Origin: an uncultured virus (IMG/VR IMGVR_UViG_3300045912_000307)
Taxonomy: Duplodnaviria; Heunggongvirae; Uroviricota; Caudoviricetes
Reading direction: 5' to 3' (one strand)
Virus record (IMG/VR): IMGVR_UViG_3300045912_000307
Length of the DNA stretch: 64,000 nucleotides
The position numbers and the translations under genes are program-made. Below are positions 1 to 64,000 of the stretch, piece by piece. Below the pieces are notes generated by a model. The model was not told where the DNA came from. It did no database searches and was given only the letters and a program-made list of their open reading frames with translations. The stretch's first letter is position 1, and the number at the start of each line of letters is the position of its first letter.

Positions 1-92
1 TTTTGTCATTTATATATCACTCACTAATTATTAACTGTCGAAAGACCGTTACCCTTAACGAGATAAGGCGATGCTCTGGAAGGAGATTAATT

Positions 93-419
93 ATGGTAAC
101 TGTAAAAAGAATTAAAGAAACTTTCAAAGAAGGTTTAAATAGCCTTCTTAACAAGTGGGTTCTTTTACCTACAGGAAAAGTAGTCTTCATTAATTCTATC
201 CCAGAAGTAGTATGGGATAAGAATGAAGGTTGGGTTTTCTTGTTGGAAGGAAAACACGACCTTGCTTCTGCAATTGCAGTTGCAGATGATCGAGACGAAC
301 TAATACCTTTTGAAGAGTTTGGTGCAGAAGATTTAGACTGGTTGTATTTCAATATTATTCCTGATCGTATTGATGAGGAGAAATATGAAATATGCAGACG
401 CATACTGGGTATTAGTTAA
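93..419 (+). CDS. hypothetical protein
   Basis: ORF; ATG at 93 preferred over TTG at 3; followed by terminator-like hairpin. Confidence 0.7.
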   Translation: MVTVKRIKETFKEGLNSLLNKWVLLPTGKVVFINSIPEVVWDKNEGWVFLLEGKHDLASAIAVADDRDELIPFEEFGAEDLDWLYFNIIPDRIDEEKYEICRRILGIS

Positions 420-430
420 CATTATTCACT

Positions 431-459
431 AGCATACTAGGTAAAGTATGCTTATTTTT
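431..459 (+). terminator. intrinsic terminator-like hairpin
   Basis: AGCATACT/AGTATGCT 8-bp stem followed by a T tract. Confidence 0.6.
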
Positions 460-475
460 AAGCAAAAACAAAATT

Positions 476-964
476 ATGATTAAGAATTTCCGCCTTTTTA
501 TTGAGGCAAGTTACTGGGGTATGAAACCAGTTTTTCCTGGTGACACATTCACCGGTTGGTGGGCAAACGGAGCCGTTACTTGCGGTTCTTTTTCAGTTAC
601 TGTCATTTCAGGCAGTGCTGAATTAGAAAACCAGCAAATTGAAGAATGGTCTGCTGGTAGTGCAAGTGGAGGAGACATTACTGTTACTGTTACTAACATT
701 GAGAATGCAATAATATGCTGTACTCAAAAAGGTAACGGTACCGTTAACCGTCTTTTCTTCATTGCTGGTGATGGCGGTAAAGAATGGAAAGAGTTTCTAG
801 CTTTTCCAGAAGACTACAGAGCTAACGCCGAAAGGTTGGTAGTAAATGTAGTCAACATCACCGATGAAACATTAATTCAACTTCTCAAACAACCTATTAA
901 ATGGCATGAGGTGTTGAACCCTGCTGTTGCTTACACTTTAGAAGAAATAACAGAAATAATCTAA
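476..964 (+). CDS. hypothetical protein
   Basis: 162-aa ORF with A-rich leader. Confidence 0.75.
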   Translation: MIKNFRLFIEASYWGMKPVFPGDTFTGWWANGAVTCGSFSVTVISGSAELENQQIEEWSAGSASGGDITVTVTNIENAIICCTQKGNGTVNRLFFIAGDGGKEWKEFLAFPEDYRANAERLVVNVVNITDETLIQLLKQPIKWHEVLNPAVAYTLEEITEII

Positions 965-980
965 AGCGTAAGCTTTCCCA

Positions 981-1011
981 ATGGTATACTAGTTATAAGT
1001 ATATCATTTTT
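981..1011 (+). terminator. terminator-like hairpin
   Basis: ATGGTATACT/AGTATATCAT stem followed by a T tract. Confidence 0.5.
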
Positions 1012-1039
1012 ATAATGAATTTAGAGTAACTAATTTTAC

Positions 1040-1160
1040 ATATGCCTCTATAACGTTCATATTTCGATTTTAAGACACTCTAATTCATGAGTGGTATATT
1101 GAGTCGATTTAATAATTACAGTGGCTTAAAACCCTGTTTTTTAACGAAATAGAGGCATAT
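1040..1160. repeat. structured intergenic element, copy 1 (related to 13766-13867)
   Basis: Terminal inverted repeat ATATGCCTCTAT/ATAGAGGCATAT; inner TTTTAAGACACTCTAATT...AATTACAGTGGCTTAAAA core shared with copy 2. Confidence 0.7.
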
Positions 1161-1190
1161 TATTCTTTTAACCAAACTCAACACTTCACT

Positions 1191-1850
1191 ATGAAAACTT
1201 TCACTACGTTTTTCTTTTTCTTTTTCTCTTTTATCACTATTAATTTCTCTTTCTCACAATCAAACTTTGATGTAGTTAAATTCACAGACTTAAGTCGTGA
1301 AGCTTTGACTAACTACATTAAAAACAACAGTGAGAAAGAAGCACAACGCATTGCTACTTTAGGTAATAATAAAGTACAACGCGTTAATAATGAACTTAAA
1401 ATCAAGCTCAATAACAAAGTCCTTACGCTCAAAAATGAATTAGGTGAGGACATTGCTGAAGGATTGAGCAACAGTACTTTTCATGAGTTCTTGTCTTTCT
1501 TCAAAGAAGATAATGTCATTATGATTTTGACAATCACTACAGGAGAAAATGTTAAAAGTGGATTGTCAATTGAGTATAGTATTTATGATGGTAGTACAGG
1601 TAACAAACTTATTTCTCAACAAGGTTTTGCACCTGTTATATCACCTGATGGTAGAACTTTTATTTCTACTCAATCAGATGATAAAGAAGTAGTAGTTACT
1701 GTACTACATAAAGAATTAGAACGTTGGAAATACCAACGTATTAATCTTCCTGTTAATGGTTCTAGTAAAGTAACTTGGGAAAGCAATACGTCTTTCAAAG
1801 TAGTTAACTTTACTGTTAAAAAAGTTAACCAAAGATGGGAAGTACTTTAA
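1191..1850 (+). CDS. secreted protein (Sec signal peptide)
   Basis: MKT + Phe-rich hydrophobic stretch, SFS|Q cleavage typical of Bacteroidota. Confidence 0.75.
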   Translation: MKTFTTFFFFFFSFITINFSFSQSNFDVVKFTDLSREALTNYIKNNSEKEAQRIATLGNNKVQRVNNELKIKLNNKVLTLKNELGEDIAEGLSNSTFHEFLSFFKEDNVIMILTITTGENVKSGLSIEYSIYDGSTGNKLISQQGFAPVISPDGRTFISTQSDDKEVVVTVLHKELERWKYQRINLPVNGSSKVTWESNTSFKVVNFTVKKVNQRWEVL

Positions 1851-1851
1851 T

Positions 1852-1900
1852 GACTTTAGAGATAGTACTATTATCTAGTATTATCTCTAAAGTTTTATTT
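1852..1900 (+). terminator. long hairpin / terminator
   Basis: 19-bp stem GACTTTAGAGATAGTACTA/TAGTATTATCTCTAAAGTT followed by a T tract. Confidence 0.65.
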
Positions 1901-1938
1901 TATTATTAAGTTTATTATTAAGTATTTAAACTTAAACT

Positions 1939-2406
1939 ATGATTTATAAACTAGAATCTTATACTAAAACTTTGTACTTTAACGATAGTGTTAGTCTTAA
2001 TGAGTACTTAGATAGCAATGGTTATGTTAGAGCTGATGAGTACGATTGTATTTATAAAGCTCCTAATAAACCAATGGTAAAACTAAGAGTAAAAGAAAAT
2101 AGTCATAGTAAAATACCTTTCCGTAAAGTAACCGATCAAGAAGTAGAGTTACTTATTAAAAACATGTACGGTAAAGATTATAAGATTCATAAAGACAAAG
2201 GTTATGTAGAACTATTTTTATTCAATGAAAGATGTTCACTACCTTTAGTTTACTTAGTAGCTAAAGCACAAAGATCACTTGAATCTAATATCCTTAAAGA
2301 ATATATAGAAAGTGGTAAATGTGATTTAGAAGATCTTGAAATAAAAGGAACATTTGTAAGACTAAAAAATACTAATGTTACCTGTATACTCAATAAAGCT
2401 ATTTGA
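1939..2406 (+). CDS. hypothetical protein
   Basis: 155-aa ORF, AAACT-ATG. Confidence 0.75.
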   Translation: MIYKLESYTKTLYFNDSVSLNEYLDSNGYVRADEYDCIYKAPNKPMVKLRVKENSHSKIPFRKVTDQEVELLIKNMYGKDYKIHKDKGYVELFLFNERCSLPLVYLVAKAQRSLESNILKEYIESGKCDLEDLEIKGTFVRLKNTNVTCILNKAI

Positions 2407-2451
2407 ATTATTCGTTAGTTATTATTATTCTTAACACTTAAACTTTTTACT

Positions 2452-2829
2452 ATGAAAGACAAAGTAATGTTCAATCTCTCAAACCATCCCAGCACCAAAT
2501 GGAATGGTGCACAAGCAGAAGCTGCTGCTGAATTTGAAGTAGTAGATTTTGCATTTCCTAATGTAGATGCTAGTGCTACTACAGAGGAAGTAAGAAAACT
2601 AGCTACTGATTTCTTTACTAACCTTAAAAATCAGTGGCGTGAAAAGTACATGGGTAAAAAACTCTACATCCATGTAATGGGTGAAATGGGTTTCGTTTAC
2701 AACTTTGTAGATGCTGCTAAACGTGAGGATTTTATTTGCGTTCACAGCACTACAGAACGTGTAGTTAAAGAGAATGAGGATGGCACTAAAACTAGTACTT
2801 TTGAATTTAAACAGTTCCGCAAGTACTAG
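2452..2829 (+). CDS. Csx20-like (CARF-derived) putative cOA ring nuclease
   Basis: NLSNHPS.KW...Q, FPNVD, HVMGE, STTER, F.F.QFRKY motifs resemble small type III CRISPR-associated ring-nuclease families (recognised by eye). Confidence 0.6.
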   Translation: MKDKVMFNLSNHPSTKWNGAQAEAAAEFEVVDFAFPNVDASATTEEVRKLATDFFTNLKNQWREKYMGKKLYIHVMGEMGFVYNFVDAAKREDFICVHSTTERVVKENEDGTKTSTFEFKQFRKY

Positions 2830-2866
2830 TACAACACAATTGTTTCACATTCTTAATCTAAACACT

Positions 2867-3001
2867 ATGGAAAAAGAATTTTTAACAGAGGAAGAGTTAA
2901 ACAACCTTCCTCAAGAAGAACCCATGGAAAGTCCACTAGCTGTGGATGATTACATGGATGATCTTCTATGGGCACATATTTCAGACTTAAACATTATGTA
3001 G
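2867..3001 (+). CDS. small acidic hypothetical protein
   Basis: 44 aa from ACACT-ATG at 2867. Confidence 0.6.
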   Translation: MEKEFLTEEELNNLPQEEPMESPLAVDDYMDDLLWAHISDLNIM

Positions 3002-3290
3002 CCCATTGCTAAACCCTGAAAGATGATAGCAGTAATGCTATACGTACCTTCTCCTTGAGCAAGAGATGAAATATAAAAGGTGCGAGGGAGTGCTCAGCTT
3101 GGCCCGACTTAGTTATTAATTATCAATTTAACGAGTAATAATTAATAACTAAAGGGCGCTAATTAACAACCAGTACCGAAAGGTGGTAGAAGCTGGTATT
3201 CAATTACTAGGACCTCAGGTAATTGAGCAGATGTTAGACTGCGTTATTGAGTAATCAATAATATCTAACCGTATCAGACGATTCTGATGT
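3001..3290 (+). ncRNA. unassigned highly structured RNA candidate
   Basis: GC-richer intergenic stretch with many stems, three GNRA tetraloops and a loop/downstream TGAGCA-TGCTCA pseudoknot. Confidence 0.65.
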
Positions 3291-3346
3291 TTGTATTTAT
3301 TTGTTTGTTTTTCTTTTTTTAACTTTCACTTTAACATCTTTTAACC

Positions 3347-4291
3347 ATGAAAACAATTCTTGTAATCTTCTTAGTAGCTATCGCTAATGTATTGATGGCT
3401 ACTGACTCTATTGTAGTTCGTTTTAAGTACAACTCTGATGTTGTCCCTACTATTAATATACCTAACGGTAAAGTAACTCGTATTGAGGGACATACTTGTA
3501 AGATCGGCGATGCTAACTATAACTTAGATTTAGCTAAACGCCGTGCAGTTAACACTCTTAACACCCTTATTTCTATGGGTGCTGAAATGAATGACTCAGT
3601 AGTAGTAGTTAGTTACGGAGAAGAAAGAGCTACTACTTACACTAGTGTTGATCGCAAAGTAGTTATCTACTATATAAGTAACAAACTAGAAAACGTTACT
3701 GGTAGTGTAGAAACTGCTGGTAATACTGATAATGTAGAAACTACTAACACTCAAAGTACTAATAATGAAATTCTAGCAGAAATGGATAGCATCAACTCTA
3801 AACCTCTTGATTTACCTGTTGTGGTTGCAAACGTAACAGTAAACTTTGAGGATAGAGTTCTTGATAATCCTCCTGCTGAAGAACAAGTTACATTCTGTGA
3901 CTGTGGTGATATTACTACTTATGACAAAAATACTGCTCGTTACTTTAATGCACTTGGAGCTAGAGCTAACAGCGTAGAAGAAGATATTTGCGCGCCTTAC
4001 TGCTATGCTAAAGCTCGTATGCTACAAGTAGGTTATGCTGATGAGAAAGTTAACAAAGCTCTTGATGTTATGCGCAGAAACATTCAAAGAGCTGAGTTGA
4101 AAGCTTCTCGTAAAGCTAAACACCAAGCTAAAGTTAAAACTAAAGTTAAAGCTCAGCGCAAAGCTAAAACTAAAGTTAAGACTAAAGCTGGTGGACAAAA
4201 GCGTAAAATAAATGTTAATAAATCAATTAGCAACTCTATTAGAGGAGCTAAGAGATGGATTAACATGACACTCGGTACTTGTATTAAATAA
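3347..4291 (+). CDS. secreted OmpA-C-like peptidoglycan-binding domain protein with Lys-rich tail
   Basis: Signal peptide; F.YNS, IEGHTC.IG...YN.DLA.RRA, SYGE, DRKV motifs; KAKTKVKT repeats. Confidence 0.75.
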   Translation: MKTILVIFLVAIANVLMATDSIVVRFKYNSDVVPTINIPNGKVTRIEGHTCKIGDANYNLDLAKRRAVNTLNTLISMGAEMNDSVVVVSYGEERATTYTSVDRKVVIYYISNKLENVTGSVETAGNTDNVETTNTQSTNNEILAEMDSINSKPLDLPVVVANVTVNFEDRVLDNPPAEEQVTFCDCGDITTYDKNTARYFNALGARANSVEEDICAPYCYAKARMLQVGYADEKVNKALDVMRRNIQRAELKASRKAKHQAKVKTKVKAQRKAKTKVKTKAGGQKRKINVNKSISNSIRGAKRWINMTLGTCIK

Positions 4292-4297
4292 TTACTA

Positions 4298-4370
4298 AGC
4301 AAGAGTAAGAGAAGACGTTCTTTTACTCTTGCTATTTAAGTAATAAAGAGAGACGTCTTTTTGTTACTTA
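4298..4370 (+). promoter_or_regulatory. tandem hairpins with identical GACG tetraloops
   Basis: 16-bp stem at 4298-4333 and 15-bp stem at 4337-4370, both capped by A-GACG-T. Confidence 0.6.
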
Positions 4371-4520
4371 TTTAAAGTACAGTAAGATTAAATAGTAAGA
4401 TAAATAATAATTTACTATGTTGTGAAACATAGCCTTATATTTATATTATTCATCATTTATTATACTATAAATTAAATAAGAGATGCAGGGATGTATCTCT
4501 TATATTTTATAAACGTAATT

Positions 4521-4694
4521 ATGAAAGAATATAAGAGTACTAAAGAAAGCGAAGAAATAATTACTTACTTAAAATATTTAAATAGATTATCAAAAACTAT
4601 TAGAAACTTAAAACTAAGTAAAGTACTAAATAATACTTTATTTGACATTAATAAAGAACTTAAAAGAATATTCAAAGAGAACTTTAAAATTTAA
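4521..4694 (+). CDS. small hypothetical protein
   Basis: ORF, ATG at 4521 preferred. Confidence 0.5.
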   Translation: MKEYKSTKESEEIITYLKYLNRLSKTIRNLKLSKVLNNTLFDINKELKRIFKENFKI

Positions 4695-4697
4695 ACT

Positions 4698-5150
4698 ATG
4701 TCATTGATACCATTTGTAATTGCTTTTATACTTGTATTAGACAATTGGAAAAAATGGGAAAGAAAACCAGCTAAGAATTATCAAGTTATTAAGCACTTTG
4801 AATACGTAGTTACTACTAGTATAGGAGTATTAATAGCTAGTTTAATTGACAGTAAGATCATACATAGTGATATAGCTTATTTAGGTGTATTTAGCTTTGT
4901 ATTATTAACTTTCAGGTTACTTACTTTGTTTAGTATAATGAAACATAAAGGATGGGTAGTATGTTATAAGTCTAATACTTATGGTTATTTAAGTCAAAGC
5001 TATATGCTTTATAATGAAGTAGAAAGTTTGATTGATGATCTTAAAAACTTAGATATAGATTATAAAGTTTATGAAGTAAGTGATCATGTAAAAGCTTGTG
5101 ATAAAGACGAGTATTATTTAAGTAAGTATATACATTATGATAGAGAATAA
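4698..5150 (+). CDS. membrane protein
   Basis: 2-3 hydrophobic segments. Confidence 0.7.
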   Translation: MSLIPFVIAFILVLDNWKKWERKPAKNYQVIKHFEYVVTTSIGVLIASLIDSKIIHSDIAYLGVFSFVLLTFRLLTLFSIMKHKGWVVCYKSNTYGYLSQSYMLYNEVESLIDDLKNLDIDYKVYEVSDHVKACDKDEYYLSKYIHYDRE

Positions 5151-5553
5151 AGCAGTCTATAACGTTACAGTAAAATCAACTGTAAAAAATAGACTAACTG
5201 ATAGTGAGCTTACTAAACTATTTAACTTAGAGTATAAGTTAATTAGTAAAGAAAGCTCAGCAAATTACAACACTCTAGATCTACTTCAAATAGATATAGT
5301 AAATGACATTACTACTAAATTCTTCAAGAATCTTAAGTATGAATTAGAAGATGATCTGATTACTATATATACTAACTTTACTTTAGAAGTACCAGAAGAA
5401 TTTTCTAAAGAAGATGTTGCTGATTGGGTAGGTGGATTTAGGAAGTTGAAAATAGCTTATATACTCAATACTTTTAAGAGTTTAGATATAAGTGAAAATG
5501 TACTAAAGTTTATTGAAGAGTTAGAGTATGATCAAAGTATAGATATTCATTAG
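5137..5553 (+). CDS. hypothetical protein
   Basis: 138-aa ORF overlapping the upstream gene. Confidence 0.7.
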   Translation: MIENKAVYNVTVKSTVKNRLTDSELTKLFNLEYKLISKESSANYNTLDLLQIDIVNDITTKFFKNLKYELEDDLITIYTNFTLEVPEEFSKEDVADWVGGFRKLKIAYILNTFKSLDISENVLKFIEELEYDQSIDIH

Positions 5554-5566
5554 TGATTTTAAATTA

Positions 5567-5640
5567 GGTCTTGTAGCTCAATAGGTTAGAGCAGCGCACT
5601 CATAATGCGATGGTTTAGGGTTCAAGTCCCTACGAGACCA
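5567..5640 (+). tRNA. tRNA-CAT (probably Ile2, otherwise Met)
   Basis: Cloverleaf: acceptor GGTCTTG/CGAGACC, anticodon loop CTCATAA, T loop TTCAAGT; G1-C72 pair argues against initiator. Confidence 0.9.
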
Positions 5641-5643
5641 CTA

Positions 5644-5717
5644 GGCTCCATAGCTCAATTGGACAGAGCAACTGCCTTCTAAGCAGTCGGTTACAGGTTC
5701 GAGTCCTGTTGGAGTCA
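5644..5717 (+). tRNA. tRNA-Arg(TCT)
   Basis: Cloverleaf: GGCTCCA/TGGAGTC, ACTGC-CTTCTAA-GCAGT, TTCGAGT. Confidence 0.95.
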
Positions 5718-5745
5718 CTATTTTTTAACCATTAAAAGAAAAACT

Positions 5746-6702
5746 ATGAAACGAATTGCAGGTCTTGTAGCCAACTACAAAAACAAACCCTACAGTTTTG
5801 ATCCTCACAAATCTATCGATGTTGGTTACTCTTTTTCAATACTTAAAGGATCAGCATTAGATAGTATTAAAGAAGGGTATTATTTAATTGAAGGTGAAAT
5901 TGTAGATACTAAGAAAGTTAAAGTAACTAAAATTGCACCTTACAAAATCATTTGTGTTACTAAAGAGAATGATCATTTTCTCATTAGTGGTAACTACATA
6001 AACGATAGTATGAAAATCATAAGTGTTAATGAAAAGTTTAATACTATAGAAGAAGTAAGTTTATTCGTAAAGAATAACTTATCTTCTTTTAATGTAGCTT
6101 ACTACTCAGCACTTATTAGCCCTTATTTAGAAGAGTTCTTAGATAATCCTTTGATTGATTTTCCTAAGGAAACTGTAATTAGCTTCAGTTCTAGCAGAGT
6201 AAAGAATTACAGTATTACTATTGAAGATACCTTTTGGAATGGTATTTATGTCAAAGAGTACTGCAAAAGAGTTTTTTACTCTACTAATGAATCAGGGTTT
6301 ACACAACACCCTGAATTTGATGTTGTAGAGACATTGAAAGGAGTTGAAGTTAATTTTAGAAACCTTAAGAAAGTATTTTCTATTGAGGAATTAGAACCTA
6401 CATGGTTTTCTGAACTTAATAAAAGAGAATCAGTCTTTAAAGATAAAGACATATCAGACTGGACACTTAATCCTAAGTGGAAACTTGTTATCAACTATTA
6501 TAATGGTGATGACAAGTGGAATCCTAAAAAAGAAGGAAGTTTCTATGCTACACGTAAAGAAACTAAAATTCTTTTTGAAGACACTGTTTATAAAGAAAGT
6601 GTTTTAGAGTTTCCTGATAAACCACTATACTTATGGGTTAGTAATGGTCCAGGTGAATGGGATCCTCGTGATGATGATCCTTATTATGATTTAAATAACT
6701 AA
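5746..6702 (+). CDS. hypothetical protein
   Basis: 318-aa ORF, AAACT-ATG. Confidence 0.8.
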   Translation: MKRIAGLVANYKNKPYSFDPHKSIDVGYSFSILKGSALDSIKEGYYLIEGEIVDTKKVKVTKIAPYKIICVTKENDHFLISGNYINDSMKIISVNEKFNTIEEVSLFVKNNLSSFNVAYYSALISPYLEEFLDNPLIDFPKETVISFSSSRVKNYSITIEDTFWNGIYVKEYCKRVFYSTNESGFTQHPEFDVVETLKGVEVNFRNLKKVFSIEELEPTWFSELNKRESVFKDKDISDWTLNPKWKLVINYYNGDDKWNPKKEGSFYATRKETKILFEDTVYKESVLEFPDKPLYLWVSNGPGEWDPRDDDPYYDLNN

Positions 6703-6745
6703 TTAAACAGTGCCTGAGTGATGAAATGGTAGACATGCTAGACTT

Positions 6746-7439
6746 ATATTTTTGAGCCAATAAATAGGAAACTTTTATTGGGATTCTATCAAATTCGGTG
6801 AACTCTTAACAGGTAATGCTGAGGACAACGCCGAGCCAAGTTTTAATTTACGACCTCTCCATGTAGGAGTTAAAGCGTGACAATTAGGACACAATAATGT
6901 TAAATTTTGAATTTGATTGTTTGAATGATTACCATCAATATGCTCTAATTCTAGAGGTATTGGTTCACCCATCCACTCAGTTAAATTACAATTATAACAT
7001 TTATGTGCAAAATAGCCTTCTTTTAACAATCTACAACGTAACTTGTTTGATTGGTAATTAGAGTTAGCTACAAGAATTTCAGAAAGCGGAATACTTGTAT
7101 GAGGTTTAAACTTTAAACCTTTGTTCCAACCGCGATGAGTAAAATGAGAAACATCAATCTCGTATTGATTAATTTTCTTTTTAATTGTTGCATAATTACC
7201 TCCAGCTTTTTTAATTCCTAATTGAGTCATTATATTACGATAAGAATATGCTTTCTTACAAGCGTGTTCAAGTTGTTCTCTAGTGTACTTCATGTTTTAA
7301 AATTTAGTTGTAAGTTATAAAAGGTGTAGAGACTATACGGTAGATATCTAACCTGTAAAAAGTATGGTAAAGACATAGTCCAGACCACAAAGATACAAAA
7401 TAATTATTTTGTATTGCAGTGAAAACTGTAGTTGGTAAG
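6746..7439 (+). mobile_element. group I intron in the tRNA-Leu anticodon
   Basis: P1 U.G at the 5' splice site; P AAATTCGGTGAA (6791), Q AACGCCGAGC (6827), R GTGTAGAGACTA (7324), S AAGACATAGTCC (7370); P3 TCTATC/GGTAGA; terminal G7439. Confidence 0.9.
6775..7293 (-). CDS. HNH homing endonuclease (intron-encoded, antisense)
   Basis: CYNC...LELEHIDGNHSNN...NL.LLCPNCH motif; the only credible minus-strand gene in the window. Confidence 0.9.
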   Translation of the reverse strand: MKYTREQLEHACKKAYSYRNIMTQLGIKKAGGNYATIKKKINQYEIDVSHFTHRGWNKGLKFKPHTSIPLSEILVANSNYQSNKLRCRLLKEGYFAHKCYNCNLTEWMGEPIPLELEHIDGNHSNNQIQNLTLLCPNCHALTPTWRGRKLKLGSALSSALPVKSSPNLIESQ

Positions 7440-7521
7440 AAAATCTAGTGGTCAGATGACCTTACGGGTTCGAGTCCCGTTCTGGGTACTATTAACTAAA
7501 CTCATTAAATCAATTATTATT

Positions 7522-7614
7522 ATGCAAGCATTGCTTATCACTCTTTTCTTACTAATGTTCGCTTTAGTTATAACAATGGGTACAACTTTAATGAAGAAAA
7601 GTAATCAAGTTTAA
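7522..7614 (+). CDS. small single-TM peptide
   Basis: 30 aa MQALLITLFLLMFALVITM...; upstream part of the track ORF overlaps the tRNA. Confidence 0.55.
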   Translation: MQALLITLFLLMFALVITMGTTLMKKSNQV

Positions 7615-7616
7615 GT

Positions 7617-7850
7617 ATGAAACCTTCATTAGAACAATTGATAGCTGATGCTATTGACTTGTTAAAAGCTTATCCTGATTTAAGAATAGGACAAGTGTTA
7701 TCAAACTTGTTACAAGATTATATTGAAGATATTGATCCTTTTTATGATGATCGTAAAGTCAAATCTTTCTTACTTTATCATTACAAAGACAAGAAAAAAG
7801 AAATTACATTTGCTATTAAACTTTTAAGACTTATAAAAGAATTATACTAA
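7617..7850 (+). CDS. hypothetical phage protein
   Basis: YPDLRIGQ..SN motif of a small phage protein type. Confidence 0.7.
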   Translation: MKPSLEQLIADAIDLLKAYPDLRIGQVLSNLLQDYIEDIDPFYDDRKVKSFLLYHYKDKKKEITFAIKLLRLIKELY

Positions 7851-7884
7851 ATAATTTATTTATTAACAATCAAAACTTTTCACC

Positions 7885-8202
7885 ATGAGAAAACCAAAAT
7901 ACGGATCACTAGTACTAACTAACAAAGGAAACGCAGGCATCGTTGTTGATGATACTAAATTTCCTAAACTTCAAGTTAAACTAGGAACTAGAATCTTTGA
8001 AATTACTGAACGTAGTGTTCAATGTCTTAGTCATACATCTAATAAAGTATTCAGAGTAGAATTTACTTTTGATAGTAAAGACTATACTGAATTTGTAGAT
8101 GTAGAAACTAATGTTGAACTTAACGAGATTTCTGATTTGATTTACAACAAACTTGAATTAACTTATCCTAATTTAACCATCAACTCAATCAAAACCGTAT
8201 GA
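7885..8202 (+). CDS. hypothetical protein
   Basis: 105-aa ORF. Confidence 0.7.
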   Translation: MRKPKYGSLVLTNKGNAGIVVDDTKFPKLQVKLGTRIFEITERSVQCLSHTSNKVFRVEFTFDSKDYTEFVDVETNVELNEISDLIYNKLELTYPNLTINSIKTV

Positions 8203-8732
8203 AAAACTTAATTAAAGAGCTAGTAGAGCTCAACTATCAAGTCTTTGAACTCAACAATGAGTATTCTATCTGCGAAACTAAAGATGGTTTCAATGAAGAA
8301 GTAGGTCGTTTAATCAAAGACGACAATGACATTGTTTACTACATGCCTACAGGTACTATTGTAAATTCTGTTGAGGATGTAGTAAAAGAAATTCAAACTG
8401 CTAAATCATCTCCTGTTTCTATTACTTCTAGACTTACTAATACTGTAAGTAAAGAAGTAGTTAATCGTTACACTAAAAGTATTAATGTCTCTAACTTGTT
8501 TTATAAAGAGAATACTGATAGTGTAATGTTTATTAAAGGAGATGAAGTAGTGTCCTCTGATAACACTTTAGAATCAATAGTTGATGTAACTAACATGAGA
8601 ACTATTGAATTACTAATGTGTATATCACCAAGTTTACCTCTTTTAAAGAAGATTAAGGATACTGATTGCTATAAAGACTTTAAACAAGAATTAATCAGTG
8701 TTCTTGAGAATCTTCTTGAAACACTTAAATAA
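8199..8732 (+). CDS. hypothetical protein
   Basis: ATGA overlap with the upstream gene. Confidence 0.75.
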   Translation: MKNLIKELVELNYQVFELNNEYSICETKDGFNEEVGRLIKDDNDIVYYMPTGTIVNSVEDVVKEIQTAKSSPVSITSRLTNTVSKEVVNRYTKSINVSNLFYKENTDSVMFIKGDEVVSSDNTLESIVDVTNMRTIELLMCISPSLPLLKKIKDTDCYKDFKQELISVLENLLETLK

Positions 8733-8740
8733 CTAGTAAT

Positions 8741-8776
8741 AAGTAAGGGTAGGTTTATACTTACCCTTACTTTTTA
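8741..8776 (+). terminator. intrinsic terminator
   Basis: AAGTAAGGGTAGG/CTTACCCTTACTT stem followed by a T tract. Confidence 0.7.
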
Positions 8777-8787
8777 ATTTAAATACT

Positions 8788-9786
8788 ATGGAAAAAAGAA
8801 TTAAAGAATTGTTATTAAAAGTTATTCCCAATTCTCTTATTGAAGCTCTTTATGACGATAATGGTATTACAGCTACAGAAGCAAATACTAATGCTAATAA
8901 TGCTGCTAATCAACTGTATAATGTAATTAAGAATAGTAATAAAACTGATAGTGTTTATCAAGTTAAAGAGACTATAATCTTTACTAATGGCAATCCTGAT
9001 AGAGTTAAAGTAAATAGTCAACAAAAATTAACTAAAGAAATTATTGATAAAACTTGTAAAGAAATTAAATCAGGAACTTTAGGTAGAATTGCTGTTAATT
9101 ATAAGAAAAATGTCTTGATTCAAAGACTTAAAAAGCTTAAAGATCAAGATATGTTAGGAGAAGTTTTAGGTATTAAACGTCCTGTAATTGAAGAACTAGA
9201 TTACCCTGTTTTAAAAAGTGTTCTTGTAGAAAAAGGTAAAGACTTACAACAATACTTTGAAGAGTTAGAAAATGGAGATAAAGAATGTGATCAATTACTT
9301 ACAGATCTTATTCCTGAAGTGTTTGAAGACTTTAGTTCACAAGAGATTAAAGAAGGTTTAAGTAATGGAATTAAAGCAGCTTTCTTAGGTAAACTAATTA
9401 ATAGTAGAGATTCATTTGTATCTCGTTTACAAACACTTCCTACTGGTGAATGGAATCATAGTTCTAAGACAGAGCAGAATTATATTATTGAAACTTGTAA
9501 TATCCCATTGTATTCTAATGAAGAAGCTACTGATCTTATAAGCTTTATTCAAACTGAGTATAGAAATAGTCAACAGAAATATAATGCCTTGTTAGCTAAA
9601 ATTAAAGACAAAGCTACTAGTCTTCAAAATAAGTTTAATAAAGAGTTCTTTAGGTTACAACAAGAAAGAAACACTAAAGTAAAAGAATATCAAAATGCAC
9701 TTAATCTTTACAATACTGAAGTAAATAACATTTATGAAGAACTTGTAAAAGCAGTGCAGACTATTAAGATTGCTTATAATAAGTAA
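8788..9786 (+). CDS. coiled-coil hypothetical protein
   Basis: 332 aa; N-terminal GITATEAN.NAN.A motif and long C-terminal helical region. Confidence 0.8.
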   Translation: MEKRIKELLLKVIPNSLIEALYDDNGITATEANTNANNAANQLYNVIKNSNKTDSVYQVKETIIFTNGNPDRVKVNSQQKLTKEIIDKTCKEIKSGTLGRIAVNYKKNVLIQRLKKLKDQDMLGEVLGIKRPVIEELDYPVLKSVLVEKGKDLQQYFEELENGDKECDQLLTDLIPEVFEDFSSQEIKEGLSNGIKAAFLGKLINSRDSFVSRLQTLPTGEWNHSSKTEQNYIIETCNIPLYSNEEATDLISFIQTEYRNSQQKYNALLAKIKDKATSLQNKFNKEFFRLQQERNTKVKEYQNALNLYNTEVNNIYEELVKAVQTIKIAYNK

Positions 9787-9794
9787 TTTTAATA

Positions 9795-9984
9795 AATACA
9801 AATTGCCTCGTAAGTATAAGAGTGATAGTCTGATCCTTATTAGGATTACCATACTCTTGTAACTACGGATCTTCTCAAACATTTATAAATGCTATAGTTA
9901 TTGTTATTGAGAGAAGATCGTTATGGTTATAGTTATTGTATGGTTATAGTTAATTCTACTCTTATACTACGAGGTATTTGTATT
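9795..9984 (+). ncRNA. structured RNA candidate with GTTATN repeats
   Basis: ~27-bp closing stem 9795-9823/9958-9984, several inner stems, about 7 GTTATN-like units. Confidence 0.6.
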
Positions 9985-10001
9985 AAAACTAAATTGAAAG
10001 A

Positions 10002-10229
10002 ATGGGAATTGTAGATTTCTTTAAATGGTTCTTTAATGATGATTATCAAAAGTATCATCTTAAAGGATTAAGAGATGGTGAGTGGTATGATCTTGGTGTT
10101 GATCTTTTAACTCCTTCTGAATTAAGAAACATTCAGAAAAATTGGGAGAAATTGAGTATCAAAACATTACCTCTTACTAAGGAAGATAAAGAAGTAATTG
10201 AAAGAGAAAAGAAAAGAAGAAAGAAATAA
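10002..10229 (+). CDS. hypothetical protein
   Basis: 75-aa ORF. Confidence 0.65.
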   Translation: MGIVDFFKWFFNDDYQKYHLKGLRDGEWYDLGVDLLTPSELRNIQKNWEKLSIKTLPLTKEDKEVIEREKKRRKK

Positions 10230-10285
10230 AGTAATAAAGAATTATAGTCATTTATTAAACAATAATATTTTCACTAGAATAACTA

Positions 10286-10387
10286 ATGAGTTCAGATATT
10301 ATTGTAGGGTGTATTGTTACACTCGTAATAACATATACAATATATGCAGTTATTTACGCTGCATTTATTGATAAAAGAAAATACTAA
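10286..10387 (+). CDS. small single-TM peptide (not in ORF track)
   Basis: 33 aa MSSDIIVGCIVTLVITYTIYAVIYAAFIDKRKY. Confidence 0.5.
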   Translation: MSSDIIVGCIVTLVITYTIYAVIYAAFIDKRKY

Positions 10388-10473
10388 TTACTTATTAAAC
10401 AATTTACATTATCAATAACTTAATAATACAATAAAACTATAAAAACAATTTATTAACCATTAAATATTTAACT

Positions 10474-10941
10474 ATGGGATCTCATACATGGTTCTACAGA
10501 AAACTAAAAGATGTCAATCGTGAAATTTTAATCACAGACATTATAGAACAAACAAATAAACTAATTCCTGAATTTGAAAACAGTAGTAATCCTGACGATC
10601 AAGATTATGCTAACTGGCTTAAAGCTTTAAGAAAATCAGTTAAGCAAAACGTTAACAACCTTACAGTATTACCTGATAAACTACTTGAAGATTACTACTT
10701 AATTGCTTATTCAGGAATAGTTAGATTTCACAATAATGCTTTATATGTTACAGATGGAGTAAGGTACCATGATTTATTTAGAAGACTAGATTATCCGGAC
10801 GATGTAATTACTTCTTATGAAGATGCTATAAAGTATATAGAAAATCCTAATAATGAAGTAGTACAAGTTGTGGATAATTGTTATGACTTACTTAAACAAT
10901 TTTGGACAGAATTTCCTGACGGTATAATTGCTTTTGAATGA
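10474..10941 (+). CDS. hypothetical phage protein
   Basis: MGSHTWFY...YHDLFR...FWTEFPDGII.F. Confidence 0.8.
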   Translation: MGSHTWFYRKLKDVNREILITDIIEQTNKLIPEFENSSNPDDQDYANWLKALRKSVKQNVNNLTVLPDKLLEDYYLIAYSGIVRFHNNALYVTDGVRYHDLFRRLDYPDDVITSYEDAIKYIENPNNEVVQVVDNCYDLLKQFWTEFPDGIIAFE

Positions 10942-11081
10942 TTGATACACCAACGTTAAAAGTAGTACAACATACTACTGAAATTTCAAGTAGTTTGTTA
11001 TTGGGAATGCTAACGCTTATTTTATTAAGTGTTTCAATCTACTACACATTGAATAGTAAAAAAGATAATAACAACTTATAA
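10938..11081 (+). CDS. small single-TM peptide (not in ORF track)
   Basis: 47 aa, ATGA-coupled, hydrophobic LLLGMLTLILLSVSIYY. Confidence 0.5.
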   Translation: MIDTPTLKVVQHTTEISSSLLLGMLTLILLSVSIYYTLNSKKDNNNL

Positions 11082-11100
11082 CAAACTACAGTAAAGTTTA

Positions 11101-11143
11101 AATAAAAAGATACAGGGTGTTATACTCTGTATCTTTTTATTTT
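11101..11143 (+). terminator. intrinsic (possibly bidirectional) terminator
   Basis: 19-bp inverted repeat with A and T tracts. Confidence 0.7.
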
Positions 11144-11222
11144 GTTGAGAATTTTATACCCCCTGCTTATTTTTCAACGAGAAAAACTAAAACTAAACAC
11201 TAGACACTATGACAGATTAATC

Positions 11223-11759
11223 ATGAACAAAAGTGAATACGCAAAACAATACAAGCAATGTAAAAACCATAATGATAAGTTAAACTTAGCAGTACAAATA
11301 CTACTTAACTGTAATAGAAATAAAAGGGTAGATTATTTATTTGGAATAGATGATTATGAATCCTACAATAAAAGTTTTGAAACAGAATTATCAGCATTGT
11401 ATTATGTAATTCAAGACTATAATAAGAAAACAGGAATATCAAGTCTAGACTACATATCAATGAATGCAGCAATGGCTTATTTTCACTATAAGACAAAAAA
11501 AGATTACACTAACGAAAGAAATACAATAAGACTTTACTTCGAGTTATATGGATTATATACTTTGAGAAGTATAATGAAAAATGAAAAAGTAAATAGCTAT
11601 ATAAACTATTGCTGTGAAAATAATAAAGTAACAGTAACATTTATTATTCAAGTTAAAATAGACTCTTATCCTTTATACTTAACTGTACCAGATTCTACTT
11701 TTGAAATAGTTAGAGTACAAAATAATAAAGAAGAAGAGTTTATAGTAAAACGTGTTTGA
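11223..11759 (+). CDS. hypothetical protein
   Basis: ATG at 11223 preferred. Confidence 0.7.
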   Translation: MNKSEYAKQYKQCKNHNDKLNLAVQILLNCNRNKRVDYLFGIDDYESYNKSFETELSALYYVIQDYNKKTGISSLDYISMNAAMAYFHYKTKKDYTNERNTIRLYFELYGLYTLRSIMKNEKVNSYINYCCENNKVTVTFIIQVKIDSYPLYLTVPDSTFEIVRVQNNKEEEFIVKRV

Positions 11760-11804
11760 AAATCTTATCGCATTTACTTAACATATTAACTCTCATTATG
11801 ATCA

Positions 11805-12032
11805 ATGACTAACAATAGTACTGAAATAAGTTGTAAGTATAAAACTTATTTCAACACAGAATCAAAGTACTATTTAGTGAGAAGTATTTACAAAAATCAA
11901 AAACTTTTTATACTTATTACTAAAAATAAAACTAATAATATTATTGAACACTTTTTTTGGTTAATAGCTACTGATACAATGATGTATAAAACGAAAATAA
12001 ACTCTTTAAGTCAACATTTAAAGTATGAATAG
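11805..12032 (+). CDS. hypothetical protein
   Basis: 75-aa ORF. Confidence 0.5.
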   Translation: MTNNSTEISCKYKTYFNTESKYYLVRSIYKNQKLFILITKNKTNNIIEHFFWLIATDTMMYKTKINSLSQHLKYE

Positions 12033-12084
12033 CTATTAACTATTGAATTCATTAATTTTATTATTAACCTAAAAACTAACTACA

Positions 12085-12378
12085 ATGATTGAAATGAACA
12101 ACCAAAATCCAGTTCAACAAACAGAAAACGTATTTCACGTTATTGTAAACACACAAAACAAACCTTTTACTTGGTTTAATATTCGTTCAAAAGAAACAGC
12201 TATTATTGTAGCAAGAATGATTGACTACATGAATAATGGTAAAACAATTGTTCTTGATAAAAAAGATAAAGACTACAAACTCTTAATCTTTATTCGTAAC
12301 ATCTATCGGAAATTCTTACGAAATAACACTCCTGTAGATGTTAGAATAAACGATGAAGTAATGTTTTCATACAAATAA
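12085..12378 (+). CDS. hypothetical protein
   Basis: 97-aa ORF. Confidence 0.7.
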   Translation: MIEMNNQNPVQQTENVFHVIVNTQNKPFTWFNIRSKETAIIVARMIDYMNNGKTIVLDKKDKDYKLLIFIRNIYRKFLRNNTPVDVRINDEVMFSYK

Positions 12379-12531
12379 CCACTTATAGTTGTTTATAACT
12401 ATTTGATTAACTATAAGTAAACATTGGTAACTTACTTAACTATTGCAATCGGAGTAATGATTTATTCAGCAGTATATCTTATGTCCGATTTTGATTCTGA
12501 ATAACATTTTATCACTTTAAAACTCTTAACT

Positions 12532-13299
12532 ATGAAAATCAGCAGTATTAAAAATGTAACTATTGTTACTGACAAAGTAGATCTTAGCAACTACCGTAAA
12601 CTCTCAACTAAAGAGTTTAAGTATTATCCTGAAATTCTTCGCAAAGCTATTGTTTCTTCTATAAACTTTAGTGAAGCGATTGATAAAGGTGGTATTAAAG
12701 TAGGTAGAACCATTCTTGGTGGTAGTGCTATGAATGTACTTATTAGCAAAGACTGCACACACGCATTATGGAGAGACAAAAATGATACTTTACAAATAAA
12801 AGTATCATTTACTGATGATTTTGTTGATGCTAAAGCTAAGTCTTACTTAGACTTTATTGAGAAAAACAAATCACTACTAAACGTAACAGGTACATTAGTA
12901 CTATTTACAGAGTATAACACTGGTGATGTTTATACTCAATTTGTTAGTTGTGCTAGTGTTGAAGATGGAGCAATTACAAGCTGGCATTTAATTAACGGTT
13001 CTAGTAATGCTAAATCTATTATAGAATCTAACTTCTTTGCTGAAGGAGATATGTCTAATGAACAATATCAAAATTTAGTAAAAGGAAGTAGATTGAGTTA
13101 CGAAATTGTCAAGTACAATGTTAAACACGATTTCATGATTAAACTCATTAAAAATGAGCGTTGGGAAATTGAATGTTACAGAGTAATTGACAATAAACCA
13201 GTAATGGTAGATTGTGCTATTGCTATGGACCATTTTAAAGAATTTGTAGATAACTCTGATGAGTTGTCTATTTTTAAAGTAGCTATGGGAAATATTTAA
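12532..13299 (+). CDS. hypothetical protein
   Basis: 255-aa ORF, AACT-ATG. Confidence 0.8.
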   Translation: MKISSIKNVTIVTDKVDLSNYRKLSTKEFKYYPEILRKAIVSSINFSEAIDKGGIKVGRTILGGSAMNVLISKDCTHALWRDKNDTLQIKVSFTDDFVDAKAKSYLDFIEKNKSLLNVTGTLVLFTEYNTGDVYTQFVSCASVEDGAITSWHLINGSSNAKSIIESNFFAEGDMSNEQYQNLVKGSRLSYEIVKYNVKHDFMIKLIKNERWEIECYRVIDNKPVMVDCAIAMDHFKEFVDNSDELSIFKVAMGNI

Positions 13300-13300
13300 T

Positions 13301-13338
13301 AAGAGTACAGCAGGGGTAATACTCTGCTGTACTTTTTT
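13301..13338 (+). terminator. intrinsic terminator
   Basis: AGTACAGCAGGG/CTCTGCTGTACT stem followed by a T tract. Confidence 0.75.
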
Positions 13339-13366
13339 ATTATTAACTATTAACTATTAACTAGTT

Positions 13367-13762
13367 ATGAAAACTTTAATAGTAATTATTACAGTGCTTT
13401 TATCAGCACTTTGTTGTCAAGCACAAACTTTTATTGCAAAGGATCATTATCATGTTTATAAGGGAGAAAAGTTTAAATTAGATTTAGACTGGCCTATTAC
13501 TAAAGCTACAATAGATGATCAATATATTTATGTAGATGGTAATTATGGTGAGTTTATATTAAATATGATAGATGAAAAAACAGTTATCACAGAATCTATT
13601 GGATTAACTGAATTAGAAGGTCTATATACTTTGTTTGCAGTATTTAGTGAACAAAAAACTATTGTAGTACTTAATGTAGATAAAGATAAAGGATTAGTAA
13701 TTACTCATTTGATTATATTACTTGATGTGTATGATGGGATGTTATCTGTAACAGAATTTTAA
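13367..13762 (+). CDS. secreted protein, paralog of 14329-14712
   Basis: Signal peptide A|Q; shared WPITK, G.YG/FG, SIG..E.E and C-terminal EF. Confidence 0.75.
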   Translation: MKTLIVIITVLLSALCCQAQTFIAKDHYHVYKGEKFKLDLDWPITKATIDDQYIYVDGNYGEFILNMIDEKTVITESIGLTELEGLYTLFAVFSEQKTIVVLNVDKDKGLVITHLIILLDVYDGMLSVTEF

Positions 13763-13765
13763 CCC

Positions 13766-13867
13766 TATAAGCTTCAAATTTGGCTTTTAAGACACTTTAA
13801 ATTACCAGTAGTAGTATTATACTATAAATTAATTATAAGCGCTTAAAAACGAAATTTAGAGCTTATA
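13766..13867. repeat. structured intergenic element, copy 2
   Basis: TATAAGCTT/GAGCTTATA terminal inverted repeat; TTTTAAGACACTTTAAATT...AATTATAAGCGCTTAAAA core. Confidence 0.7.
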
Positions 13868-13881
13868 CAACCATCTTAACC

Positions 13882-14304
13882 ATGAAAAGTTTATTATTAT
13901 TTTTACTATTACTTATTAAACATAACTATACTAAAGCCCAATCAGCTTATAGTGTAAGTAACTATTATGCTATTGAATACAGAAATAACACTAGAAAATA
14001 TAATAGCATACCTACACCTATTATAATAGGTGCAATAGTTAACAATAATCATATTAAAATACTAAGTAAAAATGGTGATGTAGAAGTTAATCTTGATACC
14101 TGTATTACTAAAACAACTAAGACTATTCAAGAGAAAGAATGGGAAAGCGATAATAGTTACTTTGTATTACTAGCTAAATCTAAAAACTTTATAATTAATT
14201 ATACTAAGTATAACAATCAAATAGTACCTGTTAGAATTATTATGAAAGTTACTAAAGATGAAAACAAAGTACTATTTGTATATGAACTAGAAAGTATTAA
14301 ATAA
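13882..14304 (+). CDS. secreted protein
   Basis: Signal peptide KA|Q. Confidence 0.7.
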   Translation: MKSLLLFLLLLIKHNYTKAQSAYSVSNYYAIEYRNNTRKYNSIPTPIIIGAIVNNNHIKILSKNGDVEVNLDTCITKTTKTIQEKEWESDNSYFVLLAKSKNFIINYTKYNNQIVPVRIIMKVTKDENKVLFVYELESIK

Positions 14305-14328
14305 CTATTAATAACTAAATCAATCATT

Positions 14329-14712
14329 ATGAAAACCTTTTTTGTAGTTATCGCTTTATTAACAAGCGTTATTGCTAATGCACAAATATTTAGTGCAAGA
14401 GACTTTTACTATATTGATAGTAGAGGTAAAATTCCTGCTACATCTGGTTGGCCTATCACTAAAATAGGTTTATTTCAAGATAAAGTAGCTATTTATGGAG
14501 AATTTGGAGTAAGATATATTGATTCTGAAGATCTTAAAATAGTAAAGAGTATTGGTGTTCCTGAATGGGAACATCCTAACGTATGGTTTATTGTTTGTGA
14601 TAAAGGAGATTTTAGACTCAGAATTATGGTTGTTAAAGATGAGTATAAAAGAATCATTCCTATCAGAGCAATATTTGTTAATGATAATTTCTTATCAATC
14701 ATGGAGTTTTAA
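14329..14712 (+). CDS. secreted protein, paralog of 13367-13762
   Basis: Signal peptide ANA|Q; shared motifs. Confidence 0.75.
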   Translation: MKTFFVVIALLTSVIANAQIFSARDFYYIDSRGKIPATSGWPITKIGLFQDKVAIYGEFGVRYIDSEDLKIVKSIGVPEWEHPNVWFIVCDKGDFRLRIMVVKDEYKRIIPIRAIFVNDNFLSIMEF

Positions 14713-14907
14713 TGTTAAAGATTAAGTGGATAAAAGCTTATAAAAGTAGAAGAAAATATACTTATGCTTTTAAAAAAGCTAGAATATCAATTATTAGTGC
14801 AAAAGATTACTTAAGCGCTTTAAATACTTATAATGACTACTTTTTAGCTATTGCTAAGTATAGTGAATACAAATAATAATTTAACTTGTATAGACATATA
14901 AGTAAAA

Positions 14908-14959
14908 TAATCTACTGCTTATTTCTAGTTATAGTTATCATTAAATAAGCAGTAGATTA
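14908..14959. repeat. 17-bp perfect inverted repeat
   Basis: TAATCTACTGCTTATTT/AAATAAGCAGTAGATTA; 18-nt loop contains GTTATAGTTAT. Confidence 0.7.
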
Positions 14960-15022
14960 CTCCATGGTATTAATTAACAAATAAATATTTAAAAATTATA
15001 TGAAACTAGTAAATTTTAAACT

Positions 15023-15727
15023 ATGACATTGTTATACAAGTCAGTATTATATACTGATTCTCCAGAATTAATGACACCTGAACAAGTAGAATATTTAAAT
15101 TACTTAAGAGTAAGTAACTACTTGACTCAAGAAAATATTGATTTAGCTTATGCTGAATGTAATAGCTTTGATGAAATGTTAGTAGCTCATCATTTTTCTC
15201 TTTATGATCCTAATGCTACAAATACTAGTGAAATAATTAAGTACCATACTATAGAATCACCAATAGAGTTATACTATTATAATGATACTCTTGTCAATTT
15301 AAAAAACTTTAGTAAAAAAGAAATCATTGATTTAATAAATAAAGATCTTTTAGTTAAAAGGCCTAATTCTGAATATATCAAGTTTAAGTTTATTCAGATT
15401 TCAGATGAAAGACTAAAAGTACTTTTTTTATTTGAGAGTACTCTTACTAAAGCTCAAACTGAAATGATTGAAAAGTATATGAATGAGTATTATAATTACG
15501 CTGAAAAAACTTACAGAAATAAAGATGGTAGCTTAGATGAAAATTCAGTTAAAGAGTTTCTTTCTTATCATTGTTATTATGGTTTAGATGAAGATGAACC
15601 TAAAGCTGCATTTACTAATCATAGAGTGAAAGAGTTCTTCAATACATTTATATTTGAACCTAGACAAGCATATCGTCTAGTTGAAAATTTAATGATTGAA
15701 GCTATTAATGAAAAAGAAAATAATTAA
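15023..15727 (+). CDS. hypothetical protein
   Basis: 234-aa ORF. Confidence 0.8.
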   Translation: MTLLYKSVLYTDSPELMTPEQVEYLNYLRVSNYLTQENIDLAYAECNSFDEMLVAHHFSLYDPNATNTSEIIKYHTIESPIELYYYNDTLVNLKNFSKKEIIDLINKDLLVKRPNSEYIKFKFIQISDERLKVLFLFESTLTKAQTEMIEKYMNEYYNYAEKTYRNKDGSLDENSVKEFLSYHCYYGLDEDEPKAAFTNHRVKEFFNTFIFEPRQAYRLVENLMIEAINEKENN

Positions 15728-15936
15728 TGAGAAGAAAAAAGATTAAAAATAAGTTACCTAATCGTAATAATGGCGTTCTTATTACTTGTGTTAGAAGTGG
15801 AGATTATCAAGAAATTGATGCTATTATTACAGATAATACACATAATGTTTTAATTGAATATATTGTAGAGTATTTTATTTATAGGAAAAAGTATGTTAAA
15901 GAATTTAATTATCATCACGGTATTTCTTTTAACTAG
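15727..15936 (+). CDS. hypothetical protein
   Basis: TAATG-coupled ORF. Confidence 0.6.
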   Translation: MRRKKIKNKLPNRNNGVLITCVRSGDYQEIDAIITDNTHNVLIEYIVEYFIYRKKYVKEFNYHHGISFN

Positions 15937-16294
15937 TTGTAAATCTATTATTATTTACGACAATAAAGCAAGATACTATAATAAAAAACATACTTTAAGT
16001 AACTTAATTAGTTATAATTTGTACTGTAGTGTTAATCTTTGTAAACTGGTATTTGAAATTAATTATAGAAAAAATATTAATAATATTAATAAAGTACTAC
16101 TAGTATCAGATAATAAAATTATATTAATGACTTATGACAGTAATAAAGATTACTTTTATACTTACATAACTCAAGTTTCATACTCAGATATTAAAACCAT
16201 ACATGTTTACTATTTAGATAAAAACACTAAAAGTAAATCACATGTAATAAATAATTTACAATCTCTCAACAAAAACATCAAGAACATTTTATGA
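15893..16294 (+). CDS. putative lipoprotein
   Basis: Lipobox LLTS|C. Confidence 0.65.
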   Translation: MLKNLIIITVFLLTSCKSIIIYDNKARYYNKKHTLSNLISYNLYCSVNLCKLVFEINYRKNINNINKVLLVSDNKIILMTYDSNKDYFYTYITQVSYSDIKTIHVYYLDKNTKSKSHVINNLQSLNKNIKNIL

Positions 16295-16695
16295 AACTAT
16301 TAATTATTATTCTTAGTGTTATTGCAAATATTGCATATTCACAAACTACTCATAATTTGATAATTAAATATAGTTACAATGTAGATACTATAGATAATGA
16401 ATCTAAAAAACTACTGTATAGTCTTTTAGAACAGTATAAACCTGATAATATAGATATAGTTATTGAATGTTCTTCTTGTCCTATTGGAACTGAAGATTAT
16501 AACTATGATCTTGTAAATAGAAGACTTAAATACTTAACTAAAACTATTCGTAACTACTATAATCTATCTACACTTAGAATTGAAGTAATTAATAATGGTG
16601 AAGGGTTAAGTATTAATGATCGTAAATGTGTAATAAGTATAACTAGTTATACTGAGTTTATTAATCAAAAAAAGCTTTACATAATCTTTAACTAA
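16291..16695 (+). CDS. secreted degenerate OmpA-C-like protein
   Basis: Signal peptide; C.IG.EDYN.DL.NRR, NGEG, DRK.VI motifs. Confidence 0.65.
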   Translation: MKLLIIILSVIANIAYSQTTHNLIIKYSYNVDTIDNESKKLLYSLLEQYKPDNIDIVIECSSCPIGTEDYNYDLVNRRLKYLTKTIRNYYNLSTLRIEVINNGEGLSINDRKCVISITSYTEFINQKKLYIIFN

Positions 16696-16706
16696 AATTC
16701 TTGAAT

Positions 16707-17489
16707 ATGCTAGTACCTAGAAAAAACAATAGATTAGAAGTATTTAAAGCTAATCTTTCATACAAGTGGGAACACTTTAAGTATTATGTAGCTACTAATA
16801 AATTTAAAGTGTTTATGACATTAGTAGCAATAATTTTATTATATCTTGCTTATACAAAAACTCATTTCTATTTGCATTTTAGTTTTGGAACACCTGTTAA
16901 AGGAATGAGTAATAAAAATAATGAATTTAAAGTTAGTACAGATTCTACACTTCTTATAGGTAATCCTGGTAATCCTATAGGTAATGGCTTAACTGATAGT
17001 GAAAAAAGACTAGCAGAAAAATTAAACGTAACCAACTTTGATAATGAAGATAAAATAGCAGCTAGTATTGCTTATATTGAAAAGTACAAAGATTTGGCAT
17101 TGAGCATTCAACGTGAACATAATATTCCTGCTTCTATTACACTAGCACAAGGTATTATTGAATCTAACGCTGGTCGTAGTGCTTTAGCTAAGTTAGAGAA
17201 CAATCATTTTGGCATTAAGTGTAAAGCTAAATGTTATAAATGTAGATGTGCTAACTATGCTGATGATGATAAATGGGATATGTTTAGAATCTTTAATAGT
17301 CCTGAAGAATCTTATGAAGAACGTACTAGACTTTTAAAAGGAGATAGATATAAACATCTTTTGAAACTTAATGTTAAAGATTATAAATCTTGGGCATATG
17401 GTCTTAAAAAAGCTGGTTATGCTACAGATAAATATTATGCTGAGAAACTTATAAAAATTGTCGAACGTTTTAAACTTCATGAACTATGA
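16707..17489 (+). CDS. GH73 glucosaminidase/muramidase with N-terminal TM anchor
   Basis: ITLAQGIIES, NNHFGIK and GYATD.YYA.KL motifs. Confidence 0.9.
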   Translation: MLVPRKNNRLEVFKANLSYKWEHFKYYVATNKFKVFMTLVAIILLYLAYTKTHFYLHFSFGTPVKGMSNKNNEFKVSTDSTLLIGNPGNPIGNGLTDSEKRLAEKLNVTNFDNEDKIAASIAYIEKYKDLALSIQREHNIPASITLAQGIIESNAGRSALAKLENNHFGIKCKAKCYKCRCANYADDDKWDMFRIFNSPEESYEERTRLLKGDRYKHLLKLNVKDYKSWAYGLKKAGYATDKYYAEKLIKIVERFKLHEL

Positions 17490-17731
17490 AATACTTAAAA
17501 GTATTAGTTGTTTTACTATTACTAAGTTCTTGTATTACTTTTAATGAAGGTAGAGAATACTTTACTTATAGTGTAGATTTAGAAACTAAAAAACTATACA
17601 ACTCTACTAAGCATTTGTGTATATACGAGTTACGTAATAAACTTGTTAATCATCCTAAAGGAAACATTGTTTATCAACTAAGAATGCTAGAATATGAAAT
17701 GGATATTGATACCGTTGCTTGTCCTAATTAA
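17486..17731 (+). CDS. putative lipoprotein
   Basis: Lipobox LLSS|C. Confidence 0.65.
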   Translation: MKYLKVLVVLLLLSSCITFNEGREYFTYSVDLETKKLYNSTKHLCIYELRNKLVNHPKGNIVYQLRMLEYEMDIDTVACPN

Positions 17732-18044
17732 GTTAACAAGCTTATCAGCACAAACAGTAATGTCTAATGAGTTAATTGTATACAGAGATGAACAAGTAAT
17801 AGCTTCACATCCTGTAGAAATTGAAATTGAATTAACTGATAAATATATTATAATTGATAATAAGAAATTGAATATTACTAGTAATATACTTACTTTTAAA
17901 GGTACTGATGGTTACTTTCTGTCTTTCAGTTGTGGTAAATATGAACTTATTGTTTATTATACTTCAGATAAGCAACCATACATGGTTCAAATCACATACA
18001 AGGATAAAACATTAGAGTTTAAAGTGAATACTTTGTCGTTATGA
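17694..18044 (+). CDS. secreted protein
   Basis: Signal peptide LSA|Q. Confidence 0.7.
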   Translation: MKWILIPLLVLIKLTSLSAQTVMSNELIVYRDEQVIASHPVEIEIELTDKYIIIDNKKLNITSNILTFKGTDGYFLSFSCGKYELIVYYTSDKQPYMVQITYKDKTLEFKVNTLSL

Positions 18045-18358
18045 AAGAGATAACTAAAGCATTTGATTTCTTATGTGAACATCAACCTAATATCAAATAC
18101 TTATTTACTATTAATGTTACAGATAGTAAAGTACCTACTGTCATAGACTTTGAAACTAAAATTGAAGATCTTGAACAAATGATTAATAAGATTGATAATT
18201 TAGGAGAACAGATTTCAGACTTCAATTATGAAATTAGAGTTTATGATGCTAATGCTTATCGAAATAATCAACCTTCTTTAGTTTATACTAAAAAGAATGA
18301 AGTTCCTAACCCTTTAGTTAGAAAACTAGCTTTACAAGCATTGAAGAATTTAAATTAA
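18041..18358 (+). CDS. hypothetical protein
   Basis: ATGA-coupled ORF. Confidence 0.7.
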   Translation: MKEITKAFDFLCEHQPNIKYLFTINVTDSKVPTVIDFETKIEDLEQMINKIDNLGEQISDFNYEIRVYDANAYRNNQPSLVYTKKNEVPNPLVRKLALQALKNLN

Positions 18359-18606
18359 TGGCTACTACTGGTATATACGGTATATGCTGTAATAATAAAT
18401 GGTATATAGGTTCTTCTGTGAATGTTGAAATGCGTTTAAGCAAGCATAAGAGTTTATTAAAAGATAATAAGCATTATGTTAAAGGCTTACAAGAAGCATA
18501 TAATAATAAGCAACGTATTAAGTTCAAGATTCTTAAACGTTGCTCGCAGAAGAACCTTAACCATTTAGAAATAGAGTATATACATAAATATAAAGCATAT
18601 AGATAG
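18358..18606 (+). CDS. minimal GIY-YIG endonuclease domain protein (possibly frameshifted)
   Basis: GIY...WYIGSS...R...H...E motifs. Confidence 0.8.
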   Translation: MATTGIYGICCNNKWYIGSSVNVEMRLSKHKSLLKDNKHYVKGLQEAYNNKQRIKFKILKRCSQKNLNHLEIEYIHKYKAYR

Positions 18607-18795
18607 ATATAATACACATGATTACTATGAAGTTTTATAAACAGATAATATAACACTTATTAATAAGTAAAAGAAAATGTAAACACTTGTACTTACTATT
18701 AAAATGATCACGCGGTTTATATCTAATTCTATAGTTGCAGTATTTTAGCAATAAGTCAAATACGCATATAAATAGTTATAGGTTTAGTACAAAAA

Positions 18796-19092
18796 ATGAC
18801 TACATGGAAAGCTTATAACGTTAATATAACATTAGATAGTAAGGGTGATATTTATAAGACTAAAGAAGTATTTAAACTAGTTCAAGGTAAAGACAGAGCT
18901 AGTTTGTTTAAGAACAACAACTTATATAGTTTTCATATTAAAGGTATTAAACCCAGTTATCTTATTAGTAATACTGAATTATATTACTTAACAGATGCTG
19001 CTACAAATATGAAACTATGGGTTTTAGTTGATGATGACGAAGAACCAATACTTAAAAATAATCTAATACAAGTACGTAAATATGAATTTTAA
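18796..19092 (+). CDS. hypothetical protein
   Basis: 98-aa ORF. Confidence 0.65.
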   Translation: MTTWKAYNVNITLDSKGDIYKTKEVFKLVQGKDRASLFKNNNLYSFHIKGIKPSYLISNTELYYLTDAATNMKLWVLVDDDEEPILKNNLIQVRKYEF

Positions 19093-19102
19093 ATAGAAAC
19101 AT

Positions 19103-19642
19103 ATGTTTATACTAGCACAAGTATCTAGCTTTAATAATCCACATTATAAACATTTTAAAGAACCTGCTATTGCAAGAACAAACAATAATGAAAATGTTTA
19201 TAAAGTTTTAAAATCTTATACTAGTAAAGAATCTAAAGGTTTATCAAGAGGTCTTTACTTTGGTAAAGTAGTAAATGTAAAAGTTAAAGATGAAATTGTT
19301 CAATTCTTTAAACCTTATTTTAAATTAGATTTACTGAACAAAACTTATACTAATATTCTAAATGGTTCGCAAAAACCTATTGGGTACTTAAAAGATTTAA
19401 AAACTCCTGCTGATATAGTTAATTATGTAGCTATTAATAGTGCATCCATTATACTAGAACTTATTAGAAAAACTATTAAAGTAGGTGATACTGTTACTTA
19501 CATTGATGATAAATCTAATAGAATTAAAGCTAAAGTTGATTCTATAGATAAAGTAAAAGGAATTGTAGTTGTTGTTAAAGACGATCATTATTCCGAAATA
19601 AATACTTACCAAATTGTTGATAACCATGGGAAAGACTTATAA
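19103..19642 (+). CDS. hypothetical protein
   Basis: 179-aa ORF with SH3/KOW-like C-terminus (IKVGDTV). Confidence 0.7.
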   Translation: MFILAQVSSFNNPHYKHFKEPAIARTNNNENVYKVLKSYTSKESKGLSRGLYFGKVVNVKVKDEIVQFFKPYFKLDLLNKTYTNILNGSQKPIGYLKDLKTPADIVNYVAINSASIILELIRKTIKVGDTVTYIDDKSNRIKAKVDSIDKVKGIVVVVKDDHYSEINTYQIVDNHGKDL

Positions 19643-19823
19643 AGATACTTATAAAAGAAATAGAGAAGATAAAGATTATAAAAATTATAAAAAACAGAAG
19701 AAAAATGCAAAGAGTAAAACTACCAAAATTAGAAATCTTAAGCAAAGAGATTTATCAGAGTTTGAAGGGGAAGATTATTTATCACCCGACTATTCCTATA
19801 GAGAAACTGAAAAAATTTTTTAA
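19626..19823 (+). CDS. small basic hypothetical protein
   Basis: MGKTYKD... from AACC-ATG at 19626. Confidence 0.55.
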   Translation: MGKTYKDTYKRNREDKDYKNYKKQKKNAKSKTTKIRNLKQRDLSEFEGEDYLSPDYSYRETEKIF

Positions 19824-20841
19824 TAACTCTATAGTAACAAGTGATTATACAAAAGCTGATGTAATAATGTTGTCATCTTCTGCTCAAACTTTTTATGGTA
19901 TTGTAGCTAAAGAAATAGAAGAAGGAAATTATTATAAAGTAGTAACTAATGTTCCTGGTTATTATAACTTATATTACGTTTATTGTGATTATAGAAATCA
20001 TCATGAAGAAAATGAAGACTTACCTATTACTAGGAGAATAATAAAACCAGCATTAAGTCATCCTAATGTTTATTCTGAGAACATGGTTATGATTAATCCT
20101 AAAAATCAAATAAGAATTCTTTCTGATATTGTTGTTAATCATTTAGCTCAACGATATGTTTTTAAAAACTCTTTGACTAAAGAAACTTATTCAACTTATA
20201 GCAAAGAGTCTTTTAAAGAGATATTAAGAGATCATATTAACACACTTGAATCACGTAAAGAATTTCTAAAAAGAAATAAAAAAGATCCAAGTGATATATT
20301 TTATAATCAAGATGCTGAAAATAATAGACAGATTAACATAGACTACTGTGATTTAGTAATTAAAAAATATGAAGAAGATTTTGATTACCTATATGATATT
20401 TACTCTAATTACTCTTTTTACTTACTGGGTTTAAATAAAGATTCTAGTAATCAATTTGAATTATCAGACTTAATAAATAAAACAGTAATTCATTTAGATG
20501 CAGTAGATTATGCAATGATTCATTATAGTTATAGAGATAAAGAGCTTCCTATGTCAATTGAAGAAGCTATAATGTCTTATAATGATTTAGGTGAAAAATC
20601 AGCTGCTAAGATTATATCTAAATGGGATGATTGTAAGTTTTCAAATGAAGATTACGTTAGAGCTGCTATGTATAATAAAAATCTTGTTCCTGAATTGATG
20701 AACCTATCTAATATCATTGGTTTTAATTCAGGGACAGTTTCAATTACACCATCTCTTAATACTATTTACAACAAGAACTTAGTAGTTGTAAATAAGTTTA
20801 TTGAAAAGCTTAATAAATTAATTGAATACATAAAAACTTAG
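19705..20841 (+). CDS. hypothetical protein
   Basis: 378-aa ORF upstream of the VWA/MoxR pair. Confidence 0.8.
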   Translation: MQRVKLPKLEILSKEIYQSLKGKIIYHPTIPIEKLKKFFNNSIVTSDYTKADVIMLSSSAQTFYGIVAKEIEEGNYYKVVTNVPGYYNLYYVYCDYRNHHEENEDLPITRRIIKPALSHPNVYSENMVMINPKNQIRILSDIVVNHLAQRYVFKNSLTKETYSTYSKESFKEILRDHINTLESRKEFLKRNKKDPSDIFYNQDAENNRQINIDYCDLVIKKYEEDFDYLYDIYSNYSFYLLGLNKDSSNQFELSDLINKTVIHLDAVDYAMIHYSYRDKELPMSIEEAIMSYNDLGEKSAAKIISKWDDCKFSNEDYVRAAMYNKNLVPELMNLSNIIGFNSGTVSITPSLNTIYNKNLVVVNKFIEKLNKLIEYIKT

Positions 20842-20843
20842 TT

Positions 20844-22205
20844 ATGTACGATATCTCAAATGTAACTAGTCACATGATTACTAAAGATCCTTTTATGGGT
20901 TCTTTAGCTTCAGCTATAGATAAAGTAATTTGTTCAGATAATAATATAACAACAATGGCAGTAGGTCCTACACCTTCGGGTGATAGGGCCTATTTGTATT
21001 ATAATGAAAAGTTTTGGGATGAACTAGAATTAGCTAGAGGAGAATGTGAATCTAAGGATAAGTTTGCTATTAGAGAACATAAAATGAAATTTAAGTTAGG
21101 TTTATTATATCATGAAATGTTGCACTTATTGTTTGAGCATTTAACAAGTCCTGATACTAAAGACAAAGATAAAATGCTTTGCAATATGGCAATGGATTTG
21201 TATATTAACCAACTTATAGGTCGTGATAATCTTCCTAATTCTAGCAATTTAACTGAAGAGTATATGCACTTATGTGGTCTTCATTTACAGGAATTTAATG
21301 AAAAACTTAACCCTGATGAAGAACCATGGAAAGAGCATGAATCTTGGTTATATTATTATAATAAGCTTATTTCTAAAAAGAATAGTTTAAATGAACAATA
21401 TAATATTCCTAAAACAAATATTACTATTGGAAATAATGATGTAAGTATAGAATCTGATGCACCTGATTATAAGACTGAAGGAGATGAGTTTTTTCATAAA
21501 CTATTAAACTCTTTTGATCAAGATGTAGAATTTGTAGATGGAGAAACTGGTGAAAAGATTACTAATCAAGTTATGAGATTAGTAGAAGAAACTTGGAATG
21601 ATTTATCTAGTAAAGACAAAGAAAAGTCTAGAGGATTTGGACAAGGTTTATATGAGAAAATAGTAGAAATGTTTTCTAAAAGAAAGAAACCTGTTACTAA
21701 TTGGAAAAATGCTTTAAAAGTGTTTTTACAAAGTAGTATATCTGATCCTCGTTGTACAACATTAATGCGTCGTAGTAAAAGATTTCCAGGTGCTGCAGGT
21801 TCTAAAAGAAAACTTAAATGTAAAATTGTAGTAGCTATAGATACATCAGGTTCTGTTACTGACGAAGATTTAGCAATGGCTTTTAATGAAATTAAATTTA
21901 TTGCTAAAGCTGGTGCAGAAATAGAAATAATGCAATGTGATACTAATTGCTATAATCCTTATAAGTACAAGCCTAACGATAAAGTAGTTAAATTACAAGG
22001 TAGAGGTGGTACAGAATTTCAACCAGTGTTTGACTATTATAGAAATAAAAATATTGATGGTTTAATTTACATTACTGATGGGTATTGTAATGCACCTGAT
22101 ACTTATAAAATTAGAACTACTTGGTTACTTGTACCTAGTGGATTAGATATAAAGACGATGAAAGAAAACAATTTTAAAGGACTTATTATTAAAATGGAAA
22201 AATAA
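20844..22205 (+). CDS. metallopeptidase + VWA domain protein (DUF2201-like)
   Basis: HEMLH zinc motif, N.AMD..IN, MIDAS DTSGS, GRGGT, TDG. Confidence 0.9.
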   Translation: MYDISNVTSHMITKDPFMGSLASAIDKVICSDNNITTMAVGPTPSGDRAYLYYNEKFWDELELARGECESKDKFAIREHKMKFKLGLLYHEMLHLLFEHLTSPDTKDKDKMLCNMAMDLYINQLIGRDNLPNSSNLTEEYMHLCGLHLQEFNEKLNPDEEPWKEHESWLYYYNKLISKKNSLNEQYNIPKTNITIGNNDVSIESDAPDYKTEGDEFFHKLLNSFDQDVEFVDGETGEKITNQVMRLVEETWNDLSSKDKEKSRGFGQGLYEKIVEMFSKRKKPVTNWKNALKVFLQSSISDPRCTTLMRRSKRFPGAAGSKRKLKCKIVVAIDTSGSVTDEDLAMAFNEIKFIAKAGAEIEIMQCDTNCYNPYKYKPNDKVVKLQGRGGTEFQPVFDYYRNKNIDGLIYITDGYCNAPDTYKIRTTWLLVPSGLDIKTMKENNFKGLIIKMEK

Positions 22206-22210
22206 CAACA

Positions 22211-23383
22211 ATGAGAAACAAAATTATTGAACTATCTCCTTCTCGTATTATTCAAGTTGCTAAACATATTTGTAACCTGAATTTTAAAAACAATGGACCT
22301 AATCTTGTAATGAGTGTTATAGGTAAACATGGTTTTGGTAAAACATCTTTATTTAGAGAACTAGCAGCTTCAGAAGGTTGGAAATTTAAAGAGTTACCAG
22401 TAGGTCAGATTTCTGAAATGGGTGATATGCACGGTTTACCTTATGAAAAAGAAGATGGAACTACTGGTTATCGTGCACCTGATTGGGCTCCTCAAGAAGA
22501 AGGTCCAGGTATTTTTCTACTAGATGATTTTACTAGAGCTGATCCAAGAATCCAAAACGGTATTATGCAACTTATTCAAGATTCTAAGTTAATGTCGTGG
22601 TCTATTCCTAAAGGTTGGACTATTGTGTTAACTGAAAATCCTAGTGAAGATGATGAAGCAAATTACTCAGTTACTGAACTTGATCCTGCACAACGTACTC
22701 GTTTTGCAAGATTCAAAATTAAGTTTGATAAAGATGAATGGATTGATTGGTTGTTAAGTAAAAATTATCATCCTGCTGGTATAGCTTTCTTTTCATTACA
22801 TATTCACTTGCTTAATGGAGAAACTACTGATCCAATTGATGTACCACGTACTGCAGAGTATTTCTTGAGAGCTCTTGATGATATGGATTTGAATGAAACT
22901 CATAACCAAATTCTTTCCGAGTATTTGATTGGAGGTTATATGTCTAATATCGCAAGAAATACTTGGTTGAATTTCTTGAGCACTAAAGAATACGATATTC
23001 CAGATCCTAAGACTATTTTTAGTGTTAAAACAGTAGAAGAATCAATTAAACTAATTCAAGAAGCATCTAGGGATAAAAGCAATAATAATCTTTATAGAGC
23101 TGAAATTGTAAAGATTATTCTTCTTCGTTGTTTTAACTACTATAAGAGTTTAATTATCAAGAATCAAGAAAACTCTAAAGAAGTAGATAATAAAAAGCTA
23201 TTAGAAACAGGTAATAGATTAATGAATATTCTTTATCGTTCAGACAATAAGATCATTGGAGCTGACATGGCTACTTTAATTAGTAATAAAGCTACTCAAG
23301 ATGAAGTAACTAGAAGACGTGTTACAGAATTGATGGCTAATTCTGAAATTGCTAATCTTGTTAAAACTAAGAAAGCTATTTAA
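22211..23383 (+). CDS. MoxR-like AAA+ ATPase
   Basis: Walker A GKHGFGKT, Walker B LLDDFTRA, LDPAQRTRF. Confidence 0.9.
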   Translation: MRNKIIELSPSRIIQVAKHICNLNFKNNGPNLVMSVIGKHGFGKTSLFRELAASEGWKFKELPVGQISEMGDMHGLPYEKEDGTTGYRAPDWAPQEEGPGIFLLDDFTRADPRIQNGIMQLIQDSKLMSWSIPKGWTIVLTENPSEDDEANYSVTELDPAQRTRFARFKIKFDKDEWIDWLLSKNYHPAGIAFFSLHIHLLNGETTDPIDVPRTAEYFLRALDDMDLNETHNQILSEYLIGGYMSNIARNTWLNFLSTKEYDIPDPKTIFSVKTVEESIKLIQEASRDKSNNNLYRAEIVKIILLRCFNYYKSLIIKNQENSKEVDNKKLLETGNRLMNILYRSDNKIIGADMATLISNKATQDEVTRRRVTELMANSEIANLVKTKKAI

Positions 23384-23389
23384 TGAATC

Positions 23390-23418
23390 AACAAGAGAGT
23401 TATTATAACTCTCTTGTT
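23390..23418. terminator. perfect palindrome / terminator-like
   Basis: AACAAGAGAGTTAT-T-ATAACTCTCTTGTT. Confidence 0.6.
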
Positions 23419-23433
23419 ATTAAACTTTAACTT

Positions 23434-24696
23434 ATGATATATAAAAACATAAAAGAGTACGTAGCGAAAAACGGTGCTAGATTACTTTATTTAATAGCTA
23501 AAAGCTATCATACCGACTTAGAAAAAGAACCTGAAAAATATATAGTTAAGACTAATTTTAAAGTTAAGAATCACATTTACACTTTAGTTCTGAATATTAA
23601 AGACATTACTTATAACTATAATCAATTAGCATTAATGAGCGAATTAGCTATGATAGATGATGCTAATATGTCTACACTATATAGTATTAGTTATAATAGT
23701 GTAACAGATAAGTATTATGTAGTTATAAAAAATAATACTTTTATATATAATGAGTATCAAGACATCTCATTTGACGCTATTGAATGGTCTTTAGGAAACA
23801 ATGAGTACTCTACTAGTGACTATTTAAAGCATCACAATTCCTTTATAACAAAATTTGTAATATCAGATGATAGAGTAGTAGAAGTTAATAGTAATTCCAG
23901 TCATAAAATAATCAGACATTCTGGTATATCAAGAACTAGGTTAAGTCACGGAAATACTTATTTAATGCTTTTAAAAGCTATTGGTTTAAGTTCTGATCAT
24001 TTGAGATATAAACTCGATAGCGATATTTTAAAACTAGTTGATTCAGATTACATTAAAAATTTAACATTTACAGAGTTGTTTAAGAATTATGAAGCTATAA
24101 AAGCAAAGTCATATACACCACCTTTGTATAAACTTTATCATCATTTTATACATAGTTCTTTTCCTTTAAAGCCTAAAAAAGAGAAAAAGCCTGTTTTCAA
24201 TTATTGGGTAATGCCTATATTTCACGCTTTAAGTAAAACTAAATCAAGAAGATTAGGTAAAGTTTCTGACAAGCTTGTACTAGAAAGATTAAAAAAAGCT
24301 TATGATATTAGTAAATTGCACTACTATTACGAATTACCTAATACTAATTATCCAAAAATAACTAGCGCAGTTGATTATCTTATTAATACAAAGGAAAAAT
24401 TCTTACTCAATAATAATCTGAAAAAGTCTTTGAAAAAAGAACCAAGACATAAAAAAGTTTTAAAACTAAACGTTTATAGCAACATTGTTGATTATCTTAA
24501 TAATTATTACAATGTACCAATGTCAAATCACGGTGTTGACATGTATGTTTATAGTGATAAAATAACTTTATGCTTGTTAGATTATGAACTATCTGATGAA
24601 AAGATTACTAATGATGGTTCCAACAAATTTGATAAAAAAAACTTCGATGATTTCATCACTTCAACTTATAAAGGATTTTATACTTTTGATACGTAA
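23434..24696 (+). CDS. hypothetical protein
   Basis: 420-aa ORF. Confidence 0.8.
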   Translation: MIYKNIKEYVAKNGARLLYLIAKSYHTDLEKEPEKYIVKTNFKVKNHIYTLVLNIKDITYNYNQLALMSELAMIDDANMSTLYSISYNSVTDKYYVVIKNNTFIYNEYQDISFDAIEWSLGNNEYSTSDYLKHHNSFITKFVISDDRVVEVNSNSSHKIIRHSGISRTRLSHGNTYLMLLKAIGLSSDHLRYKLDSDILKLVDSDYIKNLTFTELFKNYEAIKAKSYTPPLYKLYHHFIHSSFPLKPKKEKKPVFNYWVMPIFHALSKTKSRRLGKVSDKLVLERLKKAYDISKLHYYYELPNTNYPKITSAVDYLINTKEKFLLNNNLKKSLKKEPRHKKVLKLNVYSNIVDYLNNYYNVPMSNHGVDMYVYSDKITLCLLDYELSDEKITNDGSNKFDKKNFDDFITSTYKGFYTFDT

Positions 24697-24707
24697 AACT
24701 TTATACC

Positions 24708-25472
24708 ATGTACAAATCTCTATTTGAAATTCTAGAAATGGAATTTACAACAGATAAAAAAGCTATTGAAAAGCAATATAAATCTTTGTTATTTAAGTAT
24801 CACCCAGATAGAAACAAAGATCCAAATGCTGAAAATAGATTTAAAGAAATACGAAATGCTTATGATAAACTAATGAAATTAAATCTTTCACATTTAGATT
24901 CAAGTGTTAATTTCGATAATTTTTCTGAGTTACGTAAACAAAAGAGAAAACAGAGAATTGAAAAAACTATCAATATTAATGTAACAATACCTGAGTTACT
25001 AAATAAAAATACTATTAGTGCTAACCTAACTATTCAATTTAAGAATGATGAATATGGAGGAGAAATGCAAATTCCTATTTATCATACTCTTACTAAAACT
25101 GGTTTGCATATTATTAATAAAGAACTAAAACATAACATTATTCTCAAGTTAAACATCAATGTCAATTGTAATCACCATTATGAAGATAAAAATTGCTCAA
25201 TAACTTATTTACCTCAAGATAATCTTACTATTATGGAAGTTAAAGGTGGTTACAATAATCATAATATATATAATTCTCCTATTCAAGGTGTTAATGTTTT
25301 AAAAGGTTTTAAAAAGCTTGTGTATAAATCTAAAGGTGTAAATGGTAGTGATTTACAAGTAGTAGAAAATGATTCTACTATTATTAATAATGGAATATCA
25401 CTAGATGATGATATATACGGTTACTTAATTGTAATACTAATAGTAGCCTCTATTGTTTATCTTGGGTTTTGA
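24708..25472 (+). CDS. J-domain (DnaJ-like) protein with C-terminal TM anchor
   Basis: KYHPDRN...F.EI..AY..L motif; hydrophobic C-terminus. Confidence 0.85.
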   Translation: MYKSLFEILEMEFTTDKKAIEKQYKSLLFKYHPDRNKDPNAENRFKEIRNAYDKLMKLNLSHLDSSVNFDNFSELRKQKRKQRIEKTININVTIPELLNKNTISANLTIQFKNDEYGGEMQIPIYHTLTKTGLHIINKELKHNIILKLNINVNCNHHYEDKNCSITYLPQDNLTIMEVKGGYNNHNIYNSPIQGVNVLKGFKKLVYKSKGVNGSDLQVVENDSTIINNGISLDDDIYGYLIVILIVASIVYLGF

Positions 25473-25509
25473 TAAATAATCAAATCTAAGTTAAACAAAC
25501 TATATAATT

Positions 25510-26133
25510 ATGAGTAAATTAAACTTATTATTATCAGTAATTATTGTCGTATTACTTTTAACTACATCAAAAGGATCTGCTAACTATTATACAACTAACA
25601 TAACAAAATGTGATACTGTGTATAAAGCAGATACTATTAGAGATACTATTAAAGAAATAATTTTTTTACCTAGTATTCTTAAAGTTAAAAGTAATGAAGA
25701 TCCTAATAAATTAGAGTTTATAAACAAAGCTGTCACTATTGCTGTTCTAGCTGAAAAAAATGGAGGAGCTCCTGCAGAAATTGTAGTAGCTGGTGCTATT
25801 TTTGAATCAGGATATGGTACTAGTAATTTAGCTAAACTAGCTAACAACTATTGTGGTCATATGTTTAGTAAATCTCAATTAAGTAAACCTGGTGTAGTAG
25901 GTAATTATGGTAAATGGACTAAATTTAAAAACATGGAAAGTAGTTTAATAAATCATAGTATGTTACTAAAAAATACATATAACATCAATTCATTAAAAGA
26001 TATTGATAAATTATGTCCTTATATTGACTCATATTCTTGTAGAAAAGGTTTATATATAACTAAACTACTTTCTACTATAGATATGTGGGATTTAAAAAAT
26101 AAATGCAACAATGCAAGAAAAATGTTATTTTAA
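25510..26133 (+). CDS. secreted divergent GH73-like protein
   Basis: Signal peptide; AIFESGYGTS.LA..ANNY.G; YATD motif not conserved. Confidence 0.7.
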   Translation: MSKLNLLLSVIIVVLLLTTSKGSANYYTTNITKCDTVYKADTIRDTIKEIIFLPSILKVKSNEDPNKLEFINKAVTIAVLAEKNGGAPAEIVVAGAIFESGYGTSNLAKLANNYCGHMFSKSQLSKPGVVGNYGKWTKFKNMESSLINHSMLLKNTYNINSLKDIDKLCPYIDSYSCRKGLYITKLLSTIDMWDLKNKCNNARKMLF

Positions 26134-26995
26134 ACTAATCAAATGTATTAACCTCCCGTCTATAAATGACGTGGAGGTTAATTTATTTAACGAAGATTAC
26201 AACTTACTTACTTTAATTGTTGAACCTTATGAACATGATATAGGACCCATAGAAAAACTATTATTAGCTATACAGTTTTTCTATTGTGGATTCACTAAAG
26301 AACTTTTAGACTTAATGTTTGATGAAAATTTAACTACTATAATTATAGAAGTACATAATGTTAATACTTATAGATATGTGCTTACCATTAATAAAGAAGG
26401 TATAGTTAAAGAAAAGATATTTAGAATAGAAAATAATAGATATGTTTATGTTGGAAATAAAATTGATGAAGTAGATGAGTTAGCTAGTTTTATACAATCT
26501 ATTTATCATTTTACTTGGTATGAAAAAAACTTAGAATTAAATAATCCTGATGAAGATTTATGGGAAAGAATTCAAGAACATTACTATTATTTCTATAAGA
26601 TATATAGAAGTAACCAGAATGTTAGTGATTTAGCAGTAACGTTTATGAGAATTATGTATTTAGATGTGCTAAACCTAACACCTGTTAATGATGATTTAAT
26701 TGTAGAGTATAGAGAAAATGGATATGTTCAAACTAGTAGTATAAGAAAACTAGATGAAAAATACATTAATGGCTTTGTGTTAGCTACTTTATTAATGCCT
26801 ATTAAAGGTAATATACAAAGACCAGTATTTATGACTCATTTAAATAAAATGCCTATTGATATGTTAACTGCTTTATGTGATATAGTTAATTCTAATAAAC
26901 GTAATTATTCAAAATCACAATATATTATTGCTATTTCACCTGAACAACTTTTGAAACTTAATAATAAAGAATACAATAAAATTATTACTAACTAA
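26111..26995 (+). CDS. hypothetical protein (possible degenerate AAA_21/ABC-ATPase fold)
   Basis: YRY.L.I.KEGIV.E and C-terminal SQYIIAI pattern; no Walker motifs. Confidence 0.6.
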   Translation: MQEKCYFKLIKCINLPSINDVEVNLFNEDYNLLTLIVEPYEHDIGPIEKLLLAIQFFYCGFTKELLDLMFDENLTTIIIEVHNVNTYRYVLTINKEGIVKEKIFRIENNRYVYVGNKIDEVDELASFIQSIYHFTWYEKNLELNNPDEDLWERIQEHYYYFYKIYRSNQNVSDLAVTFMRIMYLDVLNLTPVNDDLIVEYRENGYVQTSSIRKLDEKYINGFVLATLLMPIKGNIQRPVFMTHLNKMPIDMLTALCDIVNSNKRNYSKSQYIIAISPEQLLKLNNKEYNKIITN

Positions 26996-27008
26996 AACTA
27001 ATTAATAT

Positions 27009-27740
27009 ATGAATCTTAAAGCTTTTGTATACAAGTTTATTTATAACAATGAGTTTTATTTTGTTGAAACTTATGATTACCACGTAGGTAAAAATGCTTT
27101 AGAAGAGTATTTGAATATACCTAAAAATTCTTTACCTAATTCTGTAAAACCAACTATTGATGAGCTTAAAATCATTTGGTCTCATAATAATAAAGAAGAA
27201 GAAGCAATGAACCTAGCTGTAAATGCTTGGAACATTATTCATAAAACTGATTTTTATTATGATACTAAATCTAATAAAGTAAAAAGTAAAAGTAAAAAAC
27301 CTACTCCTACAAATGATGAAGTGTATAATTTCTTTAAGAAGTACAAACTTACTATTAATAAATCACAATTAACCAACAAAGATGATATTGAGTTACAAGA
27401 AAAACGTAGAAAACTTATTTATGAAATTAAACTATTCATGAATTACAAACTTAATCCTAATGATAAACCACTTGTGTATAATAAATCTCATGTTACTTAT
27501 ACTAGTGGATTTAATGATGAAGTAGCTAAAAACTATGCTTTCAATAATAAGCTTTATAATAATACCGGATTTTTAGTACCTATTGATACTGAACAAGCTA
27601 TTCAAGATAAATTGTGGATTCATCCTAATTTAAAAAGTAGATATGAGGAACTAGTTAAAAGATGTAAAGAAGTTAGAATGAATGAAGTTATGTATAATGA
27701 AAAAGAAGGAATTTCATGGGAAGATCTATTCTGGATGTAG
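27009..27740 (+). CDS. hypothetical protein
   Basis: 243-aa ORF. Confidence 0.75.
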   Translation: MNLKAFVYKFIYNNEFYFVETYDYHVGKNALEEYLNIPKNSLPNSVKPTIDELKIIWSHNNKEEEAMNLAVNAWNIIHKTDFYYDTKSNKVKSKSKKPTPTNDEVYNFFKKYKLTINKSQLTNKDDIELQEKRRKLIYEIKLFMNYKLNPNDKPLVYNKSHVTYTSGFNDEVAKNYAFNNKLYNNTGFLVPIDTEQAIQDKLWIHPNLKSRYEELVKRCKEVRMNEVMYNEKEGISWEDLFWM

Positions 27741-28240
27741 CATTAAGCTTTGACATTGAAACTACAGGTTTGAATTATGAAAAAAACCAAATAGTAGAAA
27801 TATTTGCTAAATCTAACAAAGCTTTATTCCATAGTTATGTTTATGCTGAAACTATTAATGAAGAAGCATATCAAGTAAATAAACTTAGTAAAGAATTTCT
27901 TAATGATAAACCTAGTGAAGAACAAGTACTACTAGCTTTTTCTGAAATATGGAATGAGCACGAGTACGTTAAAGGCTGGAATATTACAAAATTTGATTAC
28001 AACTTTGTAATTAAAAGAGGTAAAAAGTACAATATTAAATTTGATAATAAAAAGATTATTGATACTAAACTTGTAGTAGCAAATAAACTTAAAATTACTA
28101 ATAATCAACTTAATGGTAATATTTATAATTTAGCTAATGCTTATCAATACTTTACTGGTAAAGAGTTAAAAAATGCTCATAGTGCTAAAGCTGATGTATT
28201 AGCTGAAATAAGTATATGTAAACAGTTACTAACAAAGTAA
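27716..28240 (+). CDS. DEDDh 3'-5' exonuclease (DnaQ-like)
   Basis: FDIETTG, WN..FD, AHSA.AD. Confidence 0.9.
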   Translation: MGRSILDVALSFDIETTGLNYEKNQIVEIFAKSNKALFHSYVYAETINEEAYQVNKLSKEFLNDKPSEEQVLLAFSEIWNEHEYVKGWNITKFDYNFVIKRGKKYNIKFDNKKIIDTKLVVANKLKITNNQLNGNIYNLANAYQYFTGKELKNAHSAKADVLAEISICKQLLTK

Positions 28241-28254
28241 TATGAATTTGTATA

Positions 28255-28515
28255 ATGAATAGATGGTTTTCATTAACTATAGTTACATTAATGATTCTAT
28301 CTATTGTATTCTCCCAAGAGATTGTTTATTATATCAACTCTTGGAGAGAGTATTACAATAGTTTAGAAGAATTAAATACAACTCAAGTTATTTTAAGATT
28401 ACTACTTAATTATTGGGAAGGATTTAGTATAGCTTTAAACTTAAGTTTTTTATTTGTAATAGCTAAATTAGTCGAAACATTTAATGGTATTGTAAATAAA
28501 ATCAAAGCAAAATGA
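28255..28515 (+). CDS. small membrane protein
   Basis: Two hydrophobic segments. Confidence 0.65.
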   Translation: MNRWFSLTIVTLMILSIVFSQEIVYYINSWREYYNSLEELNTTQVILRLLLNYWEGFSIALNLSFLFVIAKLVETFNGIVNKIKAK

Positions 28516-28934
28516 CAATTGAATTACTTGATAAATTGATCCTATTAGCTCATGGTCGTAATCATTTAACTCCTGAAGATAAAGATAAGCTTTTAGAACA
28601 AGAGTTTATTAAGCTTACAGATAGAGGTTGGATGATTACTAATAAAGGTAAAATCCATGTTAAAGAACAAAGCAAATATAAATGGAACATGAAACGTACT
28701 AATGACTACGATAATTATCTTAAAGAAGTACCTACAGCTGCTTTAAACGCTTTAGTACTTTCATTAGTTAATACAAATCTTATTGCTAGAGTATCTAAAA
28801 AAGCCATTAGAGCTTTAGGTTATAAATTATTAAGACCTGATTTATTTAATCAATTAGGTAAAGAATTAATTATTAAGTTACATGAGCAAAGTAGCAGAAG
28901 TATCGAGTACTTTAAAACCAAATCAAATAGTTAA
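28512..28934 (+). CDS. hypothetical protein (wHTH-like N-terminus)
   Basis: ORF with W.IT.KG wing-like motif. Confidence 0.65.
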   Translation: MTIELLDKLILLAHGRNHLTPEDKDKLLEQEFIKLTDRGWMITNKGKIHVKEQSKYKWNMKRTNDYDNYLKEVPTAALNALVLSLVNTNLIARVSKKAIRALGYKLLRPDLFNQLGKELIIKLHEQSSRSIEYFKTKSNS

Positions 28935-29652
28935 TATTTACACTGATTATAAAGATGAAGTAGGTTACGAAGGTAAAGCTAGATTAATTACTAAACTATA
29001 TAAAGGAGATTCGTTTTTCATTAGCAATGAAAGCATTTTACCTGGTGATAAAAAAGTTTATACAGAACAAGATTTAGACGCTATAAGAAAATATGAAAGA
29101 TTAGTTAAGTTTTTTTATGGTAATGAAAATAAAAAACCTACTAAACCTTGTGTAATACTCAGGAATAAGTTAATAGCTATTCTTAAGAATACTAATAATT
29201 ATTCAGAAATGAATAATTATTTGAATAATCTTAGAGTAAAAATTGCTAATAAAGTATTTAAAGAAAGCAGTGTTATTGATGTGCTTAATGTTTTTGATAA
29301 TGATTATCTTATTAAGTTTACTCAGCAACATAAAAGAGATTGGTCAGCAAGTGTTTATAATTATGAAAGATGGTTAGTAGAATTCATTGAAGATAATACA
29401 GGCTGGCCTATTAATTTTAGAACACAACGTAATATTAGGTTTTTAGTCAAATGGAATCCTAAAGACAAAGTAATGAATAATGAAATTAGTAAATACACTA
29501 CTTACAATAGTCAAACTTATTTTCATCCTTTAAATCATGTAGATGAATTGATAGGAATTAAAAAGAACAATAAAAAAATAAAACAAATATCTGATAGTAA
29601 ATATTTAAAACTTGTATTTGATGACATCAAAAATAAAACTATCGAAGACTGA
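28882..29652 (+). CDS. hypothetical protein
   Basis: 256-aa ORF. Confidence 0.75.
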   Translation: MSKVAEVSSTLKPNQIVNIYTDYKDEVGYEGKARLITKLYKGDSFFISNESILPGDKKVYTEQDLDAIRKYERLVKFFYGNENKKPTKPCVILRNKLIAILKNTNNYSEMNNYLNNLRVKIANKVFKESSVIDVLNVFDNDYLIKFTQQHKRDWSASVYNYERWLVEFIEDNTGWPINFRTQRNIRFLVKWNPKDKVMNNEISKYTTYNSQTYFHPLNHVDELIGIKKNNKKIKQISDSKYLKLVFDDIKNKTIED

Positions 29653-29947
29653 TTTCTATAAAAAGTTATTAAGTTGTGATAAAGTAGATATTGTTTATAA
29701 TGAATCTTTTTCTAATTATAAAGCTAGGGTTAAGAAAGAAATTACAGAATTGAGTATAAAAGACTGGTATAAAATAGATAAAATACTTAATAAGAAAACT
29801 AACGTTTACTCTTGTATTATAAATACACCTTCTGTAGTTAACATAGATTTATTAAATACTACAGTTGATGATGTCCCTAAAACATTTAGATTAAATGACA
29901 TAGTAGCTTTTTGTTATAATGGAACAACCTTTACAAAAAGTAAATAG
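29621..29947 (+). CDS. hypothetical protein
   Basis: ATG at 29621 preferred. Confidence 0.65.
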   Translation: MTSKIKLSKTDFYKKLLSCDKVDIVYNESFSNYKARVKKEITELSIKDWYKIDKILNKKTNVYSCIINTPSVVNIDLLNTTVDDVPKTFRLNDIVAFCYNGTTFTKSK

Positions 29948-32000
29948 TACTTATGTTTACGATATTGAAACTTTAACTAATTTTTTTTCAGCAGTATTTC
30001 TAGATATTCAAACTAAAGAGATTTACATATTTAAGATTTACAGTACAGATACATCAGAGTTAAATCAATTAGATGAGCTTATCAGCTTTTTGCAGAAATG
30101 CAAAGGGCTGATAGGCTTTAATAATTTAGCTTTTGACTTTCAAGTATTAGAAAGTATTATACAAAACTATACTAAGCTTAAACATAAATCAACTAAAGAT
30201 ATAGTATCAGATATATATAGTTATGCACAAGAGCATATTGAAAGAGAAATTCCTAAAATTCATCCTAACAAGTTTAGTATTCCTAATTTAGACTTATTTA
30301 AACTTAATCACTTTGATGGTAAAGCTAAACAAGGAGTATCTCTTAAATGGTTACAATACGTCTTAGATTATGATAATGTACAAGACATGCCTATTCATCA
30401 CACTAGTAGAGTTAAAGATGAAGATATTGATTTAATTATTGAGTATAATATTAATGATGTAAAGTCCACTTATCACTTTTATGAATTATGTCATGATAAG
30501 CTAGATTTAAGAAGAACATTAAGTAAACTATATAACATTAACTTAATGAATGCTTCTGAACCTAGAATAGTAAAAGAAACTATGTTAATAGATATGTCTA
30601 AATCTATGGGAATAGATAAAGACGTTTTAAAAGAAATGAGAACTAAACGTGATAAAATATGCTTTGATGAAATAATCTTTGACTATGTAAAGTTTGAATC
30701 TAAAGAATTTAATGCTTTGTTAGAGTTTCTTAAACTACAATGTATAACTGAAACTAAAGGTGCTTTTTCTAAGATTACTAATAAGACTAAAGGTTTTGAG
30801 TTGATTAGAAAGTATATACCTAATGATTCAGAGTTTATTAAACTTGATAAAAAAGGAATTACTGTTAAGAAACTAGCTATAAAATTTGATAATGAAATAT
30901 ATGTGTATGGTACTGGTGGTATTCATAGTTATTTAAAGAATAGACTTGTTATACCTAAAGATGATGAGTTAATACTAGACTTAGATGTAGAAAGCTATTA
31001 TCCTAATTTGTGTATTAAGAATAAACTAAGACCTGAGCATTTAGGTGAGCATTTTACTGAGTTGTATGAGAATTATTTCTTAATGCGTAAGAAGTATCCT
31101 AAGAAAACAGCTATGAACACTTTTTATAAGCTTATTTTAAACACTCTTTATGGTTTAAGTAATGAAGAAAATAGTTTTTTATATGACCCTAAAATGACTA
31201 TGAGTATTACTCTTAATGGTCAATTACTACTTTCTATGCTTATTGAAAGATTAGTATTACATACTAATAGTAAATGTGTAGCTGCTAATACTGATGGTGC
31301 TACTTTTGTAATTAAAAAAGATGAACTAGAGTTGGTTAAAAGTATTGTATTAGAGTGGGAGAATCTTACTAAGCTTAAAATGGAAGAAGCTTACTATGAT
31401 AAGTTAATATTTAGAGATGTTAATTCTTATATATGGTTAGGTAAATCTAAACCTAAATTAAAAGGATTCTTTGAATATAAACCAGAAATTATTGAGTATC
31501 ATAAAAAGCATTCTATGCCTATTGTACCAGAAGCTATTGTTAAATACTTTACTGAAGGTACTGATGTAATAGACTTTATTAGAAATTGTAAAGACGTATT
31601 TAAGTTTAAAATAGGCGTTAAAGCTAAAGGAAATAACAAGTATGAATATAGGGTTTATGATAAAAATTTAAATCTTATTAAAAGAGATCCGGGTAAAGTA
31701 GTAAGATATTACGTGAGTACTAAAGGTGGTCAATTAATGAGAATAATGCCTCCTATTGTTAAAGCAGATAAAGATCCCAATCAATTAAGAATGTTTGATG
31801 ACGTTGAATTAAAGAATAGAGAATCTAATCAAGAAGCTGGTTATAAAGTTAAAATATTTAATAAATATAATTCAAATGAAAAGCTATTTATTAATTACAA
31901 CTATTATATCAAACAAGCTTTAAGTATTATTAAAAAGTTTGATATGGATTATTATAAGAAATGTATATCAAGATTAAAGTCGGAACAACAAAAGTTATGA
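29919..32000 (+). CDS. polB: DNA polymerase family B
   Basis: Exo YDIET, GFNN..FD; Pol DVESYYPN, KLILNTLYG, ANTDG. Confidence 0.95.
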   Translation: MEQPLQKVNSTYVYDIETLTNFFSAVFLDIQTKEIYIFKIYSTDTSELNQLDELISFLQKCKGLIGFNNLAFDFQVLESIIQNYTKLKHKSTKDIVSDIYSYAQEHIEREIPKIHPNKFSIPNLDLFKLNHFDGKAKQGVSLKWLQYVLDYDNVQDMPIHHTSRVKDEDIDLIIEYNINDVKSTYHFYELCHDKLDLRRTLSKLYNINLMNASEPRIVKETMLIDMSKSMGIDKDVLKEMRTKRDKICFDEIIFDYVKFESKEFNALLEFLKLQCITETKGAFSKITNKTKGFELIRKYIPNDSEFIKLDKKGITVKKLAIKFDNEIYVYGTGGIHSYLKNRLVIPKDDELILDLDVESYYPNLCIKNKLRPEHLGEHFTELYENYFLMRKKYPKKTAMNTFYKLILNTLYGLSNEENSFLYDPKMTMSITLNGQLLLSMLIERLVLHTNSKCVAANTDGATFVIKKDELELVKSIVLEWENLTKLKMEEAYYDKLIFRDVNSYIWLGKSKPKLKGFFEYKPEIIEYHKKHSMPIVPEAIVKYFTEGTDVIDFIRNCKDVFKFKIGVKAKGNNKYEYRVYDKNLNLIKRDPGKVVRYYVSTKGGQLMRIMPPIVKADKDPNQLRMFDDVELKNRESNQEAGYKVKIFNKYNSNEKLFINYNYYIKQALSIIKKFDMDYYKKCISRLKSEQQKL

Positions 32001-32383
32001 TTAGATTATTGCTATTGGTGTTTTTAATATATAGTTGTACACCAGATAAACAAGATAAACCAAAGATTAATCTTAATGAAAATAAGCAAAGTTATAAGAG
32101 AATTAAGAACTCTCATTGGAAAGAGTGTAGACATAAAGAGAGTATTAAGATTATATTAGAAATAAAACTTGAACATTATCTTAGTACTAATAAATTACCT
32201 AAGAAAAGTTTATCACAATGGTTTTTAGATCAACATGATCCTGAATACTGTAGTCCAAAAATCACTAAAGAATTAGATGAGTTTATGGTTACAGTAATTA
32301 GTGATGTAGCAAGAAAATGTTCTATTAATTATGATGCAATTGATAATGATTCTTTAACAGTTATTAAAATAGAAAGTCAATGA
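31997..32383 (+). CDS. putative lipoprotein
   Basis: ATG at 31997 coupled to the polB stop; LIYS|C lipobox. Confidence 0.65.
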   Translation: MIRLLLLVFLIYSCTPDKQDKPKINLNENKQSYKRIKNSHWKECRHKESIKIILEIKLEHYLSTNKLPKKSLSQWFLDQHDPEYCSPKITKELDEFMVTVISDVARKCSINYDAIDNDSLTVIKIESQ

Positions 32384-33786
32384 GTGTATTAAGCATTGTA
32401 TTTGGATTAGGATTAATAGGAGGATTCTTGTTCCTTCTTATTTATTCATTTAAAAAAGGTATCAGTTTTGAACATTTAGTTGTAGAGAAAACAGATGTAG
32501 TATTTAAAGTATTAGCTGGAGTATCTACAATTACTGAAGTAATATCTCTTACTTTTATAGGTATGGCTAGTGGACGTATGGATATGTTCGGAGCTGTTTC
32601 TAGATATGGAGTATTTGGTTTATTTGAAATTCTATCTAGCATTCTTTTTATTGGAGCTTTTAGTTTAGCTATGGAAAAAGCTAAAGAAGATGGAAAGATT
32701 ACTATTCTAGAATGGATAAAAACAGCGTGGAAAACTTTGCCATGGTTTATCTTATCTTTTCTCTTTACTAGTATTATTTGCTTTTTCTACGTTGAAAGCT
32801 TAAACTTAGTAGAAATAAGAATGTCAGGGTCTTCTGGGTTTTTTAAGTTCATACCTATTTTTAATATACAAGTTATTACAGATCGTTCTTTGTTTTCTCC
32901 AGAGTACTTAGAATTACAAGCAGGTAGAATTGAATACTCAGCAATAATGATGATATATTCTACTACTATTATTAATATCTTTTCAGCTATTTTTATTTAT
33001 AAGAAGATAGGCCCTTTAGACAAAAGTAAACATAAGAAAGAAGATAAAAATAGTAAAGTAGATACTAAAGTAGAAACTAAAGTAGATACTAAAAAAGAAG
33101 AAATGAAACCTAAACAAGAAGCTAAACAAGAAAATAAAATTGAGAACAAAGAAGAAGTTAAACAAGAACTTAAACAAGAAGTTAAACAAGAAAATAAAAC
33201 TGAAGCTAAAGTCGTAATAGATCCTACTACTAAAATTGTAGAAGCTTGTGTAAATTTTTTAGCTATTGATCAATTAGCTCTTAAAGACTTTATTTATGAG
33301 TACACAGGGTTTAATCCTCTTACAGGTCAATTAGTAACTCATACTGAAAATACTCACCCTAATGTAAAAGCTAAACTAATAACGCCAGATGAAGCTCTTA
33401 AAGAATTAGTAGAAGATCTTATGGGAGATCATAGAAGAGGTATTATATTTTTAAATAATACTTATAATGAAATCTGCAGTACACTGTCTAAAGTACCTTT
33501 AATTAAAACTAACTTTAATAAGTATTTAGATGAGTATAATCATAGCAAAAGTCAAAATGCTAAAATTAGTTTAAAAGGAGCTCAAGAAGATTTAAGTAAA
33601 TTACTTAAAAAAGCAGAAGAACTAGTTAAAGCAATGAATTCAAGTAGAGATGCTTTTAGACAAGAGCTTATTAGTTACAATATTAAAGATATTAATAGTT
33701 CTTTTAAAGATGCTAAAACAGTTCAGTTAGAAAAAGAAATTACAGAACTATCTAATATTCAACGTACTCAGTTTTTAACATTGTAA
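32380..33786 (+). CDS. multi-TM membrane protein with low-complexity linker and coiled coil
   Basis: About 5 hydrophobic segments in the N-terminal half; KVDT/KQE repeats. Confidence 0.8.
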   Translation: MSVLSIVFGLGLIGGFLFLLIYSFKKGISFEHLVVEKTDVVFKVLAGVSTITEVISLTFIGMASGRMDMFGAVSRYGVFGLFEILSSILFIGAFSLAMEKAKEDGKITILEWIKTAWKTLPWFILSFLFTSIICFFYVESLNLVEIRMSGSSGFFKFIPIFNIQVITDRSLFSPEYLELQAGRIEYSAIMMIYSTTIINIFSAIFIYKKIGPLDKSKHKKEDKNSKVDTKVETKVDTKKEEMKPKQEAKQENKIENKEEVKQELKQEVKQENKTEAKVVIDPTTKIVEACVNFLAIDQLALKDFIYEYTGFNPLTGQLVTHTENTHPNVKAKLITPDEALKELVEDLMGDHRRGIIFLNNTYNEICSTLSKVPLIKTNFNKYLDEYNHSKSQNAKISLKGAQEDLSKLLKKAEELVKAMNSSRDAFRQELISYNIKDINSSFKDAKTVQLEKEITELSNIQRTQFLTL

Positions 33787-33787
33787 T

Positions 33788-34456
33788 ATGATATTACCAA
33801 ATAATGTTGAAGAATTAAGAAAAGAGATGGGTAAAAAAGTTTCTAACTTAACTAAAGAAAAAGAAAATTTAGTTCGTAAACAAAAAGAATTACAATCTGA
33901 TAAGATAACTCTTCTTTCTTCATTACGGGTAGTAATTGCAGATATTACTAATGCTAAAAGAAAACTTATAGAATTTGAACAAATGCAAAAACAAACTTGG
34001 GTTAAAGAATACTATAAGCTTTTTATAGCATCTATAGATGAAATTATAACACCCAGTTATGAAGATCAACAAGAACTAATTAAAACTCTTGAATTGAAAA
34101 GAGATTTTATTAAAGATTCTGTAATAGAAGTTAATAAAAAAATCACTGAATTAACTCAATCAATAACTGAGTTAAAAAGAAAAATATCAATGTTACAAAG
34201 TTTAGCGGGTCGAGTTCATATTGAAGATACTCTTGTTCAGAAAACAGAATTAGATGCTGGTATTATTAATGTAATTGTTAAACATACGGCATTTAATCTG
34301 AAAACTTTAGATGTATTTGAATCATTTTGTGAATATACTAGAGTTAATAGTAAGTGGTACAGGATAAGAGAAAATGATCAAAGTGATAAAGAATGCTCTT
34401 TAGTAAAATCATATATGTTAAATAAATTAATAGAAGACAATGATTCTAGTAGTTGA
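33788..34456 (+). CDS. coiled-coil hypothetical protein
   Basis: Heptad-rich sequence. Confidence 0.75.
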   Translation: MILPNNVEELRKEMGKKVSNLTKEKENLVRKQKELQSDKITLLSSLRVVIADITNAKRKLIEFEQMQKQTWVKEYYKLFIASIDEIITPSYEDQQELIKTLELKRDFIKDSVIEVNKKITELTQSITELKRKISMLQSLAGRVHIEDTLVQKTELDAGIINVIVKHTAFNLKTLDVFESFCEYTRVNSKWYRIRENDQSDKECSLVKSYMLNKLIEDNDSSS

Positions 34457-34979
34457 TGAACAAGAACTTAAAGACTTAATGTCTGCAGGTTTAGTCAAAA
34501 CTATTAATAATAAATTAATAGTTACTATAAAAGTACCTGAGTATAATTGTTCCACTTTTAACAATAATCTTGATTTTAAACATTATGATGTTGAAATAGC
34601 TTATAAGCAACAAGCAATTACTACTTCAACTAATATTGAAGATATTTACAATAGACTTAGAAAAGTATTTGTTACAGATACTAATGCTCATTTAGGTATG
34701 ACTGGAGGTAGAAATTTAAGAACAGGTAATAAAAATAATATTCTTCGTAGATTAGCTTTAAGAGAAAAAGAAGGTTATAATTTAGAATCTTTAATTAAAG
34801 CTGCTGAATATGAAACAGAAAGTAGGATTAAAAATTCTACTCCTAAACAAAATCAACTTAACTATATGAAAGGAATGGAAGCATGGTTAAATGATACTAA
34901 TAACATTGATGCTATGCTAGAAAACATGAATAAAAGTAATGATGAGTTTAAATCAGAAAAACGAGACACTATCTTTTAA
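34440..34979 (+). CDS. hypothetical protein (possible helicase loader/replication initiator)
   Basis: YMK..EAWLN motif; position directly before DnaB. Confidence 0.6.
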   Translation: MILVVDEQELKDLMSAGLVKTINNKLIVTIKVPEYNCSTFNNNLDFKHYDVEIAYKQQAITTSTNIEDIYNRLRKVFVTDTNAHLGMTGGRNLRTGNKNNILRRLALREKEGYNLESLIKAAEYETESRIKNSTPKQNQLNYMKGMEAWLNDTNNIDAMLENMNKSNDEFKSEKRDTIF

Positions 34980-36042
34980 TGATAGACCTATCAATGTACC
35001 TCCGTTACTAAATCAAGAAGATGCCGTAAGAGAATCTTTTAATTATATGGAGAAGAGAATGAAAGGTGATTATACCATAATTAAAACATTCTCTTCAAGA
35101 TTAGATAAAGCTATAGGTTATTTTGAATTAAATACTATGGTTACTATTAGTGCTTTATCCGGAGGTGGTAAAAGTACTTTATCTAAAAGACTTATAAATA
35201 GTATTGTAGAAGATTTAATTAATCAGAATAAAGAAGTAATATGTTTATCGTTTAATTTTGAAATGTTAGCTCATAAAACTATTGCTAGAGAATTATCAAA
35301 TAGATCAAGTAAAACATTAAGAGAATTGTATTCTATTGATAAACCTCTTAGATCTGATGAGTATCAAAAGCTTTATGATGAGTACTTTAATGTTTTAGCT
35401 AACTTTCCAATAAAATATGTAGAAGAACCTCAAGATTATACTAGTATTAAAGATACTATATACTACTATTGGACTAAACTAGCTAAACCTAATAATAAAA
35501 TATTCATAGTTGAAATAGATCATGCAATGATTACTAGGGGTAAAGATGGTGATTCTCAAAAAGACAGACTAGATAACCTTATGGAAAACCTAAATGTAAT
35601 TAAGAAAAGAATTGCAGCACAAGGTGGTCAAATGATAATTTTTATACTTTCACAAATGAATAGAGATATTAAAAGCGAAAATAGAAGGTTAGTACCAGAA
35701 TTACAATATCCTACGACTAGTGATCTATTTGCAGCATCAGCTATAGAGTTTTTCAGTGATTATATTATTATTGCTCATAACCCTAGTAAGTTAAATCTTA
35801 AGTCATATACTGAGTATAAATACCCTATATTTGTTAAAGAGTCAAACAATGATTTAACACCTTTTATTTATTTTCATATACTTAAGAATAGAGATGGTAT
35901 TCCTGATATAACTATACCTTATCTTTCTAGACTTAACTTCTTTGATTTTGAAGAAGTAAGTAGAGAAGATTTTAAAGTATATCACGATACTTTTTTAGCA
36001 ACTAAAACAAATCCAAATAGAATACATAAAACTATAATTTAA
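34939..36042 (+). CDS. dnaB: DnaB-like replicative helicase
   Basis: SGGGKST, FEM, IDH, LSQMNR, KNRDG. Confidence 0.93.
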   Translation: MMSLNQKNETLSFNDRPINVPPLLNQEDAVRESFNYMEKRMKGDYTIIKTFSSRLDKAIGYFELNTMVTISALSGGGKSTLSKRLINSIVEDLINQNKEVICLSFNFEMLAHKTIARELSNRSSKTLRELYSIDKPLRSDEYQKLYDEYFNVLANFPIKYVEEPQDYTSIKDTIYYYWTKLAKPNNKIFIVEIDHAMITRGKDGDSQKDRLDNLMENLNVIKKRIAAQGGQMIIFILSQMNRDIKSENRRLVPELQYPTTSDLFAASAIEFFSDYIIIAHNPSKLNLKSYTEYKYPIFVKESNNDLTPFIYFHILKNRDGIPDITIPYLSRLNFFDFEEVSREDFKVYHDTFLATKTNPNRIHKTII

Positions 36043-36048
36043 TAAACA

Positions 36049-36750
36049 ATGGCAACTAAAAAGTCAACAGAAATTACACACCCATCTTCAGTAGAAAAAG
36101 CTTTTTCTACTATTAATGAACTTATTAATAAAAGTCTAGTACCTAAATCAATAAGAACTGTAGAAGAAGGTGTTCAAATTATTAAAATGGGGTACTCTCT
36201 AGGTATGGATGAAATGACTGCTTTAAATTCTCTTGAGTTTATTCAAGGTAATTTAGCTATTAAATCTAAAATCATACCTGGATTACTTGCTAAGAAAGGT
36301 GTTGCAATTCAAATTATAAAAGACTTTGAAATAGAATATGAAGAAAAGCAAATGCCTGTTAAAAAGTACATACAAGATCCTAAAACAGGAGAAGTTAAAG
36401 TAGCTACTGTTAATGATAAAGAACTTTATATACTTAATGAAGATGGTACTATTAAAATGGAAACAGTTAAAGTACCAGTAGATAGAGTAACCACTGTTAA
36501 ATTTATTAGATATTTTCCTGAATTAAATCAAACTATTGAAAACTTAGTTAGTTTTAGATGGTCTATGGCTAAATCAGCTGGTTGGGATACTAAAGCTAAT
36601 TGGAAAGCTAATCCTGCTTATATGATGATGGCTAGATGTATTTCACGTGGAGCAAGATTATGTGCTTCTGACATTATTGGTGGTCTTTATGATAATTATG
36701 AATTACAAGATGTAGCTAATATTGAATATACTATTAATCAAGAAAATTAA
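36049..36750 (+). CDS. RecT-like single-strand annealing protein
   Basis: A...GW..K.NW...P..M..AR.ISR.AR...D...GLY..EL motif. Confidence 0.7.
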   Translation: MATKKSTEITHPSSVEKAFSTINELINKSLVPKSIRTVEEGVQIIKMGYSLGMDEMTALNSLEFIQGNLAIKSKIIPGLLAKKGVAIQIIKDFEIEYEEKQMPVKKYIQDPKTGEVKVATVNDKELYILNEDGTIKMETVKVPVDRVTTVKFIRYFPELNQTIENLVSFRWSMAKSAGWDTKANWKANPAYMMMARCISRGARLCASDIIGGLYDNYELQDVANIEYTINQEN

Positions 36751-36771
36751 TTAACTTTTAAAAACTAAACT

Positions 36772-37272
36772 ATGAATCTTACATTTCTTAAACCTAATTT
36801 TAAAGTACCAGTAGCAGGTTCTACATTACCTATTATTACATTGTATCCTCGTGAAAATAAGAAAAGGGATACTATTTCTTTTAATAATGGAGCTGTTAAA
36901 CAGCTTGATCTATTTATGAATAATAAAGATAAAGTAATTGTATTTAATAATTACATGATTAATGATAAAGCAGAATGTGTAATTTTTTCTACTGATAAAT
37001 CTACTATTGAAGTACCAGTAGAGAATAATAAGAAAAGTAAAAGTAAAGTAAAAAAGTATAAAACACATCAAGTACACGATAGTACTTTAAATGTGTATAG
37101 TAAAGAAATGTACGATATTATTTGTGAAGCTCTTAATCTAGATTGTACTTTACAAAATCACGTTCTTTTAACACCTACTGATGCTATTACTGGTGGAGCT
37201 TTTGTATTAAGTGTATATCAAGAACCTGAATTTAACAAAGGTCAAGATATTGAAATTATTAAACAGGATTAA
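36772..37272 (+). CDS. hypothetical protein
   Basis: 166-aa ORF. Confidence 0.75.
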   Translation: MNLTFLKPNFKVPVAGSTLPIITLYPRENKKRDTISFNNGAVKQLDLFMNNKDKVIVFNNYMINDKAECVIFSTDKSTIEVPVENNKKSKSKVKKYKTHQVHDSTLNVYSKEMYDIICEALNLDCTLQNHVLLTPTDAITGGAFVLSVYQEPEFNKGQDIEIIKQD

Positions 37273-37323
37273 AACTTAAATTAAATACTTATATTAATTA
37301 ACTAACTAATTAAATTTAACAAC

Positions 37324-38397
37324 ATGAAAGGTTCTAAAATTACTACTAACAACAACGTTAAAGCATTCTTCTCCGGTGAAGTATTAGCTACTCCTATTAA
37401 ATTTAATCCTACTGCTGCTGATATTAAACGAATTAAAGGACTTAATAAAGATATTAGTGAACCAGAGTATAAGAAAACTATTGGAGATAAACAGTATACT
37501 TTAATTAGCTTATTGCTAGAGTTTAATCCCAATAAACTACTTAATAGTAAAGATTATAGTAATAAGAACTTTGTTAATTATGAATTTGCAATCAGTAAAG
37601 ATTACGCTTATGGTAAAAACAGTGGTAAATATCAAATCATTGATGATCATAATCAAGTAGCATGGGTTAAAGTTGAAGACTTGAATGATGTTAAAAGTGC
37701 TGTTTTAAAAGCTAAAGCATCTGGAGAATATAAAGAAAAAGATAGAATTCATGATATTGATGAAAATACTGCTCGTATTGCTAAAGTAGGTGAAGTAGCT
37801 CTTTATGATTTGTTATTTAATATGAGTAATTTTGCACCATATCGTAAAGGTAAAGAAGATTCACTTAGTCATTTTTATTTAGGAGAAAATCCTCATGAAA
37901 CATTTGATTTACTTGTTGATGGAGTATTTGATATTCTTGATTGTGTTTTAGTTAATGGTCAATTTCATGAGTTTTATACTGATAAAAATGATAACCAACT
38001 ACCTTTAGGTATTTTGCTAGGAGTAAGTCATAATAGAAATGGAGGACTTAGACAGGAAGTATACACTCCAAATACTCATATTAATATTTCAACAAGTGCT
38101 TTATTTAAATATAGTGCTAAAGAAAGAGAAATTACAGTTAATGACAAAGTATATAAAACAAAATTGTCAAAAGAAACAATTAAAACCATTAATGATCAAA
38201 ATTATCCTTGGGATGCTTTCATTAAGAAAACAACAGGTAAAGAAGTAAAAGATGAATTTACTACTGTAGAGTTTGTTAAGTATTCTTTTACAGAAGTAAA
38301 AGATGAAGATTTACCTTCTTCAGATACTAGTATTGTAGATCCTATTCAAAACACTTCATCAATGTTTGATAATAATGTTGATGACTTTCCTTTCTAG
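37324..38397 (+). CDS. putative single-stranded DNA-binding protein
   Basis: Acidic C-terminal DDFPF tail; replication context. Confidence 0.65.
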   Translation: MKGSKITTNNNVKAFFSGEVLATPIKFNPTAADIKRIKGLNKDISEPEYKKTIGDKQYTLISLLLEFNPNKLLNSKDYSNKNFVNYEFAISKDYAYGKNSGKYQIIDDHNQVAWVKVEDLNDVKSAVLKAKASGEYKEKDRIHDIDENTARIAKVGEVALYDLLFNMSNFAPYRKGKEDSLSHFYLGENPHETFDLLVDGVFDILDCVLVNGQFHEFYTDKNDNQLPLGILLGVSHNRNGGLRQEVYTPNTHINISTSALFKYSAKEREITVNDKVYKTKLSKETIKTINDQNYPWDAFIKKTTGKEVKDEFTTVEFVKYSFTEVKDEDLPSSDTSIVDPIQNTSSMFDNNVDDFPF

Positions 38398-38428
38398 ATA
38401 AGTTATTACTTATTTATATTTACTAACT

Positions 38429-38456
38429 AGGTATGCTATTATAGCATACCTTTTAT
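38429..38456 (+). terminator. palindromic terminator
   Basis: AGGTATGCTAT-T-ATAGCATACCT followed by a T tract. Confidence 0.65.
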
Positions 38457-38467
38457 ATTTTTAATAT

Positions 38468-38773
38468 ATGACAGTAATTATCAAAGGTACTATTCAGAAT
38501 ACTTACTCTGTAACTAAAAGTAAATCTAGAATTAAAACTATAACTAATGATATTCATACTATCCAAGTATTTGAAAATCAAATTGAAGAAGTAGCTTCAC
38601 AAATAAGAGGATGGCCAGTCATAATAGATAAAGATTTTAAAGTCGTTAAATGTAATGGTATAACTGAAAGCTTTGATAGATTGCAAAATCTTAAACCAAA
38701 TATGACTTATGACTTATTTGATTTCAAAGACTTATCTTATAAAGAGATCTTAAGAATCATTAAACTTTTATGA
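38468..38773 (+). CDS. hypothetical protein
   Basis: 101-aa ORF. Confidence 0.65.
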   Translation: MTVIIKGTIQNTYSVTKSKSRIKTITNDIHTIQVFENQIEEVASQIRGWPVIIDKDFKVVKCNGITESFDRLQNLKPNMTYDLFDFKDLSYKEILRIIKLL

Positions 38774-39750
38774 CAAAAGATGAGATTTTAAAAAGAGTTA
38801 CAGAGAAAGAAATAATGGAATACTATTTAGGTTATAGATTAGTCGAGAATAAACCTAGATATAGAAATCCATTAAGAGTAGATACTAAAGGTACTTGTTA
38901 TACTAAGTATTATAACAATAAATACATGTTTGTAGATCCTGCTGATAATGATTATTCTTTTGATTGTTTTAAACTTGTTATGGACTTGTATAACTTAAGT
39001 TTTAGAGGAGCTTTAAATAAAATAACTAAAGACTTAAGTTTAATAAGCAAACCAGTATTAAGCGATTTAAGAATAGAAATTAATTCTCAGAATTTAAGAC
39101 GATCTAATTTTAAAGTAATTACAAGAAATTATAATAATCAAGACTTATCATTTTGGCAACAATTTGGTATTACATTAAGTACTTTAGAAAAATTCAATGT
39201 CAAAGCTGTTAAAGAGTATTACTCTGATACAGATAATTCTACTAATATGAGATTAGTATATAAGTATAAAGCAAGTGATCCTTGTTATTTATACTTCTTT
39301 AAGAAAAGAAAAATAAGGGTTAAATTATATAGACCATTAAATAAAGAAAAGAAATGGGCATCTAATACTAATATAGAAGATGTATTTGGTCACGATCAAT
39401 TACCTGAAAAAGGTGAATTACTTATTATTGCTTCAGGTTTAAAAGACTTAATGTGCTTATATGAAGCAGGATTTAATGCTGTAGCACCTCAATCTGAATC
39501 TATTATGATTACTGAAAACTTGATTAATGAGTATTTCAGTAGATTTGACAAAGTCATTAGCATACTAGATAATGATAATACAGGTGTTAAGTATATGCAG
39601 AAATACAAAGACAAGTACAATATAGACTATATAGTTTTACCAGATACTTATGGTAAAGATGTAGCAGATTTAGCAAAACATTTAGGTGTTAATTTTTTAA
39701 CTAATTTTATTAACAATGAACTCACAAAACAACAATACAGTTACTGCTGA
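38770..39750 (+). CDS. dnaG: DNA primase (TOPRIM)
   Basis: N-terminal NPLR.D domain; LIIASGLKD.MCL, DND.TG, GKDVAD. Confidence 0.88.
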   Translation: MTKDEILKRVTEKEIMEYYLGYRLVENKPRYRNPLRVDTKGTCYTKYYNNKYMFVDPADNDYSFDCFKLVMDLYNLSFRGALNKITKDLSLISKPVLSDLRIEINSQNLRRSNFKVITRNYNNQDLSFWQQFGITLSTLEKFNVKAVKEYYSDTDNSTNMRLVYKYKASDPCYLYFFKKRKIRVKLYRPLNKEKKWASNTNIEDVFGHDQLPEKGELLIIASGLKDLMCLYEAGFNAVAPQSESIMITENLINEYFSRFDKVISILDNDNTGVKYMQKYKDKYNIDYIVLPDTYGKDVADLAKHLGVNFLTNFINNELTKQQYSYC

Positions 39751-40078
39751 ACAAGCTCAAGAAAGAATCAATATGGCTTATGAAATGCTTAAGCTAAATG
39801 AAAAAGAATTACTTAATCATAAACTACAATTAGAAGTAGCTAAGCTTAGAGAAGAAATAGCTAACTACAGCTTTCATAATGCTATTAGTATGTATACTCA
39901 TATGAGTACAATGTACCATGAAAATGAAGCAGGACGACTTATTTATGAAGGTTATCAAGATCCAGAAGAACGTGCTAAAATGAGTAATCATTTACTAAAG
40001 AATTGTAAAATGATATTAGATACATTTAAAAATGAAAAGAGCGACTCTATTAATTCCAATTCCAATCCTCAAACTTAA
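39716..40078 (+). CDS. hypothetical protein
   Basis: 120-aa ORF. Confidence 0.7.
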   Translation: MNSQNNNTVTAEQAQERINMAYEMLKLNEKELLNHKLQLEVAKLREEIANYSFHNAISMYTHMSTMYHENEAGRLIYEGYQDPEERAKMSNHLLKNCKMILDTFKNEKSDSINSNSNPQT

Positions 40079-40220
40079 TATTGGAGATACTGTATACATT
40101 GATTGGGATAAAGGTATAGGTAGTTATGTTTTAATTAAAGATAAATGGCACTTTATAGCAATGGGTTCTGATATAGACATATATGATAATCTATATTTTG
40201 AAATAGATAAAGATGAATGA
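40032..40220 (+). CDS. hypothetical protein
   Basis: 62-aa overlapping ORF. Confidence 0.55.
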   Translation: MKRATLLIPIPILKLNIGDTVYIDWDKGIGSYVLIKDKWHFIAMGSDIDIYDNLYFEIDKDE

Positions 40221-41016
40221 AAGAAACGAAGTCTTATCAAAGTGGTTATTAAAACTTAACTACACTAGTAACAATTTAATAGATAATATAAAAGCTTTTC
40301 AAAGAGATAATAATTTAGTAGTAGATGGTATAGCAGGACCTATTACTTTAAGACATCTTAGTCAAAAGTTAGGACCTTATTCTTTAGTTACTACAACTGT
40401 TGATCTTTATAATAAATCAGGTTCTAGTTTTACTTTAAGATCAGATGCTTCTAATTACTTTAGAGACTTTTATAAAGAAATCAAAAATAATGGTGGTGTA
40501 GTTACAAGTGCTGGTTCACTTAGAGCTTTAAATGCTCCTGTATCTGTAGGGAGATCTGCTACTAGTTTACATTATTTAAGTGTAGCTTTTGATTTATCTA
40601 CTATATCAGGTATGGTTAATCCGGAAACTGATCCTTATGTAATAGAGTTAAATAAAGATGGTTATTGGACTGTATGGTGTAGATCAGATAAAGGAGAATT
40701 GAGAACTATTAATAATCCTTATACTTATATTACTTATAAAACAGGTACTAGAAAACCTATTACAGATAAGTTTATTAATTTCACTGAAATAGCTAAGAAG
40801 TATGGTTTTATGCCTGTTAAACCTTGGAGTACTTTCTTTACTACAGGTTCTATGATGACTGCTGAATGGTGGCACTTTCAAAACGAATGGTGTTTAATGC
40901 CTCAGTATTCTACTTTAGGTGAAGAATTACAGAAGGTATATACTAGACAACAATTAGAGAATACACCTCCTATGAGATTTGCTAACGTTATTTGGAAAGT
41001 AAATTGGTTCGGATGA
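40213..41016 (+). CDS. endolysin: PG-binding domain + M15-type zinc peptidase
   Basis: IKAFQRDNNLVVDGIAGP.T; S.H....AFD; EWWHFQ. Confidence 0.88.
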   Translation: MNERNEVLSKWLLKLNYTSNNLIDNIKAFQRDNNLVVDGIAGPITLRHLSQKLGPYSLVTTTVDLYNKSGSSFTLRSDASNYFRDFYKEIKNNGGVVTSAGSLRALNAPVSVGRSATSLHYLSVAFDLSTISGMVNPETDPYVIELNKDGYWTVWCRSDKGELRTINNPYTYITYKTGTRKPITDKFINFTEIAKKYGFMPVKPWSTFFTTGSMMTAEWWHFQNEWCLMPQYSTLGEELQKVYTRQQLENTPPMRFANVIWKVNWFG

Positions 41017-41264
41017 TACAATTAAATGAAGAACAGCATAAAAATGCTATAGTTTATAAACAGCTTTATATAGACGGTCCTTGTACTTTACTTTCTGAAT
41101 ATTCAGAAGTTGAAGAAGATTTTGAGTACATTACTCAAATTTATCAATGTAATAATAGTAATAAGAAATACAAAGTAGAAGGTTGTCTTACTTTAGGTAA
41201 ATATGGTTATTACTATGATAAAGATAATCAAATAGGTAGTGCGTATTATATAAATGAAATATAA
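41013..41264 (+). CDS. hypothetical protein
   Basis: ATGA-coupled start at 41013. Confidence 0.6.
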   Translation: MIQLNEEQHKNAIVYKQLYIDGPCTLLSEYSEVEEDFEYITQIYQCNNSNKKYKVEGCLTLGKYGYYYDKDNQIGSAYYINEI

Positions 41265-41567
41265 ATGATAACATGGGTAAGAAACTTGTTTAAGAAAAAC
41301 AAAGAAGATTTGATTTCTAAGTACGAGTTAGAAATTAAAGATTTAAAACTAGCTAATGAGATTCTTTATGAAAGAGTTAATTCTCTTCTTATTGAAATAG
41401 AAAGATTAATTGCTAAGTTAGAAAAACTTGAAGAAGAAAATAGTTTACTAAATACTTGGTTAAAAGGGAGTAAAGAAACTAAAGAAGATGAAGTTAAAAC
41501 AGAAGTAAATAAAGAGAATGATAATAAAACTACTAGAGTGAAGTCTAAATCGAAATCAAATAGTTAG
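41265..41567 (+). CDS. coiled-coil hypothetical protein
   Basis: Leucine heptads. Confidence 0.7.
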   Translation: MITWVRNLFKKNKEDLISKYELEIKDLKLANEILYERVNSLLIEIERLIAKLEKLEEENSLLNTWLKGSKETKEDEVKTEVNKENDNKTTRVKSKSKSNS

Positions 41568-41574
41568 TATAGTT

Positions 41575-41606
41575 AAGCAAAAGAGTATAATACTCTTTTG
41601 CTTTTT
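41575..41606 (+). terminator. palindromic terminator
   Basis: AAGCAAAAGAGTAT-A-ATACTCTTTTGCTT followed by a T tract. Confidence 0.7.
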
Positions 41607-41617
41607 AGTTTATAAAA

Positions 41618-42763
41618 ATGGACTTACTTAATAATCAATTTTTTACTGGAACACTGATGACAGGTTTAATAATGGGTGGTTTATACCAGCTTAGATCAGT
41701 GTTTAGATTTGCTATAAATAGAATAAAAAGAAAATACTCTTATACACATTCTATTAAACTATCTATAGATGCTATAAATGGAACAAGGTACTTTACTAAT
41801 ATTGCTTTAGAAACAATTGAAAAAAGATATGCTTATCTAAGTAAAAATAAAAGAACAATCATTGTAGATGAAATATCTACTTTACCAAATTCAGATGTGT
41901 TTTTTATTAGAAATAAATGGTATCACTTTCCTATTATAGTTTACATTGATTTAGCTAAGAGAGAACATACTACTATGGATGACTTTTCTATTACTTTTAC
42001 TGGGTATAGTAAAAAGTTAGTAGTAAATGAAGTTAATAGTTTATTAGAAGAAATAAATAACAATGTAAAGAACTATAAGTATAACAATGTTATATTTATA
42101 GATAATAGAACTTGTTTTGTTAATCCTAAAACTTACACAAGGTTAGTACTAGACAGTAAAGTAAAAGAAGAAGTTATAAATGACTTAGAGTACTTTTTAA
42201 ATAATAAAGACTTTTATGAAGATAGAAATATTCCATATACTAGAGGTTATTTATTATACGGTCCACCAGGTTGTGGTAAAACTAGCTTAATTAAAGCACT
42301 AGCTCATAAATACAAAATGAATATTACTACTCTTAAACTAAACAAAATAGATGACGAATATCTTAATCTTAACGATTCTATAGTTATTATAGAAGATATA
42401 GACACTTACTATAATAAAAGAGATAGTTTAAAAGAAAACATAGCACCTTTCTCTAAACTATTGAATCTTATAGACGGAGTTAATTCTTCATCAAAAAGAG
42501 TATTAATTATTACTACTAATAATTTAGATGCTGTAGATGAAGCTTTATTAAGACCAGGTAGATGTGATAAAGTAGTAGAGTTAAAGTACCCAACTAAAGA
42601 ACTAGTAGAAGAGTATTTATCTAACTTCTTTAATACTCAAATTAAACTAACTAATTACAACAAAAATCTATCTTATGCTTATTTACAAAACTTATGTTTA
42701 ACTAACAAAGACAATTTAGATTATGTTATTCAACAATTAGAATTAAATGATACTAATACCTAG
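41618..42763 (+). CDS. BCS1-like AAA ATPase with N-terminal TM
   Basis: IPY.RGYLLYGPPGCGKTS, IEDID, S.LLN.IDGV, TTN...D.AL.RPGR.D. Confidence 0.85.
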   Translation: MDLLNNQFFTGTLMTGLIMGGLYQLRSVFRFAINRIKRKYSYTHSIKLSIDAINGTRYFTNIALETIEKRYAYLSKNKRTIIVDEISTLPNSDVFFIRNKWYHFPIIVYIDLAKREHTTMDDFSITFTGYSKKLVVNEVNSLLEEINNNVKNYKYNNVIFIDNRTCFVNPKTYTRLVLDSKVKEEVINDLEYFLNNKDFYEDRNIPYTRGYLLYGPPGCGKTSLIKALAHKYKMNITTLKLNKIDDEYLNLNDSIVIIEDIDTYYNKRDSLKENIAPFSKLLNLIDGVNSSSKRVLIITTNNLDAVDEALLRPGRCDKVVELKYPTKELVEEYLSNFFNTQIKLTNYNKNLSYAYLQNLCLTNKDNLDYVIQQLELNDTNT

Positions 42764-43781
42764 ACACTATTACATGCCATTTGAATATCAAGATTTGTTT
42801 GATTTATCTATAGTACAAAGAGATGTTCATTGGGTAGAATCAGCTACACCTATGCAATCTGATGTTCAAAATTGGGAAAAGGATTTAACTCCTGCTGATA
42901 AAGAAGTAGTAGGCGGGATATTAAAGATGTTTACTCAAGCTGAAGTACTAGTAGGTGATTATTGGAGATTAGTTGCTAAATGGTTTCCTAAACCTGAAAT
43001 TGCAGCTATGGCTACTACTTTTAGTTACTTTGAAGCTATTCATCAAAAAGCTTATGCTCATTTAAATACTACTTTACACTTAGATGATTTTAAAGCATTT
43101 ATGCAAGATGAAACAAACATGAATAAACTAGATCTTTTATTTAAGAACCTAGATGTTATTGTGTTTGACGAACAAGATCATCAAGTGCTTAACTTAAATC
43201 TTTCTTATAATGAAATTGTAAAGTACAATCCTAAACTAGCTGATAAGTTAAAAAGAGTAGCTACTAGTTTAGCTGTATTTTCAGCATATACAGAAGGAGT
43301 ATTAATCTTCAGTTCATTTGCTGTACTATTAAGTTTTAAAACAAAGAACTTATTAAAAGGAGTAGGTAAAATTGTAGAGTATAGTATTAGAGATGAGAAT
43401 ATTCATAGTATAGGTGGTATTAACTTATTTAGAAAACTATGTAACGATATTCCTGGATTACATGAAGCTGTTAAAAATGATATTATTAATACTGAAAAAA
43501 TAGTAGTAGAACTAGAACATAAATTCATTGATAATGTGTTTGGTGATTATTCTAGTATAGCTACTCTTGATAAGAATGATTTAAAAGAATTTGTAAAGTA
43601 TAGAACAGTGCTTAAAACAAAAGAACTAGGTTATAGTTCAAATATAACTTATAATAAAGAAGCTATTAGTAGAATGAATTGGTTTGATGCTTTAAGTTCT
43701 GGACAACAATTTACAGATTTCTTTGATACAAAACCAACCGATTATACAGAAATAAACTATACAACTGAACAACTTTGGTAA
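42747..43781 (+). CDS. nrdB: ribonucleotide reductase class I beta subunit
   Basis: FTQAE, EAIH..AY, EG..IFSSF, RDE.IH. Confidence 0.93.
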   Translation: MILIPRHYYMPFEYQDLFDLSIVQRDVHWVESATPMQSDVQNWEKDLTPADKEVVGGILKMFTQAEVLVGDYWRLVAKWFPKPEIAAMATTFSYFEAIHQKAYAHLNTTLHLDDFKAFMQDETNMNKLDLLFKNLDVIVFDEQDHQVLNLNLSYNEIVKYNPKLADKLKRVATSLAVFSAYTEGVLIFSSFAVLLSFKTKNLLKGVGKIVEYSIRDENIHSIGGINLFRKLCNDIPGLHEAVKNDIINTEKIVVELEHKFIDNVFGDYSSIATLDKNDLKEFVKYRTVLKTKELGYSSNITYNKEAISRMNWFDALSSGQQFTDFFDTKPTDYTEINYTTEQLW

Positions 43782-46513
43782 TGATAAAAGGTATTGATTA
43801 TCCTGAATGGTTAACAGAAGAAGGTTTAACCACTTTAAAACGTCAGCATTTGCTTCCTGGAGAAACTCCTAATCAAATGTATAGTAGAGTAGTAAACTCA
43901 TTAGCAAGCTATCTAAAGCTAAATAATGAAGAAATAGAGGTAATTAAATCCAAGTGGTTAAGTTATTTACATAAGGGATGGCTATGTTTAGCTACACCTG
44001 TAGCAGCTAATACTGGTACTCAAAGAGGTTTACCTATTAGTTGTTATGTACTTAGAGTACCTGATAGTCTTGAAGGTATTTATGATAAAGCTAAAGAAAT
44101 GGCTTTATTAACTAAGATGGGAGGAGGAGTAGGTGTAACACTTGATAAAATTAGAGGTAGTGGTAGCCCTATTAGTACAGGAGGATTTAGTAGTGGTATA
44201 CCGCCATTTGCTAAAGTGTATGAATCTAGTATATTAGCAGCTAATCAAGGTGGTGTACGAAGAGGAGCAGCTAGTCTTAATTTACCTATTAGACATAAAG
44301 ATATTAAGTGGTTTCTTAATATGCGTAAGTCTAAGGGTGATATGAATAGACAATGTCCAGCTATTAATCACTGTGTTACTATTGACGATTACTTTATGCA
44401 AGATATAGAAAATGGTAATGCAGAAGCTAGAGAATTATGGGCAGAACTACTATCAGTTAGAATGAGTACTGGTCAACCTTATATATTCTTTTATCATAAT
44501 GTAAATAATAATAGACCTAAAGTATTTAAAGATAAAAACTTAAAAATTGATGGTACTAATATTTGTTGTTTAGCAGGCGATACAGAGGTTATTACTAAAG
44601 AAGGTATCTACAAGATAAAAGATTTAGTAGGTAAAGAAGTTACTATTTATGATGGTAAAAACTGGGTAAAATGTGATAATTTTAAAGAGTATAACGAAGA
44701 CGAGCTTTGGGAAATAACTTTAAAAAATGGACAAAAACTAAAAGCTAATGCTGATCATAGATGGTTTGTAGCAAATACCTATGAAAATATTCGTGATAAA
44801 CGATATAAAACAACAAAAACAATAGAATTAAAAGAAGGACAATGGCTTGAGGATTCTATAAAACAAGCAGAATATCATGGTGATAAAACTATGAAAGGAG
44901 CTTATTTAAAAGGATTTTTAATAGCAGACGGTACTTCTGATGAAAATGAACCGATACTTAACCTGCATTTTACTAAATATCAATGTGCCAATAAACTAAT
45001 AGAATCTTATTTAGAAATAGATAATGGAGTAAAGAATACAAATGCGATAGACACCGTTAGTTTTAGTGATGAGATTATTAATCCAAATCAGCTTGGAAAG
45101 CAACGCTTTAAAAGAATGAGAGGTTTAACAATTAAAAAAGATGATCTAATTAACTTTGCTTCTATTTATAAAAAAGAATTGCCGGATTTTAGAGATTTAG
45201 ATAAAGAATCTAAAATTGAATTTTTAAGTGGATTATTAGATGGTGATGGGACTTATACGACATCCGGTATACAAATTTCATCTATACATTTGGAGTTTAT
45301 TAAAGAGTTACAAAAACTAATCTTTAGTTTTGGATATAATGCTTCAATAGATGTCTGTGACTTTAAAGATAGAAATTCTATATACCGACTGACAATAGGT
45401 TCCTACGATTCCTATCAATTAATTCAAGAATTAAAATGCGTGCGATTAGAAATCCCTGAAATAGAACCTAATAGAAGAACTACTGGGCATAGACAAATCG
45501 TAAAAATTGAAAAACTTAATTATAAAGAAAAAGTATATTGTCCACAAATTCCAACTACTAAAAAGTTTCTATTAGCTAATGGAGTACTAACAGGTAATAC
45601 TGAAATACTTCTACCTCATCATTATGATTTAACAGTAGTATGTTGTTTATCTAGTGTTAATCTAGCTAAATGGGATGAGTTTAAAGATGATAATGAGTTT
45701 ATTATTAACTCTTTACTTTTTTTAGATTGTGTAATATCAGAATTTATTGATAGAGCTAAAGCATATCCTGGTACACAGAACGCTATTAGATTTGCAGAAA
45801 AATCAAGATCAATTGGATTAGGAGTATTAGGTTTCCATACTTATTTACAAGAAAATAACATACCCTTTGCTAGTATTACTGCTAGATCTATAGCAACTAA
45901 AATTAGTAAGTACTTTAAAGAACAAGGAGTTTTATACCAAGAAAAGTATTCAAAATTATTAGGAGAACCAGAATGGTGTAAAGGATATAATATGAGAAAC
46001 AGTACTTTGTTTGCTATAGCACCTACAACTACTAATGCTTTAATAAGTGGAGGAGTAAGTCAAGGTATAGAACCTATTGTATCAAATGCTTATGCTCAAC
46101 AAAGTGCTAAAGGTACGTTTATTAGAAAAAATCCTACTTTTCAAAAACTAATTGAAACTAAATATCCTCAGTATAATACTCCTGAAATGTGGAAAAGTGT
46201 AGAATTAGCTAAAGGATCTGTTCAGCATTTAGAATTTTTAGATAATGAAACTAAAGAAGTGTTTCTTACAGCTTATGAGATTAATCAACTTGAATTGATT
46301 AAGTTAGGTGCTATTTGGAATAATATGACAGATCAAGGTGTTAGTCTTAATTTATTCTTTCCACATGATGTAAATCCTAAATGGTTAAATAATTGTCATT
46401 TAGAAGCGTGGAGATTAGGTATTAAGACTTTGTATTATGTTAGGACAGAAAGTATAGCAAGTAGGTTAATGAGCGATAAAACATTTAGTAACTGTTTAAT
46501 GTGTGAGGGGTAA
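43781..46513 (+). CDS. nrdA: ribonucleotide reductase class I alpha subunit with intein
   Basis: TAATG-coupled start; ATPV..N, PISC, GGG.G, NIC[intein]TEI, APT, DQGVS.N, KTLYY, C-terminal CLMCEG. Confidence 0.95.
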   Translation: MIKGIDYPEWLTEEGLTTLKRQHLLPGETPNQMYSRVVNSLASYLKLNNEEIEVIKSKWLSYLHKGWLCLATPVAANTGTQRGLPISCYVLRVPDSLEGIYDKAKEMALLTKMGGGVGVTLDKIRGSGSPISTGGFSSGIPPFAKVYESSILAANQGGVRRGAASLNLPIRHKDIKWFLNMRKSKGDMNRQCPAINHCVTIDDYFMQDIENGNAEARELWAELLSVRMSTGQPYIFFYHNVNNNRPKVFKDKNLKIDGTNICCLAGDTEVITKEGIYKIKDLVGKEVTIYDGKNWVKCDNFKEYNEDELWEITLKNGQKLKANADHRWFVANTYENIRDKRYKTTKTIELKEGQWLEDSIKQAEYHGDKTMKGAYLKGFLIADGTSDENEPILNLHFTKYQCANKLIESYLEIDNGVKNTNAIDTVSFSDEIINPNQLGKQRFKRMRGLTIKKDDLINFASIYKKELPDFRDLDKESKIEFLSGLLDGDGTYTTSGIQISSIHLEFIKELQKLIFSFGYNASIDVCDFKDRNSIYRLTIGSYDSYQLIQELKCVRLEIPEIEPNRRTTGHRQIVKIEKLNYKEKVYCPQIPTTKKFLLANGVLTGNTEILLPHHYDLTVVCCLSSVNLAKWDEFKDDNEFIINSLLFLDCVISEFIDRAKAYPGTQNAIRFAEKSRSIGLGVLGFHTYLQENNIPFASITARSIATKISKYFKEQGVLYQEKYSKLLGEPEWCKGYNMRNSTLFAIAPTTTNALISGGVSQGIEPIVSNAYAQQSAKGTFIRKNPTFQKLIETKYPQYNTPEMWKSVELAKGSVQHLEFLDNETKEVFLTAYEINQLELIKLGAIWNNMTDQGVSLNLFFPHDVNPKWLNNCHLEAWRLGIKTLYYVRTESIASRLMSDKTFSNCLMCEG
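44567..45598 (+). mobile_element. intein with LAGLIDADG homing endonuclease (344 aa)
   Basis: N-terminal CLAGDTEV, block B ANADHRW, GFLIADG and FLSGLLDGDG, C-terminal ANGVLTGN|T. Confidence 0.92.
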
Positions 46514-46532
46514 CCCTTACACATTTTTATTT
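46498..46532 (+). terminator. intrinsic terminator
   Basis: AATGTGTGAGGG-GTAA-CCCTTACACATT followed by a T tract. Confidence 0.7.
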
Positions 46533-46552
46533 TATTTAATTAAAAACTAGTT

Positions 46553-47575
46553 ATGGAATTACCATTTGAACCTTATATCCTTAAATATTCTACTTCTTAC
46601 GTAAATAACCCATTAATGAGTGTATTAGTACCAATTCCTACAGTTAAATTAGCTGAATTAAGAACTCATAGGTTATTTACTCAACTAGATATAACACTAA
46701 ATACTAATGATAAAAAACTAAGTATTAATGCAAATAGTTCTAGAGCAATACCAATTAATAAGCAAATAGAAAGTACATTAAAGAATACTTTTACTCCTAT
46801 ATGGACTAGAAATAAGAAAGGTATGCAAGGAGATATAATTACTAATCAAAGTATTATTAATGAATTAAATGATAAATGGAAATGCTTATTAGCTGGTTCA
46901 TATACTGATAGTGATATTGAAGAGTTTATGAAATTTTTAGATAGTTTTAATATTCATAAACAAGATGCTTCTCTTATTCTTAATCCTTTTTCTTGGACTA
47001 CTTGTATTATTACTGGTGATAAAGAAGCTTGGGAAAATTTCTTTGAATTAAGATGTCCTAAATATCAACATGAATCAGGTAAAGAATATAAGTCTAAAAG
47101 AGAATATATAGACTTTTATCCTGATTCTAATTTAAGTGAAACAGAATGGAATAGTATTAATAAATCAATGACATATCCTGCTATACAAGTTATTGCTGAG
47201 AAGCTTTATGATTTGTATAAGTATAATAAACCTGAACAATTAGAACCTGGTGATTGGCATATTGTATTTGATGATCCAAACTTAAGTTTAAATGAACGAT
47301 TAGCGTTATCTATTTCTAAGTGTGCTTTAATTAGTTATGATAACCAAAACTTAAATCAAGATTTACAAACTCACCTTGATAGAGCTAATAAACTTATTAA
47401 TTCTAAACATTATAGTACTGCAGAACATCAATACAAAGTACCTACTAAAGAAGAATTATTAAGTGATGATTTTAAAGAGTATTATACTTATAAAGAAGGT
47501 ATTTATTACTATCATAGAGGAAAGTATGTTTCAAATATTAAAGGATGGATTCAGTATAGAAAACTACTAGAATAA
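46553..47575 (+). CDS. thyX: ThyX/Thy1-like flavin-dependent thymidylate synthase
   Basis: AEL.THR.F, S.NA.SSRAIP, HKQ.A..IL.PF, W.NFF.LR, H.S..EH. Confidence 0.75.
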   Translation: MELPFEPYILKYSTSYVNNPLMSVLVPIPTVKLAELRTHRLFTQLDITLNTNDKKLSINANSSRAIPINKQIESTLKNTFTPIWTRNKKGMQGDIITNQSIINELNDKWKCLLAGSYTDSDIEEFMKFLDSFNIHKQDASLILNPFSWTTCIITGDKEAWENFFELRCPKYQHESGKEYKSKREYIDFYPDSNLSETEWNSINKSMTYPAIQVIAEKLYDLYKYNKPEQLEPGDWHIVFDDPNLSLNERLALSISKCALISYDNQNLNQDLQTHLDRANKLINSKHYSTAEHQYKVPTKEELLSDDFKEYYTYKEGIYYYHRGKYVSNIKGWIQYRKLLE

Positions 47576-48276
47576 TGAGCTTATTAAATAAATCTAGATT
47601 TGATTTACAGTATAAAGCTGATTGGTCTAATATATTAGACTGTACTAACGTTAATAGTTTATTAAAGAAAATCAGTAGAGATTATAGTATTAAATCTCCT
47701 TTAGGACTAAGATTAAGTTGTTTAGATAACAATTCTTACTTAATACCACATCCTGTATTTATACTTAACGTTTTTAGGTTTACAGATCCTTATAATTTAA
47801 GATTTATACTTATTGTTGATAATATTCCTTTAGATAAGAATTACAAAGGAATTCCTTTAGATAAAAATATAGGATACACTACTACTATTAGTTCGCCGGA
47901 TGTAGTTACTGACAATTTAAAATATAATAATCTTAGTCAAAGTTTTAATATATATAAATGGATGAGTCAAGGGTGTTTACCTTTAGCTGTAAGTTTGACA
48001 AAAGACAATAAAGATATAGAAATATACACTGAATTATGGTCTGAGTTTATAGAAAAACTTTTACAAGAGTTAGATATTATATATGAAAATAAATTACCTG
48101 TTGTAACATTTGGTTTAAATGCTGCATGGTTAACTAGAAATTATAATTCTCCTGTGATTCAAATGCCTAAAGCTGTTAAGTACCCTAATGGAGAGTATGA
48201 TAAGTTTATTAAACATAAAGGTTTTGATACTCTTAATAAGTACTTAATAGATCAAGGTGATTGTTTTATATTTTAA
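47575..48276 (+). CDS. degenerate uracil-DNA glycosylase family protein
   Basis: UDG-like frame (NVFRFT, W.SQG.L.L..SLT, W..F, V.FG..A) but GQDPY and HPSP motifs are absent. Confidence 0.6.
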   Translation: MSLLNKSRFDLQYKADWSNILDCTNVNSLLKKISRDYSIKSPLGLRLSCLDNNSYLIPHPVFILNVFRFTDPYNLRFILIVDNIPLDKNYKGIPLDKNIGYTTTISSPDVVTDNLKYNNLSQSFNIYKWMSQGCLPLAVSLTKDNKDIEIYTELWSEFIEKLLQELDIIYENKLPVVTFGLNAAWLTRNYNSPVIQMPKAVKYPNGEYDKFIKHKGFDTLNKYLIDQGDCFIF

Positions 48277-48287
48277 AATTTGAAAAA

Positions 48288-49325
48288 ATGTACTTCTTTA
48301 AACAAAACAAAAAAGCTATTAGCTTTGTATCAATCAACAAAATTAATGATATAAGTTTTTTAGTAGTTAAAGCAACTACTTACAGTAAGTTTAGTAGAAT
48401 TAATACTTATGAAGTTCATAAGTTTGATAATTCTACTTTAATGAATAAAGCTTACAATAGTTTCATATCTAAACAAAGACTTTATGATCAACCAGATATG
48501 AACACAAGTCTAATTAAACCAATGTTATTAGAATCTTGTGATAAGAATAAGATAACATATCCTGTATATGTTCAACGTAAGTATGATGGTATAAGATGTA
48601 TTGCTCACTTTATAAATAATGAATTAGTTTTACAAAGCAGAGATGGAATTTTATATAACATACCTCATATAAAAGAGTCTTTGAAACTATTAATGACAAA
48701 GATTAATATTAATAAGTTTGATGGAGAACTGTATAATCATGAAATAGGTTTACATAAAATAGCTAGCTGTGTTAAAACAGGTGATAAGAATAAGTTAATC
48801 AATTATGTTATTTATGATCTACCTTATTCTAACCTTGAAATGTTTAAAAGAACAAACTATTTAACTACTATAGATAGTATTATTAAAGAATATGGTATTA
48901 AGTATCTACAAGTTGATTGTGGTAATCTTGTTCACAATGAAGAAGAGTTAAAAGAATACCATATGAAATCTTTAGAGTTAAATTATGAGGGTACTATTGT
49001 TTGTAAGTATAACGGTTTTTATGATGAAGGTTTAAGAACTGATTCTAAAACTAAAATTAAACCTAGACAAACATCAGAGTTTAAATGTGTTGGTCATTAT
49101 TACAACAAAGGTAAATATTCTAAACAAAGTACTCTTATATGCGTAACAGATCAAGGTAAAGAATTTCATGTTAAAATGAAAGGTACTAATAAAGAAAGAG
49201 AAGAGATGGCAGCTAATTTTGAAACTGACTTCTTAAATAAAATGATTACAGTTGAATATAGAGTTTTAAGTAAAGAAGGAAAGCCAATTGAAGCTGTTGG
49301 TATTGCTGTAAGAGATTATGAGTAA
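48288..49325 (+). CDS. ATP-dependent DNA ligase
   Basis: QRKYDGIRC, SRDG, FDGELY, YD, YEG, KIK. Confidence 0.93.
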   Translation: MYFFKQNKKAISFVSINKINDISFLVVKATTYSKFSRINTYEVHKFDNSTLMNKAYNSFISKQRLYDQPDMNTSLIKPMLLESCDKNKITYPVYVQRKYDGIRCIAHFINNELVLQSRDGILYNIPHIKESLKLLMTKININKFDGELYNHEIGLHKIASCVKTGDKNKLINYVIYDLPYSNLEMFKRTNYLTTIDSIIKEYGIKYLQVDCGNLVHNEEELKEYHMKSLELNYEGTIVCKYNGFYDEGLRTDSKTKIKPRQTSEFKCVGHYYNKGKYSKQSTLICVTDQGKEFHVKMKGTNKEREEMAANFETDFLNKMITVEYRVLSKEGKPIEAVGIAVRDYE

Positions 49326-49848
49326 ATTAATAAACTATAAACTAGATAGTTCTGATGAAGAATATTTTTATGAGTATTTAAAAGAACTACATAAGTATAA
49401 GTTGATTATTGAAATTGTACCTCATAGAATTACGTATAAAATATTTGATAAAGTTATAGTTAATAATAAAAAACTTATAGGAGATAAGTATTATACTCCT
49501 GATTTTATATTTAAAATTGATAATAAGCTTAATGATATTTTTTACGTAAATCATGATGGTTATGTTTATGTAGAAGTTAAAGGAGAAAATACTAGTAGAT
49601 TTAATACTTCTTATACTTTTCCGGATAGACAAGCAATGATGTGGATTAAGCATTCTATATATGTACAAAAAGTAATACCTCATATTAGAAGCTATAAAAC
49701 AATTAAAAATTGCTTGTTTAAATCTACATTTGTACCTAAATCAGTTATTGATAAAGAGAAATACAAGAGAGGGGTAAATAAGGGTAAGACTAAAATAGTC
49801 TACCCTTATAAAACCATTAAAGAATTCATAAATGAACTTAATAAATGA
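49318..49848 (+). CDS. PD-(D/E)xK nuclease
   Basis: YTPDF...YVEVKG. Confidence 0.8.
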   Translation: MSKLINYKLDSSDEEYFYEYLKELHKYKLIIEIVPHRITYKIFDKVIVNNKKLIGDKYYTPDFIFKIDNKLNDIFYVNHDGYVYVEVKGENTSRFNTSYTFPDRQAMMWIKHSIYVQKVIPHIRSYKTIKNCLFKSTFVPKSVIDKEKYKRGVNKGKTKIVYPYKTIKEFINELNK

Positions 49849-50620
49849 TATTGAAGATGTAAAGAAAAGAGTATTAGTTATTGATGGTTCTGGGTTAGCT
49901 CACTTACATGGTAATAAAGCGAATTATAAAGAAACAATTCATGAGCACCTTAGAACAATGTTAAACAAGTTTTATACTAACTATTTTGTTATAATCCTTG
50001 AAAAGTCTAAAACTAATTTTAGACATAATATAGCAGTATCTAAAGGTTATAAAGAAAATCGTATAAAAAGCAAAGAGACTATTAAGAACTATTTACCTTA
50101 CTTAAATGATGTATTTAATTACATAAGAGAACAATTATATCCAGTAACATACTTAGGTGTAGAGAATGATGATATACTTAGTATAATGGCACATAGTTAT
50201 CCTCATGTAGTCATATGTGGTAATGATGTTGATTTATTAGCAATACCAGGTACTCATTATAATATAAAAACTAATGAAACTAAAGTTGTTACTTCTTTAG
50301 GTAAAATTAGCTATGAAGAAAATAAATTAAAAGCTACTGGTTTATATAATATATATGCTAAGATTCTTAAAGGTTCTTCTAAAGAAAACTACAGTGGTTT
50401 AATAGGCTATGGTCCTAAAAAAGTATATCAATTACTTAAAGATTGTAAAACTGAAGAGGAAATGCAAAGACTTTGTATTGATCTTTTTTACACTACTTAT
50501 GGTCCTGTTGAAGGTAAAAAGAAACTTGAAGAAGGATTTAGATTATGCTGGTTAATACAATCAAATACAAGTTTTAAACCGCCGCACATTATTGACTATG
50601 GCAAAATTAAAAAAGCATAG
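49832..50620 (+). CDS. 5'-3' exonuclease / flap endonuclease
   Basis: IDG, FR, YK.NR, ENDD, D.DL..IPG, G.GPK. Confidence 0.85.
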   Translation: MNLINDIEDVKKRVLVIDGSGLAHLHGNKANYKETIHEHLRTMLNKFYTNYFVIILEKSKTNFRHNIAVSKGYKENRIKSKETIKNYLPYLNDVFNYIREQLYPVTYLGVENDDILSIMAHSYPHVVICGNDVDLLAIPGTHYNIKTNETKVVTSLGKISYEENKLKATGLYNIYAKILKGSSKENYSGLIGYGPKKVYQLLKDCKTEEEMQRLCIDLFYTTYGPVEGKKKLEEGFRLCWLIQSNTSFKPPHIIDYGKIKKA

Positions 50621-51335
50621 TAAAATAGGAGTATATCCCTTAAAACAAGGTAATACTCATTTAGATTCTACTTATACTAAAACTGCTAGGTATTTATTTT
50701 TTTTAGAATTATGTAATTATCATTCAACTGCTTTACATGATGCTTTTGAAAAATTACAACCAGTTCCTGGTATAGATACTTTTGATCATATTAATGTGTA
50801 TGTACAAGATATTAATATTAAAGATTATGATCTTAATAATCCTCCTAATGGTAGATATCAGTATTTTGTAAAAGTAGATACTAGAAATCCTCAATTTAAT
50901 AAGTATTTAGACGTTATTAAAAACGATTTCTCATATGTTGATAGTTACAAGTATAAAGACGATCCAAATGATCCTTATTCTATAATTAGAATATCTGTCA
51001 TTAATACTGATAAGTTTAAGAAATTATTGGAATCTAAGTACTCTCAAATATGGACACAACAAGAATTAGAAAGATTATCTATGAATTACTTAGTTACTAG
51101 GAAATATGTAATTGATCCAAAAGCTTATCCTTTACATGATTCTAAGTTTGAAGAAGAAGCTGATTTCTTAAATCAAAGCTGGCATATTTTAGCTAAATCA
51201 GATGCCTATATTAATTTGTTATTACGCAAATGTAAACCTGATTATAATCTAGAAGAGAAACTTAAAGCAAAAGAAGCAGAACTAGATACAAAGTTTAACA
51301 TTCAAAAAGAGTCATTAGGTTATGAAATTAATTGA
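50598..51335 (+). CDS. hypothetical protein
   Basis: ATG at 50598 preferred. Confidence 0.75.
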   Translation: MAKLKKHSKIGVYPLKQGNTHLDSTYTKTARYLFFLELCNYHSTALHDAFEKLQPVPGIDTFDHINVYVQDINIKDYDLNNPPNGRYQYFVKVDTRNPQFNKYLDVIKNDFSYVDSYKYKDDPNDPYSIIRISVINTDKFKKLLESKYSQIWTQQELERLSMNYLVTRKYVIDPKAYPLHDSKFEEEADFLNQSWHILAKSDAYINLLLRKCKPDYNLEEKLKAKEAELDTKFNIQKESLGYEIN

Positions 51336-51987
51336 AATTAGAAGACAATATATCAACAGCGATGGTGTAGATATGACTATTGCTAGAGTAAAAGATGATA
51401 ATGGTTTAATAACAACAAAACATCTTACTAAAGAAGAGCTTGATAGTTTGGAAAAAGCTAACACTATTTCAAATGACGAAGTTATTCTAGACAATGCTTA
51501 TGCAAAAGAAATGTTAGAAGACTTTTTAAATGAAGTTGGAGAAAGTAAAGTAGAAAGTTTAGTATCTCCTACTGTGTACAGTAATATGAAAACAATAAAT
51601 AATGATTATAAAAAAGATACTTTAAGTTCAAGTAATGAAAATACTAATCATATGAGTACTATTACTGCTCAAAAAGAATTGTTTAAGAATGGAGAGTTAA
51701 AACCTAAAATGAGTTTAATACCTCAATTAGCTATAAGAGAAGTAGCTAGAGTACTTACTTATGGTGAAACTAAGTATGAAAGATTTAATTTTTCTAAAGA
51801 ACAATTTTTAACTACTTATATAGATGCTTCTTTAAGACATGTTAATGAGTTTCTAATGAATAAAAACATTGATAATGAATCAGGATTGAATCATTTAGCT
51901 CATGCAGCTGCTAATCTATTAATTTGTTTAGATAACTTTATTAACAAGAATTATACTGATGATAGAAATCCATATTACAAGCCTTAA
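51322..51987 (+). CDS. dATP/dGTP diphosphohydrolase (DUF5664)
   Basis: KP.MSLIP.....VA.VLTYG..KY...N, Y.DA..RH, D.ESGL.HLAHAA.N. Confidence 0.85.
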   Translation: MKLIEIRRQYINSDGVDMTIARVKDDNGLITTKHLTKEELDSLEKANTISNDEVILDNAYAKEMLEDFLNEVGESKVESLVSPTVYSNMKTINNDYKKDTLSSSNENTNHMSTITAQKELFKNGELKPKMSLIPQLAIREVARVLTYGETKYERFNFSKEQFLTTYIDASLRHVNEFLMNKNIDNESGLNHLAHAAANLLICLDNFINKNYTDDRNPYYKP

Positions 51988-52138
51988 TAGTTTTGATTAT
52001 GAGCTTGATACTGAATTTGAAATAATTAATGACACTAAGTTTTACTGCTTTGAATGTGGTAAAATGGTAAATGAATCTATTAGAAGTAACTGTTTTAAAT
52101 GCACACCAGATGATTCTAAAGATAAAGATGTTGCATAA
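51959..52138 (+). CDS. small zinc-ribbon protein (not in ORF track)
   Basis: 59 aa with CFEC...CFKC. Confidence 0.55.
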   Translation: MIEIHITSLNSFDYELDTEFEIINDTKFYCFECGKMVNESIRSNCFKCTPDDSKDKDVA

Positions 52139-52580
52139 AGATGCTAAAACTCCTTTTAAAACTAATATTGACGATGTAGGCTATGATGTGGTAGCTACTG
52201 AAAGAATTATAGAAGATAATTATGTTATTTATAAACTAGGTTTTGCTACAGAATTTCCTAAAGATACTGAAATTCAAATTAGACCTAGATCTAGTATTTC
52301 TAAATATGACTTGATAATGTGTAATAGTCCTGGTACTATTGATCCTACTTATAGAGGTGAATGGCAAGTTAGATTTAAAATTGTACCAAGTATTGATACA
52401 ATTAATAATGCTATTAAATCTAAGAAACCTATTGATATTAGTCAGTTAAAACTATACGAAGTAGGAGATAGAGTAGCACAAATTGTACCATTAAAAAAGA
52501 TACAATCAGTTAACATTGTTCATTCTTCTATTCTTAGTGAAGAAGATAGAGGAGGAGGATTTGGAAGTACAGGAAAATGA
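52110..52580 (+). CDS. dut: trimeric dUTPase
   Basis: GYD, RPRSS, PGTID..YRGE, GDRVAQ, RGGGFGSTG. Confidence 0.95.
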   Translation: MILKIKMLHKDAKTPFKTNIDDVGYDVVATERIIEDNYVIYKLGFATEFPKDTEIQIRPRSSISKYDLIMCNSPGTIDPTYRGEWQVRFKIVPSIDTINNAIKSKKPIDISQLKLYEVGDRVAQIVPLKKIQSVNIVHSSILSEEDRGGGFGSTGK

Positions 52581-53179
52581 GATATTGTAAAAGAACTAAA
52601 GAGCTTATACTAAGCATGTATAAAACTGCTTCTATAAGCGATATTCAATTTGCTATCAAAGTAAATAATCTTAAAGAAAGAAGTGAAAAGTCTTTGACTA
52701 AAATTATTAATAAACTAAAAGCATTAGATGAATTAAAACAATTAAAAGTAGAAAAACGTATTCAAAGAAATGAAAGAGCTTGTCAACTAAATCCTATTCT
52801 TTATAGAGCTAAAAGTTTGTATAGAGGAGCTAAACAAAGAGCTAAACTAAAAAATATACCTTTTGATTTAACAGTAGTTTGGATTTATGATAAACTACTA
52901 GCTGGTAAATGTGAAGTTACAGGTATTGAATTTGTTATAAAAAAATATTCTAGTAGATTAAAAAATGGTTATGAAAAAGTTCATCCATTTGCTCCTAGTT
53001 TAGATCAAATAAAACCTAGTAAAGGTTATACTAAAGACAATGTTCAAGTTGTTTGCGATCAATTTAATAAATTCAAAAACGATCGGGATATTGTTCATAC
53101 TTATAAAATCGCTAAAGCTTATGTCGAGTCTATTAAATCCAAATATTCATTGCAAGTTAAGAAATTAGAATTTAACTAA
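52577..53179 (+). CDS. free-standing HNH-like endonuclease
   Basis: C..TG...PSLD.I.PSKGYT.DNV..VC...N..K. Confidence 0.75.
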   Translation: MRYCKRTKELILSMYKTASISDIQFAIKVNNLKERSEKSLTKIINKLKALDELKQLKVEKRIQRNERACQLNPILYRAKSLYRGAKQRAKLKNIPFDLTVVWIYDKLLAGKCEVTGIEFVIKKYSSRLKNGYEKVHPFAPSLDQIKPSKGYTKDNVQVVCDQFNKFKNDRDIVHTYKIAKAYVESIKSKYSLQVKKLEFN

Positions 53180-53193
53180 TTAAATTATTTACT

Positions 53194-53247
53194 TAACTAA
53201 AAGTGTGTTATAATTGTCTAAAATAGCAATTATAACACTTTTAGTTA
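53194..53247. promoter_or_regulatory. long inverted repeat at the boundary between replication and virion modules
   Basis: TAACTAAAAGTG..TTATAATTG / CAATTATAACACTTTTAGTTA. Confidence 0.55.
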
Positions 53248-53284
53248 TTTAATCGAATATAAACAACATAAATAGTAATTAACT

Positions 53285-56200
53285 ATGGCGATAATAAGTG
53301 GGTTTAAATCAGCTACAGTAGATGATGTTAAGCCGTTTCAGCTACCTATAGATGAAATGGCAAAAGGTTTATTAGCAATTGATACTAGAGCTACTGCAGC
53401 AAAAAACGCTTTAGCTACTGCTACAAGTTCTTTAAACATACCCCTTCGTGATAATGTTGAAGATTGGAATCTATTTGATACTATTGTAAAAGAATTTGAT
53501 CAAGAGAAGAATAAATTAATAGATTCAGTAGGCGGTGATTTTTCTAAGTTAAATATTGCAGATTTACAAAAATTAGCTTTAGATAAAGCACAAGATCATA
53601 GATTTAGACAATTAGTAAGTGCTAAGAAAAATGCTGATGAGTTTCAAGAGCAATTGAATAAAATGCAAGCTGCTGGAAAAGTACCTGTAACTTTTGGTAT
53701 TAATCCTCTTTATGATTCTCTTTATGATGAAAACGGTAGATTTAGATTTATGAATCAGTATGAAATAATGGAAGATCAAGATATAGAAGAACCTGCACAA
53801 AAAATGTTTAATAATTTAGGTCATAGTCTTGAAGAAGCTATTAAATGGCATCATAGTTCTGCTTTCTTAACTAAAGAGCAGCAAGAACAATTCTGGTATG
53901 ATTTCTGGCAAAAAGACTGGTCTAAAATTAAAGATAATTATCCTAACATTTCTGCTGTTATTAAAGATGGAGCTAAACAATTGATGAATGAACCAGCTGG
54001 TAGAGTTCATCAAAGAAAGCTTTATACTATGTATTCTAAGCAGTTTCCAACTAAGTCCAGACAGGAAGTTGATCAAATGATCGAAGATGACTTTGCTAAA
54101 ATCTTAATAAGAATTGGTAATTCTAGAAGAATAAGAGAATTAAATAAAACAAGTGATAGAAATTATAATCAAAAACCACAACAACCTTCTGTAGGTTCAC
54201 CAGGTATGCCTTCTGGTAAAGGATCAAAAGTAGAAGCACCAGAACGTTTGAATATTAAAGCGCAAGAGTTTACATATACAGCTCCTGGATTTAATTACTT
54301 AAATCAAATAAGTCCTGGTGAAGCTTCAAGACATATTCTTAATACTGATATTAATCTTGCTAATTCAGGTATTAACTGGTCTCAATTCGATCCAGCTAAC
54401 ATTGGTTCTATTGATAATATTAACTTGTTAGGTCAGTACTTATTAGCTGTACCTACTTTTGATAAAAAGATAGAAGTTAAAGGTCTTGGTGGATTTGATT
54501 TTGCAGGAGGTATTTATCAAGCTGCGCAAAATACAGTAATAATTGGTGGTAATGAAAAAGAAAAATGGAGAAATAATCCTACTGTGTTACCTATGCTTAA
54601 AGGTGATAATTTTGGATCAGCTGTAACATTACCTACTGGATATTTTATGGCAGATGGTAAAAGTTACAATGACATTCTTAATAACAATGATATTGCTTAT
54701 AATACAATTAGACAAGCTATTGAAAATAATCAAACTTATATTCTTGAACAAGATTACGCTAGAGCTTTAGCTAGAGAAGCTGGTGTTACTAGTGATAAAG
54801 ATAAAAACTACGTTGAAACAATGAAAACAGTTTCTGCTATTATTCAGCAACGTAGAAACTTTTCTCAAGGTAATTCAATGTATAATTTTAATATTAATCC
54901 TGATACAGGATTACCAAGTATTGGTGTAGATAAAACTCTTTACACAGTATTACAACTATTAGACGAAGATCGTAAAGAAGTAGATGCTGAAGGTAAACCT
55001 ACTCGTGCTGCACAATTAGCTGAACTACGTTATCAAAAACTAAGTGCTAAGATTAAAGCTGCTGAAGAATTTAGAAACAATTCAGGTAGAGCTTACTTTG
55101 AAAAAGCTGAAGCTACAATGAGAACTAAAGCTGAACAAGCTGCTACTTTTGATATGATTGATGATACTCATAGAGTAGCTGCTGGTATGAAAGAAAATGA
55201 ATACTTTATTATGGGTAATGAAGGAAAGAAAAGTAAACTAGAGGATAAAAAAGAAGCAGATATATTGTATAAAAAAGCTATAGTGACAACTGCTTACGCT
55301 ATGAGTAATTCTTCAATTAGCGGTGTTAGATTTAAACTTGACTATGCTGATTTGTCTGAAAGTACAGATAGTCTAAAAAATAAATTAGGAGATACTATGT
55401 TAAATATTACTGAAAAGATCTTAAGAAGAGAATTTCGTTTAGAAGATTATTTAACAAAAGAAGAAATAGAAGAAGGTACATCTGATCGTCTTTGGAGTTT
55501 TGTATTATCAAAATCATTATTATCTAAGTTTTTTAGTGAAATAGAAATAGAAGAGTTAGAAAAACAGGGAGTTATTAGGGGAGGTTTTTCAAGTATGGCA
55601 AACCCTATTTTATCAGATATAGCTCACCTGTTATATTACTATTTTGAACCTGATAGTAGCGGTAAGACAATTACTTACACTAACCAAGAAGCTCCTAATG
55701 AATATAATCAAAAACTTCAATCATCAATTATCGAAAGTTTAAAGCAAAACAAAAGCATATCACCAGCTGCTTTAAGATATTATGAATCACTAACTAAATC
55801 TAAATTAAATAGAGAAGCAGCTTTAACATACAGAATGTTTAATGAAACAGATCCTGATACTAAACACTATGCTGAAAATATTAAAAGTTTAGTTGTTAAT
55901 AAAATAATGGCAGATGGTACAGCTGATACTCCTATCTATAGAGCTCATTATAATAGTAACAACACTAAAGTATTAAGAGAACAAGCTCCTATTCACTTGT
56001 TAAAAGATCAGCTTAGAGAGTTATACGATAAGATTAATGAGAAGAATACTACAGGTAAACTACCTTCTTATGAAGATTTTATTAAAGACTCTGTTACAGT
56101 ACTAGGAGTTACATGGGAACCAGGTCAAACAGGTTCTGATGACGGATGGGTAGTTGGTTTTCAAGTAACAATTGATGGTACTAAACACCATTGGCAAATA

Positions 56201-56725
56201 CCAGTATCTCAAACAGAATTACCAATGACTGTAAGAACTATGTTAGGTTTTGATAATCTTGAGTTAAAGTATTCTCCTATTGTCCAACAAAGTTTAAAAC
56301 AAAATGGAGGATTATTTTATGATTTAGATTCTAGAGCTGAAGGAAGCAGTCCTATGAGAGTTTTTGTAGCTCATGCTCCTATGACTTTACGAGGTGTAAA
56401 TGGTGATATGGTTTCATTACAAGTAGGTCAAAGATATATTATTGGTTCAGGTAACCCTGCTATAGATCCGACAAACGCTTCAGAAGCTGGTATTCGTGCG
56501 TTTAAAAACGATCATGAAGCCTGGATGTATTATGATAGAAATAAAGCTTACGGTAAAAACTATCATGATTTAGTGTTTTTAAATAGCATATTAAAACAAA
56601 TGGCTTTAGCTAGATCGCCTCAAGAAAAACTAGCTATATCATATAGAATGACTGGTAAATATTTAAGTGAAGAAGCAATTAGAGCATTGATGCTTAAAAA
56701 AGCTGAAGAAAACCGGTCAAAGTAG
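53285..56725 (+). CDS. large putative virion (ejected/cargo) protein
   Basis: 1146 aa; size and position like crAss-type virion cargo genes; no recognisable motif. Confidence 0.7.
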   Translation: MAIISGFKSATVDDVKPFQLPIDEMAKGLLAIDTRATAAKNALATATSSLNIPLRDNVEDWNLFDTIVKEFDQEKNKLIDSVGGDFSKLNIADLQKLALDKAQDHRFRQLVSAKKNADEFQEQLNKMQAAGKVPVTFGINPLYDSLYDENGRFRFMNQYEIMEDQDIEEPAQKMFNNLGHSLEEAIKWHHSSAFLTKEQQEQFWYDFWQKDWSKIKDNYPNISAVIKDGAKQLMNEPAGRVHQRKLYTMYSKQFPTKSRQEVDQMIEDDFAKILIRIGNSRRIRELNKTSDRNYNQKPQQPSVGSPGMPSGKGSKVEAPERLNIKAQEFTYTAPGFNYLNQISPGEASRHILNTDINLANSGINWSQFDPANIGSIDNINLLGQYLLAVPTFDKKIEVKGLGGFDFAGGIYQAAQNTVIIGGNEKEKWRNNPTVLPMLKGDNFGSAVTLPTGYFMADGKSYNDILNNNDIAYNTIRQAIENNQTYILEQDYARALAREAGVTSDKDKNYVETMKTVSAIIQQRRNFSQGNSMYNFNINPDTGLPSIGVDKTLYTVLQLLDEDRKEVDAEGKPTRAAQLAELRYQKLSAKIKAAEEFRNNSGRAYFEKAEATMRTKAEQAATFDMIDDTHRVAAGMKENEYFIMGNEGKKSKLEDKKEADILYKKAIVTTAYAMSNSSISGVRFKLDYADLSESTDSLKNKLGDTMLNITEKILRREFRLEDYLTKEEIEEGTSDRLWSFVLSKSLLSKFFSEIEIEELEKQGVIRGGFSSMANPILSDIAHLLYYYFEPDSSGKTITYTNQEAPNEYNQKLQSSIIESLKQNKSISPAALRYYESLTKSKLNREAALTYRMFNETDPDTKHYAENIKSLVVNKIMADGTADTPIYRAHYNSNNTKVLREQAPIHLLKDQLRELYDKINEKNTTGKLPSYEDFIKDSVTVLGVTWEPGQTGSDDGWVVGFQVTIDGTKHHWQIPVSQTELPMTVRTMLGFDNLELKYSPIVQQSLKQNGGLFYDLDSRAEGSSPMRVFVAHAPMTLRGVNGDMVSLQVGQRYIIGSGNPAIDPTNASEAGIRAFKNDHEAWMYYDRNKAYGKNYHDLVFLNSILKQMALARSPQEKLAISYRMTGKYLSEEAIRALMLKKAEENRSK

Positions 56726-56757
56726 GTGAGCCGCAAGAAAAGATACCTACTGCGGCT
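56707..56757 (+). other. candidate -1 programmed ribosomal frameshift signal
   Basis: GAA-AAC, then a 7-nt spacer and interlocking stems AGTAGGT/ACCTACT and AGCCGCA/TGCGGCT; -1 frame open from 56707 into the next ORF. Confidence 0.55.
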
Positions 56758-56772
56758 GTAGGTGAAGAAGAA

Positions 56773-57489
56773 ATGGTTAAAAATACAGCTAGAAAATATA
56801 AACCTTTAATTAGAACATTTGTAAATGAAGAAGGATTACCTAAAGAAGCTGAAGATATAATGACTGTACTGATTAGTAACGAATCAGGCGGTCAATTAAT
56901 AAACCCTAAAACAGGTGTTATTCATTTAAGATTTGAAGGGCATATTTTCCAACAAAAAATGGTAGAATTAAAAGCTAATGAATTAATGAGACAAGGTGTT
57001 GCTCCGGATAAAGCGATGAAAGCTGCTCAAGATTACGTATTAAGTTTAAAAAACAGTGATAAAAATGCTTTATTTTATGATAAAGTAGATCAACATCCAG
57101 GTACTTCAGGACAAGCAGAATTAAATAGATTAAAGAAAGCTTATGAGCTTAATCCTGAAGCTGCTGCTATGGCTACAGGATTAGGTTTAACTGCTATTCA
57201 AGGGGTTAATTATAAGTTATTAGGATTTAATACTGGTAAAGAATTATTAGATTATGTACTTTCTAATCCTAAAGATGAAGATTTTATTAGATGGCAAGCC
57301 AGAATAATAAAAAATAATATTGATTACTTTAAATCAAAATACAAAAGAAATCCAACTGAAGAAGAAATAGTAGCAATGTATCAAGCAGGACCTGGTAATC
57401 CTAATTTATATCAAGATAAAGGTAATAAAATTGCTCAAGACTATATTGAAAAATATAGAAGACGCAAAGCATATATAAGCGGTTATTAA
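56773..57489 (+). CDS. N-acetylmuramidase (DUF3380-like lysozyme fold); probably a frameshift extension of the upstream protein
   Basis: ESGG...FEGHIF, A..AT.LGL.AIQG.NYKLLGF motifs. Confidence 0.75.
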   Translation: MVKNTARKYKPLIRTFVNEEGLPKEAEDIMTVLISNESGGQLINPKTGVIHLRFEGHIFQQKMVELKANELMRQGVAPDKAMKAAQDYVLSLKNSDKNALFYDKVDQHPGTSGQAELNRLKKAYELNPEAAAMATGLGLTAIQGVNYKLLGFNTGKELLDYVLSNPKDEDFIRWQARIIKNNIDYFKSKYKRNPTEEEIVAMYQAGPGNPNLYQDKGNKIAQDYIEKYRRRKAYISGY

Positions 57490-57503
57490 TAAATATTTTA
57501 AAC

Positions 57504-60500
57504 ATGAATGAAGATATACTCAATAAGATAGCTGAAGACCAGAAAGAATATGATCAGTTTCTTAAGAGTCAACAAGAGAAATTACAAGGTTCTATTCCTC
57601 CTCCATCTTCTACAGGAGAAATAGGTAATGTAGGTAGTAATGCTCCTTTTATACCTAAAGTACCTAAAGAAGTAACGTATCAACAATCTGTTAATAATTA
57701 CTTCAATAGCACTTCTATTGAAGATCAAATGAAAGAACTTGAAGATGTTCTAGCTAAGAAAAAAGAGTTAGAACAATTACAAGAAATGTATAAAGAAGAT
57801 AAATGGGGTGTTGATTGGAAAAAAAGATATGAAGATGAAGGATCTGGTCCTTCATCAGCTAGTACTATATTTGATTCTGATTATGCTGAATACGATAGAT
57901 TACGTGTTACTGATAGAAGAGATCCTGAATATTTACAAGAACAATTAGCAGCTAATCAAAGTACTAGTGAGCAATTAGGAAGAGGTCTTAATAAGTTGTT
58001 TTGGAATACATTGTATCAAACTGTAGGTGGTATAGGTGCAATGTTTGATTTTGAAGACCATTTTAATCAAGATGATGAAGTAGGTAACTGGTTAACTGAT
58101 TGGGCAAATAAGCAACAACAAGCTGTTGATGATGCTAACAAAATATATAAATCAAACAATAGATCATGGTCTTCATTAGCATGGTGGATAGATAATGGTG
58201 TTAATCTAGCATCTAGTATGTTATCATTTGCAGCGCAAGGTGCTGCTTTAGGTTATGCTCTATCACCTCTTAAGTTTGTACAGTTTTTAAGTAAAGGTAA
58301 AAAGTTAGCTGAGACAGCTGCTGCAGCTGAAAAAAGTGGTAAGCTTTTAAAAGCTGCTCAAAAATTTGAAGATGGTGCTAAAACTTTTATTACATCTGCT
58401 ATGCTAAATCAAGCAGAATCTATTATGAGTGCTACTGATGTTTACAGTAGAACTTATAAAGAAGCTATTGATAGAGGTTATTCTGATGAATATGCTAGAA
58501 AAGTTGCTGCAGCATCTGCTACACAAACTATTGCTGTTAATAAAGCTAACATTATGCTTAATTTAACCTCAGCTAATATGTTTACTAGAGGTTTTAAATC
58601 AGTAGCAGATGCTTATAAACAAAGCTTATGGAAACAAAGTTTAAAAGAAGCTATACAAGAATCTGCTGAAGAGCTTATTAATATGAAAGCTGAAAAAGCA
58701 GGTGAAGAAATTGCAAAAACTTACATGGATAACTCTTTCTTTAGTGGTCCTGATAAAATTCAAATTGGTGATTTAAAAATAACTCCTGAAACAGCAAGAT
58801 ATAATGCACAAGCTGAAGCTAATAAAACAGATGTAAGATATAAAGCACAAGACCTAGGAATATTTACTCCTATGGTTCAGTCTATGTATAATAGTAAAAC
58901 AGGAAATTTTAATCCGTTTTATAATATAGAAGCTGGTGAAGCATTAGAAACAGTATTTTGGGGTGCTTTAGGTGGAGCAGGACAAACTGCTATTGTTAAA
59001 GGCGGATTAGATAAGCTTGGATCATCTGAAGGATTTCTTTCTAAAATACCAGGTGTAGGTGCTTTAAATGAAAAACTATTTGGTAGTGAAATACATAAAG
59101 TAGCTGAAGAAGATGTTTACGATCCTTACAGTGGTACTTTGTTATTTAGAAAAGGAGAACCTATGTATGAAACTCAAAATGCTACATACAAAGAAAATCA
59201 AGCTTATCAAGAAGGAGATATTATCACTGAAGATATAAAAGATAAAGATGGTAATGTAATTCTTAAGGTAGAAAAAGATGATCAAGGTAAGCCTATTCCT
59301 ACTTCTATAACAGAGGAACAAGCTGCTAATCTTGCTAAAGCTAATGTTTATAAACATAAAGCTGGTGATGTTATTACAAGAGAAGTTTACGATGAAAATG
59401 GTGTACTTAAAGAAGTTATTACAGCTAAAGAATTAAAGTTAGATGAGAAAGGTCAACCTATTCTTGTTAAAGAAGTAGGTAAAGACGGTAAACCACGTAA
59501 GTATAGTAAAAGTGAGATGGAAGAAATTAACTATCAAAGACAGCTAGCTAAAGAATCAGAAATGAAAAGTCAAGCTGTAGCTCAAGCAAAACTTATTGCT
59601 TCAGCAGAACTTAAAAGAGCTGTTGACGATGTTAATACACAACTTGAAGAATTAAGAAGTAGAAACTGGGAAAATAAAGAAGATCAAAAAGATTTCTTAT
59701 TAACTAAGTTATCTAAAAATATAGCAGCTGTAGAATTAGCTACAGAAGGTAATACTAATATTACTACTGAAATGCTTGAAGCTAAAGAAAAAGAAATAAG
59801 AGCTAAGCTTGAAGATCCTAGTTTTGATTTAAATGAGTTAAATGCTATTCAAACTAAATACGCTGCTTTATCTCACTATAATACTACTCTTAATGCAATT
59901 GATAATGGTCAAGAAGAAATGTTATTAAGAATATGGGATGATATTGGTAAAATGACTAAAGAACAAGCAGCTGAAAAAGGTTTACCTGATAATTATGCTG
60001 AAGTAGCAGAACAACAAAAAGCTGAAATAAAAAGAATATCTAACATTTACTACAGTAATAGAATGAAAAAAGGTTATGCTGTAGGTAGAGCTGCTACAAT
60101 GAATAGATTAAGATATGAACAAAATGAAAAAATACTTAGTAAGATTAACGATGATATAGATAAAAGACATGATGAAGCTTTTCAAAGATACTTAAAGTAC
60201 AATAAAGTGCCTAAAGAATTAGAACTAGAGCACAGAGAGAAGTTTAATGAAATGATTCAAAAACGTAGAAAACTTGATGAAGAATTAGAAAATGATCCTG
60301 AACTTAATAAAATAGCTAAAGAAATTGAAGATCTTAAAAAGAAAAGAAATGAATTAGAAGAAAAGATTAAACAGGAAGCAGAGAATAGAAAAAAGAAAGA
60401 AGATGTAGCACTTAAAGAAAAACAAATTCAAGAAGCTAAAGCTAAATTGCTAGATGATCTTAAAAAAGCTTTAGCTGCAGAATTAGCTAGACCACCCGAA

Positions 60501-63500
60501 GAACAAGATAAAGAAAAGATTAATAATTTAAAAAATGATATTAAAATTGCTGAAGAAGCAGGTCGTCCTGCTAGTGCAGCTAGAGCTGAAAAATTAAAAG
60601 AATTAAAAGATAAATTGCAACAAGAAAAAGCTAAACCTGAAGAACAACAAGATAAAGATCTTATCAATGATTTAAATGAAAGTATTGATATACTAGAAGC
60701 TTTAGAAAAAGAAGAACAAATTGAAAAAAGAACTATTAAAACTATTAAAGAAAGATCTAAAAAAATTAAAGAAGAATTAGATGAGATACAAGAACAAATT
60801 AAAGTATTAGAAGCAGAAAGTGAAGCTACTAGATCTGAAGAAGATAATAATAAATTAAAAGAACTTAAGACTAAAGAAAAAGCTTTAAAAAGAACTAAAA
60901 GAATATTAGATAATTTATCTAAGATATATGTTGAAGCTAGTCAAGAAAACGTTGATATTAATAATCTAGCTAAAGAACTAGCTAAAGTTAACCAACAAAT
61001 TCAAGCTAAAAATGCAGAAAAATTTAATAAAGAAACTAGTATTAAAAATGCAGCTGATAGACAGTTAAAAGCTTTAGGTTTACCTCCTCATATGCACAAA
61101 TTTGCTCAAGATGTAGATAAAGCTTTTTATGCTAGAAAGAAAATTATTAAAGAACAAGATTACTTAAATAAAGTATTTCAAAGATTAGATACTGATGGTA
61201 TGAAAGTAGAACAAGAAAGACAATATCGTCAGTATCAAAATAGAATGAGAAGTGTAGCTTATGTACAACAATTAAATACTTTAAGAAGATTTCAAGCAGC
61301 TGGTGGAGGTATTGCTTATTATCCTCCTATTACTTTTCAACAAGAAACAGGTAGAATGAATGAAGATGGTACTCCTGAAACTAAAACAGTTAAAGGTACT
61401 CTTCAAACTCCTATTATTATGAAAATTGTAACTAAAGATGGTAAGTTGTATATGCAACCTACTAATCTTAATACAATGACAATGACTACTCAACAAGCTG
61501 CTATATATGAAAAAGTAGTAATACCAGGTAGAGAACAAGAATTTTATGCTACACTAGAAGCTCTTAATGCTTTAAAGAAAGAGTTTAAAGATTATCAGAA
61601 AAGCATTGAAGAAAGTACTCAAGATGAAAAAGAACGTAAAAGAGTTTTCTTTTCTGATGAACTAGTTAAATCTTATCAAGAAAATATTAAAGAATTACAA
61701 GAAAGACTTAATTCTCTTAAGTTATTTAGAGTATCTACAGCAAAAGAAGTTGAAGGTAGTAATTTTGAAGGTATAGCTATTGTAACTCCTTCTAGTACTA
61801 GAGTATCTCAATTACTTGTTACTGATGGAATGACTTTTCGTAAGAAAGTTAAAAGTGAAGATGGTAAATACACTGAACAAGATGTACCTGTTGAAGGTAA
61901 TGGTATTAAAGCCGGTACTACAATTACTTATACTTATACTAATATTAATAATGAAACAGTAACTAAAGAGTATAAGTTAAGAAGAGGTAAAAGAGCTGGT
62001 GATAAAGAGATCATGGTAGAAAGTGAAGAATCTAGTATACTAATACCTGTTAGTTATAATGTAGTAATGAGTTCTTCACCTGTTAATTCTAAAGAAAAGA
62101 AAAAATTACTCAGAGAACAAGAAGCAATAGAAGCTATGACTATGCGTCAAGCTAGAATATTGCAAACTCAATATGCTTTAAATCAAAGATTAATAGAGAT
62201 TGATAAAGAGCAAAGAGATAAAATAGAAGAAGATCAAAGAATTAGTGAATCTATTGAAGCTCTTTTAAAGATTTATAATGATTATATAATTAACTATGAC
62301 TTTACAGCTTCAGATGAAGAACTACAAAAATTAGATGAAGAACTAAAGAAAACTTATATAGCTATTAAACAAGCTTTTATAAAGTATGGTGATGCTACTT
62401 TAAAGTCTTCTTTTGATACTTATATTAAAGAGTTAGACGCTCTTACTGCTGATATTAAAGAAATGAATGCTTTAATTAGAGCAGGAGCATCTCACATAAG
62501 AACTATAAATGGTACTATTAAAAGTATTGAAGATAGACAAGCTAAAATTAAAGAAGAAAAGATAAAGCTTGAAGAATTACAACTAGAAGCTGAAATTCAA
62601 TTAGAAGAGTACGAAAAGAATTTACAAAAGAATTCAAAACTAATAGAGCAATTAACTAAAGACAGAGCAAATTTAGAAGCAAGAATTGCAGAAATAGAGC
62701 AATCAGCTAAAGGAGCTAAATCACAAAAAGCAAAAGCAACTATTAGTGCTTTTAAAAAGCAAATAGACGCTATTGATGAACAATTAAATGAACTATACAC
62801 TAAAAATGTTATTGAAGGTTTTGAAGCATCTGAACAAGTAAAACAATATGAAAAAGCTGTTGTTGAATTAGAGATAGAGTATTCTAAACTAGAAAGTGAA
62901 AAAGAAAAAGCTAAAATTACTTTAGGTGAATTAAAAGAGTCTATTAAAAAGAATCAAAAGAAAAAAGCAGAAATTGCTAAAGAAAGAGCTGAAAAATCTA
63001 AAGAATTAGATGCTTTAAAAGAAATAGGTACTACTTCTAACTATTTAGCTGTGCAAGAAAGTTTTAATAAAAACTTTTTAGCTTATGAAAAACAAATTGA
63101 AAATGCTAACAACACTGTAAGAGAATTACAGTTAAGTATTACTAGAGCTGAGCAAATATTAACAGTAGTTGATTTAGATAGAGCTTATCAAAACTTTTAT
63201 GTTAAAGGTATTGAAGCTATTAATGCTCGTGTTAAAAAAGCTATAGAAAACGGAGATACTACAGTTGATGGTATTGATATTTCTGAAATAAAAATGATCA
63301 ATGCCATGACAAAAAGTATGATAGAAAGACTTAACAAGAAAAAAGAAGAAATAATTAAAATGGAAGGATTAGCTGCTACTAAACAAAAAGAATTACATAG
63401 AACTAATAAAAAAGATCCTAAATATCCTAAATTAAAACAAGAATTATCTGATCTAAGAGCTGAGATTAAAGCTGCTCGTGCTGAAGCAAAAAATATAAAA

Positions 63501-64000
63501 AATTTAATAGAAGAGAATAGACAAGAAATAGATAAGAAAATAAAAGAAAAAATTACTCTTAATAAAGAAGATTTCTTTAAAGAAATTATGAAAACATCTG
63601 GAGTAACTCAAAACATGATTAATCTTTATAATGAAGGAAAATTAGATGAGTTAAAGAAAGCTATGTTTCCAAAAATAGTAGAGGAATTTGTAACTGAAGA
63701 TGGAGATGTTGAAGTAGTAGCTGAATCAGATGAAGAATATAATGAAAGATTAAGTACTATCAATATACATGAACATGAAAACTTTGGAAAACTAAGCGTA
63801 TTTGCTATGTTACAACAAGAAGATATCCCTGATACTGTAGTTACAGAAGGTATTAGTGATATGAAAGCTTTTGTCAATGATCTTGTTGATAAAGTTAAAA
63901 ACAGAATTAATCAAAAAATAGATCTTGAAAATAAACTTAAAGAAGAATTAGAAACTAAAAAAGAAGAATGGATAAAAGCTAATCCTGCTTTCTTATTTAT
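57504..64000 (+). CDS. giant putative virion protein, partial (about 2165 codons, runs off the window)
   Basis: AAAC-ATG at 57504; same frame reads as coding at the window end (EEWIKANPAFLF); absent from the ORF track, consistent with no stop; Ala/Gly-rich helices then extensive coiled coil. Confidence 0.85.
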   Translation, partial: MNEDILNKIAEDQKEYDQFLKSQQEKLQGSIPPPSSTGEIGNVGSNAPFIPKVPKEVTYQQSVNNYFNSTSIEDQMKELEDVLAKKKELEQLQEMYKEDKWGVDWKKRYEDEGSGPSSASTIFDSDYAEYDRLRVTDRRDPEYLQEQLAANQSTSEQLGRGLNKLFWNTLYQTVGGIGAMFDFEDHFNQDDEVGNWLTDWANKQQQAVDDANKIYKSNNRSWSSLAWWIDNGVNLASSMLSFAAQGAALGYALSPLKFVQFLSKGKKLAETAAAAEKSGKLLKAAQKFEDGAKTFITSAMLNQAESIMSATDVYSRTYKEAIDRGYSDEYARKVAAASATQTIAVNKANIMLNLTSANMFTRGFKSVADAYKQSLWKQSLKEAIQESAEELINMKAEKAGEEIAKTYMDNSFFSGPDKIQIGDLKITPETARYNAQAEANKTDVRYKAQDLGIFTPMVQSMYNSKTGNFNPFYNIEAGEALETVFWGALGGAGQTAIVKGGLDKLGSSEGFLSKIPGVGALNEKLFGSEIHKVAEEDVYDPYSGTLLFRKGEPMYETQNATYKENQAYQEGDIITEDIKDKDGNVILKVEKDDQGKPIPTSITEEQAANLAKANVYKHKAGDVITREVYDENGVLKEVITAKELKLDEKGQPILVKEVGKDGKPRKYSKSEMEEINYQRQLAKESEMKSQAVAQAKLIASAELKRAVDDVNTQLEELRSRNWENKEDQKDFLLTKLSKNIAAVELATEGNTNITTEMLEAKEKEIRAKLEDPSFDLNELNAIQTKYAALSHYNTTLNAIDNGQEEMLLRIWDDIGKMTKEQAAEKGLPDNYAEVAEQQKAEIKRISNIYYSNRMKKGYAVGRAATMNRLRYEQNEKILSKINDDIDKRHDEAFQRYLKYNKVPKELELEHREKFNEMIQKRRKLDEELENDPELNKIAKEIEDLKKKRNELEEKIKQEAENRKKKEDVALKEKQIQEAKAKLLDDLKKALAAELARPPEEQDKEKINNLKNDIKIAEEAGRPASAARAEKLKELKDKLQQEKAKPEEQQDKDLINDLNESIDILEALEKEEQIEKRTIKTIKERSKKIKEELDEIQEQIKVLEAESEATRSEEDNNKLKELKTKEKALKRTKRILDNLSKIYVEASQENVDINNLAKELAKVNQQIQAKNAEKFNKETSIKNAADRQLKALGLPPHMHKFAQDVDKAFYARKKIIKEQDYLNKVFQRLDTDGMKVEQERQYRQYQNRMRSVAYVQQLNTLRRFQAAGGGIAYYPPITFQQETGRMNEDGTPETKTVKGTLQTPIIMKIVTKDGKLYMQPTNLNTMTMTTQQAAIYEKVVIPGREQEFYATLEALNALKKEFKDYQKSIEESTQDEKERKRVFFSDELVKSYQENIKELQERLNSLKLFRVSTAKEVEGSNFEGIAIVTPSSTRVSQLLVTDGMTFRKKVKSEDGKYTEQDVPVEGNGIKAGTTITYTYTNINNETVTKEYKLRRGKRAGDKEIMVESEESSILIPVSYNVVMSSSPVNSKEKKKLLREQEAIEAMTMRQARILQTQYALNQRLIEIDKEQRDKIEEDQRISESIEALLKIYNDYIINYDFTASDEELQKLDEELKKTYIAIKQAFIKYGDATLKSSFDTYIKELDALTADIKEMNALIRAGASHIRTINGTIKSIEDRQAKIKEEKIKLEELQLEAEIQLEEYEKNLQKNSKLIEQLTKDRANLEARIAEIEQSAKGAKSQKAKATISAFKKQIDAIDEQLNELYTKNVIEGFEASEQVKQYEKAVVELEIEYSKLESEKEKAKITLGELKESIKKNQKKKAEIAKERAEKSKELDALKEIGTTSNYLAVQESFNKNFLAYEKQIENANNTVRELQLSITRAEQILTVVDLDRAYQNFYVKGIEAINARVKKAIENGDTTVDGIDISEIKMINAMTKSMIERLNKKKEEIIKMEGLAATKQKELHRTNKKDPKYPKLKQELSDLRAEIKAARAEAKNIKNLIEENRQEIDKKIKEKITLNKEDFFKEIMKTSGVTQNMINLYNEGKLDELKKAMFPKIVEEFVTEDGDVEVVAESDEEYNERLSTINIHEHENFGKLSVFAMLQQEDIPDTVVTEGISDMKAFVNDLVDKVKNRINQKIDLENKLKEELETKKEEWIKANPAFLF

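Follow-up and report, generated by a model that had tools for sequence, protein, structure and literature searches.

Immediately downstream of a small ORF and a gene for a Csx20-like protein, an uncultured phage carries a 345-nt gap (3002-3346, from the stop codon of the small ORF, orf44, to the ATG of an OmpA-like gene), which raises the question of whether the gap holds a non-coding RNA, and if so what the RNA would do in its transcript. The phage is represented by a single 64-kb stretch of DNA, referred to here as the window. Stop codons crowd all six frames of 3002-3346, and the GC content of the RNA region is 0.40-0.42 against 0.30-0.34 in the flanks, as expected from an earlier sequence-only reading that had described a GC-richer gap without an ORF; the excess is modest, since other 200-nt windows reach 0.44. 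Based on the absence of an ORF and of an Rfam family, a cluster of GNRA-capped hairpins and compensatory changes, 3002-3300 on the + strand is treated as a candidate structured non-coding RNA of ~290 nt.

All genes in the window lie on the + strand, the sole exception being one HNH endonuclease. Those identified encode PolA, a primase, a DnaB-like helicase, a ligase, ribonucleotide reductase and endolysin-like domains, alongside two tRNAs and an ORF that exceeds 2165 aa and is cut by the window end. Judged by its proteins, the phage appears very divergent and far from known phages; its DNA polymerase is ~34% identical to the best INPHARED match, and the giant ORF has no match in INPHARED. Public sequencing runs that contain this stretch are labelled as hot-springs or microbial-mat metagenomes. 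The host is probably a member of the Bacteroidota, since the phage genes lack Shine-Dalgarno sequences and, going by record titles, about 70 of the top 80 bacterial relatives of the Csx20-like gene belong to Bacteroidota.

The Csx20-like gene (2452-2829, + strand, 125 aa) matches NCBIfam profile NF040559 (CAS_Csx20, a cA4 ring-nuclease family) over its full length (1-124/124; E 5.1e-14), with a score of 52.7 bits that lies below the curated cut-off of 70 bits. The same profile is matched by 10 of 10 members of the small family to which the ORF belongs (precomputed label PF27247), in which the motifs NxSNHPS, GE and TTER are invariant. An AF2 model of the protein (pLDDT 94.2), with a beta-alpha-beta order, predicts a CARF-like Rossmann fold. 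Its best Foldseek match is the CARF domain of Cam1 (E 2.2e-4, TM 0.41), followed by the Csm6 CARF, while the ring nuclease Sso2081 stands at rank 38 (E 0.012, TM 0.38); these TM-scores are modest. A bacterial Csx20 is a confirmed ring nuclease that degrades cyclic tetra-adenylate, cA4 (bioRxiv 10.1101/2024.09.24.614671), and phage csx20 homologues are among the genes proposed to act in counter-defence (PMC13551039). Together, the profile match, the CARF-like fold and these reports support the ring-nuclease-like label that had been given to this gene, the second upstream of the RNA. The csx20-like gene is a probable anti-type-III-CRISPR gene that would share a transcription unit with the RNA.

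Orf44 (2867-3001, + strand), which lies immediately 5' of the RNA candidate, translates into a strongly acidic product of 44 aa and ends in a TAG at 2999-3001, past which its frame continues for just 5 further codons. Among 5.8 billion proteins it has no homologue but itself, and it has no Pfam or Atlas match. It is probably a real gene, because in the variant strain described below three of its four substitutions fall in third codon positions and its one 3-nt deletion is in frame. On the other side of the RNA, the OmpA-family gene (3347-4291, + strand, 314 aa; Pfam PF00691, E 2.9e-8) begins at an ATG of its own (3347) with what resembles a signal peptide, and a canonical terminator-like hairpin stands behind it at ~4298-4335 (within the sequence 4292-4340). 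Upstream of the Csx20-like gene, ORF 1939-2406 has sub-threshold structural neighbours only in the Atlas, and a strong terminator-like hairpin occupies 1852-1894.

A terminator scan listed nothing between this strong hairpin and H8, the last hairpin of the RNA candidate. The promoter search found no promoter-like site between 2830 and 3010, no sigma-70-like site upstream of the RNA candidate and no repeated k-mer motif, and TAnnTTTG is not enriched (89 found, 106 expected). With no terminator-like site between 1852-1894 and the RNA and no promoter-like site before the RNA, the simplest transcription unit may comprise ORF 1939, the csx20-like gene, orf44 and the RNA, and it may extend through the OmpA-like gene to the hairpin at ~4298-4335. 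In this phage, RNA genes more generally appear to be parts of polycistronic messages, as the genes for tRNA-Met and tRNA-Arg (5567-5718, by ARAGORN) follow an ORF at a distance of 13 nt.

A string search found every motif of the sequence-only reading, either in place or at most 2 bases off, and on the + strand these motifs form the helices that we refer to as H1 to H8. The 5' domain (3014-3088) is a predicted three-way junction, closed by CCCU 3014-3017 and AGGG 3085-3088 (CCCT and AGGG in the DNA) and holding H1 and H2. Exactly as first drawn, this junction is the MFE structure of the isolated 5' domain; the long hairpin and the hairpins 3' of it, too, adopt the folds given in that reading. 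Folded alone, it has a z-score of -1.0, and 32 of 200 shuffles fold equally well. H1, noted as TAGCA-GTAA-TGCTA (3027-3040), can be extended to 6 bp (3026-3041); it has a GUAA loop and a pair probability of 0.87-0.97 at 37-60 C. H2 (3043-3050 / 3077-3084) joins CGTACCTT at 3043 to AAGGTGCG at 3077 with one G-U pair, and continues inwards with CUC/GAG (3051-3053 / 3063-3065). A candidate pseudoknot (3056-3096) would pair the loop UGAGCA (3056-3061) with UGCUCA (3091-3096). This complementarity is present in the letters (TGAGCA at 3056, TGCTCA at 3091), and the partner is ambiguous because TGAGCA occurs twice (3056, 3224), the second UGAGCA (3224-3229) competing for the same UGCUCA.

The long hairpin H3 (3102-3157) has a GCCC/GGGC base (3102 and 3154) around a perfect, A-U-rich stem of 15 bp (3109-3123 / 3138-3152) and a 14-nt loop. 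With a z-score of -5.1, none of 200 shuffles folding equally well and a pair probability of 0.85-0.97, it is the sole part standing out by z-score among the parts folded. Further 3', H4 (3169-3197) pairs ACCAG at 3169 with CUGGU at 3193 (CTGGT in the DNA), enclosing the hairpin UACC-GAAA-GGUG (TACC-GAAA-GGTG, 3174-3185) and a 7-nt 3' bulge, GUAGAAG. H4 is in the MFE structure of the 3' domain and competes with a pairing of CAGCUU 3095 with AAGCUG 3190, which is preferred at 50 C and above. H5 (3200-3226), formed by TCAATTAC at 3200 and GTAATTGA at 3219, folds into an 8-bp stem UCAAUUAC/GUAAUUGA with the 11-nt loop UAGGACCUCAG; its pair probability is 0.83 at 37 C and drops to 0.28 when the temperature is 60 C, and a 5-bp GUAA-capped hairpin at 3214-3227 is an alternative to it. 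H6/H7 (3233-3269) consists of GUUAGA 3233 / UCUAAC 3264 (GTTAGA/TCTAAC) enclosing an 8-bp GUAA-capped hairpin at 3243-3262, with a pair probability for H7 of 0.84-0.97.

The last element, H8 (3271-3320), is a hairpin of 6-8 bp, AUCAGA-CGAU-UCUGAU plus two G-U pairs (ATCAGA at 3273, TCTGAT at 3283), followed by a broken U-rich tract with the tail GUUUGUAUUUAUUUG. Its pair probability is 0.87-0.94. The stem holds 2 G-C pairs, one fewer than the rule of the terminator scan, which did not list it, and it is weaker than the clear terminators of this phage. H8 is a candidate for a weak terminator or attenuator. Over the whole candidate, long-range pairings and the preferred global fold shift between 37 and 50 C, and several pairings are mutually exclusive: H4 against CAGCUU/AAGCUG, H5 against the 3214-3227 hairpin, and two copies of UGAGCA for one UGCUCA. 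One loop, AGGACCU, comes close to being self-complementary.

Mutually exclusive pairings in H4, in H5 and between the two UGAGCA copies, a position directly upstream of a gene, and a hairpin with a U-tract at the end could together indicate a riboswitch-like or protein-responsive attenuator, in which the 5' junction and pseudoknot would act as the sensor for a ligand or protein, and H8 termination as the switch that controls the OmpA-like gene. We consider this improbable. No known riboswitch family or aptamer matches, the putative aptamer would lie ~180 nt and four hairpins away from H8, no anti-terminator partner for either H8 arm was seen by eye, and H8 itself is weak.

The sequence-only reading had proposed that the RNA is new, and in a covariance-model scan of the 4227 families of Rfam 15 we found no match to 3002-3300 at the gathering score and none that is meaningful at E<=10. 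In the whole window, the scan recovered two tRNAs at 5567-5718 and nothing else. The best permissive hit in 2900-3400 places mir-582 on H3 at E 0.058, scoring 22.5 bits where the gathering score is 84, and the remaining five hits there have E >=1.5. Its statement that the RNA is neither tRNA nor tmRNA agrees with ARAGORN, which calls only the tRNA-Met and tRNA-Arg mentioned above. A group I or II core had been discounted as well, and no intron model gives a hit at E<=10; the RNA is not an intron, since no gene is split and each flanking ORF starts and stops with codons of its own. The only unit that by eye resembles a group I P7-P8 (3233-3269) leaves 1-2 nt for J8/7, which in group I introns is usually 5-7 nt. 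A T-box leader, defined by Stem I with its specifier loop and by a UGGN antiterminator bulge placed 5', was likewise rejected, with no hit at E<=10. The heptamer GGUGGUA (3182-3188), which we take to resemble the T-box sequence, lies on the 3' side of a hairpin. All by-eye likenesses, to group I introns, hammerheads, C/D-box RNAs, sarcin-ricin motifs and T-boxes, failed either inspection or the Rfam scan.

These searches also bear on the idea of a new self-cleaving or self-processing ribozyme, which would free itself or neighbouring RNAs from the polycistronic transcript. The predicted topology of a junction plus pseudoknot and the GNRA loops resemble ribozymes in general, and RNAs embedded in long transcripts, as they appear to be here, must be processed. 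However, no ribozyme model, group I and II introns included, reaches E<=10, no gene is interrupted between the flanking ORFs, and no conserved catalytic-core motif is recognisable, which makes a ribozyme the least probable of the readings considered, an extremely faint one.

Whether the structure exceeds chance depends on the measure, as folding energy and loop identity disagree: the energy is not distinctive and the loops are. The RNA region folds with an MFE of -79.9 kcal/mol on the + strand and -78.0 on the - strand, corresponding to z-scores of -3.4 and -3.9. Such energies are ordinary for this genome, in which 100 windows over 1-20 kb have an average z of -2.2 (sd 2.0) and 12 of them fall below -4.7. 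The early region is generally rich in structured intergenic hairpins.

As to the loops, the three GNRA tetraloops originally claimed are present, and an alternative fourth was found; the region has four GNRA-capped hairpins of at least 4 bp (GUAA 3032, GAAA 3178, GUAA 3251 and the alternative GUAA 3219). A count of four occurs in only 8 of 6370 + strand windows of 300 nt, each of them overlapping the RNA region, as do 26 of the 30 windows with three or more. The maximum on the - strand is two per 300-nt window. Nowhere else in the 64-kb window are GNRA-capped hairpins so densely clustered as in the RNA region, and this holds for the + strand only. Further, the five G-U pairs in H2, H4, H7 and H8 would be A-C mismatches on the opposite strand. 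An RNA made from the + strand is favoured because both the GNRA cluster and the G-U pairs are specific to that strand. Elsewhere in this phage, ordinary hairpins and terminators have GNRA caps as well; among tetraloop hairpins of at least 5 bp, GNRA loops make up 34 of 712 on the + strand and 13 of 623 on the - strand.

A variant strain, seen in contigs of two other runs, provides a comparison (runs of equal size may be identical data filed twice). One variant contig (545 nt) matches 2867-3320 with 13 substitutions and 14 gap letters, and is unlike the window upstream of 2867; a contig from the second run has the same first five substitutions. The variants within the RNA rest on this one contig of low depth (3.9, a single run). 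Nine substitutions fall within the RNA, none of which breaks a proposed helix, and this favours an RNA structure. In H1, 3030 C>U and 3037 G>A together turn a C-G pair into U-A, and 3033 U>A changes the loop from GUAA to GAAA, which is still GNRA. In H3, substitutions at 3110 and 3149 and deletions at 3112 and 3151 leave the stem pairing perfect, while nine further deleted bases, 11 altogether, halve the loop to 7 nt. Rebuilt by script, the variant H3 is a perfect hairpin of 13 bp + 4 bp if the listed place is taken as the first deleted base; the other convention gives one mismatch. The other substitutions (3025, 3106, 3162, 3164) lie in predicted single strands. By a rough estimate, nine random substitutions over ~73 pairs would yield a compensatory pair at a chance rate on the order of 0.03-0.06. 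By this alignment, H1 and H3 are preserved by compensatory change in one variant.

The variant is uninformative on H4-H8 and on the candidate pseudoknot, because 3165-3320 is identical in variant and window. This identity of the 3' half may reflect recombination history instead of constraint, since divergence declines from left to right, from 7/84 at 2450-2533 through 4/135 in orf44 to 2/231 at 3328-3558.

It is against this evidence that the absence of any RNA-level function has to be weighed, with 3002-3300 being a hairpin-rich spacer or a DNA element; the latter may be a site of replication or recombination, a set of protein-binding palindromes, or what is left of terminators or promoters. 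Consistent with such an origin are the ordinary MFE z-score, a - strand that folds about as well, similar or stronger palindromes in other intergenic regions of the phage, and the form of H3, a perfect A-T-rich inverted repeat of the kind that DNA-binding proteins use. In addition, one strain variant is known and no homologue beyond it in the searched collections, and compensatory change within a palindrome can arise at the DNA level too. However, the GNRA loops and G-U pairs mark the + strand specifically, the GC content exceeds that of the flanks, and a DNA site needs neither a GUAA to GAAA change that keeps the GNRA class nor the compensatory pair in H1. On balance we find the absence of an RNA-level function unlikely.

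The collection of homologues that the sequence-only reading had called for yielded the variant strain with its compensatory pair, but no further homologue. There is no paralogue of the RNA within the window, where its loops have only chance-level antisense matches of 8-9 nt elsewhere, and blastn against INPHARED and PLSDB gave no match. Pattern scans of IMG/VR with four patterns returned 0, 0, 2 and 0 stretches, the two being chance hits of high GC, and a scan of JGI metagenomes with one, possibly ill-chosen, pattern returned 9 stretches in 8 loci, none with extended similarity. These pattern scans need exact words, so relatives below ~90% identity would escape them. Two single-sequence covariance models, R1 and R2, recovered only the window itself from 1.25 Mb of csx20 loci (other hits E >=5.5), and R2 found the RNA in none of five whole IMG/VR records. 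BLAST of the RNA in five genomes matched the A-T-rich H3 alone, and BLAST against 401 sampled Bacteroidota genomes gave matches of 19-36 nt in 9 genomes (E 0.0025-0.01 each), none of which extended. The RNA has no match in the 9 IMG/VR loci and 80 bacterial loci that carry csx20 homologues. In the 9 IMG/VR loci, small unrelated ORFs follow the csx20 homologue; one long gap in such a locus has the look of a terminator cluster and no likeness to the RNA.

These absences weigh on the leading alternative, that of a stable, compact RNA acting in trans, cut or terminated from the early transcript and binding a protein or small molecule. It may, for example, serve as a decoy or sponge that works with the Csx20-like nuclease against type III CRISPR or another defence. 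Such a role is suggested by at least 8 helices, by 3-4 GNRA loops able to make tertiary contacts, by the possible pseudoknot, and by a peripheral hairpin whose length varies while its stem is conserved, as is typical of large folded RNAs; the location in an early accessory region, beside a Csx20-like gene of a counter-defence-linked family, would suit it too. Set against these points, the RNA has no likeness to the CRISPR repeats of csx20-bearing bacteria, it has no match in the other csx20 loci or the five whole IMG/VR records, a promoter of its own was not found, and GNRA caps also occur on ordinary hairpins and terminators of the phage. We regard a trans-acting RNA as on the unlikely side, and its strongest form, a new class of trans-acting phage RNA directed at host immunity together with a viral Csx20 ring nuclease, as very improbable. 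A member of such a class might be a cyclic-oligoadenylate sponge, or a decoy for type III effector or ancillary proteins.

We prefer, at a probability of roughly 0.4, to read the RNA as punctuation for the early csx20-orf44 transcript, either as its folded tail or as an intercistronic module. The RNA would be made from the + strand as the tail of an early phage message that carries a 155-aa gene, the Csx20-like gene and the 44-aa acidic ORF, and that may read into the OmpA-like gene. Its fold would have three parts: the 5' three-way junction, a long spacer hairpin that varies in length, and, on the 3' side, a row of GNRA hairpins that ends in a weak hairpin and U-tract. The stable hairpins would act in cis, shielding the upstream anti-defence message from 3' exonucleases, while read-through into the next gene would be halted in part, or marked for processing, by the last hairpin; shielding and partial stop would together set the relative levels of the flanking genes, and the folded piece might persist as a stable RNA. 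Co-transcription, the RNA ends and the stabilising or attenuating role may all be as outlined here, and are inferred from the sequence.

A punctuation module is favoured because there is no ORF, no promoter-like site ahead of it and no terminator listed before H8, and it would fit an early region generally rich in intergenic hairpins. Arguing against it, H8 fails the terminator scan for want of a third G-C pair, and a multi-domain fold of 290 nt far exceeds what an mRNA stabiliser usually needs. Regardless of role, 3002-3300 probably holds a structure selected on the + strand, with the ordinary MFE z-score and a 5' junction no better than shuffles arguing to the contrary. Of the novel folded RNA first proposed, the non-coding character, the place outside Rfam and the keeping of two hairpins stand, whereas its folding energy proved ordinary for the genome. 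There is reasonable support for a folded RNA that Rfam does not contain, and its status is that of a lead, in which two predicted hairpins are supported by one strain variant. Should it prove real and have a function, a very divergent phage of hot springs or mats would carry, in a probable anti-type-III-CRISPR operon, a structured RNA of ~290 nt that belongs to no family. To our knowledge, only a few non-coding RNAs of such a size are understood in phages, and we know of none that cooperates with a viral ring nuclease.

Among known systems, the large ornate RNAs ROOL, GOLLD, HEARO/omega RNA, OLE and raiA, all of which we take to be Rfam families, offer a first comparison. Similar to ROOL- and GOLLD-type RNAs, the candidate has multiple helices, is rich in GNRA loops and richer in GC than its surroundings, and occurs in a phage, with tRNA genes 2.3 kb away. 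Unlike them, it has no covariance-model hit and no IscB or TnpB neighbour, and it is much smaller than ROOL or GOLLD.

RNA anti-CRISPRs, reportedly described by Camara-Wilpert et al. in 2023, are said to be solitary repeat units. The candidate resembles them as a non-coding RNA beside a candidate anti-CRISPR gene in a phage, and differs in being far longer than one repeat and in having no similarity to csx20-associated CRISPR repeats. The latter were represented by 62 repeat candidates (consensus ...TTCCATTAAAACAAGGATTAAGAC) from 42 of the 80 csx20-bearing bacterial loci, from which the repeats of the host may differ. The best local score of the RNA against them is 20, whereas the null mean is 22.6; of 200 random pieces of the window, 95.5% reach that score of 20. 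An RNA anti-CRISPR was rejected for the 62 tested repeats, the likeness being no better than that of random window pieces.

Structured intergenic phage RNAs as such are a known kind of object, of which this one is so far an orphan. Fremin and Bhatt describe 8495 candidates of 29-151 nt from IMG/VR, with covariation in at least three distinct sequences (Fremin and Bhatt, 2023; PMC10690425). Like these, the present candidate was picked out by that logic as a phage intergenic region in which hairpins are predicted and no ORF occurs, while it differs from that collection, as its authors characterise it (PMC10690425), in its ~290 nt, in its single near relative and in not being found by the four pattern scans of IMG/VR; it may still be identical with one of the 8495. 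Aca-bound RNA motifs located within 5' UTRs of anti-CRISPR operons are described as hairpins of ~20 nt bound by HTH proteins (PMC13551039). What they share with our candidate is the setting: the operon with the structured RNA contains csx20 in some phages of that report (PMC13551039); the candidate differs from the motifs, as given there, in its length of 290 nt, in its position on the 3' side and in having no recognisable HTH or RHH gene, orf44 being acidic.

Finally, intrinsic terminators and intercistronic stabilisers consist of one or two hairpins, in contrast to the at least 8 helices, the junction and the weak terminal hairpin of the candidate, which nevertheless resembles them in its 3' hairpin with a U-rich tract and in hairpins that appear to be kept by compensatory change.

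Besides the main RNA (the candidate structured non-coding RNA at 3002-3300), a second ORF-free structured element was found at 9795-9985 on the + strand, based on its predicted fold, in which several hairpins are enclosed by a long-range closing stem of ~28 bp. Its predicted MFE is -66 kcal/mol (z -6.5), none of 200 shuffled sequences was as stable, and it exceeds the main RNA in thermodynamic strength. In the scan of the whole window, no Rfam family reached its gathering score in this element. Across 100 windows of 300 nt over 1-20 kb, the mean folding z-score was -2.2, and therefore the genome overall is unusually structured on the + strand. A further 20-bp hairpin with a GAAA cap lies at about 30075-30118 (+), inside the coding sequence of the DNA polymerase (PolA).

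Two related intergenic regions on the + strand, 1040-1190 and 13763-13881, precede the ORFs starting at 1191 and 13882 respectively, and have in common a ~90-nt element with 75% identity. The core of this element is TTTTAAGACACT, with an inverted copy ~40 nt downstream (1068-1079 on the + strand and 1120-1131 on the - strand). The shared element could act as a promoter-operator, or it could be a regulatory hairpin that occurs more than once. Throughout the window, Shine-Dalgarno sequences are absent at start codons, and TTAAC(C/T) often precedes the start.

The ribonucleotide reductase large subunit (912 aa, 43775-46513, +) contains an inserted segment at residues 372-546, which suggests an intein or a homing endonuclease insertion, as the segment matches an endonuclease PHROG. 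Free-standing homing-endonuclease-like genes are also present, namely an HNH endonuclease gene at 6775-7293 (phrog_10822, E 4e-50), which is the sole gene on the - strand within the first 20 kb of the window, and an 82-aa ORF at 18358-18606 (+) with an N-terminal GIY-YIG-like motif recognized by eye. Two large + strand ORFs, at 53285-56725 (1146 aa) and 57504-63998 (>2165 aa), were given neither a PHROG nor a Pfam family, and the latter had no tblastn match in INPHARED.

Upstream of the main RNA, the phage-borne gene at 2452-2829 (+) encodes a Csx20-like CARF protein according to its profile match and predicted fold, and the virus may therefore use its product as a ring nuclease or an anti-CRISPR. 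We found 247 relatives of this protein in GTDB species representatives, and the majority of the best 80 belong to Bacteroidota, as judged from the taxa in the record titles. Many of these best relatives adjoin arrays with the repeat ...AAGGATTAAGAC.
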